The position numbers and the translations under genes were made by a program. From positions 43,798 through 93,545 of the forward strand of contig CAZKZP010000001.1 of NCBI GenBank assembly GCA_964557295.1: a stretch of DNA of 49,748 bases, given 5' to 3'. The notes below the pieces were generated by a model, which was not told where the DNA came from, made no database searches, and saw only the letters and a list, made by a program, of their open reading frames with translations. This document shows, piece after piece, positions 1 through 49,748 of the stretch (position 1 is its first letter; every line of letters starts with the position of its first letter). This DNA is from an uncultured Chromatiales bacterium (lineage in GTDB: Bacteria > Pseudomonadota > Gammaproteobacteria > RBG-16-57-12).

Positions 1-788
1 ATGTCGTGGACCAGGAAGAAGACGATCTCGATGGCGATCAGCCAGATGATGATCCATTCCAGCTTGGAGGAATGTTTGTGCTTCTGCTCATCGGAGAGCA
101 TGTTGAACAGTTCCTGGATCACGCCGAGCTTCTTGTTGAGGATGTCGATGCGCTGTTTCACCTCAAGATAGTTCGCGGTGGCGTCGTAGATGTCCTGATA
201 TTCCGGGTAGTCCCAGAAGAAATCCGGCGTGTCCAGCAGGTCGAATTGCAGATTGATCTCGCTTTTCACCAAGAACAGATTGCCGCGGATGCGCGAGAGT
301 TCGCGCCGGCTCAGGTACGAGTCGCCGCGCGTGGCGATGCGCTTGGGGATGTGCGCGGTATCCTCGATGGACGTTTGCGCGCTGCGCTCCAGCTTGCCGA
401 GTTTGAGCGACTGAGCGATGCCGTGCGCGACCGCGATGCGCTCCAGCGGGTCGTCCGATTTCAGCGAGATGTGGTCCTCGTGGATGCGGTAGGCGGCGTG
501 GCCGATGCTGAAGGTGAATTCATCCACCAGCGGCGGGGTGTGCTCGCCTTCGAGAAACGTGCGCGTCTCCACCAGCAAGGCCTGCAAGTCGTCGAAGGCC
601 AGCCCCCAGGAGACGATGACCCCGTACTGGAAAACGAAGGCATCACCCGCTTGGCGTTCGATGCGGATTACGTCTTTGTGCGCCGTGAGGCGGTAGCGGT
701 TGCCGAGATGCTTTTGCAGGGTGTCGAACTTGAAGGTGTCCGCCACGTTATAGGCATAGCAGGTATTTATTTTGTTATCGTCTTCCAC
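1..788 (-). CDS. RMD1/DUF155-family protein (3' end runs off the window)
   Basis: Manual minus-strand translation from GTG at 788 gives MEDDNKINTCYAYNVADTFKF...FVFQYGVIVSWG...AHGIAQSLKL...DLLDTPDFFWDYPE...YLEVKQRIDILNKKL...HSSKLEWIIIWLIAIEIVFFLVHD, typical RMD1 motifs. Missing from the ORF track because no stop lies in the window. Confidence 0.85.
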   Translation of the reverse strand, partial: MEDDNKINTCYAYNVADTFKFDTLQKHLGNRYRLTAHKDVIRIERQAGDAFVFQYGVIVSWGLAFDDLQALLVETRTFLEGEHTPPLVDEFTFSIGHAAYRIHEDHISLKSDDPLERIAVAHGIAQSLKLGKLERSAQTSIEDTAHIPKRIATRGDSYLSRRELSRIRGNLFLVKSEINLQFDLLDTPDFFWDYPEYQDIYDATANYLEVKQRIDILNKKLGVIQELFNMLSDEQKHKHSSKLEWIIIWLIAIEIVFFLVHD

Positions 789-1000
789 GGCGTTGACTCT
801 GGAAATGGATTCAGAAGATTAAATTATGCATAAAACAATGTAAATTTTAATCGCGACAGTGAATGGCCCTGCGGATTGGCCGATAACAGACTGCATGAAT
901 CACCACTCTGATGCAAATCACCATAATGTTACCGCCCGGTGTGTCAAAAGTCTGCCGAATACTATGTCGGCAACTCTGGGCAAGTGATGAGGAGGCGTTT

Positions 1001-1993
1001 GTGAGCGGCACCGGCAAGAAAATCCTGAACATCTGGACTTGGCTGAAGATCATATGTATCCCGGCATGTCTGTTGCTGGCGGCCTGCGGGTCCAGCGATC
1101 TTCCGGCCCTGCGCGTGGGCACCAATGTCTGGCCGGGATACGAGCCCCTGTATCTGGCGCAGTCGCTGCGGTACTGGGGGCAGGATCAGGTGCAACTGGT
1201 GTCGCAACCCTCGGCCAGCGAGGTGCTGCGCGCGTTCCGCAATAAGTCGATCGAGGCCGCGGCATTGACCTTGGACGAAGCGCTGCTGCTGCTCGAGGCG
1301 GGCATCCCGGTTCAGGTGATCCTGGTGGCGGATGTGTCACACGGTGGCGATGTGATCATGGCACGGCCCGAGATCGCTGAATTCTCCCACTTGCGGCACA
1401 AACGTGTGGCCGTTGAAAGCTCCGCGCTGGGCGCCTATGTGCTGACACGCGCCTTGGAGAAAAATGGGGTGGCGCTTGAGGAGATCGCGGTGGTGCCACT
1501 CGAGGTCAATGCGCATGAGCAGGCCTATAAAGACGGCGCGGTGGACGCCGCGGTGACCTTTGAGCCGGTGCGCACCAAGCTATTGCAGGCGGGCGCGCAC
1601 GAAATCTTCACCAGCCGGGAGATTCCAGGCGAGATCGTGGATGTGCTGGTGGTGCACCAGGATGTGGTGCAGCAGCATCAGCGGAATATCGCCGCGCTGG
1701 TCCGGGGATGGTTCAGCGCCCTCGACTACCTGCACGAACAGCCGCACGACGCCGCGCAAATCATGGCGGAGCGCTTGAAGATATCACCCGCCGAGGCGCT
1801 GGCGAGTTTTGATGGGCTCAAACTGCCGGATCGCGCCGAGAACCTTTCCATGATCGGCACGGCCGCGCCGCGGCTTGCCGCGGTGACCGACAAGCTGCAA
1901 GCGATCATGCTCAAGCAAGCGCTGCTGCTGCGCAGCGTGCCGACGGCCGGACTGTTCAACGCCAACTTTATCCAGCAATCTCCCGGGCGATGA
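1001..1993 (+). CDS. NitT/TauT (NMT1/THI5-like) periplasmic substrate-binding lipoprotein
   Basis: ORF 911..1993. Likely GTG start at 1001 after GGAGG. Lipobox LAAC, then motifs LRVGTNVWPGYEPLYLA, DVSHGGD and VDAAVTFEP. Confidence 0.8.
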   Translation: MSGTGKKILNIWTWLKIICIPACLLLAACGSSDLPALRVGTNVWPGYEPLYLAQSLRYWGQDQVQLVSQPSASEVLRAFRNKSIEAAALTLDEALLLLEAGIPVQVILVADVSHGGDVIMARPEIAEFSHLRHKRVAVESSALGAYVLTRALEKNGVALEEIAVVPLEVNAHEQAYKDGAVDAAVTFEPVRTKLLQAGAHEIFTSREIPGEIVDVLVVHQDVVQQHQRNIAALVRGWFSALDYLHEQPHDAAQIMAERLKISPAEALASFDGLKLPDRAENLSMIGTAAPRLAAVTDKLQAIMLKQALLLRSVPTAGLFNANFIQQSPGR

Positions 1994-4812
1994 AATTCAG
2001 TTTGAAACTTCGCATTGTCTTGCCGGTCACCATCGGCATCTTTGCCGTGTTGATCACGATTCTTTCGATCACGGCCAGCACCACGACCGTGTTGCGCGAT
2101 AGCGAAGAATACGTGATCCGCAAGATGCGCGCCGAACTTACCCAGGCTCAAGGTACCGTCGAGCAGTTCATGAATACCGGCCAAACGAGCGCGGTGTCGA
2201 GCGCCGTGTCGACATTCGGTTCATTTATGGGCGTAAGCGTCATGCTGTTTGGCGACAGCAACGAACAGGTGCGGGCTTCCACGCGCTATCAGGATATCGA
2301 TAAACATTGGTCGATGCTGGATTACGGCATCAAACACGAAATCATCACCCACATCAAGAATTCGCGCGGCATCAAGGTGGAGGTGACGCGCGATCCCGAT
2401 CTCGTGCACGGTTATACCAGCGTGTGTTATCAGGGCGCCGGCACCACGCTGCGCGCGCAGAACTGCGGCTTCTTGTACTACCAGATCGAGCTGGCCCCGT
2501 TCCGGAAACAGGCGCTGGATTCGGTGCGCTATCAGGCGGCGATTGATTTCGCCGGCCTGATCGTGCTCTCGCTGCTGTTGTGGACCATCCTGCATCATAC
2601 GTTGACTCGGCGCGCGGATCGTCTGGCGGCCACGGTCCAAGCGTATGCGGCCGGTGATCGGGCCATGCGCTCGCGGATGCGGGGCGAGGATGAGTTGTCG
2701 CTGGTCGGCGCATCGATCGACGATATGCTCGATAAGCTCGTGCGTGACGAGCGGGAGTTGCAGGAGCGCGAGGCCCGCTTGAGCGCCATATTCAATACGG
2801 TGGCCGATCCCATCGTCATCATCGATCAGGCCGGGATCATCTCCGGATTCAACGCATCCGCGGAAAAGGTCTTCGGCTATACCCTGGATGAGGTTGTTGG
2901 GCAAAACGTGAAGATGCTCATGCCCGAACCCGATCGCTCCGCCCATGATGGTTATCTGGCGCGCTGCCAGGCGCGTGGTGAGCTCGATCCAAGCGTGTTT
3001 GGCAAGGAGCGTCAGCTGATGGCCGTGAGAAAGAGCGGCGAGGTGTTCCCGATCGAGTTGACGGTGACGGCAATCAAGGAGCAGGACGTCTGTCTGGCGG
3101 TGGGACTGATCCGCGACATCACCGAGCGCAAGAAGGCCGAGGAAGGATTGCTGCTGGCGCAACGGGTCTTCGAAAACACCAATGAAGCGATCCTGATCAC
3201 CGACAAGGATGCGCGGATCATCGATGTCAACCAGGCCTATGAGGCGATCACCGGCTACGCCAAGCATGAGGTGGTTGGGCGCAATCCGAATATTACGCGT
3301 TCCGGGCGCCACGGCAAGGATTTCTACCAGGCCATGTGGCAGAGCGTGAATGCCACCGGCTCTTGGGCCGGCGAGATCTGGGACCGGCGCAAAGGCGGCG
3401 AGGTCTTTCCCAAGTGGCTGACCATCAATGCCATCAAAAACAGATTCGGCGAGATCACCCATTACGTCGGGATCTTCAGTGATATCACGCAATTGAAGGC
3501 CGCCGAGAACAAGCTCGAGCAACTGGCCTACTACGATCCGCTGACCCGGCTACCGAACCGCGCCTTGTTCTTCGATCGTCTGCGTCAGGCGCTGGAACTG
3601 GCGCGGCGCAAATCAACCAGGATGGCCTTGCTGTTCATCGATCTCGATCGCTTCAAATACGTGAATGACACCCTGGGACACAACATCGGCGATCTGCTGT
3701 TGGTCGAGGTGGCCGAACGCATCACACAATGCCTGCGTAAATCCGATACCGTCGCGCGTTTGGGAGGGGATGAATTCACTGTGATACTGACCGAGATTCT
3801 GCGAAGCGCGAACGTTGAAAATGTCGCGCAGAATATCATCGCTGCATTACAGCGGAAGTTTGACATCGCCGGTCATGAGATCTACGTCGGCGCAAGCGTA
3901 GGGATTGCGATTTATCCGGAGGATGGCGCGGAGCTCGAGGGCTTGGTGAAAAATGCGGACATCGCGATGTATCAGGCGAAGTTGGCCGGCCGCGGCAATT
4001 ACAAATTCTTCACGCCTGAGTTGAATACCTCTAGTCAACGGCGCGCCGAGCTGGAGAATGATCTGCGCAAGGCGATTGCCGATCAGGAGTTCACTTTGTA
4101 TTACCAGCCCAAGTTCGCGCTCAAGAACCGCCGGTTGGTTGGCTTGGAAGCGCTGATCCGCTGGGTGCATCCCTTCAAGGGGATCGTTTCCCCTGCGGAG
4201 TTCATCCCGGTGGCGGAGGAAACGGGGTTCATCCTGCAGATCGATCAGTGGGTGCTGGAAACGGCGACCCGCCAGCTCAGGCAATGGCACGCCCAGGCGG
4301 GGCGGGCGCCGCGGGTGTCGGTGAATCTCTCCGCCCGGCAGTTCGAGCACGCCGGTTTGGTAAGCAGTGTGGAGCGCGCGCTCGGTGATGCGCGGGTGGC
4401 TCCGGAGCTGCTCGAGCTGGAGATCACCGAGGGTGTGATCATGAAAGATGCCAAGGCGGCGGCCCAGGTGCTGAGCAGGTTGCGGGAAATGGGGGTGCTC
4501 ATCTCCGTGGATGACTTCGGCACCGGTTATTCCTCTCTGAGCTATCTGAAAAAGCTCCCTTTGCATGTCTTGAAGATCGACCGCTCATTCATCATAGACA
4601 TCGAGCATGACGACGACGACAAGGCCATTGTGGCCTCGATTATTTCCATGGGGCACAGCCTGAACCTGGTGGTCTTGGCCGAGGGGATCGAAACCGAAGG
4701 CCAGCTGCGGCTGCTGAGCGAGATGGGCTGTGATCTGGGGCAGGGCTATCTGTTCAGCCGTCCGGTGCCGGCCGCAGAGCTGAGCCGCTGGCTTGCGGAT
4801 TTCGACTCTTAG
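1990..4812 (+). CDS. Membrane diguanylate cyclase/phosphodiesterase (TM-periplasmic-TM-HAMP-PAS-PAS-GGDEF-EAL)
   Basis: Two hydrophobic helices, HAMP (GEDELSLVGASIDDM), two PAS domains, RKSD I-site before GGDEF, EAL and DDFGTGYSSL. ATGA overlap with the upstream gene. Confidence 0.92.
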   Translation: MKFSLKLRIVLPVTIGIFAVLITILSITASTTTVLRDSEEYVIRKMRAELTQAQGTVEQFMNTGQTSAVSSAVSTFGSFMGVSVMLFGDSNEQVRASTRYQDIDKHWSMLDYGIKHEIITHIKNSRGIKVEVTRDPDLVHGYTSVCYQGAGTTLRAQNCGFLYYQIELAPFRKQALDSVRYQAAIDFAGLIVLSLLLWTILHHTLTRRADRLAATVQAYAAGDRAMRSRMRGEDELSLVGASIDDMLDKLVRDERELQEREARLSAIFNTVADPIVIIDQAGIISGFNASAEKVFGYTLDEVVGQNVKMLMPEPDRSAHDGYLARCQARGELDPSVFGKERQLMAVRKSGEVFPIELTVTAIKEQDVCLAVGLIRDITERKKAEEGLLLAQRVFENTNEAILITDKDARIIDVNQAYEAITGYAKHEVVGRNPNITRSGRHGKDFYQAMWQSVNATGSWAGEIWDRRKGGEVFPKWLTINAIKNRFGEITHYVGIFSDITQLKAAENKLEQLAYYDPLTRLPNRALFFDRLRQALELARRKSTRMALLFIDLDRFKYVNDTLGHNIGDLLLVEVAERITQCLRKSDTVARLGGDEFTVILTEILRSANVENVAQNIIAALQRKFDIAGHEIYVGASVGIAIYPEDGAELEGLVKNADIAMYQAKLAGRGNYKFFTPELNTSSQRRAELENDLRKAIADQEFTLYYQPKFALKNRRLVGLEALIRWVHPFKGIVSPAEFIPVAEETGFILQIDQWVLETATRQLRQWHAQAGRAPRVSVNLSARQFEHAGLVSSVERALGDARVAPELLELEITEGVIMKDAKAAAQVLSRLREMGVLISVDDFGTGYSSLSYLKKLPLHVLKIDRSFIIDIEHDDDDKAIVASIISMGHSLNLVVLAEGIETEGQLRLLSEMGCDLGQGYLFSRPVPAAELSRWLADFDS

Positions 4813-4889
4813 CAGCCTTTCCAGAGTGAGTTGATTATGCGCGGATTTTCCGCCGGCGCCGCGTGCGCGCGATTGAGCAAAGGTGGTGA

Positions 4890-8734
<3,845 letters not shown>

Positions 8735-8755
8735 GTCCATGCGGGCGATGCATTC

Positions 8756-8795
8756 AGGGCGGGATCGATGTGCGCGTCGGTCCCGCCTTGTTTTT
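8756..8795 (+). terminator. Putative intrinsic terminator after eno
   Basis: GGCGGGA...TCCCGCC stem followed by TTGTTTTT. Confidence 0.55.
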
Positions 8796-8842
8796 GCCGG
8801 TGATGGTCACCGGTTCCCGGAGGGTGGAGCGCGCGTTCTGAA

Positions 8843-9121
8843 ATGAAGATCAAGATATTCATGGCGGCGCTCTTGGTTCTGACCGCGGTGCTGCAATTCA
8901 AGATCTGGTTCGGCGAGGGCAGCGTGCAGACCATCTGGGGCTTGTCGCACGAGGTTGCGGCGGCCAAGGAGGAAAACGCCCAGCGCAAGGAGCGCAATGA
9001 TTCCCTGTCCGCGGAGGTGCGCGATCTGAAGGATGGCCTGGAGGCCATCGAGGGCCGCGCCCGGCTGGATCTGGGCATGATCAAGAAGGGCGAGACCTTT
9101 TATCAGGTAGTGAAGGAATAG
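8843..9121 (+). CDS. ftsB: Cell division protein FtsB
   Basis: N-terminal TM, LQFKIWFGEGS, coiled coil, IEGRARLDLGMIKKGETFY. Lies between eno and ispD. Confidence 0.93.
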   Translation: MKIKIFMAALLVLTAVLQFKIWFGEGSVQTIWGLSHEVAAAKEENAQRKERNDSLSAEVRDLKDGLEAIEGRARLDLGMIKKGETFYQVVKE

Positions 9122-9174
9122 TCCCGCGACGCGGGATTGCGCCCATCGCGCATCACACGCAACGAGAGCATAAC

Positions 9175-9897
9175 GTGAATCCCCAAACCAACTCAGAGCC
9201 CGCTTATTGGGCGGTAATTCCCGCCGCAGGTGTGGGCAAACGCATGGGCGGTGACAAGCCCAAACAATACCTCACGCTCGCAGGCGCGCCGATCATCGAG
9301 CACACGCTGGCGCGGCTGGCCGCGCATCCCAGGATCAAGGGCATCATGGTCGCGATCGCTCCGGGGGATCCGTATTGGTCTGCGGTGCAACTGCCGGCGA
9401 ATCTTCCGGTGAAAGTGGTCTACGGCGGGCGCGAGCGTTGCAATTCGGTGCTCAATGCCTTGGAAGGCCTGCGCGGACTCGCCGCCAAGCACGATTGGGT
9501 GCTGGTGCACGATGCCGCGCGCCCCTGCGTGCGCGTGGCGGACATCGATCATCTGATCACCACGCTTGCCGAACATCCGGTCGGCGGCCTGCTCGGGTTG
9601 CCGGTAACCGATACCATGAAGCGCACAGATGCCAGCGGTACCATCCAGCAGACCGTGCCGCGCACCAATCTCTGGCGCGCGCTGACCCCGCAGATGTTCC
9701 GGTACGGGATGCTGATCCAGTCGCTGTCCGAGGCGGTGCGCGCCGAGGAACTGGTCACCGACGAGGCCGCCGCGATCGAGTGGGCCGGTTATCGTCCGCG
9801 CATGGTCGAAGGCCACGCCGACAACATCAAGATCACCCGCCCGCAGGATCTGCAACTGGCGGCGTTGTTCTTGCAGCAACAGAAGGAAGCATCCTGA
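9175..9897 (+). CDS. ispD: 2-C-methyl-D-erythritol 4-phosphate cytidylyltransferase
   Basis: [44 protein letters not shown]. Confidence 0.96.
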
Positions 9898-10367
9898 TGC
9901 GCATCGGCCACGGCTATGACGCCCACCGTTTCACACCCAACCGACCGTTGATCCTCGGCGGCGTACACATCCCGTATGAGCAGGGGATGGAGGCGCACTC
10001 CGATGGCGATGTGCTATTGCACGCCTTGTGCGATGCCTTGCTCGGCGCGGCGGGGCTTGGCGATATCGGCCGGCACTTTCCCGATACCAGCCAGGAGTTC
10101 GCCGGCATCGACAGCCGTCTGCTGTTGCGCCGGGTGGTGGCGCAATTGCACGAGCGCGGCCTGACGGTGGGCAATGCCGATCTCACCATCCTGGCGCAGG
10201 CCCCGAAGATGGCGCCGCATATCGATGCGATGCGCGCCAACATCGCCGAAGACCTTCAGGTCGATGTGAGCCGGATCAACGTCAAGGCCACCACCACGGA
10301 GCGGATGGGCTTCGTCGGCCGCAAGGAAGGTATCGCCGCCCACGCCGTGGTGCTGTTAAACGAATGA
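9897..10367 (+). CDS. ispF: 2-C-methyl-D-erythritol 2,4-cyclodiphosphate synthase
   Basis: [50 protein letters not shown] overlaps the ispD stop (TGATG). Confidence 0.96.
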
Positions 10368-11422
10368 CTCACGCCATGTCAGTAACCTTCTCCCTTGAAC
10401 TCCCTTATGCCTTCGGCAAACCCGAGGCGTCCGGAATTCTGCGCCGCACGCCGGAGGATTTTTTCGTCGAAGAAGTGCTGGGCTTCAGTCCAGAAGGCGA
10501 GGGCGAGCATGTCTGGCTGTGGATCGAGAAGCGCAACTGCAATACCGAGTGGGTGGCCGACCAACTCACGCGTCTGGCGGGCGTAGAACACGGCGCGGTG
10601 AGTTATTCCGGTCTCAAGGACCGGATTGCCGTGACCCGTCAGTGGTTTTCCGTGCATTTGCCGGGCAAGGCCGCGCCCGATTGGTCGACCCTGAACTCCG
10701 AGCAGTTCACCGTGTTGGAAGCGGTGCGCCACCGCAGCAAATTGCGGCGCGGTACCCATCGCTCCAATCGATTCGTCATCCGCATCCGTGACATTGCCGG
10801 TGATCGTGCCGCGCTCGAGGCGCGGCTGGCGCTGATCATGCGCAGCGGCGTGCCGAATTATTTCGGCGAGCAACGTTTTGGTCATCAGGGCGGCAACCTG
10901 GAGCAGGCGCGCAAGATGTTCGGCGGGTGGCGGATCAAGGATCGGCACAAACGCAGCATGTATCTTTCCGCCGCACGCTCCTATCTGTTCAATCAAGTCC
11001 TCTCGCGCCGCGTCGAACAAGGCAGCTGGGATCGGATCCTGCCCGGCGAGGCCGTCATCCTGGCTGGCAGTCATAGTTTTTTCGTCGCCGACGAGATCAA
11101 CGATGAGCTCCAGCAACGCCTTCAGCGCATGGATATTCACCCCTCGGGTCCCTTGTGGGGGCGCGGAGATTTGCCCTGCAAGGGGCAAGCGGCAGAGTTC
11201 GAACGCCGCACTGCCGCGGACTACGCGGAATTCTGTGAAGGCTTGGAGAAGGCGGATCTGCGGCAGGAGCGCCGCGCGCTTCGGTTACAGGTGAGCGACC
11301 TGGAGTGGACTTGGCCGGAGGCCACTACCCTGGAGTTGAGGTTCGGCCTAGGTCGGGGCGAATACGCGACTGCGGTAGTGCGCGAGTTGGCCGTCTGCAG
11401 TGAGGCTATGAAAAACCTCTAG
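10364..11422 (+). CDS. truD: tRNA pseudouridine(13) synthase TruD
   Basis: [46 protein letters not shown]. Confidence 0.95.
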
Positions 11423-11623
11423 TAATTTCCGTTCTCATCATTCCCCCTCAATTCATCGAATGCTGGCAAATATCGGGTGTCCCCGATGTGTTGCGAGTGT
11501 AGATCACAACAAAACACCACTAAAACAAAAGGTTGAAGTCAGTATTGCGACGCGTGCGCCTTACTCTGCGACCGTCCTCTCCGTTCATTCTTTAACGCCG
11601 CAAACAGAATGTAGTTGCAATAA

Positions 11624-11639
11624 TGTGACCCATATCACA
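11624..11639. promoter_or_regulatory. CRP/Vfr-type binding site
   Basis: Perfect TGTGA-N6-TCACA (TGTGACCCATATCACA) in AT-rich DNA, ending about 66 bp upstream of the ATG at 11706. Confidence 0.6.
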
Positions 11640-11705
11640 CAAGTTTAGTGATGTATTGTCGATAACCCCTGTAACGGTTTTCAAATTGCGCAAGCGAGGG
11701 GTTCC

Positions 11706-12077
11706 ATGAAATTCACGAAATCAGTCTTGCTCCTGGCGCTCCTGGGCTGCTCCACAGCGCAGGCGCATGCCGATGAGTACTACACCGGCGTGATGTCCGC
11801 ACTCAAGCAGGATTACAAGGAGGCGTATGCCTTGTTAAAACCGCTGTCGGACAAGGGGGATCCTCGCGCGATCTTCAATGTGGCGCTCATGTATCACGCG
11901 GGCCTGTTCGTGGAATTCGATGAGAAAAAGGCTGTGGAACTCTATCAGGAAGCGGCAAAGCTCGGTGTCCGGGAGGCGCAACAGTTTTTAGCGGCGGGGT
12001 ATCGCGAAGGATGGTTTGGCCTGCCGATGGATTATGAGAAATACAAATACTGGATGGGGCAAATGGGCGAGCTGTGA
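11706..12077 (+). CDS. Small exported Sel1-repeat protein
   Basis: Signal peptide ending AQA/AHA. Sel1 motifs GDPRAIFNVALMYHAG, DEKKAVELYQEAAKLG and AQQFLAAGYREG. Confidence 0.8.
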   Translation: MKFTKSVLLLALLGCSTAQAHADEYYTGVMSALKQDYKEAYALLKPLSDKGDPRAIFNVALMYHAGLFVEFDEKKAVELYQEAAKLGVREAQQFLAAGYREGWFGLPMDYEKYKYWMGQMGEL

Positions 12078-12093
12078 CTCGCCGTAGGGGGTG

Positions 12094-12129
12094 GCCGATG
12101 GGTGTAGATACCCATCGGCTTTTTTGTTT
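12094..12129 (+). terminator. Intrinsic terminator
   Basis: Perfect 10-bp stem GCCGATGGGT/ACCCATCGGC followed by TTTTTTGTTT. Confidence 0.8.
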
Positions 12130-12314
12130 CATGATTCAACAATCGACAGACTCTAAAAATTCAGTCTCTCTTTCACAGACATTTCTGTAAGATCACAAGT
12201 CGAAAAATAAAAATTTAAATGTTGCCTTGGGTGCAGTCCGCCGATAAAGTTAAAATTGCCTTATTTAATAGAAAACTAATATTAACGAATAACATTCCAC
12301 AGTGTGGGTTTAGG

Positions 12315-13238
12315 GTGAATAAACGCTCGGTTTTTTGTCTGCTCGCCGCGCTTTTAATGTTGGCCCCCGTCGCCAATGGCGTTACCGAGGAATCTGGCCG
12401 CATCGCGGTACTCTACCCACTGTCGTCGGGTACGTACGAGAAAATCTTCGATGAAATCATCGAAGGCATCAGCGCTGCCTCGTCGATCGAGGTGGTGCGT
12501 TTTCCCGTGCCTGAAGCGAGCTCCAATCAGGCTTTGTCCGAGGAGTTCACGAAGAAGAATGTAAAAGGCGTAATAGCGCTAGGTCAAACCACATACGATC
12601 CGCAAGCGGCGCAAACCGTCGTGCCCGTGGTCTACGGCGGTGGCGTGATCATCCCCGGCTACCAAAACGGCATCAGCCTAATGGGCGATCCGGAATTGTT
12701 TTTCACCAAACTGAAGCGGCTTGCACCTAAAGTTAAGAGGGTATTTACCGTCTACAATGAGCAAAACAGTGGTTGGCTGATCGAACGGTCAAAACGCGCC
12801 GCGAGCAAGCGAGGCTTGGAATTGCGAGCCTATGCGGCAGAGGATTTGCGTGATGCCATGTTGAAATTCAAACTTATCTTCGATGAGGCGCGTGATTCAA
12901 GCGATGCCATTTGGCTTACGCTAGACAGTGTGATTCCCGACAAGACGGTATTGCCCTTGGTGCTGGAAGTGTCCTGGGAACGTCGCGTCGTTGTGTTCTC
13001 GAACAATCCGCTTCATACCAAGCGTGGGGCATTGTTTTCGTTGTACCCGGATAATCGGCGCATGGGCGAGAGTCTCGGGAACATGCTGTTGAGTCAATTG
13101 AAAAACCCGGCCAAAGCCGAGCTCCTGCCATTGTCTGATTTGAAGGTGGCGGTCAATGAGAGGACGGCATCGCATCTGGGCTTGAGTTTGGGTAAAGAAG
13201 ATTACCAGCAATTCGATTTGGTTTACCCGAGCAGATAA
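12315..13238 (+). CDS. Periplasmic substrate-binding protein (ABC_sub_bind / type 1 PBP-like), no permease adjacent
   Basis: GTG start at 12315 gives a signal peptide. Motifs LAPKVKRVFTVYN, SDAIWL, GALFSLYPDNRRMG and VAVNERTASHLGL. Confidence 0.72.
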   Translation: MNKRSVFCLLAALLMLAPVANGVTEESGRIAVLYPLSSGTYEKIFDEIIEGISAASSIEVVRFPVPEASSNQALSEEFTKKNVKGVIALGQTTYDPQAAQTVVPVVYGGGVIIPGYQNGISLMGDPELFFTKLKRLAPKVKRVFTVYNEQNSGWLIERSKRAASKRGLELRAYAAEDLRDAMLKFKLIFDEARDSSDAIWLTLDSVIPDKTVLPLVLEVSWERRVVVFSNNPLHTKRGALFSLYPDNRRMGESLGNMLLSQLKNPAKAELLPLSDLKVAVNERTASHLGLSLGKEDYQQFDLVYPSR

Positions 13239-13252
13239 CAATCGGCGCATGC

Positions 13253-14794
13253 GTGACTGAGGAAACCGAGGACAAAAAACTTCGCAGCTTTCGACAGCAA
13301 CTGATGCTGCTTGTCAGTATCGGTCTGTTGACAATGGCGATCGCCTCCTCGTTGAGCACCGCATATGTGACTGCCTGGAATCTCCGCGGCCAAATGATCG
13401 GTGAGGGGCTGCAAGTAACGGAGTCGCTGGCGCGGCAATCGGTGCTGGCGCTGTTGTATGACAGCGGCGACAACGCGGAGGATGCCGTGCGAGCGGCGAT
13501 GGGGTTCCCGGAGATCGAAAACGTCATGATCGTTGCGGCGGATCATCGGGTGTTGCTGAAAAAGGGTAAAAACTCTCTAGAATGGGAAGCCGAGAATTGG
13601 AGCGGCCGGACCCCCGCCATCGTGCGAGAAACTCTTAATCACTGGTATTTTATCGCCCCGGTTTATGCGGAAACACAACTGCTTTCCGAAGAGAGCAAGA
13701 TGTTCCTGCAGAACCAGCCCGAACATGAAGTACTGGGATACGTCATGGTCGGCAAACGGAAAAGCGGCTTGCACAGGGTGCAGTCCTACACCGTGCTGAA
13801 TAATCTCGGAATCACCATTGTGAGCTCGGTGCTATTGCTCTTGGTCCTGCGCCGATCATTCAGTCGCTTGACGCGCCCGTTGAACGATCTATCCGAGGTC
13901 ATGGGGCGCGCTGAAGAGGGAAAAGAGGCCTACGCCAAACTTGAAGGACCGAAGGAAGTCTTGCGTATCGCGGCGGCGTTCAACAAGATGAAGGCGGCCT
14001 TGGATGAGCGCGATCAGCAGCTGCGGCAGCATAACGTGGTGCTGGAACATCAAGTCGCGCAGCGCACCCAGGAGTTGTCATACGCGCTAGAGATGGCCGT
14101 GCAGGCGAACCGAAATAAGTCATATTTTTTATCAAGCGTCAGTCACGAGCTGCGCACCCCGCTGCAATCGATCATCGGCTATAGCGATCTTATTTTGGAC
14201 GGCCTGACAGACGGCGATGACCAGATCCGGCATGATCTCGAAACCATTCTGAGAAACGCAACCAACCTGTTGAACATGATCAATTCGATTCTCGATATGG
14301 CGAAAATCGAATCGGGAAATATGGACGTTTCCTTAAGCATGGTGAATCTACAGAATGTGGCCACTCAAGCGATAGAGACCATCAAGCCGTTGATGACGGA
14401 GAACGGTAATCAGTTGGAGACCCATCTGGTGATCGATCAACGGCAGATCTTGACAGATGAGGCCAAGGTCCGTCAGATCATGCTGAACCTGATCAGCAAT
14501 GCGACAAAATTCACTCATAAAGGTACGATCCGATTCGAGGTCGCCACGACCGGAAAAGGTGTCGAGATGATTGTGGCCGATACCGGGATCGGTATGAACG
14601 AGGAGCAACTGACGCGTATTTTCGAGCCGTTTTATCAAGCAGAAGGCGGGCTTACCCGGCGCTTTCAAGGCACTGGGCTTGGGTTGGCGATCAGCAAACA
14701 GTTCGCGCAGGCGCTGGGCGGGGATATCTGGGTAGAGAGCAAGCTTGGGGTGGGCACTCAGTTTTATGTTTCGATACCCTATGCCAAAGCCTGA
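13253..14794 (+). CDS. Membrane sensor histidine kinase (TM-periplasmic-TM-HAMP-HisKA-HATPase)
   Basis: H box FLSSVSHELRTPL, N box NLISNATKFT, DTGIGM, GTGLGLAIS. Confidence 0.93.
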   Translation: MTEETEDKKLRSFRQQLMLLVSIGLLTMAIASSLSTAYVTAWNLRGQMIGEGLQVTESLARQSVLALLYDSGDNAEDAVRAAMGFPEIENVMIVAADHRVLLKKGKNSLEWEAENWSGRTPAIVRETLNHWYFIAPVYAETQLLSEESKMFLQNQPEHEVLGYVMVGKRKSGLHRVQSYTVLNNLGITIVSSVLLLLVLRRSFSRLTRPLNDLSEVMGRAEEGKEAYAKLEGPKEVLRIAAAFNKMKAALDERDQQLRQHNVVLEHQVAQRTQELSYALEMAVQANRNKSYFLSSVSHELRTPLQSIIGYSDLILDGLTDGDDQIRHDLETILRNATNLLNMINSILDMAKIESGNMDVSLSMVNLQNVATQAIETIKPLMTENGNQLETHLVIDQRQILTDEAKVRQIMLNLISNATKFTHKGTIRFEVATTGKGVEMIVADTGIGMNEEQLTRIFEPFYQAEGGLTRRFQGTGLGLAISKQFAQALGGDIWVESKLGVGTQFYVSIPYAKA

Positions 14795-14892
14795 GGACAT
14801 TGTTGGGCGAGGTCGGCTTCGATACATCGGGATTTCGTCAGGGATAGACCATGATGCCATGAACATGGCATGAACAGTTTTCACAATTTGAA

Positions 14893-17415
14893 ATGGTACT
14901 ATCCGTGACGAATCTTAACATTCTTGTCTTCAATCTCCATGGCGCACAACGTGCTGCTGTCTGCACTGTCTTGAGGGAAGCAGGATATACCAGTCTTGTC
15001 GAGGCATCTGACAGCAGGCAAGCCATCTCCGCCCTCGTCAATAACGTTATTAATCTCGTGATCACCGACGTAGATCTGGGCGACTTGGATGGCTGGCGTT
15101 TGACGCGTTTGATTCGGTCGGGCGCGCTTTCGGTTTCTCCAGACACGCCGGTGATCATGGTCTCGACGGTCTACAGTGAACGCATTGCGGAGGCGACTTC
15201 GAAGGAATACGAGGTCAATCATTTCATGACCTTCCAAGAAGTGGACAACTTACCCGCCGTCGTCAGGGAGCACGCAGGAATCGAACAATGGCATGCACTG
15301 AAGTCGAAGCTGCTGGTGATCGAGGATTTTCACGATACGGTCAACCTGATCAAGCGGGTACTGGGCAACCGCTTCGATATCGAAGTGAGTTACAACGGTC
15401 GCGACGGCTTGGAGGCATGGAAAAAGGGGCGCCACGAGCTGGTCTTGTTGGATGTGATGCTACCCGAGATGTCCGGGCAAGAGGTGTTGAAAGAGATCCT
15501 GGCGATCAAGCCCACTCAGTCGATCGTAATGATGACAGCCCATTCCAGCCCCAAACGCGCAGGCGAGCTGATATTGGCTGGCGCCGTCGATTTTCTGCCC
15601 AAACCGTTTCGTGCCGAGCAATTGCGGCAGGTGTGCGAGATCGCCGCGCGACGCGAAGATTTTATTGTCAGCAACCGGCAATTTTCTCAGCGTCAGGCGG
15701 AGCTGTTCCATGAAAAGGAATTGGCGCAAAAGACCTTGCAGGCGATCGCCGACGGGGTGATCACCACCGATGCGCAGGGGAAGGTGGAGTATTTGAATCC
15801 CACGGCGGAACACATGACCGGCTGGTCTATCGCCGAGGTAAGGGGTTTGTATTCATCAAAAATTCTCAATGTCTATCAGGAGTCCACGTTGATAGAAATT
15901 GACGATCCCCTGGAGCAATGCTTGCGCGCCGGCGCGCCCATTCAAAATGAACGGCCGATCAGCTATCGCAATCGTGACGGGCACGAACTGAAAATTGATC
16001 ATGTGACATCGCCCATTTCCAATCAAAAAGGTGACTTGGTCGGGGCCGTCATGGTGTTTCGTGATGTTACCGAGTCGCATGAGCTTGAGTTGAAGCTTGA
16101 ATATCAGGCCAGCCATGACATGCTCACCGGCCTGACCAATCGCGCCGCGTTCGAGGAGCGACTCAAGCTGGTGCTGGAGACCAGGCTGCATCATCAGGCT
16201 GAGTACACCCTTTGTTATATCGATCTCGATCAGTTCAAGGTCATCAACGATACATGCGGGCACGGCGCCGGGGACCAGTTGTTGCAACATGTTTCAAGGG
16301 TAATGCTGCATAAGATCCGCAAGCACAGTGATACTTTGGCCCGCTTCGGCGGGGATGAATTCGTGCTCTTGCTCGAAGACTGCCCGCTGGATCAAGCCAC
16401 GCGCGTGGCTGAACAAATTTGCGAGGCCGTGCAAGAGTATCGTTTCATCTACGAAAATAAAACCTTCGTGATTGGCGCAAGCATTGGGGTCGTTCCCCTG
16501 ACCCGGGATGTGCTGACAGTGCATGATCTGCTGAGCATGGCCGACAGCGCCTGTTATATCGCCAAGGAAAAGGGAAGAGGCCGTGTCCATATCCTGCAAA
16601 CCGATGACAAGGAGCTGATCCAGCGCCGTGGTGAGATGCAGATCGTCTCAAAAATCAACGAAGCCTTTGAGTCGGGCGGTTTCTCCCTGTTTTATCAGCG
16701 CATCCAGGCGCTGGATGAAATCAATAACGTCGGCGACCACATCGAGATATTGATCAGGATGCACGACGGCAATGGCGGCTATCTCGCGCCGGGTTTTTTC
16801 CTGTCCGCCGCCGAACGTTACAATCTCTCGCCCAAGCTCGATCGCTGGGTGCTGGCCGCCACGCTGCGAACGCTCTCTGAGCACGAAGAGTATTTGTCGC
16901 GCCTCAATATCTGCGCCATCAATCTCTCCGGGCTCAGTTTTTGTGATGAGACCTTCGCGGATTTCGTCCAGCGGCAATTCGAGATCTTCGGCATCCCGCC
17001 GCGAAAGATATGTTTCGAGATCACGGAAACCGCCGCAATCGGCAACATTGCTCTGGCGAGCGAATTCATTCATCACATCAGAAGCCTGGGCTGCTCCTTC
17101 GCTCTGGATGATTTCGGCAGCGGTATGTCCTCCTTCGCTTACCTCAAGCGCCTGCCGATTGATTTCCTGAAGATCGACGGCCTGTTCGTGAAGGATATCC
17201 TGATCGATTCCTTCGATCGCGCGATGGTAAATTCCATCAACGATATCGGCCACGTGTTTGGCTTGAAAACTATCGCCGAATATGTCGAAACCCCCGCCAT
17301 CGCCGAGGAACTGCGCAAGGTCGGTATCGATTATGTGCAAGGGTATGCGATTTCCAAGCCGGAGCCGCTGGAAAAACTGCTGGCAGAGATCAAGATCAGC
17401 AGCCAGCTGACCTGA
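14893..17415 (+). CDS. Response regulator diguanylate cyclase/phosphodiesterase (REC-REC-PAS-GGDEF-EAL)
   Basis: Two receiver domains (ITDVDL; LLDVMLPEMSG...FLPKP), PAS, ARFGGDEF, EIL variant of EAL, DDFGSGMSSF. Confidence 0.9.
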   Translation: MVLSVTNLNILVFNLHGAQRAAVCTVLREAGYTSLVEASDSRQAISALVNNVINLVITDVDLGDLDGWRLTRLIRSGALSVSPDTPVIMVSTVYSERIAEATSKEYEVNHFMTFQEVDNLPAVVREHAGIEQWHALKSKLLVIEDFHDTVNLIKRVLGNRFDIEVSYNGRDGLEAWKKGRHELVLLDVMLPEMSGQEVLKEILAIKPTQSIVMMTAHSSPKRAGELILAGAVDFLPKPFRAEQLRQVCEIAARREDFIVSNRQFSQRQAELFHEKELAQKTLQAIADGVITTDAQGKVEYLNPTAEHMTGWSIAEVRGLYSSKILNVYQESTLIEIDDPLEQCLRAGAPIQNERPISYRNRDGHELKIDHVTSPISNQKGDLVGAVMVFRDVTESHELELKLEYQASHDMLTGLTNRAAFEERLKLVLETRLHHQAEYTLCYIDLDQFKVINDTCGHGAGDQLLQHVSRVMLHKIRKHSDTLARFGGDEFVLLLEDCPLDQATRVAEQICEAVQEYRFIYENKTFVIGASIGVVPLTRDVLTVHDLLSMADSACYIAKEKGRGRVHILQTDDKELIQRRGEMQIVSKINEAFESGGFSLFYQRIQALDEINNVGDHIEILIRMHDGNGGYLAPGFFLSAAERYNLSPKLDRWVLAATLRTLSEHEEYLSRLNICAINLSGLSFCDETFADFVQRQFEIFGIPPRKICFEITETAAIGNIALASEFIHHIRSLGCSFALDDFGSGMSSFAYLKRLPIDFLKIDGLFVKDILIDSFDRAMVNSINDIGHVFGLKTIAEYVETPAIAEELRKVGIDYVQGYAISKPEPLEKLLAEIKISSQLT

Positions 17416-17420
17416 CCTTG

Positions 17421-18248
17421 TTACGGAACCTCACGCGGAGGCGGCCCCTGGTAGTCGATGTCATCGCAGCGCAGCGGCAGGAAGGATTCGGCGGGTTTGT
17501 CTCTTGTGTCGACGTAACAAGCAGTAACACCACTATTTACTAAAATCGCCAAACAGCGATATACCTCTTCGGAGGTGAATCCATGGTCGGACAGAAAAGA
17601 AGACATGTAGCCATTGATGTTCATACTTTCATCAAAATTGCGCAGCAATATTTCCTCGATCTCGTATGCTAGTCTTTGATGCTTTCCGATAGGTATGCCT
17701 AGCTCTTTTTGGGTCCGTTCCATTGCGGCGATTCTTTCATCGCCTTTGGCAATGGGTCGAGCATAGCCCATTATGTGGGGTTTGCCGCCGTGGAGATCGC
17801 ATGCCTGTTTGACGATGTCATCAACTGTGACCCCACGTGAATAAGCCTCGTAGGCTCTTTGGATGAAGTGCATTCCTTCAATGATCGTCCTGGAGCCGTA
17901 TATGCGCGAGTCATTGGCCAATATTCCCGAAACAGTAGCAGCTATCACCGATGTTTGATTTGTGCCAGCAAGAGCGCCGATTTGATTGCACCAAATACGG
18001 GGATCTGGCCAACTAAGGCAGATATGGGCGGCTTCAAACCAATCAGCGATTTTTCGATCAGGGATTTTGCCGATGGCGTTCAGTATAAGCACTTGCATGT
18101 AGGAAAACTTGCCTACCAAATCGTCCAACATCGAATAGCCGTGGTTGAATACCCCTTTTCCAATAATCCAGCCGCCTTTGCTGCTGCGAATGCGCCCCCT
18201 GTTTTCATCCCAGACCGAGGTGTTGGTATGTCTAGTATTCGATGACAT
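17421..18248 (-). CDS. Citrate synthase/citryl-CoA lyase-fold protein (degenerate active site)
   Basis: HGYSMLDDLVGKFSYMQVLIL, WPDPRIW, HIMGYARPIAKGDERI and MNINGY align by eye with the citrate-synthase-like fold. Confidence 0.6.
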   Translation of the reverse strand: MSSNTRHTNTSVWDENRGRIRSSKGGWIIGKGVFNHGYSMLDDLVGKFSYMQVLILNAIGKIPDRKIADWFEAAHICLSWPDPRIWCNQIGALAGTNQTSVIAATVSGILANDSRIYGSRTIIEGMHFIQRAYEAYSRGVTVDDIVKQACDLHGGKPHIMGYARPIAKGDERIAAMERTQKELGIPIGKHQRLAYEIEEILLRNFDESMNINGYMSSFLSDHGFTSEEVYRCLAILVNSGVTACYVDTRDKPAESFLPLRCDDIDYQGPPPREVP

Positions 18249-19047
18249 AATTTTCCTCTGTGATGAAAGGCATGGCGGTGATGGGTTTGTTGCTTAGCTC
18301 TATACCATGCGCAAGCAAGCCGGGGGCGGCCATGATCTGAAATAGCCCAGTGCCCGCGCGTGGATTGAAACCAAGATCCGTAAATACGGCAGCAGCAACG
18401 CCGGTACTCAACCAACCTTGGGTGTGTTGCGCTAACGCCTCTGCCAGCCGGCATCCCCACGCCAAGCTTTTGCCAGCGCCGTTGAGTTTGGCCAACTGAG
18501 ACGCAAGTTGCCAAGAAAGGATATCGATCCCGCCAAATCGAGATCCAAAACCAGGCGCAATATGCCAATCGCCTACATTTGGCGGGTGCGAGCTCGATAA
18601 CAGGGTGTTGGCTACTTGTTGTGGATCGAGATTGCGATTTTGTCGGAAAAACCGCATTGCTGGTTCAATAGCGCCTGCGCCAAGATGCTCCCCGCCATAG
18701 ACGGTAATGGCGATTGGTAGAATGTGTGCCGGATCTGTTTTTCCGACACCAGCATTCATCGCGGCGCGTGTGGCCGGATGGCGTGGTCCTGGATTAATCA
18801 AGCCTATCATCAGCTGCTCTAAAAGTTCCGCTTCTTCATTGTTGGGCAATTCGCCGCGAAACAACAGATAGAGTACATCCACATAGCTGCGTTTTTTCAC
18901 CAGCTCCATTAAATCATAACCATGACAACGTGCAGTGGCGGTGATGTAGGGGTTGTCCGATGTGGGCACTTCTTGCCAAATACGGGAGGCTGCACGTTCA
19001 ACAAAGGTTTCGTTGCGTTTTTCGACCTTGGAGGAGGACTTGGACAT
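18232..19047 (-). CDS. Citrate synthase/citryl-CoA lyase-like protein
   Basis: HGYDLMELVKKRSYVDVLYLLFRGELP, HPATRAA, GGEHLGAG, IAPGFG, GLFQIMAAPGLLAH. Confidence 0.72.
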   Translation of the reverse strand: MSKSSSKVEKRNETFVERAASRIWQEVPTSDNPYITATARCHGYDLMELVKKRSYVDVLYLLFRGELPNNEEAELLEQLMIGLINPGPRHPATRAAMNAGVGKTDPAHILPIAITVYGGEHLGAGAIEPAMRFFRQNRNLDPQQVANTLLSSSHPPNVGDWHIAPGFGSRFGGIDILSWQLASQLAKLNGAGKSLAWGCRLAEALAQHTQGWLSTGVAAAVFTDLGFNPRAGTGLFQIMAAPGLLAHGIELSNKPITAMPFITEENYVIEY

Positions 19048-19057
19048 GACGCGGTGG

Positions 19058-21244
19058 CTATTTATTGAAATGATAGATGGCTTCGATATATACGCTGCGG
19101 CCTTCCAATGGGTAGTCTCCGGCTATTGGGCCATTGCTGGGTTCGCGGGCATCCTCGTCAAGGGCATTTCGAATGGCTGCGGCGAATTCCAACGGATTAT
19201 TGGGGATGTTATATCGTAAAATGAGGTCAACTATGGTGTAGTCTTTGATGTCTTCTCGTGTATCACTCGCGGCTCTTTTGCGTGCTGCCACCCAGTTGAA
19301 GCGTGGATTTAAACTCCAGTTAGGTTTGAATTTCCAGCGTGCGCCCACGGAGAGTTGATGGCCGGGTGCTGCGGCGACCGTTTCGTTTGTGTCAGCATTT
19401 TCTGATTTTTGCCAAGCAACATTGCCAAGTATCTGTAGCGTTTTGCTTAGTTTCCAGTTTGCCTCGGCTTCAAAACCATAACCTCGCTGATCCTTGGCAT
19501 TTCTAGCCTCATTGTTGATGAAATCGATCAGATCATGGATTTGATACGTATAGATGTTGAAAATGGTTTCAAGGTCAAAATTGGGGCGATAGTCGAATGC
19601 CAGTTCTAGCATATCAATGGTTTCAGGATCTAAGTTCTCATTGCCAATGAGATATGGATTATTTTGAAAATAGAGTTCATTAAAGGCCGGAGCCCTGAAG
19701 GCCCGGCCATACAGGAGTTTGGTCGTGAGGTTGTAGTCGGTGGCCCATACCAAGGCAAGACGAGGGTTGACGGTGCTGCCAAAGTCTGAGTAATTATCGT
19801 AGCGTACGCCGCCCGTCAGCTCCCAATCGGCAGCAAATTTCCATTCGTCCTGCAGGGAGAGGTAATACAAGGTTCTTGATTTGTCAGGCATGAATACGTT
19901 GGCCGTGTCTGTTACGTCGGTCAAGGTGCCGTCAATGGGGGTCACTGAGCCATCGATGACGCCAGGGCCAAAGTTCTTCGACTCGCGTGTTTGTACCGAG
20001 TCATGCTCTGTGCCCAGCGCGATGCGCATGTGATGTTTGGCCCAGCCATCGTAGGTAAGGGCGGCCTCAAAAGAGGTTTCCACCAAGTCCCCTCCGGGAT
20101 TCCCCAGCAGCCCATCAGTGAAGGTTACCATGCAGGTTGGTACGCAGGAAAAATTGATATTTCCATCGCTTCCGATGGGGATGGTGGTGCCTGGGGGCAA
20201 TAATTGGAAGAAGGCATCCTGGTTCATTTCACGATAAACTAAATGGCTGTCAACTTTCCAATTCTTAGAGAAATTGTTGTCGATATAGGAGAGCTTGGCG
20301 ATGTAATGATCCACTTCTTGATGGCCAACTGTGTCGAGCGCCTGAGCGCCACCTGGACCAAGTCCGCTATCGCGGAGATTCCAGCTGTTGAACCATAACT
20401 TCCAATTACCCCGACTAATATCCAGGGAGGTATTGAAGACTTCATATTGGGTTTGAAGCGGGCCTGGCGCCAAACTGGCATTGGTGCCAAAGAAGGTATC
20501 GAAGGTTGTCTGTTGGTCGGAGTTGACGATGCGGCCAGCATCGCCGTCACTCTTGGCGTATTCAAGGCTAAATGCCATGTCCCAGCCGCTATATTGGGCA
20601 CCATGCTGGATCCACGCATCTTTGGTATCAAAGGATCCGGCGCGGACCCCCAATATTGTGCCATCGATATCGGTTACTTCTTTGGTGATGACGTTGATCA
20701 CGCCCGCAAAGGCATCTGCGCCATAAACCGCTGATCCGGGACCTCGGATGACCTCGATTCTGGATATGTTTGCGACAGGGAGCCTGAATAACGGTGGGCG
20801 GCCACCGGTTGCGTTATCTCGGATGGGCTGGCCATTGATTAACAGCAAGACTTGCGGATTTTCTCCGGAGTGTATGCCGCGGATGGAGTAAAACGCATTA
20901 AGGCGGTTGAACGATCTAGCGACATGCAAACCAGGGACAAACTCCAGTGCTTCGTCCAGGCTGGTCGCCCCCATGGCCTTGATATCCTCCGCCGTGATGA
21001 CGCTGGCTACAGACGGTGCAAGGTGGATAGGCTTGCGTGTGCCGGTGGCGATGCTGATGATTTCTTCATCTTCATAGAGCAGCATCAAAGCATCTTCACC
21101 GCTTGATTCAGCCTTGAGATAAGCGGGGGTGAGGGCTATGCATATTATCAATGAAGAATACGCGGCCTTGACACGCATCTGGGGGTACCTCGTTATTTTG
21201 GCATAGGGTGCACGGTTCGAGATCCTTCCCTTCTTTTCAGCCAT
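19058..21244 (-). CDS. TonB-dependent receptor (BtuB/CirA-like)
   Basis: Plug domain (APSVASVITAEDI, RIEVIRGPGSAVYGADAFAGVINVITK) and barrel strands (GGVRYDNYSDFG, YGRAFRAP, GRSVYIEAIYHF). The true start may be a downstream Met. Confidence 0.93.
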   Translation of the reverse strand: MAEKKGRISNRAPYAKITRYPQMRVKAAYSSLIICIALTPAYLKAESSGEDALMLLYEDEEIISIATGTRKPIHLAPSVASVITAEDIKAMGATSLDEALEFVPGLHVARSFNRLNAFYSIRGIHSGENPQVLLLINGQPIRDNATGGRPPLFRLPVANISRIEVIRGPGSAVYGADAFAGVINVITKEVTDIDGTILGVRAGSFDTKDAWIQHGAQYSGWDMAFSLEYAKSDGDAGRIVNSDQQTTFDTFFGTNASLAPGPLQTQYEVFNTSLDISRGNWKLWFNSWNLRDSGLGPGGAQALDTVGHQEVDHYIAKLSYIDNNFSKNWKVDSHLVYREMNQDAFFQLLPPGTTIPIGSDGNINFSCVPTCMVTFTDGLLGNPGGDLVETSFEAALTYDGWAKHHMRIALGTEHDSVQTRESKNFGPGVIDGSVTPIDGTLTDVTDTANVFMPDKSRTLYYLSLQDEWKFAADWELTGGVRYDNYSDFGSTVNPRLALVWATDYNLTTKLLYGRAFRAPAFNELYFQNNPYLIGNENLDPETIDMLELAFDYRPNFDLETIFNIYTYQIHDLIDFINNEARNAKDQRGYGFEAEANWKLSKTLQILGNVAWQKSENADTNETVAAAPGHQLSVGARWKFKPNWSLNPRFNWVAARKRAASDTREDIKDYTIVDLILRYNIPNNPLEFAAAIRNALDEDAREPSNGPIAGDYPLEGRSVYIEAIYHFNK

Positions 21245-21268
21245 GGGGCTCTAGTAATCAGAGGTTCA

Positions 21269-21481
21269 TTAGCCCAAATTTAAGTCGTAATCATTCATGG
21301 CAGCTATTTTAATGGACTTGAGTATTCCCTCGATGTCCTGCAGTTTTTCATCATATTTCAACTGTTGATCTTCATCAGTAGACATGGAAGACAGTTTCTC
21401 GAGCCTTTCCTCATAATGTTTCAAGGCTTCCCATAAAATGTGATATTCATTGACGATAGGCTGTATACCTTTAGCCGGCAT
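21269..21481 (-). CDS. Small acidic helical protein, probable Tsi2-like immunity/antitoxin
   Basis: 70 aa, predicted two amphipathic helices. Its start overlaps the end of the Tse2-like ORF. Confidence 0.5.
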   Translation of the reverse strand: MPAKGIQPIVNEYHILWEALKHYEERLEKLSSMSTDEDQQLKYDEKLQDIEGILKSIKIAAMNDYDLNLG

Positions 21482-21896
21482 TTGCTAACTCCAGGGTTGT
21501 CACTAGTTGAACCTTGGATCGATCCAATCCCAATTCCTCGAGAATGCCAAGATACTTTTTTAGTGGCATATTCTTCGAGGGAGCGATCATATAATGCCCT
21601 TCATGGCCGGGACGCTTATCCTTAACGAGTTTCAACTCCTCTGGCAAAGGGACACCTTTCTTGATTCTCCACACCTTTTTTCCTGGTTTACGCATTACCT
21701 TCGTAATGTGGTCAAACGCCGAAAAACCGTTGCCGTTAGCTATGACGGTATCGATACCCTCTTTCCTGGTGATAACCACATCGACTTTTGCCCTGTCTTC
21801 CGTAAAAGCAGGCCATGTCGTATTACCCATCCGGTACAGATCCTTGGTGAACTCGCCGACATCCATAATGTAAAGAACCTCTGGGGCGATCATCAT
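21471..21896 (-). CDS. Tse2-like ADP-ribosyltransferase-fold toxin
   Basis: LYR...GFSAFD...IKKGVPLPEELKLVKD...HYMIAPSKNM parallels P. aeruginosa Tse2 as I recall it (LYR, GTSVFD, IPDGTDIPPDLKVKQD, HYTIMPAKPM). GGAG RBS upstream. Confidence 0.7.
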   Translation of the reverse strand: MMIAPEVLYIMDVGEFTKDLYRMGNTTWPAFTEDRAKVDVVITRKEGIDTVIANGNGFSAFDHITKVMRKPGKKVWRIKKGVPLPEELKLVKDKRPGHEGHYMIAPSKNMPLKKYLGILEELGLDRSKVQLVTTLELANAG

Positions 21897-21966
21897 TGTT
21901 TCTCCTTGGTGTGTGAAAGCTCATGGTTAACATAATAATTATTTATGGAATGAATGCACGCATTTT

Positions 21967-23811
21967 TTACTGTCTTAGTTGGCTCAAGGTTTTTACCCGC
22001 GCGCCGATCAGTGGGATTTCTTCGGAATCGATAATCACGTCCAGCAGTGTGGGTCCCGTGCTGTGGCAGATCTTTTCGATGTCAAGCCGGGCAAGGTCCT
22101 CCGGGCTGCGGATGGCATAGGCATTCGCGCCCATGGCCCGCGCCATTTGGGCAAAGTCCACCGCCGGTAATGAATAGCCAATCGGTTCGGCGCCCGTCAT
22201 GCGTTGGGCGTGTTTAATCATTCCGAATGCTTGGTCATTGAGGACGACGTAGATCACTGGGAGATGTTCGGCCACGGCCACGGTGATTTCCTGTCCGCTC
22301 ATGAGAAAACAGCCGTCACCCGTGATGCAGACAACAGGTTTGTGATTGCATCCGAGCGCTATGCCAACGGCGGCGCCGATAGCCCAGCCCATGGCGCCAA
22401 AACTCAAACTGATATTTTGCTTTCCTGTGCCGTCCAGCATGAGATAGTGCGTGCACCATGACCAGGCATTGCCGGTATCGACGAGGAAGCTGGTGTTTTT
22501 CGGAAAGCGTTCGCCCAATTCACGTATGACACGCTGGGGCTTGAGCGGGACGCTGTCCGAATAACACTTGTCTTTATCGCTGACGGTGATGGTTTCGGGA
22601 AAGTAATCGGCGTTGGTTCGCGCCGAAGGACGATATTCGGGAAGGTCATCATAGGGCCGCTTGTCGATATTGGCTTCAAGGATGTCCCGGTGCAGGTGGG
22701 TGAAGAGGGTGCGCAGGTCGCCCAACACATGCAGGCACGCCATGGGCGAACGGGCAAAATCGTCTGCAGTTGCCGAGACGTGCACCAGTTTATTGTTCAG
22801 CAGTGAGGTGTCCCACCCGCTGGTGGAAAGTTCACCCAAGGCCGTACCCACGGCGAGAATCAAATCGACCTGGTCATTGTTAACGGTCTCGAAGGCGCTT
22901 TTGTGCCCGGCGAAACCGAACACGCCGCGATACAGCGGGTGATAGGTGTTAACCCAGCTCTTGCCGGTGGGGGTGGTCACGAACGGCGCTTGCATGTGCT
23001 CGGCAAAGGCCAGGATCGGTGTGATGGCATGGCGGCTGCCTCCCCCCAGGAACAGAATCGGATTCCTTGCGTTGAGGATGGCCTCTTTCAACGCCTCATA
23101 AGCGGATTGGTCGATGTTCTGTGGTTGCCGGAAGAGATGCGCCACCTGATACCCCTGGCTGAGGTTGGCGACCGGCATGTTCAGGATGTCCATCGGGATG
23201 CTCAGATGGACCGGTCCGCGTGGCTGGCGGAAGGCGTGCATCAAGGCGGTGTAGAGTTTCCCTTCTAGTTGGTTGGGATGTGAGACCAGGGAGTTATAGC
23301 GCGTGCAGTGCTCGAACATGCCGACGGTATCGATGGCTTCGCTGGAGGATTCCTGCAATCCCATCTTACCGAAACTCGGCAGCGCGGTTTGCGGTGTGAT
23401 GACCAGCATGGGGATGCGATCGACATACGCCGAGGCCACGCCGGTGATCAGATTGGTGGCGCCGGGGCCGGTGGTGGCGCAGCACACGCCCAGCTTGCCG
23501 GTCTCGCGTGCGTAACCGTCAGCCATGAAGGCGGCGCCGGCCTCATGGCGGGCGATGATCGGTCTGACATAGTGCCCGGTGCGCCGTTGCCGCAACGGAA
23601 TGATGCTTTTATTGACGAGTGGTCGCATCAGTTCGTCGACCGGCTGGCGCAGGTGCCGGCCGATGGCGTTGTACAGAGGCTCGATGGCGCCGCCCGGGAT
23701 TCCGAAGATGTATTCGACGTCGATCTGCGCCAGGTAGCGGATGATCAAGTCTGAATAGGTGAACACTGGTGCCGGGGCGTGTGATGGGAGCGACTGATCT
23801 TGGGTTGTCAT
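21967..23811 (-). CDS. Thiamine diphosphate-dependent enzyme (acetolactate synthase/acyloin synthase-like)
   Basis: FGIPGG, ARHEAGAAFMADGYAR, TTGPGATN, and ThDP motif GDGCFLM...VLND. No ilvH/ilvC nearby. Confidence 0.88.
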   Translation of the reverse strand: MTTQDQSLPSHAPAPVFTYSDLIIRYLAQIDVEYIFGIPGGAIEPLYNAIGRHLRQPVDELMRPLVNKSIIPLRQRRTGHYVRPIIARHEAGAAFMADGYARETGKLGVCCATTGPGATNLITGVASAYVDRIPMLVITPQTALPSFGKMGLQESSSEAIDTVGMFEHCTRYNSLVSHPNQLEGKLYTALMHAFRQPRGPVHLSIPMDILNMPVANLSQGYQVAHLFRQPQNIDQSAYEALKEAILNARNPILFLGGGSRHAITPILAFAEHMQAPFVTTPTGKSWVNTYHPLYRGVFGFAGHKSAFETVNNDQVDLILAVGTALGELSTSGWDTSLLNNKLVHVSATADDFARSPMACLHVLGDLRTLFTHLHRDILEANIDKRPYDDLPEYRPSARTNADYFPETITVSDKDKCYSDSVPLKPQRVIRELGERFPKNTSFLVDTGNAWSWCTHYLMLDGTGKQNISLSFGAMGWAIGAAVGIALGCNHKPVVCITGDGCFLMSGQEITVAVAEHLPVIYVVLNDQAFGMIKHAQRMTGAEPIGYSLPAVDFAQMARAMGANAYAIRSPEDLARLDIEKICHSTGPTLLDVIIDSEEIPLIGARVKTLSQLRQ

Positions 23812-24045
23812 GGCTTTATCGTTATCGCGTCAAGAGTTTTGCGGTTTTATGAATTCATAGTACATGCAAATTTATCAGTGTGTTAGGAAGGGATATAAAT
23901 TTGGTCTAATGGCATGTCTCGATGAGGTGCGGATATCGCTTTTGTGTCAGGGGCATGACACCGGCCCAGAAGTTTTCGCTTCGCGGGGATGCATGCTTGA
24001 CGATACAGATATAGCGATACGCTCGCGATCTAGCTGAGCCGAAAT

Positions 24046-24600
24046 TCACATTTTTGAATTTATAGATGGCTGGCGCTGTATCCACACATAAACCGCGCCA
24101 TTGCCGCCGTCTTGCGGGCGGGCGGAGCAAAAGGCCACCACTCGGCGCTGTTGCTGGAGCCATTGGTAGACCAGGTTCTTCAGCACGGGTTGCGTGCCTT
24201 GGGAGCGATAGCCTTTGCCATGGATGATCAGCAGGCAGCGCCTGGCCTGGGCCGAGGCGAGGGTGAGGAATTCCTGCAATGACGCGAGCGCCTCGGTGGT
24301 GGTCTGGCCATGGAGGTCGAGCCGCGCCTCGATGGTGACTTCCCCGCGCTTGAGTTTACGCAGCTGTTTTTGCGGCATCCCGCCGCGATGGAAGAAGACG
24401 TTGTCCTCCGGGGCGATCTGGATATCGATATCCAGCCCGTGGGCCGGCGGGGTATATTGAGGCTGGGACGGGCGGCGCGGCGCGGGACGCCGGTGGACCA
24501 CGCGCGTGTGGGTGACCGGCGCGACATCGCCGACCGTGCTGCGAAATAATTCGCGCTCATCGGCGGAGACATCTGTAGGTTTCTGAGGCTTTTTTCCCAT
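24046..24600 (-). CDS. Smr/MutS2-domain endonuclease (SmrA/SmrB-like)
   Basis: LDLHG, LIIHGKG, DGGNGAVYV. Confidence 0.92.
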   Translation of the reverse strand: MGKKPQKPTDVSADERELFRSTVGDVAPVTHTRVVHRRPAPRRPSQPQYTPPAHGLDIDIQIAPEDNVFFHRGGMPQKQLRKLKRGEVTIEARLDLHGQTTTEALASLQEFLTLASAQARRCLLIIHGKGYRSQGTQPVLKNLVYQWLQQQRRVVAFCSARPQDGGNGAVYVWIQRQPSINSKM

Positions 24601-24677
24601 ATCTATTCTAAGTCACGCCGGATCATTGTAATCTACGCAGATTGTTGTCCCAAGGTTTTTAGTGGTACTGCGAACGC

Positions 24678-25433
24678 GTGAAGATTCTAATCAGTAACGA
24701 TGACGGGGTGCAGGCGCCGGGCATCAAGGCGCTGACCCGGGCCTTGTCCCGCTTCGGCCAGGTGTGCGTGGTGGCGCCGGACCGTGACCGCAGTGGCGCC
24801 AGCAATTCCCTGACCCTCGATGGCCCGCTGCGGGTGACCAAGATCGAGGAGAATATCTACAGCATCAATGGCACGCCGACCGATTGCGTGCATCTGGCCT
24901 TGACCGGCCTGCTCGATTACGAGCCCGACATCGTGGTCTCCGGCGTGAATGCCGGGGCGAACATGGGGGACGATACGATCTATTCGGGCACGGTGGCCGC
25001 CGCGATGGAAGGGCGCTTCCTCGGCTTTCCCGCCATCGCCGTCTCGCTGGTCGGGCATCCGGCCACGCATTACACCACCGCCTGCGAGATGCTCTGCCGG
25101 CTGGTCGGGCATCTCGGCAGCCATCCGCTGCCGGGCAACACCATCCTCAATGTGAATGTGCCGGACGTGCCGCTTGAACAGGTCGCGGGCTTTCAGGTCA
25201 CGCGCCTCGGCCAGCGCCACCGCGCCGAGCCGGTGGTGAAATCCATAGACCCGCGCGGGCGGGAGATCTTCTGGATCGGTCCCGCCGGGCCGGAGCAGGA
25301 TGCCGGCGACGGCACCGACTTTTTCGCGGTTAAAAATAATTACGTGTCGGTGACGCCCTTGCAGATCGATCTGACCCGGCATGCGATGCTCAATGATTTG
25401 CGCCAATGGGTGGGGCGGCTCGGGCATGATTAA
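24678..25433 (+). CDS. surE: 5'/3'-nucleotidase SurE
   Basis: [34 protein letters not shown]. Confidence 0.97.
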
Positions 25434-26088
25434 TTACGATCATCTCGGCATCGGCATGACCTCGCAGCGCACCCGCGACCGCTTGATCAACCGGCTGAAG
25501 GAGCAGGGCATCAGCGATCCGCGCGTGCTGGATACGATGCGCGTGACGCCGCGGCACATCTTCGTGGAAGAGGCGCTCTCCAGCCGTGCCTACGAGGACA
25601 CGGCCCTGCCGATCGGTTACGGCCAGACGATTTCCCAGCCGTATGTGGTGGCGCGCATGACCGAGGCGCTGCTGGCCGGCGGTCCGCTCAACAAGGTGCT
25701 GGAGGTCGGCGCTGGCTGCGGCTATCAAACCGCCATCCTCGCCCAGCTGGTGGGCTATGTTTATAGTGTCGAGCGCATCGCGCCCTTGGTCGAGGTGGCG
25801 CGGCGCAATGTGCGTGAACTGCGCCTGCGCAATGTGCGCATCGCGCATAACGACGGGAGCTGGGGCTGGGCGGAGTATGCGCCCTACGACGGCATCCTCG
25901 CCGCCGCGGCCCCCGAGCACGTGCCTGATGCGCTGCTCGAGCAATTGACGGTGGGCGGGCGACTGGTGATCCCGGTCGGCTCCCAAGGTAAACAGCAACT
26001 GACATTGGTCATTCGTCGCGAGGATGGATTCGAACACACGGTGCTGGAGAACGTCAGCTTTGTGCCGATGCTGAGAGGGCCGCGCTAA
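25426..26088 (+). CDS. pcm: Protein-L-isoaspartate O-methyltransferase
   Basis: [37 protein letters not shown]. Start placed at ATG 25426. Confidence 0.96.
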
Positions 26089-26163
26089 TGAAGGTTGTTT
26101 TGCGACTGTATAGACCGGGTCGCGGGTCAATTGCGCTGATCGCAATCGGACATGCACTGCCTA

Positions 26164-26295
26164 GTTATTAACCTGGTGGATAAAGATGTCTGCTGCTGTA
26201 GGAGCAAGCTTCAGCTTGCGATCAGCCACCTCTGCGATGATCGCTATCTAAAGATGGCTCCTACATCTGATGTAATTGATCGCCGGGTTGATAAC
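26164..26295 (+). repeat. MITE/REPIN-like element, family A copy 1
   Basis: Imperfect terminal inverted repeats GTTATTAACCTGGTG...CGCCGGGTTGATAAC around a TGTAGGAGC...GCTCCTACA palindrome. Close copies at 42748-42925 (inverted) and 47584-47653 (core only). Confidence 0.85.
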
Positions 26296-26301
26296 CGGCT
26301 G

Positions 26302-27078
26302 ATGCCTGTTTTCGCCCACATCAAATTCTTGTCCCTGGTGCTTCTCCTCGCGCCGCTGCTGATATCGTGTGGCGGACATGTTTATCATGTCGTGGAGCCT
26401 GGTGAGACGCTCTACTCCATCAGTTGGATCTACGACCAGAATTACAAGGATATCGCTCGATGGAACGGAATCGAGGAGCCATACGCGATCCGGCGCGGCC
26501 AGCGGCTGCGTGTGGCGGCGTATGGGCCGGGCGAGCAGGCGCCGGTGCGGGAACGTGCGCCCAAGGCGACCGCAAAACCATTTCCCGCCCCAAGCTCAAG
26601 ACCTTCGGCCATTGCAAAGCCGTTTCCTTCGACACCCGCTCCAGCGCCCGTGCGAACACCGCCAAGCCGGATTCCAGCGACTGCTTCTCCCACTTCTGAT
26701 GAGGGTTTGATTCGCTGGGTATGGCCGACAAAAGGTGGGGTTGTAAATGAGTTCTCCATCTCAAAAATGAACAAAGGAATTGATATCAGGGGTAAACAGG
26801 GTCAACCTGTTCATTCTGCCGCATCGGGCAAGATTGTATACGCTGGAAGTGGTTTGGTGGGTTATGGCAAGATGATCATCATCAATCATAATCAAACCTT
26901 TCTCAGCGCGTACGCGCATAACAGTGAAATCCTGGTGTCTGAGGGAAGCCAAGTCAAGCAAGGGGAATTAATCGCGCGGATGGGCAGCACGGGAACCGAT
27001 AGCACCAAGCTGCACTTTGAGATCCGCCGTGATGGCAAGCCCGTCAATCCCCTCGATTATCTCCCAAAGACGCACTGA
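26302..27078 (+). CDS. nlpD: LysM/M23 lipoprotein NlpD
   Basis: Lipobox LISC, LysM ([13 protein letters not shown]), Pro-rich linker, M23 domain (NKGIDI, AYAHN, LHFEIR). Directly upstream of rpoS. Start placed at ATG 26302. Confidence 0.9.
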
Positions 27079-27095
27079 ACCTAGGAGATGGGACT

Positions 27096-28106
27096 ATGAG
27101 CCGAAAAGTGGAAAGGAAAGTGTCCGTCGTCGAGGACCATGTGGAGCCCGCGGCCAACGAGCTAGAGTTGGCAGTGGCGGACGTGGATCTGGAGAACGAG
27201 CTGAAAGAGGAAGTGGAGGATGAGGCGGACGAGCCTATTGTTTTCAATGCCGGGGAGATGCCGGAAAGCGATCTGGATGCAACCCGTCTCTATCTGAATG
27301 AAATCGGCTTCACGCCCTTGCTCACGGCGGCCGAAGAAGTCCATTACGCGCGCTGGGCTCAGCGCGGCGAGCCCAACTGCCGCAAGCGCATGATCGAAAG
27401 CAATCTGCGGCTGGTGGTCAAGATTTCGCGGCGCTACCTCAATCGCGGTCTCGCCTTGCTGGACCTGATCGAAGAAGGGAATCTGGGGCTCATCAAAGCG
27501 GTCGAGAAGTTCGATCCGGAGCGCGGTTTCCGTTTTTCCACCTATGCCACGTGGTGGATCAGGCAAACCGTCGAGCGCGCGATCATGAACCAGACGCGCA
27601 CCATCCGCTTGCCGATTCACGTGGTGAAGGAAATCAATGTCTATCTGCGCGCCGCGCGGCATTTGTCTCAAGTGCTCGATCATGATCCCACGCCGGAGGA
27701 AATCGCGGCCCTGCTGGATAAGCCCGTGGACGAAATCGAGCACATGCTCAATCTCAATGAGCGGGTCACCTCGGTTGACGCCCCACTGTCCCGCGATTCC
27801 GACAAATCGATGCTCGATGCGATTGCCGATGAGAACAGCGCGGATCCGGTGGTAAAGCTTCAGGACGAAGACATGCACACCAACATCGAGTCTTGGCTGA
27901 ATCAGCTCACGGACAAACAGCGCGAAGTGCTGGCGCGTCGCTTCGGCCTGAACGGTTACGATGTCTACACGCTCGAAGAAGTGGGGGTGGAGCTTGGTGT
28001 GACGCGCGAGCGGGTGCGCCAGATCCAACTCGAGGCGCTCAAACGCCTGCGTGAGATCATGGAGCGTGAAGGGTTTTCAATTGATATCCTGCTCAGCGGT
28101 CCTTGA
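27096..28106 (+). CDS. rpoS: RNA polymerase sigma factor RpoS
   Basis: [41 protein letters not shown]. Follows nlpD. Confidence 0.97.
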
Positions 28107-28161
28107 ATGAAAATGGCGCCGCATTCGCGGCCTTTTGGAATAGTCGTGAGAGGTAAGATGT

Positions 28162-28791
28162 ATGAATAAAACGCTCGTCGCGGGTGTCCTGATGGCCTCC
28201 GGCATGATTCAGCAAAGCGTATGTGCCGCGGCAGATACGATGTATGCCGGGCTTTTTTTCGGACAGAGCACCACCGATGCGCAGGATCTGCGCGGGGTGA
28301 TCAATGACGGCTCCTTTCCCGGGGGGATCAGCACCGACACCAGCGATGTTGCACTCGGTGTGTATTTCGGCGCCAAAATGGTGCCCGCGCTGGCCGTGGA
28401 ATTCGGGTATCAGAATCTCGGCAGCTTTACGGCCACTGGCACCTCCACTGGTTCCGGGGTGTTTCCCAGCGGCGCCGTCGATGGCGAGATCGATGCCAGC
28501 GTCTTCAGCGCCTCGCTCCTGGGCATGTACCACCCGCGCGAGGAATTCGGCCTCTATGGCAGGCTCGGCGGCTACCGGGCGACGACCGATGCCAGCCGTA
28601 CCGTCTTGAGCGCGGATACCAGCAATTTCGGCATGATACTCGGGTTGGGTGGCCAATTCAGCATCGCCCACGATATGTTCGTGCGTCTCGAATGGACCAT
28701 GTACCAGGATCTGGAATTCATCACCCCGTCCGATACCACCGCCGAACTGACGGTGGAGACGATCGGCGCGAGTCTCGCCTTGACCTTCTGA
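28162..28791 (+). CDS. OmpA-like outer membrane beta-barrel protein
   Basis: Signal peptide, AVEFGYQNLG, LYGRLGG, alternating strands, C-terminal Phe. Confidence 0.75.
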   Translation: MNKTLVAGVLMASGMIQQSVCAAADTMYAGLFFGQSTTDAQDLRGVINDGSFPGGISTDTSDVALGVYFGAKMVPALAVEFGYQNLGSFTATGTSTGSGVFPSGAVDGEIDASVFSASLLGMYHPREEFGLYGRLGGYRATTDASRTVLSADTSNFGMILGLGGQFSIAHDMFVRLEWTMYQDLEFITPSDTTAELTVETIGASLALTF

Positions 28792-28879
28792 TCGCCAACG
28801 GACAAGTAGGGGCTCATTCACCTCGCGGCTCGCGGCATTGCCGCGTCCGACGTGGGAAGCTATCAACAATTATTTTTTC

Positions 28880-28987
28880 GTCATTCCGGCGCATGCCGGA
28901 TAAGTGGTGCATGGATGCACCGTTCACAAAGCCAAGGCTGTAATCCAGCTAGCTGTAGAATGCTAAACATTCAATTCTGGATTCCGG
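28880..28987. repeat. Degenerate REP-like inverted pair (GTCATTCCGGC...GCCGGAATCCAG type), interrupted
   Basis: Removing 28901-28942 restores CCGGAATCCAG, the exact reverse complement of CTGGATTCCGG at 28977-28987. Confidence 0.6.
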
Positions 28988-29086
28988 TTCCCTCCTTTCA
29001 GCGCAGTCTATCCCTCCCGTGAACTCGTAGTAGTCACACACCTCCCGCATTGGCCAATAACGCGGCTAACAGCCTGACGATGATCA

Positions 29087-29119
29087 GTAGGTTGGCACTG
29101 AGCGCAACGAAGCCCAACA
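29087..29119 (+). repeat. GTAG-class REP-like hairpin
   Basis: GTAGGTTGGCACTGAGCGCAACGAAGCCCAACA: a GTAG tetranucleotide followed by a GTTGG...CCAAC stem. Confidence 0.45.
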
Positions 29120-29183
29120 TTTATGCAGTGATCCTGGAAACGGTAGTTGACCGCTTCATTGAAGGTTGAACGTCATGATCCTG

Positions 29184-29426
29184 GTTATTAACCCGGCGAC
29201 AAAATAGATCTGGTGTACTGTTCCCTCTCCCCCAGGGAGAGGGCTAGGGTGAGGGGGATTAACACATTAATTTACCCCCTCATCCTCGGCAACCGCTCCA
29301 TGCGTTGCCCTACCTCCTGCATCCGTGCAGTCGTGTCCTTCTACCCTAAAGGGCATAAATCCCGGAGGGAGAAGGGACGCTTTTTTAAGACGCGTGGCAG
29401 ATATATTTAATCGCTGGGTTAATACC
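29184..29426 (+). repeat. MITE-like element, family B copy 1 (boxC-like CCCTCTCCC/GGGAGAGGG hairpins)
   Basis: Terminal inverted repeats TATTAACCCGGCGA...TCGCTGGGTTAATA. Aligns end to end with the reverse complement of 44847-45018 apart from two insertions. Confidence 0.85.
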
Positions 29427-29636
29427 TTAGTCATGAAGTCTGCGATCACCATCACCGTCCTGGTGACGCCGCTATGGGGCGGAGAGCCTGCGCCGCAAAA
29501 ACCGCACACTCCGTCTCATTCAACTGCCGATTCCAGGATGATTGGTTTTGTTTTGACGAGCAGCAACACATCAGAACTGGTTAGTCGCATTATCTGAGAA
29601 CAGGATCGGCAGAAAACATCAGGAAAGGGATGAAAG

Positions 29637-30677
29637 ATGTTGAACAGAAAACTCACGCCCATGAGCCGGGTGCGCGACGATGAGGTGGGATATATCCAGA
29701 TGCCATTTCCAGCGCAAGCGGCCGTGAAAACTGCAAGGCACGCAGGCATCGCGTGGATCATTGGACTGAATGATTGGTGGCTACATTGTGTCCATGATCA
29801 AGTGCCGCGAAATTGGGATTTCGAGCAACGCGCCTGGGACCAACTACTCAAACTGGTCGATCAAGGCGAGCTGGTGCTGCTGGACCGTGACACCACTTCC
29901 AGGATGCATCGCCCCGCCTGCCGGCAAGTGGAAGGAAAGTGGGTGTTCGATGATGGCCTATACTGGCGCTCGCACTTCAGGTGGCATCTGGAAGGGCGCC
30001 TGCAACGATTAGAAATCGAACGCCTCTATCGCGAACGCTGGGAGCAACAACGGGCTGTTTCGGCGAGTGGCCCCGATGGGCTGCCCACCGAGCCGGCCGT
30101 GATCAAGCCCGCGACGCTGGGGCCGCATGTGGGGTGCGAGGATACTTCAGGCGCTCTTACAAGGCCCGCGCCGCAGATGCCAATGCAAGCTACCATGAAG
30201 CTCAGTGAGGAAGTGCCGGGTACAGCTCAGTCTTGGAAAGGAAAGCTGAGGGGAGAAGAGGTTGAGCTTGACGGAGTGTCCACAAAGCGGCTCGAATATT
30301 CAAAACGTTCATCAGAGGAACTGGCAAAACTTAGGAGAGAGTTCAACTCAGGTGCACGCTCTGGATTCCTTAAGGATCTAGCCAGCGATCCGGTGAAAGT
30401 AGGCAAACTTAAAGAAGCTGGGTTGAGCGATTCAGACCTTGCGCTGATGCGCGCTGGTAAGGTGCCCGAGGGGGATTGGCAAGTTCATCATAAGCTACCG
30501 CTCGATGATGGCGGTACCAACGCGATGGAAAATCTTGTTTTGATCAAGAATGACCCATATCACATGGCTGTTACGAATGCCCAGTCTGAGCTCGCGAGAG
30601 GGTTGCAATCTGGTCAGACAAAGATGATGGATTTTCCTGTGATCTCGGGATTTGTCTATCCGCCAACCCTGATATAG
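29637..30677 (+). CDS. Polymorphic toxin 1: unknown N-terminal domain plus HNH nuclease tip
   Basis: aa 1-166 closely match the N-terminus of 32906..33928. The C-terminus WQVHHKLPLDDGGTNAMENLVLIKNDPYH is an HNH motif. Confidence 0.85.
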   Translation: MLNRKLTPMSRVRDDEVGYIQMPFPAQAAVKTARHAGIAWIIGLNDWWLHCVHDQVPRNWDFEQRAWDQLLKLVDQGELVLLDRDTTSRMHRPACRQVEGKWVFDDGLYWRSHFRWHLEGRLQRLEIERLYRERWEQQRAVSASGPDGLPTEPAVIKPATLGPHVGCEDTSGALTRPAPQMPMQATMKLSEEVPGTAQSWKGKLRGEEVELDGVSTKRLEYSKRSSEELAKLRREFNSGARSGFLKDLASDPVKVGKLKEAGLSDSDLALMRAGKVPEGDWQVHHKLPLDDGGTNAMENLVLIKNDPYHMAVTNAQSELARGLQSGQTKMMDFPVISGFVYPPTLI

Positions 30678-30698
30678 TTCGACTCAAAAGGATCCTTT

Positions 30699-31148
30699 AT
30701 GTATCAACAACTCTTGGAAAAGGTGGCAACTGAGAAACTGCAATTCGGCCGGGCCATGCAACCGCCCGCCTCTGAGGCAGAAATCGAAGCATTAGTTCTC
30801 AAGTCACGCACGCGACTTGGGGCAGAATTGCCGGCTGACTATTTGGATTTTTTAAGGCGAACTAATGGCTATAGTTGGAATGGATTAGGTATTTTCGCAA
30901 CGCATGAAATGCAAATTGTTGGCTCCACCGATAAGTTTGTGCATGATTTCACCGAAATGAACTTATATTATCGAGATAACTCGGATTACAAAAATCGTTT
31001 GGTCTTTGGTGACGGCAACATGGATGTTTATGTATATGAGATTGCTGATAAACAGTATGCGATTGTTGATCGAGTTCCTGGCAATGTTATTGAAAGATTA
31101 TCCTCATTTGATGAGTTGATTTCCAGAGCGATTGAGGATCATTTGTGA
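30699..31148 (+). CDS. SMI1/KNR4 (SUKH, YrhA-like) immunity protein
   Basis: PPASEAEIEAL, LPADYLDFLRRTNG, LVFGD, SSFDELI. Directly after the HNH toxin. Confidence 0.87.
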   Translation: MYQQLLEKVATEKLQFGRAMQPPASEAEIEALVLKSRTRLGAELPADYLDFLRRTNGYSWNGLGIFATHEMQIVGSTDKFVHDFTEMNLYYRDNSDYKNRLVFGDGNMDVYVYEIADKQYAIVDRVPGNVIERLSSFDELISRAIEDHL

Positions 31149-31288
31149 TCAACAGATGATGCTTGGCCTTTCATAGCATGCGTTGCATGAATTAAGTAGC
31201 AAGTATTAGAGGCGACTGAGGTAGAATTGTTGATATTTCGATTCTGTCTGATGGTTTTTGAGCTAATTCTATCCAAAGGATTTATCAC

Positions 31289-32113
31289 ATGAATATTAGA
31301 TTGCGTTTTACCTCGCTGTTCAGTGGACATCGCTGGCAGGCATTCATCTTTGTGTTATCGCTGAGTACGCTACACGGCTGTGGCGGCGGTGGTGGAGATA
31401 ATGTCACCAACGCCAACCCGAATGGGTATTACAGCAATGCCGGGAGTGCGGATGTGAAGATGGGGGACAATGTGAATCCACGCCCCATCACGGATTTGCA
31501 GGGCATGATCCACGATGGTCAATTCGTGATGCTCAGCGAATCGGAGCAGTTGGCCTATCACGGCACGATCACGGTGAGAGGGAATTCATTCACAGGCTCT
31601 GTCATCGTTTATGAAGACGGAACTGGCGATCCAACGCCGGTGCCGGTTAGTGGCACGATCAATGCGGATAAATCCATTGATGGCACATTGAGCGGGGCGG
31701 GCGCGGGTAACGGGGCGTTCGCGTTGAAATACTCAGACGAGAATGTTGTTGCGGTAGATAATGCGAATTTATTTGTGAAAAGCCCGTGGTGGGCATATGT
31801 GAGGGATAGCAATTTCTTTAAACTATCTGTAGATAATATCGTGAATCAGCAAGATGCGAATCTTGGCAATCTATCTCAACCATTAGGCACTATTTTTAAT
31901 GAATGTAATATTTTAGGGCGTATCGATCCCGTGGCGACACATGTATATTCCGTCTCGGTGGTGTTGAGCAATTGCACGAATTCTAGTGTGCTAGTTAATC
32001 CAAACTATAGTGGTTTAGCCACGTTGCGTACTGAGAATTCAACGACACCCAATGACCGCTTTGTGATCAGTCTTTCCAATGGCGCGTATAGCATCAATGG
32101 GGAATTCCAATAG
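31289..32113 (+). CDS. Lipoprotein of unknown function, copy 1
   Basis: Lipobox LHGC then GGGGG linker, beta-rich body. Paralog at 34745..35566. Confidence 0.78.
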   Translation: MNIRLRFTSLFSGHRWQAFIFVLSLSTLHGCGGGGGDNVTNANPNGYYSNAGSADVKMGDNVNPRPITDLQGMIHDGQFVMLSESEQLAYHGTITVRGNSFTGSVIVYEDGTGDPTPVPVSGTINADKSIDGTLSGAGAGNGAFALKYSDENVVAVDNANLFVKSPWWAYVRDSNFFKLSVDNIVNQQDANLGNLSQPLGTIFNECNILGRIDPVATHVYSVSVVLSNCTNSSVLVNPNYSGLATLRTENSTTPNDRFVISLSNGAYSINGEFQ

Positions 32114-32251
32114 CTTGCACAAGGAGCGAAGGGGGCAGTGTAGTACTCACCCACCCAAATCCTTCCGGTGGGAAAGGGCACAGACGCTTGGTTTATTTTG
32201 ATCTCGTGTGAATCATAGACTGGCCTGGCGAAGTGGGAACATCATTTTCGA

Positions 32252-32881
32252 ATGGAGAAAAATATGGCGCGGTTGCAAAACTTTAGAATGCGCACACTCA
32301 GTGCGCTTGTTCATGTCGTCGGTTGTTCGTTGTTTCTGCTGAACATCCCGATAGTGAACGCCGCGCCATCGGGTGGGGCCGTGGTGGGTGGCGCTGGGTC
32401 GATCGGTCAATCGGGGGCAACGACTACGATCAATCAGTCCAGCCAACACATGGCGATCGATTGGCAGAGTTACAACGTCGGCCGTGATGAGCGCGTTCAG
32501 TACATCCAACCCAATGCATCCTCCATTTCACTTAATCGCATCCTCAGCAATCAAGGTTCCACCATCGCCGGCCGCATCGATGCTAACGGCCAGGTGATCC
32601 TGGTCAATCCGAATGGCGTTTTCTTCACGCCCACATCTGTTCTGAACGTGGGCGGGCTTATTGCTTCCGGATTGGATATCCGCCCCGATGACTTCCTGAA
32701 CGGCCATTATATCTTCAGTGAAATGCTGGGCGCTGATGGGGCTGTGGTGAACAGCGGTCTCATCAATGCCTCACTCGGGGGTAATGTGGCGCTCATCGGT
32801 CGTCATGTTGAAAACAACGGCGTGATCGCTGCACATCTTGGCAGCGTGAATCTCGCGGCAAGTCGCGAACCCCTCGTGTAA
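32252..32881 (+). pseudogene. Truncated copy of the filamentous haemagglutinin-family gene (signal peptide plus TPS domain only)
   Basis: Near-identical to the first ~203 codons of 35703..42731 (IDWQSYNV, LVNPNG). Similarity stops at about 32859, 6 codons before TAA. Confidence 0.75.
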
Positions 32882-32905
32882 CCAAAACACAATCAAGGAT
32901 CGATC

Positions 32906-33928
32906 ATGCACAGAGAGCTCAAACCCATGCGCAGTGTGCGCGAGGAAGAATTGGGATATATCCAGATGCCATTCTTTGCGCGGATGGAGGTGGAGAGCGC
33001 AAGACGCGGGGGCATGGCGTGGATCATTGGCCTGAATGACTGGTGGCTGCATTGTGTCCATGATCAAGGGCCGAGAAATTGGGATTTCGAGCAACGCGCC
33101 TGGGACCAACTACTCGCACTGGTCGATCAAGGCGAGCTGGTGCTGCTGGACCGCGACACCACTTCCCGGATGCGTCGCCCCGCCTGTCGGCAAGTGGAAG
33201 GAAAGTGGGTGCTTGATGATGGCCTATACTGGCACTCGCACTTCAGGTGGCATCTGGAAGGACGCCTGCAACGATTAGAAGTCGAGCGCATCGATCGCGA
33301 ACGCTGGGCGCAACAACGGGCCGCCACTGCAAGTGGTCCCGAGGGGCTGCCCACCGAATTGGCCGTGATCAAGCCCGCGACGCTGGGGCCGCATGTGGGG
33401 CGCGAGAATCCCGCGTGCGTCATGCCGCAGAAGAAGGTGCCGTGCTTCGAACTCAATGGACTTCCGCACGAGTGCATCCCTGAGTTCGACCGCCAGATCT
33501 CGGGTCAGCAAACCGGCCTCAATGATTTGACTGTGGAGGAATATCTTAATGGGCGCGAGGCGTTTAAGGCGGGGGAGGTAAAACGCAGTTCGAAGGCGGC
33601 GAGGGATGCGCGGGAGAATTACCGCGGCAAACTTACCAAGGAAATGGTTGATGAATTTGTTGAGCAAGGACTGCCACGTAGCACTGCCAAGATCAAGGCC
33701 GCCGAAATAGCTGCTGAAAAGATGAAAACTCTTGCCGCACTGCACAATCCTGACATGGTCGCCGCCGGAAAGGATGAAATCTGTGACTTCGGCGACCGCA
33801 ACATCAATTCGCGCCTCGGTGCGCAATGGAAGAGCCGTGTTGGCGAGCTAGACAAAGCGGCGAGCAATGTGCCTGAATCTGCACGCGCCCAGACCAAAAT
33901 GAATGCACAACTCGAACGATGCAGGTGA
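32906..33928 (+). CDS. Polymorphic toxin 2: same N-terminal domain plus Ntox15 (Tde-like DNase) tip
   Basis: EFDRQISGQQTGLNDLTVEEYL, LAALHNPDMVAAG (HxxD), GDRNINSRLGAQW. Confidence 0.87.
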   Translation: MHRELKPMRSVREEELGYIQMPFFARMEVESARRGGMAWIIGLNDWWLHCVHDQGPRNWDFEQRAWDQLLALVDQGELVLLDRDTTSRMRRPACRQVEGKWVLDDGLYWHSHFRWHLEGRLQRLEVERIDRERWAQQRAATASGPEGLPTELAVIKPATLGPHVGRENPACVMPQKKVPCFELNGLPHECIPEFDRQISGQQTGLNDLTVEEYLNGREAFKAGEVKRSSKAARDARENYRGKLTKEMVDEFVEQGLPRSTAKIKAAEIAAEKMKTLAALHNPDMVAAGKDEICDFGDRNINSRLGAQWKSRVGELDKAASNVPESARAQTKMNAQLERCR

Positions 33929-33931
33929 GAA

Positions 33932-34570
33932 ATGACAATGGATGAAAACTTTGCAGGTTTCCTAGAAGACTTCGGCCCGGCGATTGACAAACGTTCCGTG
34001 CCGCCCTCGATCATAGAACACTATCGGGGAAAATTGCCCGATCAATTGCTTTTCTATTGGGAGGAGTATGGCTGGTGCGGGTATGCCGATGGTCTCTTTT
34101 GGACAGTCAATCCGCAGGAGTACGAACCAGTGTTGGAGGCGTGGATCGGTGAAACGTCGTTTATGGAGGAAGATGCCTACTACGTTATCGCAAGAAGCGC
34201 GTTTGGTGATGTCTACTTGTTTGGAGGGCAATCAGGTAGAAAACTGCATATCATAGCTCCAGATGCTCGCATGATGCCGCCACGTAAACCGAAAACTACT
34301 GATTTGAATCTCAGTATTCGGGCATTCTTCGGATCACAGAGCCGCGAAGCGTGTGATTTTTCTGATATAAACGGATCACCCCTCTTCACCCCCGCCCTAA
34401 ACACCCTCGGCCGCCTCAAGCACGACGAGATGTACGGCTTCGTGCCCGCGCTGGCGCTGGGTGGTCCGGCGACCTTGAAGCATCTGCACAAGGTCAAGGC
34501 GGTGGAGCACCTTGTGCTGCTGGCGCAGTTGTCGCCGCTGCGGGTGATGACTTCTCCACCTATAGAGTGA
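33932..34570 (+). CDS. GAD-like/DUF1851 (Tdi-type) immunity protein
   Basis: YRGKLPDQLLFYWEEYGW, GLFWTVNP, IARSAFGD, DEMYGFVPALALGG. Confidence 0.9.
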   Translation: MTMDENFAGFLEDFGPAIDKRSVPPSIIEHYRGKLPDQLLFYWEEYGWCGYADGLFWTVNPQEYEPVLEAWIGETSFMEEDAYYVIARSAFGDVYLFGGQSGRKLHIIAPDARMMPPRKPKTTDLNLSIRAFFGSQSREACDFSDINGSPLFTPALNTLGRLKHDEMYGFVPALALGGPATLKHLHKVKAVEHLVLLAQLSPLRVMTSPPIE

Positions 34571-34744
34571 GCATTCGGCGTGAAGTACATCACAGTTTTG
34601 CGGGTCTGTGACAAGGCGGATAGCAGACTGTCCGCGCACGTAAATATCGCTACTGTTTGTCGAGGTCTTGGGTAAAATAAGCCGAATCGAACGCAGGCAG
34701 CATTCAACAGAAATCACATCATCAACATCACAAGGATTCATAAT

Positions 34745-35566
34745 ATGAACATATCACGCTTCACCTCAATGTACGGCCGACGTGGCTGGACGGCATTTAT
34801 CTTTGTGTTATCGCTGAGTACGCTACAGGGCTGTGGCGGCGGGGGTGGAGATAATGTCACCAACGCCAACCCGAATGGGTATTACAGCAATGCCGGGAGT
34901 GCGGATGTGAAGGCGGCGGACAATATGAATCCACGCCCCATCACGGATTTGCAGGGCATGATCCACGATGGTCAGTTTGTGATGCTCAGCGAATCGGCGC
35001 AGTTGGCCTATCACGGCACGATCACGGTGAGAGGGAATACATTTACCGGCTCTGTCATCGTTTATGAAGACGGAACTGGCGATCCAGCGCCGGTACCGAT
35101 CAGTGGCACGATCAATGCGGATAAATCCATTGATGGCACATTGAGCGGGGCGGGTGCGGGGAATGGGACGTTCGCGTTGAAGTATTCGGACGAGAATGTT
35201 GTTGCGGTTGATAATGGAAATTTGTTTGTAAAAAGCCCGTGGTGGGAATATGTAAGGGATTATAACTTCTTCAAGCTGTCTATAGCTGATGTCATCAATC
35301 CACAAAGCACGAATTTCAGCAATCAATCGCAACCTTTAGGCTCTGTTTTTAACGAATGCAGGATTTCAGGCCGCATCGATCCCGTAGCCACGCATGTGTA
35401 TTCTGTCTCGGTGGTCATGAGCAATTGCACGAATTCTAGCGTGCTAGTTAACCCCAACTATAGTGGTTTGGCCACCTTGCGCACGGAAAATTCAATGACT
35501 CCCAATGACCGCTTTGTGATCAGTCTTTCCAATGGTGCGTATAGCATCAATGGGGAATTCAAATAG
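34745..35566 (+). CDS. Lipoprotein of unknown function, copy 2
   Basis: Lipobox LQGC then GGGGG. Paralog of 31289..32113. Confidence 0.78.
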   Translation: MNISRFTSMYGRRGWTAFIFVLSLSTLQGCGGGGGDNVTNANPNGYYSNAGSADVKAADNMNPRPITDLQGMIHDGQFVMLSESAQLAYHGTITVRGNTFTGSVIVYEDGTGDPAPVPISGTINADKSIDGTLSGAGAGNGTFALKYSDENVVAVDNGNLFVKSPWWEYVRDYNFFKLSIADVINPQSTNFSNQSQPLGSVFNECRISGRIDPVATHVYSVSVVMSNCTNSSVLVNPNYSGLATLRTENSMTPNDRFVISLSNGAYSINGEFK

Positions 35567-35702
35567 ATTCCACAGAAGCGAAGGGGTGGTGTAGCACTCC
35601 CCCACCCAAATCCTTCCGGTGGGAAAGGGCGCAGACGCTTGGTTCATTTTAATCCCGTGTGAATCATAGGATGGCCTGGCGAAGCAGGAACATCATTATC
35701 GA

Positions 35703-38700
35703 ATGGAGAAAAATATGGCGCGGTTGCAAAACTTCAGAATGCGCACAATCAGTGCGCTTGTTCATGTTGCCGGTTGTTCGTTGTTCCTGCTGAATATCCC
35801 GATAGTGCACGCCGCGCCATCGGGTGGCGCCGTGGTGGGGGGCGCTGGGTCGATCGATCAATCGGGGGTAACGACTACGATCAATCAGGCCAGCCAACAC
35901 ATGGCGATCGATTGGCAAAGCTACAATGTCAATGCGAATGAACGTGTGCACTACATCCAACCCAATGCATCATCCATTTCACTCAATCGTATTCTGAGCA
36001 ATCAGGGCTCCACCATCGCCGGTCGAATCGATGCTAACGGACAGGTGATCTTGGTCAATCCGAACGGCATCTTATTTACTCCCACTTCCGTCCTCAATGT
36101 CGGTGGCCTCATTGCTTCCGGGTTAGATATCCGCCCCGATGACTTTCTGAACGGTCATTACATCTTCAATGAGGTATTAGGAACTGATGGTGGTGTCGCT
36201 AACAGCGGGCTCATCACAGCCTCACTCGGTGGCAATGTTGCTTTGTTAGGTCGACATGTCGAAAACAACGGTGTCATTGTCGCCAACCTTGGCACGGTGA
36301 ATCTTGCGGCGGGCAAGGAAACAGTGTTGACCTTTGATAACGAAGGTTTGTTGGGTGTTCGTGTTACTAAAGAAATCCTGCAAAGTGAGCTGGGCGTTGA
36401 CCCCGCTGTGGCCAATAGTGGTCAGATTCAAGCGCATGGCGGACGGGTGCTGCTGACAGCCAGTGCCAGCCAGGATGTGTTCTCGCGTGCGGTTAATACT
36501 GATGGACTTCACGAGGCTACCAGCGTGGTGGTGCATGAGGATGGCAGTTTCACGTTGGGTGATGGGGCTGATGTTATCAACAGTGGCACCATCAATACGT
36601 CCGCTACATCGAGCAATTCAACAATTGGCCGAATTGTTTTGATCGGCGAAAACGTGACCAGCAGCGGCACTCTAAAGGCCGATGCCGTCAGTGGCAACGG
36701 AGGCGAGATCGAATTGCATGCAAAAGACACCACTTTACTCACAAACGATAGCATGACCTCTGCGCGCTCCGAATCCAATGGTAATGGCGGCACCATCAAG
36801 GTATTGGGTGATAAGGTTGGCTTGCTCGACCAAGCCAGCGTGGATGCGTCGGGCGCCACTGGCGGTGGTCAAGTGTTGATTGGTGGCGATCAAGAAGGGA
36901 AGAATCCATTGGTGCGAAACGCCAATTTCATCTATCTCGCCGAGCAAAGTCAGATCGATGCGGGTGCAATTGATTATGGCGAGGGTGGGAAGATCATCGC
37001 GTTTGCAGAAGATACCGCACGCATTTTCGGCAATCTCTCTGCGCGTGGCGGCAGGAATGGCGGTAACGGTGGATTCATCGAAACATCAGGGCTGAGGAAT
37101 TTTGAAATTACCTCGGTGCCCGATGTTTCTGCTATAGCAGGCAATGGAGGCACTTGGCTGATCGATCCCTATGATTTGACCATCTCTAATGTCGATGATG
37201 TGACAGGATGCGTGAATGTAAATTATTCGGCAAGCGGATGCCGTGGGGGTTCACCGCCCGTATATTTATCAAGTCCATTTTCTTCAACGGGCGCCGGCGC
37301 CGTATTGGACAGCGATTTGATTGTCAGGGCCTTAAGGAGCAGTAACGTCAAGATCGTTACTGGTGATGGGGCTGGAAGCGGTGATATTACACTCACTAGT
37401 AGCGCCGATATTGACTATAACGGTGTTGGCGCTGGGGACAGGACGTTAATCTTGGAGGCGGCGCGCAATATAGACTTTCAGTCTGGAAGTAGTGTTTATG
37501 ATGGCGAGTCATCATCGGTTGACAAACTCAACGTCGTGCTCCTGGCCGGTGCCGGTGGGGCGGTAACGCTGCAAGCTGGCGCCAGCATCACCACTCAAGG
37601 CGGTAATTTCTATGTCGGTTATGACGGCACCACTGTCAAACCCGTGACCAGTTTCACCAATAATGGCACGGTGAAGAGTGCGGGAGCGTTTGATCAAGCG
37701 GGCGGCGATGTACGCATCGAGGCCAGTGGCGCGGTCACGTCCACCAGCTTGGATGCCCATGGCGGAAGCACGGGCGATTCGGGGAATGGTGCGACTGACC
37801 GCGCCGGTAAGGCGGGCGGTGATGTCATGATCAACGCGGGCAGTGTCACTGTGAGCGGTTTGATCGATACGAGCGGCAGCGCAGGCACCTACGATGCGAA
37901 CAAGGATGGCAACAATGGGCAAGACGGCGGTAATGGCGGCTTGGTCGATATCACCACCTCCTCGGGTAACATCGCGGTTGGGGCAATCCAAACCACAGGG
38001 GGTGCGGCGGCGGGCGATTATACGGGAGGTACTGTTGATACGGGCAACGGCGGTGACGCCGGTAGCATCCGATTGACAGTGAGCGGTCCATCGACCATCA
38101 CGTTGCATGGTGATTTGACCGCCACCGGTGCGCTCGGCTATATCAGTGGCACCACTGGCAGCCATGGTTCGGGCGGCAGTATTGCTTTAGATGGCAACAC
38201 CGTACTGGCATCGTCAGTGACGCTGGATGCCTCGGGTGCAACGGATACCGTCGTTGCTATTCCGACATCGGGGGATGTTGCATTCAGTGGCGACCTCAAC
38301 GCCACCAGCGCAGGGGCTCAAAATATCGAGATCAAAGGCCGCGATGTGGCGTTACATGCGATTGGCAACAACAGACCGCTCGGGGCTCTGACTGTCAACG
38401 CCATCCGCAGTATCGCTCTATCGGGTAATGTCGCCACAAGCGGTGCTGTGAGTATGAATTTCGGAAGCGCAAGTGGTGGCACCTTTACTGTCGATCCGGA
38501 TTTGTCATTTACAACGGTGGGGGGAATGACCGTCACCGGCGGTGCGCATGACGATACCTTCAATGTCTACTCGCTCTTCACCGGCACCGTGAATGGCGGG
38601 GGCGGCACGGACACACTCACAGGTCCGGATGGTTCCTCGCATGACTGGTCCATCACCAGCGCAGGCGGCGGGACACTGGATACGCGTCTGACCTTTGCTG

Positions 38701-41700
38701 GGATGGAAAGTCTCACCGGCGGTGCGGGAGACGATACGTTTGCCTTTGCATTGGGCGGATCGATTTCGGGCACCGTTTCCGGGGGTGTTGGCAACAATCG
38801 ATTAATCGGGCGCGATGCCGGCAATACTTGGAACATTGCCGCTTCAAACACGGGCGTTGTGAGCGCGGGCAGTGGTAACTACGTGTCGTTCACTGGCATC
38901 CAAAATCTCACGGGCGGGAATGGCTCCGACACGTTCAATTTCACGCAACCGAGCAGCGCAATTACTGGCACGATCGACGGTGGCGTGGCGGGCGGCACGA
39001 ACAGCCTCTCGCTCGCGGGCCGCAACGGCACCCACACCTTCACGCTCAGCGGCGTGGGCGCGGGGGATGTGCGCGGCACGGGCGCGACCAGCGCGGATAT
39101 CGTCAATCAGTTCAGCAATATTCAAAGCCTGCTGGGCGGTTCGGGGGTGGACACGCTCATCGCCCCCGATGCCGCCGTGACCTGGACGATCGACGCCGCC
39201 AAGGGCGGTCGCATCGAGACTAACCTCGGCTTTGCTGCGATGGAACACCTCATCGGCGCCTTGACTCACGATGACACCTTCAACTTTAGCGTCGCCCCCG
39301 CGACCGCCAATGTGACCGTCGATGGCGGCGGCCAGGCCACCGTTGATACGGTGAGCTTCGCCGGTGTGGGTGGGGCCGTGAGTTTTACGCTCGGCACGGC
39401 GGGGTTCGCGAATATCGAGCACTTCGCTGGAAACACGACCGACAGCACGCTGATCGGTGAGGACAACGCCAACACCTGGGAAATCACCGCCGCAAAAGCC
39501 GGCAACGTGGGTGGCATCACCTTTACGGGCTTCACGACCTTGATGGGCGGCACGGCGAATGATGAGTACACCTTCCGCGTCACGCCCGCGGTCGCGGCCA
39601 TGACCATCGACGCGGGCACCGGCGTGGATCGCGTGGATTTATCGACTGTCACCGACCCCGTGTCGGTGCAACTCGGCGCGACGGGATTCTCGAACATCGA
39701 GTACCTCACGGGCAATGATGGCGCCATCAACACCCTCACCGGTGATAACACCGCCAACACCTGGACACTGACGGGCGCGCACGCCGGCACCGTCTCGGGC
39801 GTGAACTTTACCGGCTTCACCACGCTCATCGGCGCCTTGAATCAAAACGACACGTTTAATTTTATGGTGCACCCAGATGTGGCGGCCGTCACCCTCGACG
39901 GCCGCGGCCAGACAGGATCAGGAGTAGGCGATGCGGTGAGCTTTGCCGCCTTGACGGGGCAGGCGGTAAATGTGCAATTAGGGACGGCCAGCATCAGCAA
40001 TATTGAGCGATATACCGGCAATAATACGAACAGCACATTGACGGGCGGCGACGGCGCCAACACCTGGACGCTCACCGGAGTGAATGACGGCACGATCAAC
40101 AGCATTACCTTCGTCGACTTCAACCATCTCACCGGCGGCAACGGCATCGATAGCTTCACCATCAACGGCGGCGGGCTGACGGGGTTGCTGAACGGGGGCG
40201 GCGGTGGCGATACGCTGACGCTCCCCACTGCGGTGGCCACAACCGTCAAGGTCGTCAACACGCCGCCGGCGACGGTCGACAATCCGGCCAACACCGTGAC
40301 CGTGTACCAATTCGAAACGCTGACCGGCAATTCAAATCGCGCCCATACCCTGGTCGGGCCCGATAGCGGAACGACGTGGTCGATCAACGGAGTGAACAGC
40401 GGCAACATCAGCTTCGGCACGACCGTCTATTTCACCGGGTTTGCCAACCTTAGCGGCGGCGCGGCCGATGACATGTTCACTCTTACGAGCAGCAGCACAC
40501 CGGAGCTGGTCACCGGCATGTTATCCGGCGGTGGCCATGCCACCGGAGACAAGCTCACGCTGGCCGGCATGACCGGCGCGGCCGCCGGTGCCGCGGTGCG
40601 CTTGAGCACCCTTGCGACCGACGACGCGATCGACATCACGGAGGTCGAGCAGATCGCCGGCAACAACAACAGCACACTGCGCGCCGCCGACTCGGCGAAC
40701 ACCTGGATGATCAATGACGCCAACGACGGAACGATCACGTCTACCGCCGGAACCGTGTCATTCAGTGACATGCGCACCTTGCAAGGGGGGAGTGACGACG
40801 ATACCTTCCAAGTCAGCTTTAACGGTGCCATGACCGCCGCGATCGACGGCGGCGGCCAACGTAGTGCGGACATCGCCGATTACAGCGGCCAGCCGAGCGT
40901 GATGCTCAACGTCGGATCGAACGCCTTCAGCGGCATCACGGGCCTGGAAGGGGTGCGCGGCAATGGCACCAATAGCACACTCAAAGGACCGACGCCGTCG
41001 GCAGGGACGGCGGCAGTTACATGGACCGTGGATGGCCTGAATCGCGGCAAGGTCAGCTACGATGACAACACGCAAACCTTGGCGTTCGAGGGGTTCAACT
41101 ATTTGGCGGGCGGCAATGGCATGGATGCGTTTGTGATCAACGGCGGGGCGCTGGAGAATATCATGAATGGTGTGCCGGGGATGATCTCGGGTGGTGCCGG
41201 CACCAATTCGCTCTCTATCAACCTGGCTGGAACCGGCGTTTTCAGCGGCGGGATTAACTACATCGGCGGCACGGCCACCGATGCAATCACTGTCAACAAC
41301 CACAGCGCCCATCGCTATCTGGCGACCTACTCGCCAGCGGTCGATTTTACTGATCTGAACAATACCGCCAACGCTGGGCCATTCGAGCAACTGAGCTACC
41401 GGTATACCGATGCGGACGCGGGGATCGATCAGAAGTTTGAATTGAATTACCGCCATGCCGAGGCCGTCACTTCGGAACAACTGGTCGACACGCTGACCGT
41501 GCTGGGGGTGGACAATAACAGCGCCCCGGAGACGTTGACGTTGCGTGCAGGCGGGTTTGAAGTCGGCGGTAGCAGCCCGGTGACGTTTGCCAATGTATCG
41601 AACATCACGCTGGATGGCCGGGGCGGCGCGGATGCCATTGCGCTGGATAATCCCAGCGTGACGGGCACGCTGCGGCTCACCGCTGAGGCGGTCACCGATA

Positions 41701-42731
41701 CCGCGGGCTCCACGGTGAGGGCGGACACCGTGGTACTCGAGGGTGTCGGCGAATTTGGCACCACCCTGGACGCCATCGACACCGCCATCACCACGCTCGA
41801 CCTGCGCAACGCCGGCCCGGTGTATATCAGTGAATCCGCCGGGTTGAATCTTCGCACGACCGGTAACGTGACCAACACGGGCGCTTTTGTCATCAAAGGC
41901 GCCACCGCGATCGATGCGGGCGGTGGCAGTTTGAGGCTCGACAATGCCGCCAATGATTTCGACATGGTATACGTGAACAATGCGGCAGCGATTGAGCTGC
42001 GCGACGCCAACGATATTAAAGGTGGCGATATGACGGCGGGCAGCATCACCCTGCAAGCGGCGAGCGGGGTGGGTACCACCGCCGTTCCACTAAAGACGCA
42101 CACCGCGAAACTCACCATCACCAATAACTCGAATGGCGTTTACGTGGCGAATGATCAGGCGATGACCGTCAGCATAGTCAACAAGGGCGACATCGAAGTG
42201 CAGAACGCCGGCAATCTCACCGTCGAAAAATTGTTTGCCAACGGTGGTGACTATTCCTCAAACGCATTTGCCGGCGGCTCAGGCGTCGTTACCCTGAACG
42301 TGTCTGGCGGCGGTGCCGTGACGGCGAGCGGCAGCCACAGTGCCGCAGAGGCGCCCGATATCATCGGCACGTCCCTGCTGGTAATGAACGCACCCTTTGG
42401 CACAACCGGGCGGCGGATGAGCATCATGGTGCCGCAAACGTTCGGGTACTATGGTCCGCGCGGTCGCGGCTACGTTTATTACTATGGCGTTGAGCCTGAT
42501 GTCGTTGTCGGTAAAGAAAATCTGGCGGTATCCCCTGATCTGCTCGGCCTCTCCAATCAGCAACTGGTCGGGGTGGAAGCGCTGGCGAATCTCGATCCGG
42601 CGGTTTTCACGGAAATACGGAATTATTATTACGAAGACGTTGCCATCCGGTTACCTGACGATCAACGGTATGACTATGATGATGAAGAGGAAGAGGAACG
42701 CAAAAGACGCAAGGAAGCCATCGAGCAATAA
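35703..42731 (+). CDS. Large filamentous haemagglutinin-family (TpsA-like) exoprotein/adhesin, 2342 aa
   Basis: Signal peptide, TPS domain with NPNG, GGFIETSG and GTWLIDP motifs, Gly/Thr-rich repeats, acidic C-terminal tail. Confidence 0.88.
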   Translation: MEKNMARLQNFRMRTISALVHVAGCSLFLLNIPIVHAAPSGGAVVGGAGSIDQSGVTTTINQASQHMAIDWQSYNVNANERVHYIQPNASSISLNRILSNQGSTIAGRIDANGQVILVNPNGILFTPTSVLNVGGLIASGLDIRPDDFLNGHYIFNEVLGTDGGVANSGLITASLGGNVALLGRHVENNGVIVANLGTVNLAAGKETVLTFDNEGLLGVRVTKEILQSELGVDPAVANSGQIQAHGGRVLLTASASQDVFSRAVNTDGLHEATSVVVHEDGSFTLGDGADVINSGTINTSATSSNSTIGRIVLIGENVTSSGTLKADAVSGNGGEIELHAKDTTLLTNDSMTSARSESNGNGGTIKVLGDKVGLLDQASVDASGATGGGQVLIGGDQEGKNPLVRNANFIYLAEQSQIDAGAIDYGEGGKIIAFAEDTARIFGNLSARGGRNGGNGGFIETSGLRNFEITSVPDVSAIAGNGGTWLIDPYDLTISNVDDVTGCVNVNYSASGCRGGSPPVYLSSPFSSTGAGAVLDSDLIVRALRSSNVKIVTGDGAGSGDITLTSSADIDYNGVGAGDRTLILEAARNIDFQSGSSVYDGESSSVDKLNVVLLAGAGGAVTLQAGASITTQGGNFYVGYDGTTVKPVTSFTNNGTVKSAGAFDQAGGDVRIEASGAVTSTSLDAHGGSTGDSGNGATDRAGKAGGDVMINAGSVTVSGLIDTSGSAGTYDANKDGNNGQDGGNGGLVDITTSSGNIAVGAIQTTGGAAAGDYTGGTVDTGNGGDAGSIRLTVSGPSTITLHGDLTATGALGYISGTTGSHGSGGSIALDGNTVLASSVTLDASGATDTVVAIPTSGDVAFSGDLNATSAGAQNIEIKGRDVALHAIGNNRPLGALTVNAIRSIALSGNVATSGAVSMNFGSASGGTFTVDPDLSFTTVGGMTVTGGAHDDTFNVYSLFTGTVNGGGGTDTLTGPDGSSHDWSITSAGGGTLDTRLTFAGMESLTGGAGDDTFAFALGGSISGTVSGGVGNNRLIGRDAGNTWNIAASNTGVVSAGSGNYVSFTGIQNLTGGNGSDTFNFTQPSSAITGTIDGGVAGGTNSLSLAGRNGTHTFTLSGVGAGDVRGTGATSADIVNQFSNIQSLLGGSGVDTLIAPDAAVTWTIDAAKGGRIETNLGFAAMEHLIGALTHDDTFNFSVAPATANVTVDGGGQATVDTVSFAGVGGAVSFTLGTAGFANIEHFAGNTTDSTLIGEDNANTWEITAAKAGNVGGITFTGFTTLMGGTANDEYTFRVTPAVAAMTIDAGTGVDRVDLSTVTDPVSVQLGATGFSNIEYLTGNDGAINTLTGDNTANTWTLTGAHAGTVSGVNFTGFTTLIGALNQNDTFNFMVHPDVAAVTLDGRGQTGSGVGDAVSFAALTGQAVNVQLGTASISNIERYTGNNTNSTLTGGDGANTWTLTGVNDGTINSITFVDFNHLTGGNGIDSFTINGGGLTGLLNGGGGGDTLTLPTAVATTVKVVNTPPATVDNPANTVTVYQFETLTGNSNRAHTLVGPDSGTTWSINGVNSGNISFGTTVYFTGFANLSGGAADDMFTLTSSSTPELVTGMLSGGGHATGDKLTLAGMTGAAAGAAVRLSTLATDDAIDITEVEQIAGNNNSTLRAADSANTWMINDANDGTITSTAGTVSFSDMRTLQGGSDDDTFQVSFNGAMTAAIDGGGQRSADIADYSGQPSVMLNVGSNAFSGITGLEGVRGNGTNSTLKGPTPSAGTAAVTWTVDGLNRGKVSYDDNTQTLAFEGFNYLAGGNGMDAFVINGGALENIMNGVPGMISGGAGTNSLSINLAGTGVFSGGINYIGGTATDAITVNNHSAHRYLATYSPAVDFTDLNNTANAGPFEQLSYRYTDADAGIDQKFELNYRHAEAVTSEQLVDTLTVLGVDNNSAPETLTLRAGGFEVGGSSPVTFANVSNITLDGRGGADAIALDNPSVTGTLRLTAEAVTDTAGSTVRADTVVLEGVGEFGTTLDAIDTAITTLDLRNAGPVYISESAGLNLRTTGNVTNTGAFVIKGATAIDAGGGSLRLDNAANDFDMVYVNNAAAIELRDANDIKGGDMTAGSITLQAASGVGTTAVPLKTHTAKLTITNNSNGVYVANDQAMTVSIVNKGDIEVQNAGNLTVEKLFANGGDYSSNAFAGGSGVVTLNVSGGGAVTASGSHSAAEAPDIIGTSLLVMNAPFGTTGRRMSIMVPQTFGYYGPRGRGYVYYYGVEPDVVVGKENLAVSPDLLGLSNQQLVGVEALANLDPAVFTEIRNYYYEDVAIRLPDDQRYDYDDEEEEERKRRKEAIEQ
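38560..41200 (+). repeat. Intragenic ~95-100 aa repeats in the exoprotein (ANTWxI...G...F.G...LxGG..DxF)
   Basis: GCCAACACCTGG-type anchors near 39468, 39753, 40056 and 40695. The first three are about 285-303 bp apart. Bounds approximate. Confidence 0.65.
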
Positions 42732-42747
42732 AATAGGGAACTTCTGA

Positions 42748-42925
42748 TTTATTAATCCGGCGATCAATTACATCTGATGTAGGAGCCATCTTTAGATGGC
42801 GATCATCGCAGCGGTGTCTGATCGCAAGCTAAAGCTTCCGTTCCGGACTCACGCCCTTGCCTACCTCCATGTAGGCAAAGCTTGCTCCTACAGCAGCAGG
42901 TATCTTTATCCGCCAGGTTAGTAAC
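42748..42925 (-). repeat. MITE/REPIN-like element, family A copy 2, with a 46-bp insertion
   Basis: Reverse complement of 26164-26295 plus extra sequence 42838-42883 bounded by a direct AAAGCTT repeat. Confidence 0.85.
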
Positions 42926-42950
42926 ATCAGGTGAAGCATTCAGAGCTTCC

Positions 42951-43394
42951 CTAGTCATTGATCAACGCCGCCGCCACTCCGCGGCCGTCCGCCATCAGGA
43001 TGTTGTAGGTGCGGCAGGCGGCGGCGGTGTCCATGACTTCCACCCCAATCCCTCTTTGCAGAAACGCTCGGGTCACGGCGAGATCCGGGAAGCGCTGGCG
43101 CGTGCCGGTGCCGAGCAAGATGATTTCCTGGGGGTATGCCAGCAACACCGCGAGGTTTTCCGCGGAAAGCTCGGCAAAGGTCTGCGGGGGCCAGTCGCGG
43201 ATGAGGGTTTGCGGCATGAGGATCAGGCTGCGGGTGAAGACCTCTTCCTGGAAGATCGGCCGGCCGTTGGCGTCGCGCTGAATGTGCGCTTCCGGCCGGG
43301 CTGGGTCGAGCAACGGATGTTGCACGGTGATTTTTCCGCGCTCGTAGCGACGGATGCTGTAGGCCGCGTGGTTAAATTCAAGATTGACTTGCAT
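42951..43394 (-). CDS. Mth938-like domain protein
   Basis: EIILLGTG, GIGVEVMDTAAACRTYNILMADGRGVAAAL. Confidence 0.92.
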   Translation of the reverse strand: MQVNLEFNHAAYSIRRYERGKITVQHPLLDPARPEAHIQRDANGRPIFQEEVFTRSLILMPQTLIRDWPPQTFAELSAENLAVLLAYPQEIILLGTGTRQRFPDLAVTRAFLQRGIGVEVMDTAAACRTYNILMADGRGVAAALIND

Positions 43395-43598
43395 TAGCTG
43401 GTTGCCGTTTCAGTTCGGATCGATCGCCAAAAGATAGCATGGTTGACGGTGATTATCAGTGAAAGTAATGTTAGAATCTGTCGTTTTTTATGACGAAGCC
43501 AGTGAAATTGCGGCCGATTCCATGCCCGCGCGAGTCCCGGGCACGGCGGTCTATTTTCCTGGCGGATTCCGTGATGCCGTTGCATTTGTTATTTGTGA

Positions 43599-44795
43599 GT
43601 GATTGCCTTGAAAGACGAATTTCAAAGAATTAAGCGCTTACCGCCTTATGTATTCAATATCGTGGGTGAATTGAAGGCCAAGGCGCGCGCGCGCGGGGAA
43701 GATATCATCGATTTCGGGATGGGGAATCCGGATCAGCCCACCCCGCAGCACATCGTAGACAAGTTGGTCGAGGTGTCCCAGCGCAGCAATACCCACCGGT
43801 ATTCGGTGTCCAAGGGGATCCCCCGGCTACGCCGGGCGATCTGCAACTGGTACCGGGACCGCTACCAGGTCGAGCTGGACATGGACAGCGAGGCCATCGT
43901 GACCATCGGTTCCAAGGAAGGCCTGTCGCATCTCGCCCTGGCGACGGTTGGGCCGGGCGATGCGGTCATGGTGCCCAATCCCTCGTACCCCATCCATCCC
44001 TACGGCTTTGTGATCGCCGGCGCGGACATCCGTCATGTGCCGATGGTTCCGGGTGTGAACTTCTTCGAAGAGCTGGTCAAGGCGATCAAGGATTCCTGGC
44101 CCAAGCCCAAGATGCTGATCCTGAATTTCCCCGGCAACCCCACCACCCAGTGCGTCGAGCTGGACTTCTTCGAGAAGGTGGTGGCCATCGCCAAGGAACA
44201 CGAGATCTGGGTGGTCCATGACCTGGCCTACACCGACATCGTCTTCGACGGCTACAAGGCGCCCTCCATTCTGCAAGTACCCGGCGCGAAGGACGTGGCG
44301 GTGGAGTTCTTCACCCTCTCCAAGAGTTACAACATGCCTGGCTGGCGCATCGGTTTCATGTGCGGCAACAAGACGCTGGTCTCGGCCCTGGCGCGCATCA
44401 AGTCGTACATGGACTACGGGATGTTCACCCCCGTGCAGGTCGCAGCCATCACCGCGCTGGAAGGTCCGCAGGACTGCGTGCAGGAGATCTGCGAACGTTA
44501 TCGCCGCCGCCGCGATGTGCTGTGCGACGGCCTCAACAGCATCGGCTGGGCGGTGGAACGGCCCAAGGCGACCATGTTCGTGTGGGCGCCGATCCCCGAA
44601 CAGTACAAGCATCTCGGCTCGCTGGAGTTCTCCAAGCGCCTGCTGGAGGAGGCCAAGGTCGCCGTGTCGCCGGGCATCGGTTTTGGTGACTACGGCGATG
44701 ATCACGTGCGTTTCAGTCTGATCGAAAACGAACACCGCACCCGCCAGGCCGTGCGCGGCATCCGTGACATGTTCCGCAAGGACGGATTGCTCTAG
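43599..44795 (+). CDS. alaC: Alanine transaminase AlaC (class I/II PLP aminotransferase)
   Basis: [40 protein letters not shown]. Typical alaC-hom-thrC order. Confidence 0.92.
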
Positions 44796-44846
44796 CCCGA
44801 TATACCAGGGCTGCGGCGATGAGCACCGTTTAGTAACATAAGCCGT

Positions 44847-45018
44847 ATTATTAGCCCGGCAATTAAATATATCTGCCAGGCATCTTAAAATCGTCCCTTC
44901 TCCCTCAGGGAGAAGGACAGGATGAGGGAGTAAAATCAATATATCCTCCCTCACCCTAACCCTCTCCCTCAGGGAGAGGGAATAAAAAAGCAGATCTATT
45001 TTGTTGCCGGTTTTATAG
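44847..45018 (-). repeat. MITE-like element, family B copy 2 (uninterrupted)
   Basis: TTATTAGCCCGGC...GCCGGTTTTATA ends, containing CCCTCACCCTAACCCTCTCCCTCAGGGAGAGGG. Inverted copy of 29184-29426. Confidence 0.85.
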
Positions 45019-45085
45019 CACCTTGTGCCTTCCAAGCGGCTCCCGCGAGTTGCTTTAAGGCGTGATTGATACAGTGGGAGAACGA

Positions 45086-46405
45086 ATGAGCCAGATCAAA
45101 GTCGGTATTCTGGGATTGGGCACCGTGGGCGGCGGCACCATCAATGTGCTGGCGCGCAATCGTGAAGAGATTTCCCGCCGGGCTGGCAACGAAATCGTCG
45201 TGGTCCATGCCTCGGCGCGCGATTTGAGCAAGCCGCGTATCTGCGACACCACCGGCATCAAGCTGACGACCAATCCCGCCGAGGTGGTCAATGACCCGCA
45301 GGTGCAGGTCGTGGTGGAGTTGATTGGCGGGGATGGTCTGGCCTATGAACTGGTCATGTCGGCGATCGCGCAGGGTAAACACGTGGTCACCGCCAACAAG
45401 GCGCTGATCGCCAAACACGGCAACGAGATCTTCGCCAAGGCGCAGGAGAAGGGCGTGATGGTCGCCTTCGAGGCCGCGGTCGCCGGCGGCATCCCCATCA
45501 TCAAGGCGCTGCGCGAAGGGTTGGCCGCCAACCGCATCGAGTGGCTGGCCGGTATCATCAACGGTACCGGCAATTTCATCCTCACCGAGATGCGTGAGAA
45601 GGGGAGGGACTTCGCTGACGTGCTTGCCGAGGCGCAGCGTCTGGGCTATGCCGAAGCCGATCCCACGTTTGATGTGGAAGGCATCGACGCCGCGCACAAA
45701 CTCACCATCCTGGCCTCGATCGCCTTCGGCATCCCGTTGCAATTCAAGAAGACCTACACCGAGGGCATCAGCCGCATCAGCCGCGAGGACGTGGAATACG
45801 CCGAGAAGCTCGGCTACCGCATCAAGCACCTCGGGATTGCGCGGCGCACTGCGAAAGGCGTGGAGATGCGCGTGCATCCCACCCTGATCCCCGAGCGGCG
45901 CCTGATCGCCAACGTCAATGGTGTGATGAACGCCGTGCTGGTCAAGGGCGATGCGGTCGGCCCCACCCTGTTCTACGGCGCCGGCGCCGGTGCCGAGCCG
46001 ACCGCCTCGGCGGTGGTCGCCGATCTGGTGGATGTGGCGCGCACCCTGACCATCGATCCCGAAAACCGCGTGCCGCACCTGGCCTTCCAGCCCGACGCGC
46101 TGTCCGACATCCCGGTGCTGGGCATGAACGAGGTCGAGACGGCCTATTATCTGCGCCTCACCGCGCAGGATCGCCCCGGCGTGCTGGCCGATGTCACGCG
46201 CATCCTGGCCGATCGCGCCATCAGCATCGAGGCCATCCTGCAGCAAGAGCCGGTCGACGGCGAGGAAGAGAACGAGGTGCCGGTGATCATCCTCACGCAC
46301 CGCGTGCTGGAGAAGAATATGAACGAGGCGATCGCCGCGATCGAGGCGCTCGACAGCATCAGCAAGAAGGTGGTGCGCATTCGTCTCGAAGACCTATCGA
46401 AATAA
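45086..46405 (+). CDS. hom: Homoserine dehydrogenase with ACT domain
   Basis: GLGTVGGG, VVTANKAL, FEAAVAGGIP, GYAEADPTFDVEGID, and ACT motif DRPGVLA. Confidence 0.96.
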   Translation: MSQIKVGILGLGTVGGGTINVLARNREEISRRAGNEIVVVHASARDLSKPRICDTTGIKLTTNPAEVVNDPQVQVVVELIGGDGLAYELVMSAIAQGKHVVTANKALIAKHGNEIFAKAQEKGVMVAFEAAVAGGIPIIKALREGLAANRIEWLAGIINGTGNFILTEMREKGRDFADVLAEAQRLGYAEADPTFDVEGIDAAHKLTILASIAFGIPLQFKKTYTEGISRISREDVEYAEKLGYRIKHLGIARRTAKGVEMRVHPTLIPERRLIANVNGVMNAVLVKGDAVGPTLFYGAGAGAEPTASAVVADLVDVARTLTIDPENRVPHLAFQPDALSDIPVLGMNEVETAYYLRLTAQDRPGVLADVTRILADRAISIEAILQQEPVDGEEENEVPVIILTHRVLEKNMNEAIAAIEALDSISKKVVRIRLEDLSK

Positions 46406-46425
46406 GCATTTGAGGAAGAACCAAC

Positions 46426-47505
46426 ATGCCATTCAGAAATCGTTACACCGGCCTGATCGATGCCTACCGTGATCGCCTGCCGGTGCATGATGACACCCGC
46501 ATCATCAGCCTGGGCGAGGGCAATACGCCGCTCATCCGCTTGAACAACATCCCGCGCCAGCTCGCCAAGGATGTCGACATCTACGTGAAATACGAAGGCC
46601 TCAATCCGACCGGCTCATTCAAGGATCGCGGCATGACCATGGCCGTGACCAAGGCCGTGGAGGAAGGCTCGAAGGCGATCATCTGCGCCTCCACCGGCAA
46701 CACCTCCGCATCGGCCGCGGCGTATGCCTCGCGCGCCGGCATCAAGGCCTTCGTGCTGATCCCCGAGGGCAAGATCGCGCTCGGCAAGCTGTCGCAGGCG
46801 ATGATGCACGGGGCGGTGGTGATCCAGATCAAGGGCAACTTCGATGAAGGCATGCGTCTGGTCAAGGAACTCGGTGACCAAGCGCCGGTGACCATCGTCA
46901 ACTCCATCAACCCCTATCGTCTGCAAGGCCAGAAGACCGCCGCCTTCGAGATCCTGGAAGAGCTCGGCTGCGCGCCGGACTTCCATTGTCTGCCCGTGGG
47001 CAACGCCGGCAACATCACCGCGCACTGGATGGGCTACACCGAATATCACGAGCACGGCATCGTCAACGGCCTGCCGCGCATGGTCGGTTATCAGGCCGCC
47101 GGTTCCGCGCCCTTCCTGCGCGGCCACATGGTCGACAATCCCGAGACCATCGCCACGGCGATCCGCATCGGCCATCCGCAATCCTGGGACAAGGCGTGGA
47201 AGGCCCAGAAGGACTCCGATGGTTGGTTCGACGAGTGCACCGACGCGGAAATCCTCTCCGCGCAGAAGCTGCTGGCTGAAAAGGAAGGCGTGTTCTGCGA
47301 ACCGGCCTCCGCCACCTCGCTGGCCGGCGCGCTGCGCGATATCAACTCCGGCAAGATTCCGGAGGGCAGCAAGATCGTCTGCACCCTGACCGGCCACGGT
47401 CTGAAGGATCCGGACACTGCAATCCAACAAAGCACCTCGCCGATGATCGTCGCCGAAGCGAAGATGGACGCCGTGAAGAAGGCCATCCTGGACAACATGG
47501 CGTGA
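46426..47505 (+). CDS. thrC: Threonine synthase
   Basis: [41 protein letters not shown]. Confidence 0.96.
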
Positions 47506-47534
47506 TCGCATCGGCGGGCGGAGGTCCGCGCAAG

Positions 47535-47568
47535 ACGCAAAGATTCGCTGAATCTTTGCGTTTTTTTT
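47535..47568 (+). terminator. Intrinsic terminator after thrC
   Basis: 12-bp stem ACGCAAAGATTC/GAATCTTTGCGT followed by a T run. Confidence 0.8.
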
Positions 47569-47583
47569 GCGTACGAATTTTTT

Positions 47584-47653
47584 CTGTAGGAGCAAGCTTC
47601 AGCTTGCGATCTGCTGTCACATCGATGATCGCCATCTAAAGATGGCTCCTACA
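47584..47653 (+). repeat. Family A core only (TGTAGGAGC...GCTCCTACA REP doublet)
   Basis: Matches about 26196-26265 but lacks the outer TATTAACC terminal repeats. Confidence 0.82.
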
Positions 47654-47684
47654 TTGCGGCCTGATTTGATGCGGGATTGGTACG

Positions 47685-48569
47685 ATGGAGTTCTGGATCG
47701 CGGCAAGCCTCGTGGCGATGGCCGCCAACGTCGGCAAGGTGCTGCTGGTCAAGACGCGTTGCCAGCACATCGACTCCTGGCGGCTGTTGTTCTATGCCCG
47801 CGCCACCCCCGCCGTCGTTTTGTGCGCTGCGCTGTTCTTCGTCGACTATCGCATCCATGATGCCGCTGTCTTCTGGTTGGCCACACTCACCGCCGCGCTG
47901 ATCACCCTCGGCGCCAGCCTGCTGTACCTGTATGCCGTCAAGGCGGGGGATCTCATTGTCGTCACGCCGATACAGGCCAGCATCCCGATCTTCATGATCC
48001 CCTGCATGTATGTTCTGTACGGTGAGGCGCCGCCCGCCCAGGCCTTGTGGTTCATCGTGCTGATCATCGCCTCCGTGTCGGTCGCGCTGTTTTCCTCCAG
48101 TCGCGACCCGATACCCGCCCGCCACCCGACCCGAGTCCGCGCCGCGCTGGCCTCGCTGGCGGCGGCAGCATTGTTCGGTATTTCCACCGTGCTGGATCGC
48201 GTCGCCATCACCGCGGCGAGCAATGGCGCGTTGGTGTTTTCGGCGTATTGGAATCTGATCACCGTCGTGCTGTTGTTGCCGGCGTGGTTTTACCTGCGCA
48301 AATCCGCCACGGCCGGTGCACTGCGCCTGCCCGAGGTTCGGTACTATGTCGTCGCGGTGCTGGTGGCGTTTGTCGCACAACAATACGCCGTGCAATTCTC
48401 CTTGGCGCTGGAAAACGGCGTGACCTATGTAAAGACCATTGTCATGACCCACATCGTCTTCGCCGCGCTGTTCGGAATTATTGTGTTGCAGGAGAAAACA
48501 CGACCCGCCGTGCTGATTGCCAGTCTGATGACCATGATCGGCGGCGTGGGTTTGCTGTGGTCGATCTGA
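47685..48569 (+). CDS. EamA/DMT family transporter
   Basis: About 10 hydrophobic helices in two repeats, LYGEAP and IVLQEK motifs. Confidence 0.8.
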   Translation: MEFWIAASLVAMAANVGKVLLVKTRCQHIDSWRLLFYARATPAVVLCAALFFVDYRIHDAAVFWLATLTAALITLGASLLYLYAVKAGDLIVVTPIQASIPIFMIPCMYVLYGEAPPAQALWFIVLIIASVSVALFSSSRDPIPARHPTRVRAALASLAAAALFGISTVLDRVAITAASNGALVFSAYWNLITVVLLLPAWFYLRKSATAGALRLPEVRYYVVAVLVAFVAQQYAVQFSLALENGVTYVKTIVMTHIVFAALFGIIVLQEKTRPAVLIASLMTMIGGVGLLWSI

Positions 48570-48765
48570 GCGACTCGTTTCGTGCTGCTGATTGCGCTCC
48601 TGCGGGCGGTGAGAATATTAGTAATATGTGATAGACGATCGATGCCATTGCGCGGATATCCTCGACGCATTTAGGATAAGCGCGCTTACGTGTGCTTATT
48701 TTACAGCTCGCGGCGGGTCCCCTGGGATTGGAGGATTGCCGCGGGGGACGGCTAAAGGATCCATC

Positions 48766-49748
48766 ATGTTCCGCGGGAAATTCATTTCTCTGTGTCTTAT
48801 CGCGTTTCAAAATTGGTTTTTATGTTCTCTTGCCGGTGCCGGGACTCCGCCGCCGGGGTTTGCCGAACAGAAGATTGGCAGCGGATGGAGTGTCGTCGTC
48901 GGCCTTACTTTCGACGAGGTTGGCCGGCTCTATGCGTGGGAAAAGAGCGGCAAGGTCTGGCGCGTCGATGCAGACGGTGCCAAAGCGAGCACGCCTTTCA
49001 TTGATATCCATGAGGAAGTCGGCGACTGGGGCGACCATGGTCTCCTGGGATTCGCCTTGAGCCCGGACTTTTTCAATGACGGCCATGTGTATCTGTTTTA
49101 TGTCGTCGACCGGCACCATGCGCGCCACTGTCGTGAAAACGCCTCCGGCGTGGGCGAGCCGGTGTGTGCTGCCGCCTACGATCCGGCGGTCGATGAGTAT
49201 TTCGCCGCGAGCATCGGCCGCATCACCCGTTACACCGCGCGGATGCCGGCGGGTGATACGGACTACCGGAATGCGGTGAGCGTGGATCGCTCCAGCCGCA
49301 AGGTGCTGTTGGGTGAGACTATCGAGACTGGCTGTCCGGTCCTATATTACTCACATGGCGTGGGCACACTGCTCTTCGCACACGATGGCAGCCTGATCGC
49401 CACTTGTGGTGATGGCGCCAGTTATTCCATGGCCGATGGCGGTGGCGCGGTCGAATCGTTTTTTCAAGACGCGCTGAATGCGAAGATCATTGCGCCGAAG
49501 GAAAATGTCGGCGCCTTTCGCGCTCAGTTGATCGATTCGCTGAGCGGAAAGATACTGCGCCTCGATCCGCAAAGCGGCGACGGGCTCGCGAGCAATCCGT
49601 ATTTCGATGCCACCGCGCCGCGCGCGGCGCGCTCGCGTGTGTGGGCGCTCGGTCTGCGTAATCCCTATCGCATCACGCTCAAACCGGGCAGCGGCGGCGG
49701 CATCATCAACGCGGGGACGCCCGGCACGTTCCACGTCGGCGATGTGGG
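48766..49748 (+). CDS. PQQ-dependent sugar dehydrogenase (GSDH beta-propeller) family protein, 3'-truncated by the window
   Basis: Manual translation from ATG 48766 (AAAGGA RBS): MFRGKFISLC...PPGFAEQKI...DHGLLGFALSPDF...SHGVGTLLF...CGDGAS...SLSGKILRLDP...WALGLRNPYR. Open to the window end. Confidence 0.82.
   Translation, partial: MFRGKFISLCLIAFQNWFLCSLAGAGTPPPGFAEQKIGSGWSVVVGLTFDEVGRLYAWEKSGKVWRVDADGAKASTPFIDIHEEVGDWGDHGLLGFALSPDFFNDGHVYLFYVVDRHHARHCRENASGVGEPVCAAAYDPAVDEYFAASIGRITRYTARMPAGDTDYRNAVSVDRSSRKVLLGETIETGCPVLYYSHGVGTLLFAHDGSLIATCGDGASYSMADGGGAVESFFQDALNAKIIAPKENVGAFRAQLIDSLSGKILRLDPQSGDGLASNPYFDATAPRAARSRVWALGLRNPYRITLKPGSGGGIINAGTPGTFHVGDV

Follow-up and report, generated by a model that had tools for sequence, protein, structure and literature searches.

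A candidate small-molecule module in which ThDP-enzyme, citrate-synthase-fold and TonB-receptor genes accompany a periplasmic sensor and a c-di-GMP relay

Closest described systems

ScyA and NzsH, ThDP-dependent acyloin/β-keto-acid synthases of secondary metabolism, serve as comparators for the ThDP enzyme of the locus described here. Common to them and to our protein are a three-domain architecture like that of acetolactate synthase (ALS), the lack of a regulatory subunit and a position beside genes that do not belong to branched-chain amino-acid synthesis. NCBIfam models related to ScyA match our enzyme at 215–243 bits, well short of their own thresholds for ScyA (1000 and 1020 bits), and the partners differ: ScyA is accompanied by ScyB/ScyC-type genes, whereas here a citrate-synthase-fold pair (CSa and CSb) and a TonB-dependent receptor are found. 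The fold of this pair, at a length of about 270 amino acids, is that of the Hydrogenobacter thermophilus citryl-CoA lyase (PDB entry 6hxp), of the corresponding module of ATP-citrate lyase and of the citrate synthases.

For the sensory part the closest comparators are LuxP–LuxQ, TorT–TorS, NspS–MbaA and YfiR–YfiN, binding-protein-dependent sensor kinases or c-di-GMP enzymes. The resemblance lies in an orphan periplasmic binding protein beside a membrane kinase without a transporter, in the c-di-GMP output, which NspS–MbaA and YfiBNR also have, and in the use of a YfiR-like DUF4154 domain in other clades of the module. The differences are that the substrate-binding protein (SBP) here belongs to PF04392, that a separate regulator with two REC domains carries the signal to GGDEF-EAL, and that enzymes and a TonB receptor accompany the sensory genes.

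SusC/D with the hybrid two-component sensors of Bacteroides, FecA and FpvA surface signalling and the pyoverdine locus are the nearest cases of sensing coupled to a TonB receptor. In common with our locus is a TonB-dependent import across the outer membrane that precedes sensing in the periplasm or envelope. However, an STN signalling domain, an anti-sigma factor and an ECF sigma factor are absent here, as are glycoside hydrolases and an NRPS/NIS synthetase, and the output is a second messenger instead of transcription of the locus.

Organization and ancestry of the locus

The window (49,748 nucleotides of contig CAZKZP010000001.1 from an uncultured Chromatiales bacterium) contains a block of about 12 kb flanked by ispF and truD (9375–11422, plus strand) on the side of the SBP, kinase and regulator, and by smr (minus) and surE (plus; 24046–25433), followed by pcm and nlpD, on the side of the ThDP enzyme; these anchors were assigned with Pfam and NCBIfam. 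Open reading frames and Pfam/NCBIfam matches bear out every gene position given in the preliminary description, the 5 bp between the end of the plus arm at 17415 and the first stop-codon position of the minus arm at 17421, and the absence from the block of an ABC permease, an ABC ATPase, ilvH and ilvC.

The same description had the block lower in GC than its flanks. The drop is real in 1 kb windows (0.45–0.55 over 12–22 kb compared with 0.60–0.65 in the flanks) but is not uniform across genes. The ThDP gene is close to the genome in composition (GC 0.585 and GC3 0.725, with a genome GC of 0.601), the SBP, kinase and regulator genes have an intermediate GC3 of 0.61–0.68, and the lowest GC3 (0.45–0.57) is confined to the CS pair, the receptor and a toxin pair.

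A single acquired island is not what the block represents, as both arms are ancestral in the family genomes, one at truD and the other at smr/surE. The order ispDF–truD–SBP–kinase–regulator is preserved in genomes G001, G003, G005 and G006, synteny on the smr/surE side is shared with these four and with G004, and each of the six genomes of the family that were checked has the ThDP gene beside smr. The segment with the receptor, the CS pair and the toxin pair is the sole part of the block that looks replaced; in G005 and G006 the receptor–CS unit is relocated away from the interval. Since the arms are anchored separately in the family and lie on different contigs in G001, their adjacency here is by itself no evidence of coupling. 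G004, which is 99% complete, retains the ThDP and SBP genes while neither query found the CS pair there, so parts of the module can exist apart.

The ThDP enzyme

The three-domain ThDP enzyme (21967–23811, minus strand; three TPP Pfam domains) differs from an ordinary acetolactate synthase: it reaches 274–292 bits against an ALS cut-off of 538 and falls under all NCBIfam cut-offs, and the genome encodes a true ALS elsewhere (892 bits). His89-Glu90 and the GDG(498–500)…Asn525 motif are invariant. Its nearest solved chains by sequence score are BbmA (PDB entry 8x3x; 279 bits) and CsmA (PDB entry 8x3z; 255 bits), compared with 186 bits for Escherichia coli ALS I, while matches to HACL, oxalyl-CoA decarboxylase and benzaldehyde lyase lie at 105–116 bits. 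The protein is probably an ALS-like carboligase of a distinct clade.

The citrate-synthase-fold pair

The paralogous genes CSa (17421–18248) and CSb (18232–19047), both on the minus strand, overlap by 17 bp and adjoin in related loci wherever the DNA continues. Their profiles match 6hxp with E values of 1e-16 and 2e-24, respectively. The 'citrate-synthase-like' label holds for the fold; the His/His/Asp catalytic residues are gone from both proteins. GYGHR has become GYARP in CSa (His to Arg164), NVDG has become NING (Asp to Asn212) and DHG has become DPR, while the corresponding changes in CSb are PGYGHR to PGFGSR (His to Ser169), NVDG to LSTG and DHG to NPG. No histidine is invariant among the 64 aligned CSa or the 65 aligned CSb sequences. 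In contrast to citryl-CoA lyase, then, both catalytic histidines and the aspartate are replaced at positions that are not conserved, and the two proteins form an obligate, sometimes fused, paralogous pair; no citryl-CoA synthetase genes lie beside it in the loci examined. CSa retains the DPR arginine (Arg172) and, at the C-terminal end, Arg272, which together with Arg164 are invariant in the 64 sequences. With the triad lost from both proteins citrate-synthase chemistry cannot be assumed, and the pair may be no enzyme at all.

Six longer homologues were found, three of them with the size expected of a CSb–CSa fusion and three fusions of CSa with an SDR. As judged from the sequences, the pair is likely to act as a unit and as part of a pathway. 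Co-folding of CSa with CSb gave a median score of 0.32 (runs 0.60, 0.32 and 0.07; best control 0.02), with a partner pLDDT of at least 87 and 0% contact agreement between runs. Among solved complexes, 116 of 157 attain the mark used, as do two of 215 mismatched pairs; at scores of 0.60 or below only 18 of the 157 attain it, and both passing mismatches also lie there. This modelling weakly supports the pairing, and because citrate-synthase dimers are already solved the pass may stem from likeness to them.

Receptor, sensor and regulator

The TonB-dependent outer-membrane receptor (19058–21244, minus strand; Pfam Plug and barrel) probably starts at Met23, ahead of a signal peptide. It stays under every NCBIfam cut-off; its weak best matches are haem, siderophore and B12 receptors, and its best PDB matches (CirA, BtuB and FepA) cover the plug only.

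On the plus strand, the orphan periplasmic SBP (12219–13238; PF04392, ABC_sub_bind, 41 bits) is related to PDB entries 3lft, 3lkv and 6hni. Translation probably begins with the GTG at 12315, ahead of a signal peptide: relatives align only from about residue 36–41, and the G001 copy has stops upstream of there. As described earlier, it has no transporter partner, and its neighbours are a kinase and a c-di-GMP regulator. The membrane histidine kinase (13253–14794), which in this family always comes after the SBP, consists of a periplasmic region, HAMP, HisKA and HATPase domains, and an assignment as a hybrid kinase was rejected. Its H-box reads FLSSVSHELRTP, and LuxQ and TorS models match over the catalytic core only (194–222 bits; cut-offs 676–1200). 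The REC-REC-PAS-GGDEF-EAL response regulator (14893–17415) holds the motifs GGDEF, EIL..R, EITE, DDFGSG, KIDG and QGY and is predicted to provide the c-di-GMP output. Elsewhere a YfiR-like DUF4154 protein, an alternative periplasmic sensor, fills the SBP slot, and in the Rhodocyclales locus L089 the kinase, Hpt, REC, GGDEF and EAL domains are fused into one protein of 1493 amino acids.

Recurrent linkage in distant bacteria

The neighbourhood of the six families was followed in both directions, and the linkage recurs in distant bacteria in shuffled order. Anchoring on CSb, we examined the best 80 of 226 relatives in a species genome collection, of which 43 loci have 7 kb or more of sequence on either side and are called full here; presence was called with bit-score and coverage thresholds that we set. 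The receptor lies next to the CS pair in all 43 full loci. The ThDP enzyme and a periplasmic sensor (SBP or DUF4154) are each present in 34 and the RR-GGDEF-EAL regulator in 29, and receptor, ThDP enzyme, sensor and regulator occur together in 25. Nine full loci have no ThDP gene within 7–10 kb, and nine lack both sensor and regulator. Full-length regulator orthologues were found in 46 of these best 80 relatives.

Anchoring on the ThDP enzyme in metagenomes, CSa or CSb is carried by 18 of 27 loci whose ThDP protein is at least 41% identical to ours, and the sequence of eight of the nine others breaks off within 1.5 kb on one side or both. Neither gene occurs in any of 53 metagenome loci with generic ALS-like genes (identity of 37% or below). 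In one locus, L130, the 10 kb to either side of an orthologous ThDP gene contain none of the other module members. By both sets of counts, in which related genomes are not independent samples, the arrangement exceeds chance.

Gene order and strand vary between clades. In unrelated lineages, which by their record titles include Cellvibrionaceae, Rhodocyclales, Desulfuromonadaceae, Chromatiales and Neptuniibacter, the sensor, the kinase and the regulator lie intermingled with the enzymes and the receptor in several different arrangements. Cellvibrio loci have the sensor kinase gene running in the same direction as those of receptor, CSb and CSa, and the ThDP gene in the same direction as the regulator gene. 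An SDR is a neighbour within the module in 19 loci of other clades, where an aldolase–SDR fusion, a sulfotransferase, a carbamoyltransferase, an Asn-synthase-like protein, a hexapeptide transferase, a methyltransferase and a P450 are also seen. These tailoring-type neighbours lend the module a biosynthetic flavour. No conserved exporter or inner-membrane importer was found among its neighbours in related loci. The gene set is a widely conserved module and apparently an undescribed one, as no paper on it was found in the literature searched.

Divergence between relatives

Between the congeners G000 and G001 identity is high for surE (96%), pcm (91%), the regulator (87%), the kinase (86%), the ThDP enzyme (83%) and the SBP (73%), and low for CSb (63%), the receptor (57%) and CSa (52%). 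The ThDP enzymes of five Cellvibrio loci are mutually 82–92% identical, yet their receptors are only 61–66% identical in nine of the ten pairs. Across 783 locus pairs the Spearman correlation with the receptor is 0.69 for both CSa and CSb, and that with the ThDP enzyme is 0.52 for CSa and 0.41 for CSb. The receptor and the CS pair thus diverge faster than the ThDP enzyme and the regulator, a specificity-like pattern also seen in pyoverdine loci, where receptor and neighbouring enzymes diverge faster than the rest between close relatives. Co-transfer of adjacent genes, irrespective of function, is an alternative cause of the co-divergence, and phage or colicin pressure of the fast receptor divergence.

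Proposed function and alternatives

Our leading explanation, to which we give slightly less than an even chance, is that a conserved and undescribed module, of which this locus is one example, makes, recaptures and senses a small molecule with c-di-GMP as output. From the gene set we infer the reactions, the export and re-uptake of the product, its binding to the sensor and the sense in which c-di-GMP changes. The cytoplasmic ThDP carboligase would couple two 2-oxo-acid or aldehyde units to an acyloin or α-hydroxy-β-keto acid. A CSa/CSb heterodimer, its triad replaced but its carboxylate-binding arginines kept, would process this intermediate and determine the product type, and in other clades an SDR, a methyl-, sulfo- or carbamoyltransferase, a P450 or an amidotransferase would tailor the product. 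The product would then leave the cell, and its cognate receptor would return it across the outer membrane, where the orphan periplasmic protein (PF04392 here, DUF4154 elsewhere) would bind it and modulate the kinase. Phosphorylation of the regulator would finally alter c-di-GMP. The making and re-uptake of a diffusible product and the quorum-like behaviour, as suggested in the preliminary description, are likewise putative.

Rather unlikely, though next in rank, is that the receptor imports an exogenous compound, that the SBP or DUF4154 protein signals its presence to c-di-GMP and that the CS-fold pair and the ThDP enzyme degrade it after inner-membrane uptake through an unlinked carrier. ThDP enzymes can cleave acyloins and 2-hydroxyacyl compounds too, and a Bacteroides polysaccharide-utilisation locus with a hybrid two-component sensor follows a similar logic. 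The invariable receptor–CSb–CSa core, mostly one co-directional unit, has the layout typical of uptake and catabolic operons, and the looser attachment of the ThDP gene is in line with such a role; however, the closest solved ThDP relatives are no lyases (BbmA far outscores the lyase types), and the transferases, the Asn-synthase-like protein and the P450 are atypical neighbours for catabolism. The missing conserved exporter also fits degradation, as does an ABC importer upstream of the ThDP gene in some Cellvibrio loci, but an inner-membrane importer is not conserved either, this system being present in 5–7 loci only. A variable external substrate would explain variable receptors and first-step enzymes before a constant later step equally well, whereas c-di-GMP, with no transcription factor for the operon, is an unexpected output.

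Less probable again is a metallophore pathway, in which the enzymes make a hydroxy-carboxylate or acyloin chelator, the receptor imports the metal complex and the sensor tunes lifestyle to metal. TonB receptors mostly take up metal chelates, the haem, siderophore and B12 families and the CirA, BtuB and FepA plugs are the weak best matches here, an α-hydroxy acid would be a plausible metal ligand, and the co-diversification of receptor and enzymes is reminiscent of pyoverdine loci. Nevertheless, Fur-box-like sites are not above the window background, a search for a riboswitch found none, an NIS/NRPS synthetase, reductase, permease and ATPase are absent from the block and the conserved neighbours, and neither an SBP without a transporter partner nor a c-di-GMP output suits metal uptake.

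That the two arms are independent and abut because both reside in the ancestral truD…surE interval is very improbable and already disfavoured: the separate anchors, the split in G001 and the moved unit in G005 and G006 fit it, but not the interleaving in unrelated lineages, the full loci with all classes together or the absence of CS-like genes from generic ALS-like loci.

Local accessory genes

The toxin pair had been counted as part of the minus arm, but tblastn found none in the 86 related loci compared; it does not belong to the module and represents a local insertion that separates the ThDP gene from the receptor gene. Its 141-residue ORF (21471–21896, minus strand) matches PF18648 with 44.6 bits (cut-off 26.6) in the C-terminal half only, which makes it a candidate Tse2-like ADP-ribosyltransferase toxin; no PDB relative was found. 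A 70-residue ORF (21269–21481, minus strand), which overlaps it, is its downstream partner. The pair has the lowest GC of the block, and G001 has just ∼110 bp at this site.

The small Sel1-repeat protein at the other end of the block (11706–12077, plus strand; Pfam Sel1, 38 bits), with a signal-peptide-like N-terminus, finds no counterpart at 40% coverage or above among the best 80 of the 226 CSb relatives and is a local accessory outside the conserved module. The G001 copy is 91% identical and occupies the same position.

Gene organization of the locus

The locus consists of two convergent arms lying between truD and smr/surE. On the plus strand, ispF and truD are followed by a gene for a small Sel1-repeat protein (11706–12077) and then by those for a PF04392 solute-binding protein (SBP; 12219–13238, with GTG at 12315 as the probable start), a HAMP–HisKA–HATPase kinase (13253–14794) and a REC-REC-PAS-GGDEF-EAL regulator (14893–17415). 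On the minus strand, starting from the smr/surE side, come a three-domain thiamine-diphosphate (ThDP) enzyme (23811–21967), a Tse2-like ORF with a 70-amino-acid partner (21896–21269), a TonB-dependent receptor (21244–19058) and two overlapping citryl-CoA-lyase-like genes, CSb (19047–18232) and CSa (18248–17421). This anatomy, read from the ORF listing together with Pfam and NCBIfam scans, agrees with the preliminary description, as do the 5 bp gap between the ends of the arms and the lack of a permease, an ATPase, ilvH and ilvC in the block (ORFs and Pfam). The lower GC content ascribed to the block relative to its flanks holds overall but is not even across the genes. Another low-GC stretch (0.46–0.53) lies outside the block at 30000–37000.

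The Sel1-repeat protein, encoded upstream of the SBP, looks secreted and has a weak MotX-like match; it is kept only in the congener G001 (91%). In its longest form, the truD ORF (10028–11422, plus strand) contains about 120 Arg/Pro-rich N-terminal residues, which overlap ispF out of frame. As family matches begin near residue 123, the true start is probably internal.

ThDP enzyme

The TPP_enzyme_N, TPP_enzyme_M and TPP_enzyme_C domains are all detected by Pfam, and the cofactor motifs His89–Glu90, Gly498–Asp499–Gly500 and Asn525 are invariant in 37 ThDP sequences. These features place the protein in the ThDP-dependent, acetolactate synthase (ALS)-like decarboxylase/carboligase superfamily. 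Its scores against the ALS equivalog TIGR00118, 291.6 bits by hmmscan and 273.7 when the whole genome was searched, lie below the cut-off of 538.35, and a true ALS of 892 bits is encoded on another contig of the same genome. By its profile scores the protein is not an ordinary biosynthetic acetolactate synthase (IlvB/IlvI/IlvG), the identity that would have told against the preliminary description. A third ALS-like paralogue in this genome (G000:C29:31053–32642, locus L096) reaches 430 bits against the ALS model, also below the cut-off. No ilvN, ilvH or ilvC gene is present within 11.7–24 kb or among the conserved neighbours in 83 related loci.

The best solved relatives of the ThDP enzyme are chains deposited as BbmA (279 bits) and CsmA (255 bits); E. 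coli ALS I follows with 186 bits, and CoA-ester lyases and decarboxylases score 105–116 bits. At the level of search results, no literature was found that describes BbmA, CsmA or PDB entries 8x3x and 8x3z as enzymes, and a search of PMC12247030 by term gave 0 occurrences. An apparent 758-amino-acid ThDP–CSb fusion in locus L094 is a frame artefact, its reading frame being that of CSb and not that of the ThDP gene.

Citrate-synthase-like pair

Profiles of both CSa (E = 1e-16) and CSb (E = 2e-24) match the citryl-CoA lyase of Hydrogenobacter (PDB entry 6hxp), and the NCBIfam citryl-CoA-lyase models give 57 and 86 bits, well under their cut-offs of 212–245. By homology, the two proteins share the citrate synthase/citryl-CoA lyase fold. 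The motifs DHG, GYGHR and NVDG of 6hxp, to which the catalytic His/His/Asp of citrate synthase are assigned, are aligned by the profiles with DPR, GYARP and NING in CSa and with NPG, PGFGSR and LSTG in CSb. None of the 64 CSa and 65 CSb sequences share an invariant histidine; CSa has Arg164, Glu171, Arg172 and Arg272 as invariant residues, and His90 and His247 are near-invariant in CSb. These six residues are candidates for taking the place of the triad. The label 'citrate-synthase-like' is therefore correct for the fold but does not extend to the catalytic residues, which are replaced in both paralogues.

CSa and CSb are neighbours in the related loci wherever the DNA extends. Among six longer homologues, three have the size of CSb plus CSa and the other three join CSa to a short-chain dehydrogenase. 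This constant adjacency and the fusions point to the pair being a unit within an enzyme pathway, to which co-folding adds weak support. The CSa/CSb co-fold obtained a median of 0.32 (runs 0.60, 0.32 and 0.07; best control 0.02) with a partner pLDDT of at least 87 and a between-run contact agreement of 0%. Of 157 solved complexes, 116 pass the mark applied, as do two of 215 mismatched pairs; just 18 of the 157 solved complexes pass at 0.60 or lower, as do both passing mismatches. Since solved citrate-synthase dimers exist, the pass may reflect likeness to these. A query of the ESM Atlas with CSa returned nothing beyond clusters auto-named 'putative citrate synthase'. In L079:1–8898, a Nannocystis locus by its record title, the pair is expanded to at least seven tandem CS-like genes of both CSa and CSb type around one ThDP gene.

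Receptor, sensor and c-di-GMP output

The TonB receptor has a plug (PF07715, 90.6 bits) and a barrel (PF00593, 148 bits) and falls under every specific subfamily cut-off in NCBIfam. The SBP adjoins the membrane kinase with neither a permease nor an ATPase, and the two are kept together in all five family genomes examined. An orphan periplasmic binding protein beside a membrane kinase is reminiscent of LuxPQ and TorTS; however, the kinase matches LuxQ and TorS in the catalytic core only (LuxQ_Vibrio, 193.5 versus 1200 bits; TorS, 221.6 versus 676.5 bits). In the translation of the regulator the motifs GGDEF, EIL..R, N, EITE, DDFGSG, KIDG, E and QGY are all intact. Its GGDEF and EAL domains score 142 and 200 bits in Pfam, and the protein is predicted to be a GGDEF–EAL c-di-GMP enzyme. 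In Rhodocyclales, HAMP–HisKA–HATPase–Hpt–REC–GGDEF–EAL occurs as one 1493-amino-acid protein, which ties the kinase to a c-di-GMP output.

Two kinds of periplasmic sensor occur across the related loci: a PF04392 SBP accompanied by a kinase, and a YfiR-like DUF4154 domain that stands alone or, in 26 loci that are mostly from Cellvibrio, is fused to a hybrid kinase. Profile comparison of the two sensor types gives a probability of 6.8%, with no demonstrable homology. Cellvibrio loci have the sensor kinase gene running in the same direction as those for the receptor, CSb and CSa, and the ThDP gene in the same direction as the regulator gene.

Possible function of the module

We give slightly less than an even chance to the reading in which a product is made, recaptured and sensed. 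The ThDP enzyme would make an acyloin-type intermediate, which would be shaped by the CS heterodimer and, in some clades, by tailoring enzymes. The product would re-enter the periplasm via the receptor, and the orphan binding protein would relay its presence via the kinase to the REC-GGDEF-EAL regulator. Gene identities, linkage, fusions and patterns of divergence are what we observe, and from these we infer everything beyond. We rate the module with secreted small-molecule systems having a cognate receptor and sensor, and its parts as unprecedented; no published description of it was found in the literature searched. It bears on the products of the many orphan ALS-like ThDP enzymes, on the role of the citrate-synthase fold once its catalytic triad is gone and on the signals that feed the many orphan c-di-GMP regulators.

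The direction of the pathway might also be the reverse, with the module taking up an external compound, sensing it and breaking it down, which we consider unlikely yet deserving of serious weight. Among the module neighbours in 83 loci there is no conserved exporter or inner-membrane importer, which counts against a complete make-and-sense circuit. In a few Cellvibrio loci (L055:16436–19944, with equivalent stretches in L023, L034 and L038), a NitT/TauT-type ABC importer (NMT1_2 binding protein, permease and ATPase) is encoded immediately upstream of the ThDP gene and in the same orientation; being confined to 5–7 loci of one clade, it was rejected as the missing transporter. An SDR gene is found inside the module in 19 of 83 sources, and other clades add an aldolase–SDR fusion, a sulfotransferase, a carbamoyltransferase, an asparagine-synthase-like amidotransferase, a hexapeptide transferase, a methyltransferase or a P450. 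With such tailoring-type neighbours, the module looks biosynthetic rather than catabolic.

A metallophore version of the module is improbable. Neither an NRPS, an NIS synthetase nor an inner-membrane importer occurs among the block ORFs or the conserved neighbours. The best match to the Fur-box consensus in the intergenic spacers (13/19, in an AT-rich 70 bp spacer of 33% GC) is within background, as 13–14 is reached in eight of 248 windows, and an Rfam scan of 11–25 kb gave a single chance-level match (E = 0.32). Neither a Fur box nor a riboswitch turned up in these scans, which is again a point against a complete make-and-sense circuit. Of the synthetase, inner-membrane importer and Fur-regulated promoter expected of a siderophore or metallophore locus, none was recognised among these ORFs, neighbours and spacers.

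Recurrence of the gene linkage

Linkage of these genes in other genomes, named beforehand as the test of the proposal, recurs in relatives, species genomes and metagenomes. Strong matches to CSb are present in seven of 41 genomes, a set made up of the window's own genome and those of 40 relatives. In two members of other families, G037 and G040 (31–35% identity), the ThDP enzyme, CSb, CSa, receptor, SBP and kinase are encoded together in differing orders, and in G040 a REC-GGDEF-EAL regulator joins the set. The module in these two genomes abuts chemotaxis-type genes (MCP, CheB, CheD, CheR, CheW and a REC-SpoIIE phosphatase; L013:11440–16579 and L014:1108–4940).

A scan of 185,579 species genomes, anchored on CSb and run with one peptide pattern, yielded 226 relatives, which is a lower bound. 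In the best 80 of these 226 loci, with presence scored by tblastn at thresholds of our choosing, a receptor is found in 71, a ThDP enzyme in 57, a regulator in 46 and a periplasmic sensor in 48. Where flanks of at least 7 kb are available on each side (43 loci), the numbers are 43 (receptor), 34 (ThDP), 34 (sensor) and 29 (regulator), with all four classes together in 25 and neither sensor nor regulator in nine; these counts express recurrence and not independent trials, many loci being kin, Cellvibrio above all. In metagenomes, CSa or CSb accompanies 18 of 27 ThDP genes that are at least 41% identical, and eight of the nine loci lacking a CS gene are truncated less than 1.5 kb away on one or both sides. 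The ninth, L130, extends for 10 kb in each direction and has no other module member. None of 53 metagenome loci with ALS-like genes of 37% identity or less has a CS-like gene. That the genes are unrelated neighbours is very improbable in view of this recurrence.

According to record titles, carriers belong to Gammaproteobacteria and Betaproteobacteria, Desulfuromonadaceae and Geobacter, Desulfobulbaceae including cable bacteria, Myxococcota and Nitrospirae. Cultured carriers by title are Cellvibrio mixtus J3-8 (L055) and Denitromonas iodatirespirans IR-12 (L094), which makes the hypothesis directly testable.

Co-divergence of the receptor and the CS pair

In five Cellvibrio loci with ThDP enzymes that are 82–92% identical, the receptors are 61–66% identical in nine of ten pairs. 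Over 783 locus pairs, the Spearman correlation with the receptor is 0.69 for both CSa and CSb, and that with the ThDP enzyme is 0.52 for CSa and 0.41 for CSb. This is suggestive of matched specificity between the CS pair and the receptor, but not proof of it, because neighbouring genes are transferred together regardless of function.

More tentatively, the module could represent a new chemical class of type-specific signalling or public-good system, gated by TonB. In this view the ThDP carboligase and a rewired citryl-CoA-lyase heterodimer would together produce and release an acyloin-derived molecule, with the fast-diverging CS pair determining its structural type and the co-diverging receptor recognising it. 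An orphan binding protein, of either the PF04392 or the YfiR-like kind, would then translate recapture into the periplasm into c-di-GMP. In that case the module would include the first signal synthase based on ThDP, would give a citrate-synthase fold without the triad its first catalytic or scaffolding role and would be the first example of a TonB receptor gating a quorum- or kin-type signal. Should the receptor and CS pair define specificity types, the system would also offer a new model of how social traits diversify.

History of this copy

Each family genome examined has the SBP, kinase and regulator genes after ispDF–truD, and the ThDP gene comes after smr. The receptor–CSb–CSa unit comes after the ThDP gene in G000 (the window's genome), G001 and G003, lies elsewhere in G005 and G006 and was not found in G004 (99% complete), where ThDP and SBP are kept. 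As relatives keep both arms at the same anchors, the 12 kb block is not one island, and its recent acquisition as a whole is rejected.

Identity to the congener G001 is 96% for surE, 91% for pcm, 87% for the regulator, 86% for the kinase, 83% for the ThDP enzyme and 73% for the SBP, and falls to 63% for CSb, 57% for the receptor and 52% for CSa. For these last three the congener is no nearer than other genera. Their GC3 is 0.52–0.57, compared with 0.67–0.83 for most neighbouring genes (exceptions being SBP with 0.61 and nlpD with 0.58), and only CSa, CSb, the receptor and the toxin segment are discordant in both identity and GC3. Quick FastTree trees place the window's receptor in a supported set of five sequences that excludes the congener's receptor, and its CSa nearest to a G006 sequence, the congener's copy pairing with L039; the placement of CSb is not settled. 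From these data we infer that the receptor–CS cassette was replaced in the window's lineage, the donor being an unsampled lower-GC relative. Among the sequencing runs found to contain the locus, none is of RNA. Contigs from sequencing runs X1 and X3 cover the stretch with identical pieces. In X6 the bins at 17414–20418 have near-zero cover and adjacent bins are covered; as no contig bridges this interval, the gap is set aside as evidence.

The Tse2-like ORF encodes 141 amino acids and matches PF18648 with 44.6 bits (cut-off 26.6), only over profile positions 65–132 of 137, the C-terminal half; it has no solved relative. It overlaps the 70-amino-acid ORF, which matches no family, by 11 bp in a toxin/immunity-like layout. 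Among the genomes compared, the pair (21269–21896, minus strand) occurs in the window's genome alone, with no match in any of the related loci, and its GC content of 0.39–0.47 is the minimum of the block. It sits exactly at the junction of the ThDP and receptor genes, where identity to the congener drops.

Follow-up and report, generated by a model that had tools for sequence, protein, structure and literature searches.

Two neighbouring toxin-immunity cassettes of a rare, putatively antibacterial polymorphic toxin family in a groundwater bacterium

In the CDI (CdiB/CdiA-CT/CdiI) and Neisseria tpsA/tpsC systems, toxin-immunity cassettes lie beside the gene of a TPS exoprotein, with a VENN-like junction and truncated tpsA pieces, and the MafB toxins of Neisseria have a DUF1020 N-domain as well as a signal peptide. 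Tde1 and Tdi1, an Ntox15 DNase and its GAD-like/DUF1851 immunity protein, belong to the T6SS of Agrobacterium. According to PMC4287609, the MafB/MafA/MafI loci of Neisseria encode polymorphic toxins whose N-domain is conserved, together with immunity and lipoprotein genes and extra cassettes. PIX, as far as the available portions of its descriptions go, is a 140-aa N-terminal domain of polymorphic T6SS cargo effectors (10.1101/2023.07.16.549128; PMC12135965). Here, two toxin genes that are neighbours in the genome of a groundwater bacterium (G000) were analysed within a window of 49,748 nucleotides, the whole stretch of DNA considered (Table 1). Judged by their sequences, ORF1 and ORF2, each with its immunity gene, are two cassettes of a rare, probably antibacterial polymorphic toxin family. 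The N-terminal domain common to both (N-domain A) is real, rare and unrecognised, and apparently had not been described before as a toxin front end.

Table 1. Features of the two cassettes and of the adjoining genes in the window.
Feature	Position	Strand	Evidence
ORF1 polymorphic toxin, 346 aa: N-domain A (aa 1-145), predicted disordered linker with KPATLGPHVG (aa 148-189), HNH-type DNase tip	29637..30677	+	BLASTP, Pfam, AlphaFold, Foldseek
Immunity gene 1 (SUKH-1 / YrhA family), 21 nt after ORF1	30699..31148	+	Pfam SMI1_KNR4 5.6e-10; NCBIfam NF038335 2.5e-34
Lipoprotein-like gene copy 1, 274 aa: signal peptide, then Cys and Gly run	31289..32113	+	DNA in block 86.3% identical to copy-2 unit
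Truncated tpsA 5' fragment, 209 aa: signal peptide and about two thirds of TPS domain	32252..32881	+	Pfam TPS 2.5e-27, profile positions 3-175 of 252
Unique joint between tpsA fragment and ORF2: stop codon of the fragment and ribosome-binding-site-like AAGGA of ORF2	32860..32905	+	blastn, sequence inspection
ORF2 polymorphic toxin, 340 aa: N-domain A, same junction as ORF1, Ntox15 (Tde-type) DNase tip	32906..33928	+	Pfam Ntox15 8e-30
Immunity gene 2 (GAD-like and Tdi1_C), 3 nt after ORF2	33932..34570	+	Pfam GAD-like 7.6e-39, Tdi1_C 1.5e-22
Lipoprotein-like gene copy 2, 273 aa	34745..35566	+	ORF call, blastn block
Full-length TpsA exoprotein, 2342 aa	35703..42731	+	Pfam: TPS domain only, 7e-29
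DNA homology block 1 (N-domain through junction)	29641..30143, paired with 32907-33409	.	blastn 87.3% over 503 nt
DNA homology block 2 (lipoprotein gene, spacer, tpsA 5' end)	31276..32859, paired with 34732-36310	.	blastn 86.3% over 1584 nt

As the first-pass annotation of this DNA had claimed, the two proteins share their N-terminus: the first 166 residues of ORF1 and 165 of ORF2 are 81% identical with one gap, and in a whole-protein BLASTP comparison (E 7e-104) the similarity is gone after ...KPATLGPHVG. The abrupt end of DNA similarity, previously placed at about 30140 and 33406, was computed at 30143 and 33409. The description of the domain as Trp-rich holds for these two copies (nine Trp in 166 aa) and fails for the family, in which only W102 is invariant across 23 relatives. 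The absence of a signal peptide was likewise borne out: over the first 70 aa, hydropathy in 15-residue stretches peaks at 1.09 and 0.91, vs 2.1-2.2 in the TpsA signal peptides. AlphaFold predicts a compact and confident fold of about 145 aa, then a long helix and a disordered linker; in ORF1, the pLDDT per 10-residue block is 81-94 over aa 1-140 and falls below 50 for 148-157 and 160-189. N-domain A had no match in Pfam at E<=0.1, in NCBIfam or in PADLOC, and no usable one in the ESM Atlas; its model (pLDDT 85.5) found no fold match in the PDB with Foldseek (best E 1.8), and the best Z of a wide VIA-align search was 3.9. The N-terminus matched no described delivery domain in Pfam, NCBIfam or the PDB fold search.

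Resemblance is closest to the PIX effectors (10.1101/2023.07.16.549128; PMC12135965) and likewise to the MIX, FIX, RIX and WHIX effectors. These have a short N-terminal domain lacking a signal peptide, common to "orphan" effectors in which varied toxins make up the C-terminus and an immunity gene comes next; they are confined to certain lineages, and some such domains stand at the head of Rhs proteins as well. N-domain A would nevertheless be distinct from all five, no match in sequence or fold being found in Pfam, NCBIfam or the PDB. Whereas a PIX-like domain would give hundreds of matches, a profile of the two N-domains returned 18 proteins among 1,835,955,588 representatives, 17 of them with a match that starts within the first 7 residues and lengths of 167-388 aa. 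Also unlike PIX-type T6SS effectors, family A turned up in two genomes that showed no T6SS markers. In this genome and in G001, N-domain A and its junction also head DUF6531 and RHS proteins, at the position of the PAAR or loading domain in Rhs/PAAR T6SS toxins; ORF1 and ORF2 differ from these in having no RHS repeats, and their N-domain is not PAAR by Pfam. With no signal peptide, a compact fold plus disordered linker, and a place at the head of Rhs proteins too, N-domain A behaves like a loading module, and we infer that it serves in delivery.

The junction follows the consensus GPGNRxATLGPHxG in most relatives (IKPATLGPHVG in ORF1 and ORF2) and recurs in two other N-domain families, B and C, without detectable kinship; tips have been exchanged among all three. 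The available portions of the PIX and related reports (10.1101/2023.07.16.549128; PMC12135965) describe no such single conserved junction on three unrelated N-domains. That the junction is a sharp switch point was confirmed by related tips on N-domains that share only 12-24 junction residues. The tips of P0006 and P0017 are 72% identical, their N-domains 27.5%; the family-C toxin L023a and the family-A toxin P0015 have tips 76% identical over 140 aa and N-domains that match over 17 junction residues only; and family-B tips are 53-68% identical to that of the family-A protein P0003. With hhalign, families A and C aligned over 24 junction columns and nothing else. The family-C N-domain also heads DUF6531 and RHS proteins (in G062 and G063). 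The junction would be a module boundary at which recombination may swap tips, and N-domains too.

Varied tips follow this junction in the homologues, at least seven of them named in Pfam, in line with the first-pass interpretation. HNH, Ntox15, DUF4329 and Aspzincin_M35 were found by scan and PF15644 and PF05990 come from precomputed labels, a source that also yielded further family members, while an Ntox46 tip is probable from 76% identity to a scored tip; several other tips bear no family name. The 10 scanned homologues gave DUF4329 (two), HNH, Aspzincin_M35 and a sub-threshold C39 (one each) and no family in five. The assignment of the ORF2 tip to Ntox15 stood, and the tip contains the string HNPD, an instance of the HxxD that we take to be the catalytic motif of Ntox15/Tde-type tips. 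The ORF1 tip is an HNH-type DNase as proposed, by fold and kinship, its Pfam HNH score (17.6 bits) lying under the cut-off of 21.4. Foldseek matched its model to colicin E7/E9 and pyocin DNases, including pyocin S2/AP41 (E 0.03-0.05, probability 0.98-1.0), and it is 43-52% identical to the tips of P0005, which clears the HNH cut-off, and P0014; HNH tips of LXG, PAAR and PT-TG toxins also match (E~1e-17 to 1e-23). Both downstream genes fell into the immunity families expected of them. The ORF2 tip and its immunity gene share Pfam families with Tde1/Tdi1, and the ORF1 tip a predicted fold with the colicin/pyocin HNH DNases, but only the tips are in common, the N-terminal two-fifths of ORF1 and ORF2 being unrelated. 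The tips are putatively toxic, with the products of the genes behind them as the probable antidotes. The family would be a small set of swappable bacterial weapons.

Loading onto a T6SS is favoured, since families B and C are confined to T6SS genomes and one relative lies inside a T6SS cluster; we give this reading a probability of roughly 0.4. TssC was detected in all five genomes with family B or C toxins (G061, G062, G063, G003 and G338) vs 84/400 in the class sample; this is an association only, in genomes that may be relatives of one another. The T6SS cluster of G338 encodes, directly after clpV, a 689-aa protein that is a full-length homologue of a family-C toxin of G003 (E 1e-71), and lipoprotein, TpsA and TpsB genes there abut hcp-vgrG in the same orientation. 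A T6SS that looks complete, comprising Hcp, VgrG, a PAAR-like protein and DUF2169, is encoded in the present genome, and Pfam labels Tdi1_C, partner of Ntox15 in the ORF2 pair, a T6SS immunity domain. The folded N-domain would act as a cargo-loading module that docks the tip, or in the paralogues an entire Rhs cage, on the spike of a contractile injection machine, most likely the T6SS on contig C8, which would inject the toxin into neighbouring bacteria, while the adjacent immunity protein would neutralise the exchangeable nuclease tip in the producer. Against this, only one of three family-A genomes, the present one, has TssC: G049 (86% complete) does not figure among the genomes positive for TssC, and G001, of the same genus and 99% complete, has no match to TssC, Hcp or VgrG despite an intact family-A toxin and family-A Rhs protein. 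None of five family-A loci (two in the window, G000:C26, G001:C17 and G001:C6) adjoins a T6SS gene. The VgrGs, of 643-647 aa, end in the beta-helix and have no C-terminal extension of the kind bound by some loading domains.

The distribution of family A raises the possibility, which we consider unlikely, that its domain loads payloads of an eCIS (Afp/PVC-like) and that families B and C alone use the T6SS, in which case the common junction would let one tip pool reach either machine. Pvc16_N (DUF4255) was found in all three family-A genomes (G000:C66, G001:C9, G049:C61) vs 27/401 in the class sample. G000 and G049 come from different families, and by our own arithmetic the probability of such a coincidence in two independent lineages is about 0.0045; n is three, two of one genus. 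G001 has an eCIS operon with sheath, tube, gpD-like protein and baseplate-sized ORFs where T6SS markers are missing, and the pattern is reversed for families B and C, whose five genomes all have a T6SS and only two an eCIS. However, known eCIS payload genes normally stand at the operon end, and no family-A gene is on an eCIS contig. The eCIS of G049 is merely 28-49% identical to those of G000 and G001, and therefore no common receptor is evident. Moreover, eCIS are frequent in these lineages (6/10 weapon-locus genomes checked), so the class-wide base rate makes the co-occurrence look more surprising than it is. Rhs fusions, like SUKH and Tdi1 immunity genes, typify inter-bacterial T6SS toxins.

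The genes downstream suggest another route, in which the adjacent lipoprotein and TpsA (with TpsB) would aid export or presentation of the toxin as a separate polypeptide; we regard it as improbable. Behind each cassette come a lipoprotein gene and tpsA, as a 5' fragment in cassette 1 and as the full gene in cassette 2. In G000, G001, G061, G062 and G003, toxins of the junction type immediately precede lipoprotein-tpsA in the same orientation, an array that recurs in other lineages. Both partners are rare: lipoprotein homologues occur in 5/401 class genomes, adjoining a tpsA wherever the contig shows the surroundings (G000, G003, G177, G338), and the junction pattern in three MAGs of the GTDB species set. 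Toxin, lipoprotein and TpsA are kept in G001, where no T6SS was found. Clustering of cassettes with a TPS exoprotein gene, arrays with truncated tpsA pieces and a sharp conserved junction ahead of a variable tip, analogous to VENN, all recall CDI and Neisseria tpsA. In contrast to those systems, each toxin here is an ORF of its own, with its own start, in front of tpsA, and the toxins, having neither signal peptide nor TPS domain, cannot use the Sec/TpsB route as known. The full TpsA has no toxin tip or junction motif (no LGPH, GPGNR or DPxGL string), its sole VENN, at aa 186, lying inside the TPS domain, and the truncated pieces are 5' (TPS-domain) and not 3' toxin-encoding as in Neisseria tpsA/tpsC. 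These pieces end at differing points, and just two of five share the reading frame of the toxin (own arithmetic), so that they look like recombination scars. Canonical T6SS effector families, a point for the T6SS reading, occupy the same array slots (PAAR-like-AHH in G061; Tae4 and a Tse2-like ADP-ribosyltransferase in G177, where a Lipase_3 protein was observed as well). Toxins of family C are also found with no tpsA nearby (G063:C63) and inside the T6SS cluster of G338, the Rhs-fused forms are not beside tpsA, and TpsB is on another contig in this genome. The conserved N-domain, immunity gene, lipoprotein gene and extra cassettes that PMC4287609 gives for MafB are present here too, but ORF1 and ORF2 lack a signal peptide and DUF1020, and the lipoprotein-like protein has no known family in Pfam or NCBIfam.

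More doubtful still are soluble bacteriocins freed by lysis, with the N-domains as receptor-binding or translocation modules and the linker motif as a Tol/Ton-type import epitope: the ORF1 tip resembles the colicin and pyocin DNases in fold, three alternative N-domains serve the same tips, and the short conserved motif in a disordered linker recalls the Tol/TonB boxes of colicins, but no lysis gene was seen, an N-domain of just about 145 aa matched no known receptor or translocation fold, and fusion of the same N-domains to 1400-aa Rhs cages is at odds with soluble import. Least probable of all is an intracellular role in toxin-antitoxin or abortive infection, in which the N-domain would be the sensor; this would fit the lack of a signal peptide, the tight coupling of toxin and antidote genes and a weak match of immunity protein 1 to the candidate defence protein PDC-M40A (7.9e-07), whereas the toxins have no PADLOC match, the tips, immunity families and Rhs fusions all belong to the inter-bacterial polymorphic toxins, and an array with tip replacement is typical of secreted ones.

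The two cassettes are units of a tandem duplication, since a second homology block, covering the lipoprotein gene and the tpsA 5' end, was found besides that of the N-domain. The two blocks flank the unique tip-immunity segment. Neither the second block nor the lipoprotein/TpsA surroundings, the Rhs-fused paralogue or families B and C had figured in the first-pass annotation. Duplication of a toxin-immunity-lipoprotein-tpsA 5' end unit produced the two cassettes, after which the tip-immunity segment was replaced. Homology of the tpsA fragment to the full gene stops at 32859, and the joint that follows is spanned without differences by contigs of two runs, which may be the source sample.

The first-pass annotation held that two open reading frames of the window, ORF1 and ORF2, share an N-terminal domain and carry unrelated toxin tips behind a sharp switch point, each followed by its immunity gene, and these claims stood throughout. 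The two proteins have their first 166 and 165 residues in common (81% identity) and are unrelated beyond IKPATLGPHVG, while at the DNA level the similarity stops only a few bases away from the positions proposed at first (see the table). The tip of ORF2 is an Ntox15 domain (Pfam 8e-30; 104.3 bits, cut-off 22.5) holding an HNPD string, which we take to be the HxxD motif at work in this tip, and its immunity gene, of the GAD-like plus Tdi1_C type (Pfam), starts 3 nt past ORF2. The ORF1 tip is probably an HNH nuclease, on three supporting results, though with 17.6 bits it lies below the Pfam HNH cut-off of 21.4: its fold resembles the DNases of colicins E7/E9 and pyocins S2/AP41 (Foldseek probability 0.98-1.0, E 0.03-0.05), the tips of family members are 43-52% identical to it, including that of the search match P0005, which clears the cut-off at 24.9 bits, and the same type of HNH tip is also present on LXG, PAAR, PAAR-like and PT-TG proteins. 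The gene 21 nt downstream of ORF1 encodes a SUKH-1 protein (5.6e-10) of the YrhA family (NCBIfam 2.5e-34) and is its predicted immunity gene. Neither N-terminus is hydrophobic, in agreement with the suggested absence of a signal peptide, and Pfam detected no RHS/YD repeats in ORF1 or ORF2. Judged from sequence, three traits of polymorphic toxins are found together here, namely variable tips, downstream immunity genes and tips common to other trafficking domains.

Features of the window and of compared loci (window positions unless a contig is named; G000, genome of the window; G001, its congener; other G numbers, compared genomes; L, locus)
Feature	Position	Strand	Remark
ORF1	29637-30677	+	open frame, 346 aa
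ORF2	32906-33928	+	open frame, 340 aa
First homology block	29641-30143 and 32907-33409		87.3%, then stops
Homology block 2	31276-32859 and 34732-36310		86.3% over 1584 nt
Lipoprotein-like gene, two copies	31289-32113 and 34745-35566		273-274 aa; no Pfam or NCBIfam family
tpsA copy 1	32252-32881		209-aa fragment; TPS domain 2.5e-27
Unique sequence joint	32860-32905		between tpsA fragment and ORF2
tpsA copy 2	35703-42731		full exoprotein, 2342 aa; Pfam: TPS domain only
TpsA tail motif	42250-42731; L039 (G061:C35) about 13400-13511; G338:C7 about 206319-206420		
Short element upstream of ORF1	29068-29635		chiefly about 29185-29380
Lipoprotein-TpsA-TpsB/T6SS region	G338:C7:160000-222030 (L081, L082, L075, L076)		
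Afp/PVC-like eCIS operon	G000:C66:1-13423 (L099); G001:C9:83000-112000 (L091, L092)		
Family-A Rhs gene, split	G000:C26 (L018 6089-10239)	minus	at least two frames, 934 aa and 364 aa
88-aa ORF	G063:C63 (L062) 4998-5264		overlaps family-C toxin start by 4 nt
Adjacent TssC paralogues	G000:C8:28518-31580		496 and 509 aa

The shared N-domain, here called family A, is rare. A profile of the two N-domains gave 18 matches among 1.84 billion representative proteins, 17 of which begin within the first 7 residues of proteins 167-388 aa long; the remaining one, P0018 (E 7.2e-4, over two short stretches of a signal-peptide protein), was taken as unrelated. Additional searches contributed P0020-22 and P0136-142. 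A word-based search with residues 1-166 of ORF1 returned the window's own two proteins only, a full-length alignment search gave 232 matches that fall mostly on the HNH tip rather than on the N-domain, and a sub-alignment of 9 proteins found no relative in genome contigs (222 pattern stretches) or metagenome contigs (596 stretches). The domain occurs in 3 of 61 relatives and in 2 of the 400 genomes of the class sample, and about 25 metagenomic members sit on contigs no longer than 3.7 kb, except for P0140, derived from NCBI, with 12.4 kb. These findings are limited by the small size of the family, by its carriers, all of which are uncultured groundwater-type MAGs, and by function being predicted from sequence. 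The DNA of the stretch itself is found in groundwater metagenomes, with five runs from two studies containing at least half of its words; the run that matches best may come from the source sample. The expectation that homologues would carry varied tips was borne out by at least seven Pfam-named types behind the junction: HNH, Ntox15, DUF4329 and Aspzincin_M35 were scored by Pfam, an Ntox46 tip is indicated by 76% identity to a tip scoring 4.3e-18, and PF15644 and PF05990 are known as precomputed labels; several further tips belong to no family. Similarity of tips and of N-domains is uncoupled, as in a pair with 72% tip identity and 27.5% N-domain identity.

Likewise, the N-domain matched no described domain in Pfam, NCBIfam or PADLOC, and the ESM Atlas gave no usable match. 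Its AlphaFold2 model, built from 23 sequences, is a compact alpha/beta domain (pLDDT 85.5, pTM 0.72) ending in a long C-terminal helix (aa 112-143), behind which the full-length model places a disordered linker (aa 148-189) that contains the junction. No fold match was obtained with Foldseek against the PDB (best E 1.8) or with the VIA-align wide structural search of all against representatives (best Z 3.9), which does not in itself imply a new fold. A complex prediction that paired the N-domain with the C-terminal part of VgrG (residues 480-643, three copies) scored 0.00 with a mark of 0.32, and does not bear on binding in either direction. Orphan effectors of contractile injection systems are recognised chiefly through their N-terminal delivery domains, of which, to our knowledge, few are known (MIX, FIX, RIX, PIX and WHIX). 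The overall layout conforms to polymorphic toxin systems, with the orphan T6SS effectors defined by those five domains as its nearest counterparts; nothing in the comparison through Pfam and NCBIfam suggests that family A belongs to any of them. The N-domain itself, for which neither sequence nor model yielded a relative in these databases, is apparently new.

Divergent family-A domains ending in RPATLGPH also start the DUF6531 and RHS proteins of G000 (contig C26; seven RHS-repeat stretches) and of its congener G001 (contig C6). Since they stand in these Rhs proteins where PAAR or other loading domains sit, we argue that family A is a trafficking module. The G000 Rhs gene is split, which stems from a frameshift or else from faulty assembly; its G001 orthologue is intact (1396 aa) and is preceded by an operon for a MacB-type ABC exporter, the transporter name being read from translations. 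In a third genome, G049, contigs C70 and C237 (L007, L089) encode divergent family-A N-domains that lack the LGPH junction and continue into a common middle region, and one of the two proteins ends in what reads as an alpha/beta-hydrolase, resembling P0142, labelled PF05990.

The junction lends itself to direct searching. When one genome per GTDB species (596 Gb) was scanned with a degenerate DNA version of GPG[NS]Rxx[TS]LGPH, six loci emerged, five of them within three further gammaproteobacterial MAGs (G061, G062 and G063); the sixth, in Ramlibacter (L021), lies in no toxin-like ORF and was taken as chance. These genomes led to two other N-domains, family B of about 165 aa and family C of about 228 aa, which match family A over the last 22-25 profile positions only, and with hhalign families A and C align over 24 junction columns and nothing more. 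Tips are common to all three families, and family C, too, heads Rhs proteins. As unrelated N-domains share the junction and exchange tips, the sharp switch point seen at first in the DNA can be regarded as a genuine border between modules, whose protein sequence is conserved within a disordered linker. Such conservation suggests a function in recognition or processing beyond that of a recombination site. The motif strings occur in no relevant paper in the full text of open-access papers and bioRxiv, and one junction motif in front of three unrelated N-domains appears, from the sequences compared, to be a second novelty. In G063, the 88-aa ORF overlapping a family-C toxin at its start has no Pfam match and may encode an adaptor or a chaperone.

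A second homology block, which the first-pass annotation had not reported, spans the lipoprotein-like gene, a spacer and the 5' end of tpsA, the gene of a two-partner secretion (TPS) exoprotein. Because of it, the locus can be recognised as a tandem duplication of a unit composed of toxin, immunity gene, lipoprotein gene and tpsA 5' end, in which the segment between the junction and the lipoprotein start has been replaced. The island is bordered by rpoS and an OmpA-like gene on one side (rpoS named from its translation) and by a DUF498 gene and housekeeping genes on the other, and its G+C falls to 0.46-0.57 against 0.58-0.65 nearby. The full TpsA of the window has neither a toxin tip nor the junction motif, its sole VENN string (aa 186) lies in the TPS domain, and nothing toxin-like follows it downstream. 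The sole TpsB of G000, a ShlB-family match, is on contig C56. Among contigs from four groundwater runs no other arrangement of the array was seen, Rfam has no match in window 28700-36000, promoter and terminator scans stayed at the level of shuffled sequence (7 against 7.6 expected and 10 against 6.6 expected, respectively), and no RNA sequencing run is listed as containing the stretch. Upstream of ORF1, a short element with a G-rich palindromic core, which occurs once in the window and is without an Rfam match, looks like a multi-copy repeat common to many organisms at groundwater sites: in contigs of the four groundwater runs depth is 250-1059 over the 29068-29351 bin, 22-145 in the next bin and about 1-17 in neighbouring bins, and many loose contig ends fall at 29221-29379.

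The same order of genes recurs elsewhere, with toxins upstream of immunity, lipoprotein and tpsA genes in G061, G062, G003 and G001, and with tpsA 5' fragments between the cassettes of G061 and G062. Break points of these fragments differ among the window, G061 and G062, and the toxin's frame is kept in two of five junctions, so that the fragments resemble remnants of duplication or recombination events more than functional fusions. A read-through or frameshift fusion of the window's fragment with ORF2 was rejected on the same grounds, since the frame they share here is not the rule and ORF2 has its own AAGGA and ATG. ORF1 and ORF2 are likewise not CdiA-CT regions, as they have frames of their own, lack a signal peptide and lie upstream of a TpsA that carries no tip: a CdiA-CT is the C-terminal part of a TPS exoprotein after a VENN-type motif, whereas the two ORFs have no TPS domain, and in CDI systems cdiB/tpsB is adjacent, whereas in G000 it is on another contig. 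An origin of the N-domain as the C-terminal pretoxin of an ancestral TpsA was also discarded, given that it was never seen within a TPS protein and is missing from the full TpsAs of G000, G061 and G338, all of which have a conserved acidic tail at their ends. This acidic run follows IR[LM]P.DQ at the end of tip-less TpsAs from three lineages and may be a conserved element with a function at the C-terminus.

The lipoprotein gene is present in 5 of 401 class genomes and always adjoins a tpsA where its surroundings are visible (G000, G003, G177 and G338). Canonical T6SS effector families occupy the same kind of array, namely a PAAR-like-AHH protein in G061, and Tae4 and a Tse2-like ADP-ribosyltransferase in G177, beside a Lipase_3 protein. 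The G177 loci (C90 and C56; L079, L080) lack junction-type toxins and hold the Tae4, Tse2-like and Lipase_3+DUF6795 cassettes together with a tpsA 5' fragment. In G338, genes for the lipoprotein, a TpsA of 3875 aa and TpsB lie directly upstream of hcp-vgrG, co-oriented, where a complete T6SS cluster ends; two lipoprotein copies on this contig (C7) are separated by an IS200-like Y1 transposase gene. Within the cluster, right after clpV, stands a gene for a 689-aa protein that is a whole-length homologue (E 1e-71) of a family-C toxin from G003 whose junction reads SLGPH. The recurrent embedding of junction cassettes and classical T6SS effectors in lipoprotein-tpsA arrays would be the third novel feature, and this unexplained link between two-partner secretion and T6SS is worth specialist attention.

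On these grounds we hypothesize that the N-domain loads toxins onto the spike of a contractile injection machine, most likely a T6SS, and assign this reading a probability of about 0.4. Loading onto T6SS is preferred because the families share junction and tips, because their cassettes share array slots with T6SS effectors, and because of the way the Rhs proteins are built and of what was found for family C. A serious rival, in our estimate an unlikely one, is that family A uses an extracellular contractile injection system (eCIS), for which we take Pvc16_N to be a marker. TssC is found in 84 of 400 genomes of the class sample and Pvc16_N in 27 of 401, tallies that include one unpublished-flagged genome each (G303 and G045; 83 of 399 and 26 of 400 without them). 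All five genomes with families B and C (G061, G062, G063, G003 and G338) have TssC and two of them Pvc16_N, whereas the three family-A genomes (G000, G001 and G049) all have Pvc16_N and only G000 has TssC, counts that are suggestive only, because both weapons are common in these lineages and related genomes do not count as independent. Family A is therefore not confined to T6SS genomes: G001, 99% complete, has no TssC, Hcp or VgrG and keeps its family-A toxin and Rhs protein intact, and G049, 86% complete, has no TssC. The marker of G000 (Pfam, contig C66, E 2.5e-29) belongs to an operon that, besides Pvc16_N/DUF4255, has sheath, tube and gpD-like genes and ORFs of baseplate size, and that shares 77-99% identity with its G001 counterpart; the eCIS of G049 is only distantly related. 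None of the five family-A loci adjoins eCIS genes or T6SS genes. Against the eCIS route, the family-A genes of G000, on C1 and C26, do not lie at the end of the eCIS operon (C66), where a payload gene would be expected.

A broader and more doubtful proposal treats the junction as a "plug-and-socket", in which at least three unrelated N-domains would serve as address labels routing one pool of tips, bare or Rhs-caged, to different contractile injection machines, family A to eCIS and families B and C to T6SS, with lipoprotein-TpsA(-TpsB), found at the flanks of the cassette arrays and next to hcp-vgrG in one genome, as an undescribed accessory such as a contact adhesin. Should the split between A and B/C hold, the same tips might be routed to different machines by a swap of the front module, which is testable. 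Export of the toxins coupled to TPS is very improbable, as they have no signal peptide and T6SS cargo sits in the same array slots. Returning to the T6SS of the window's genome, its cluster contains two adjacent TssC paralogues, and such a pair is also present in G003, G061, G062, G063, G177 and G338.
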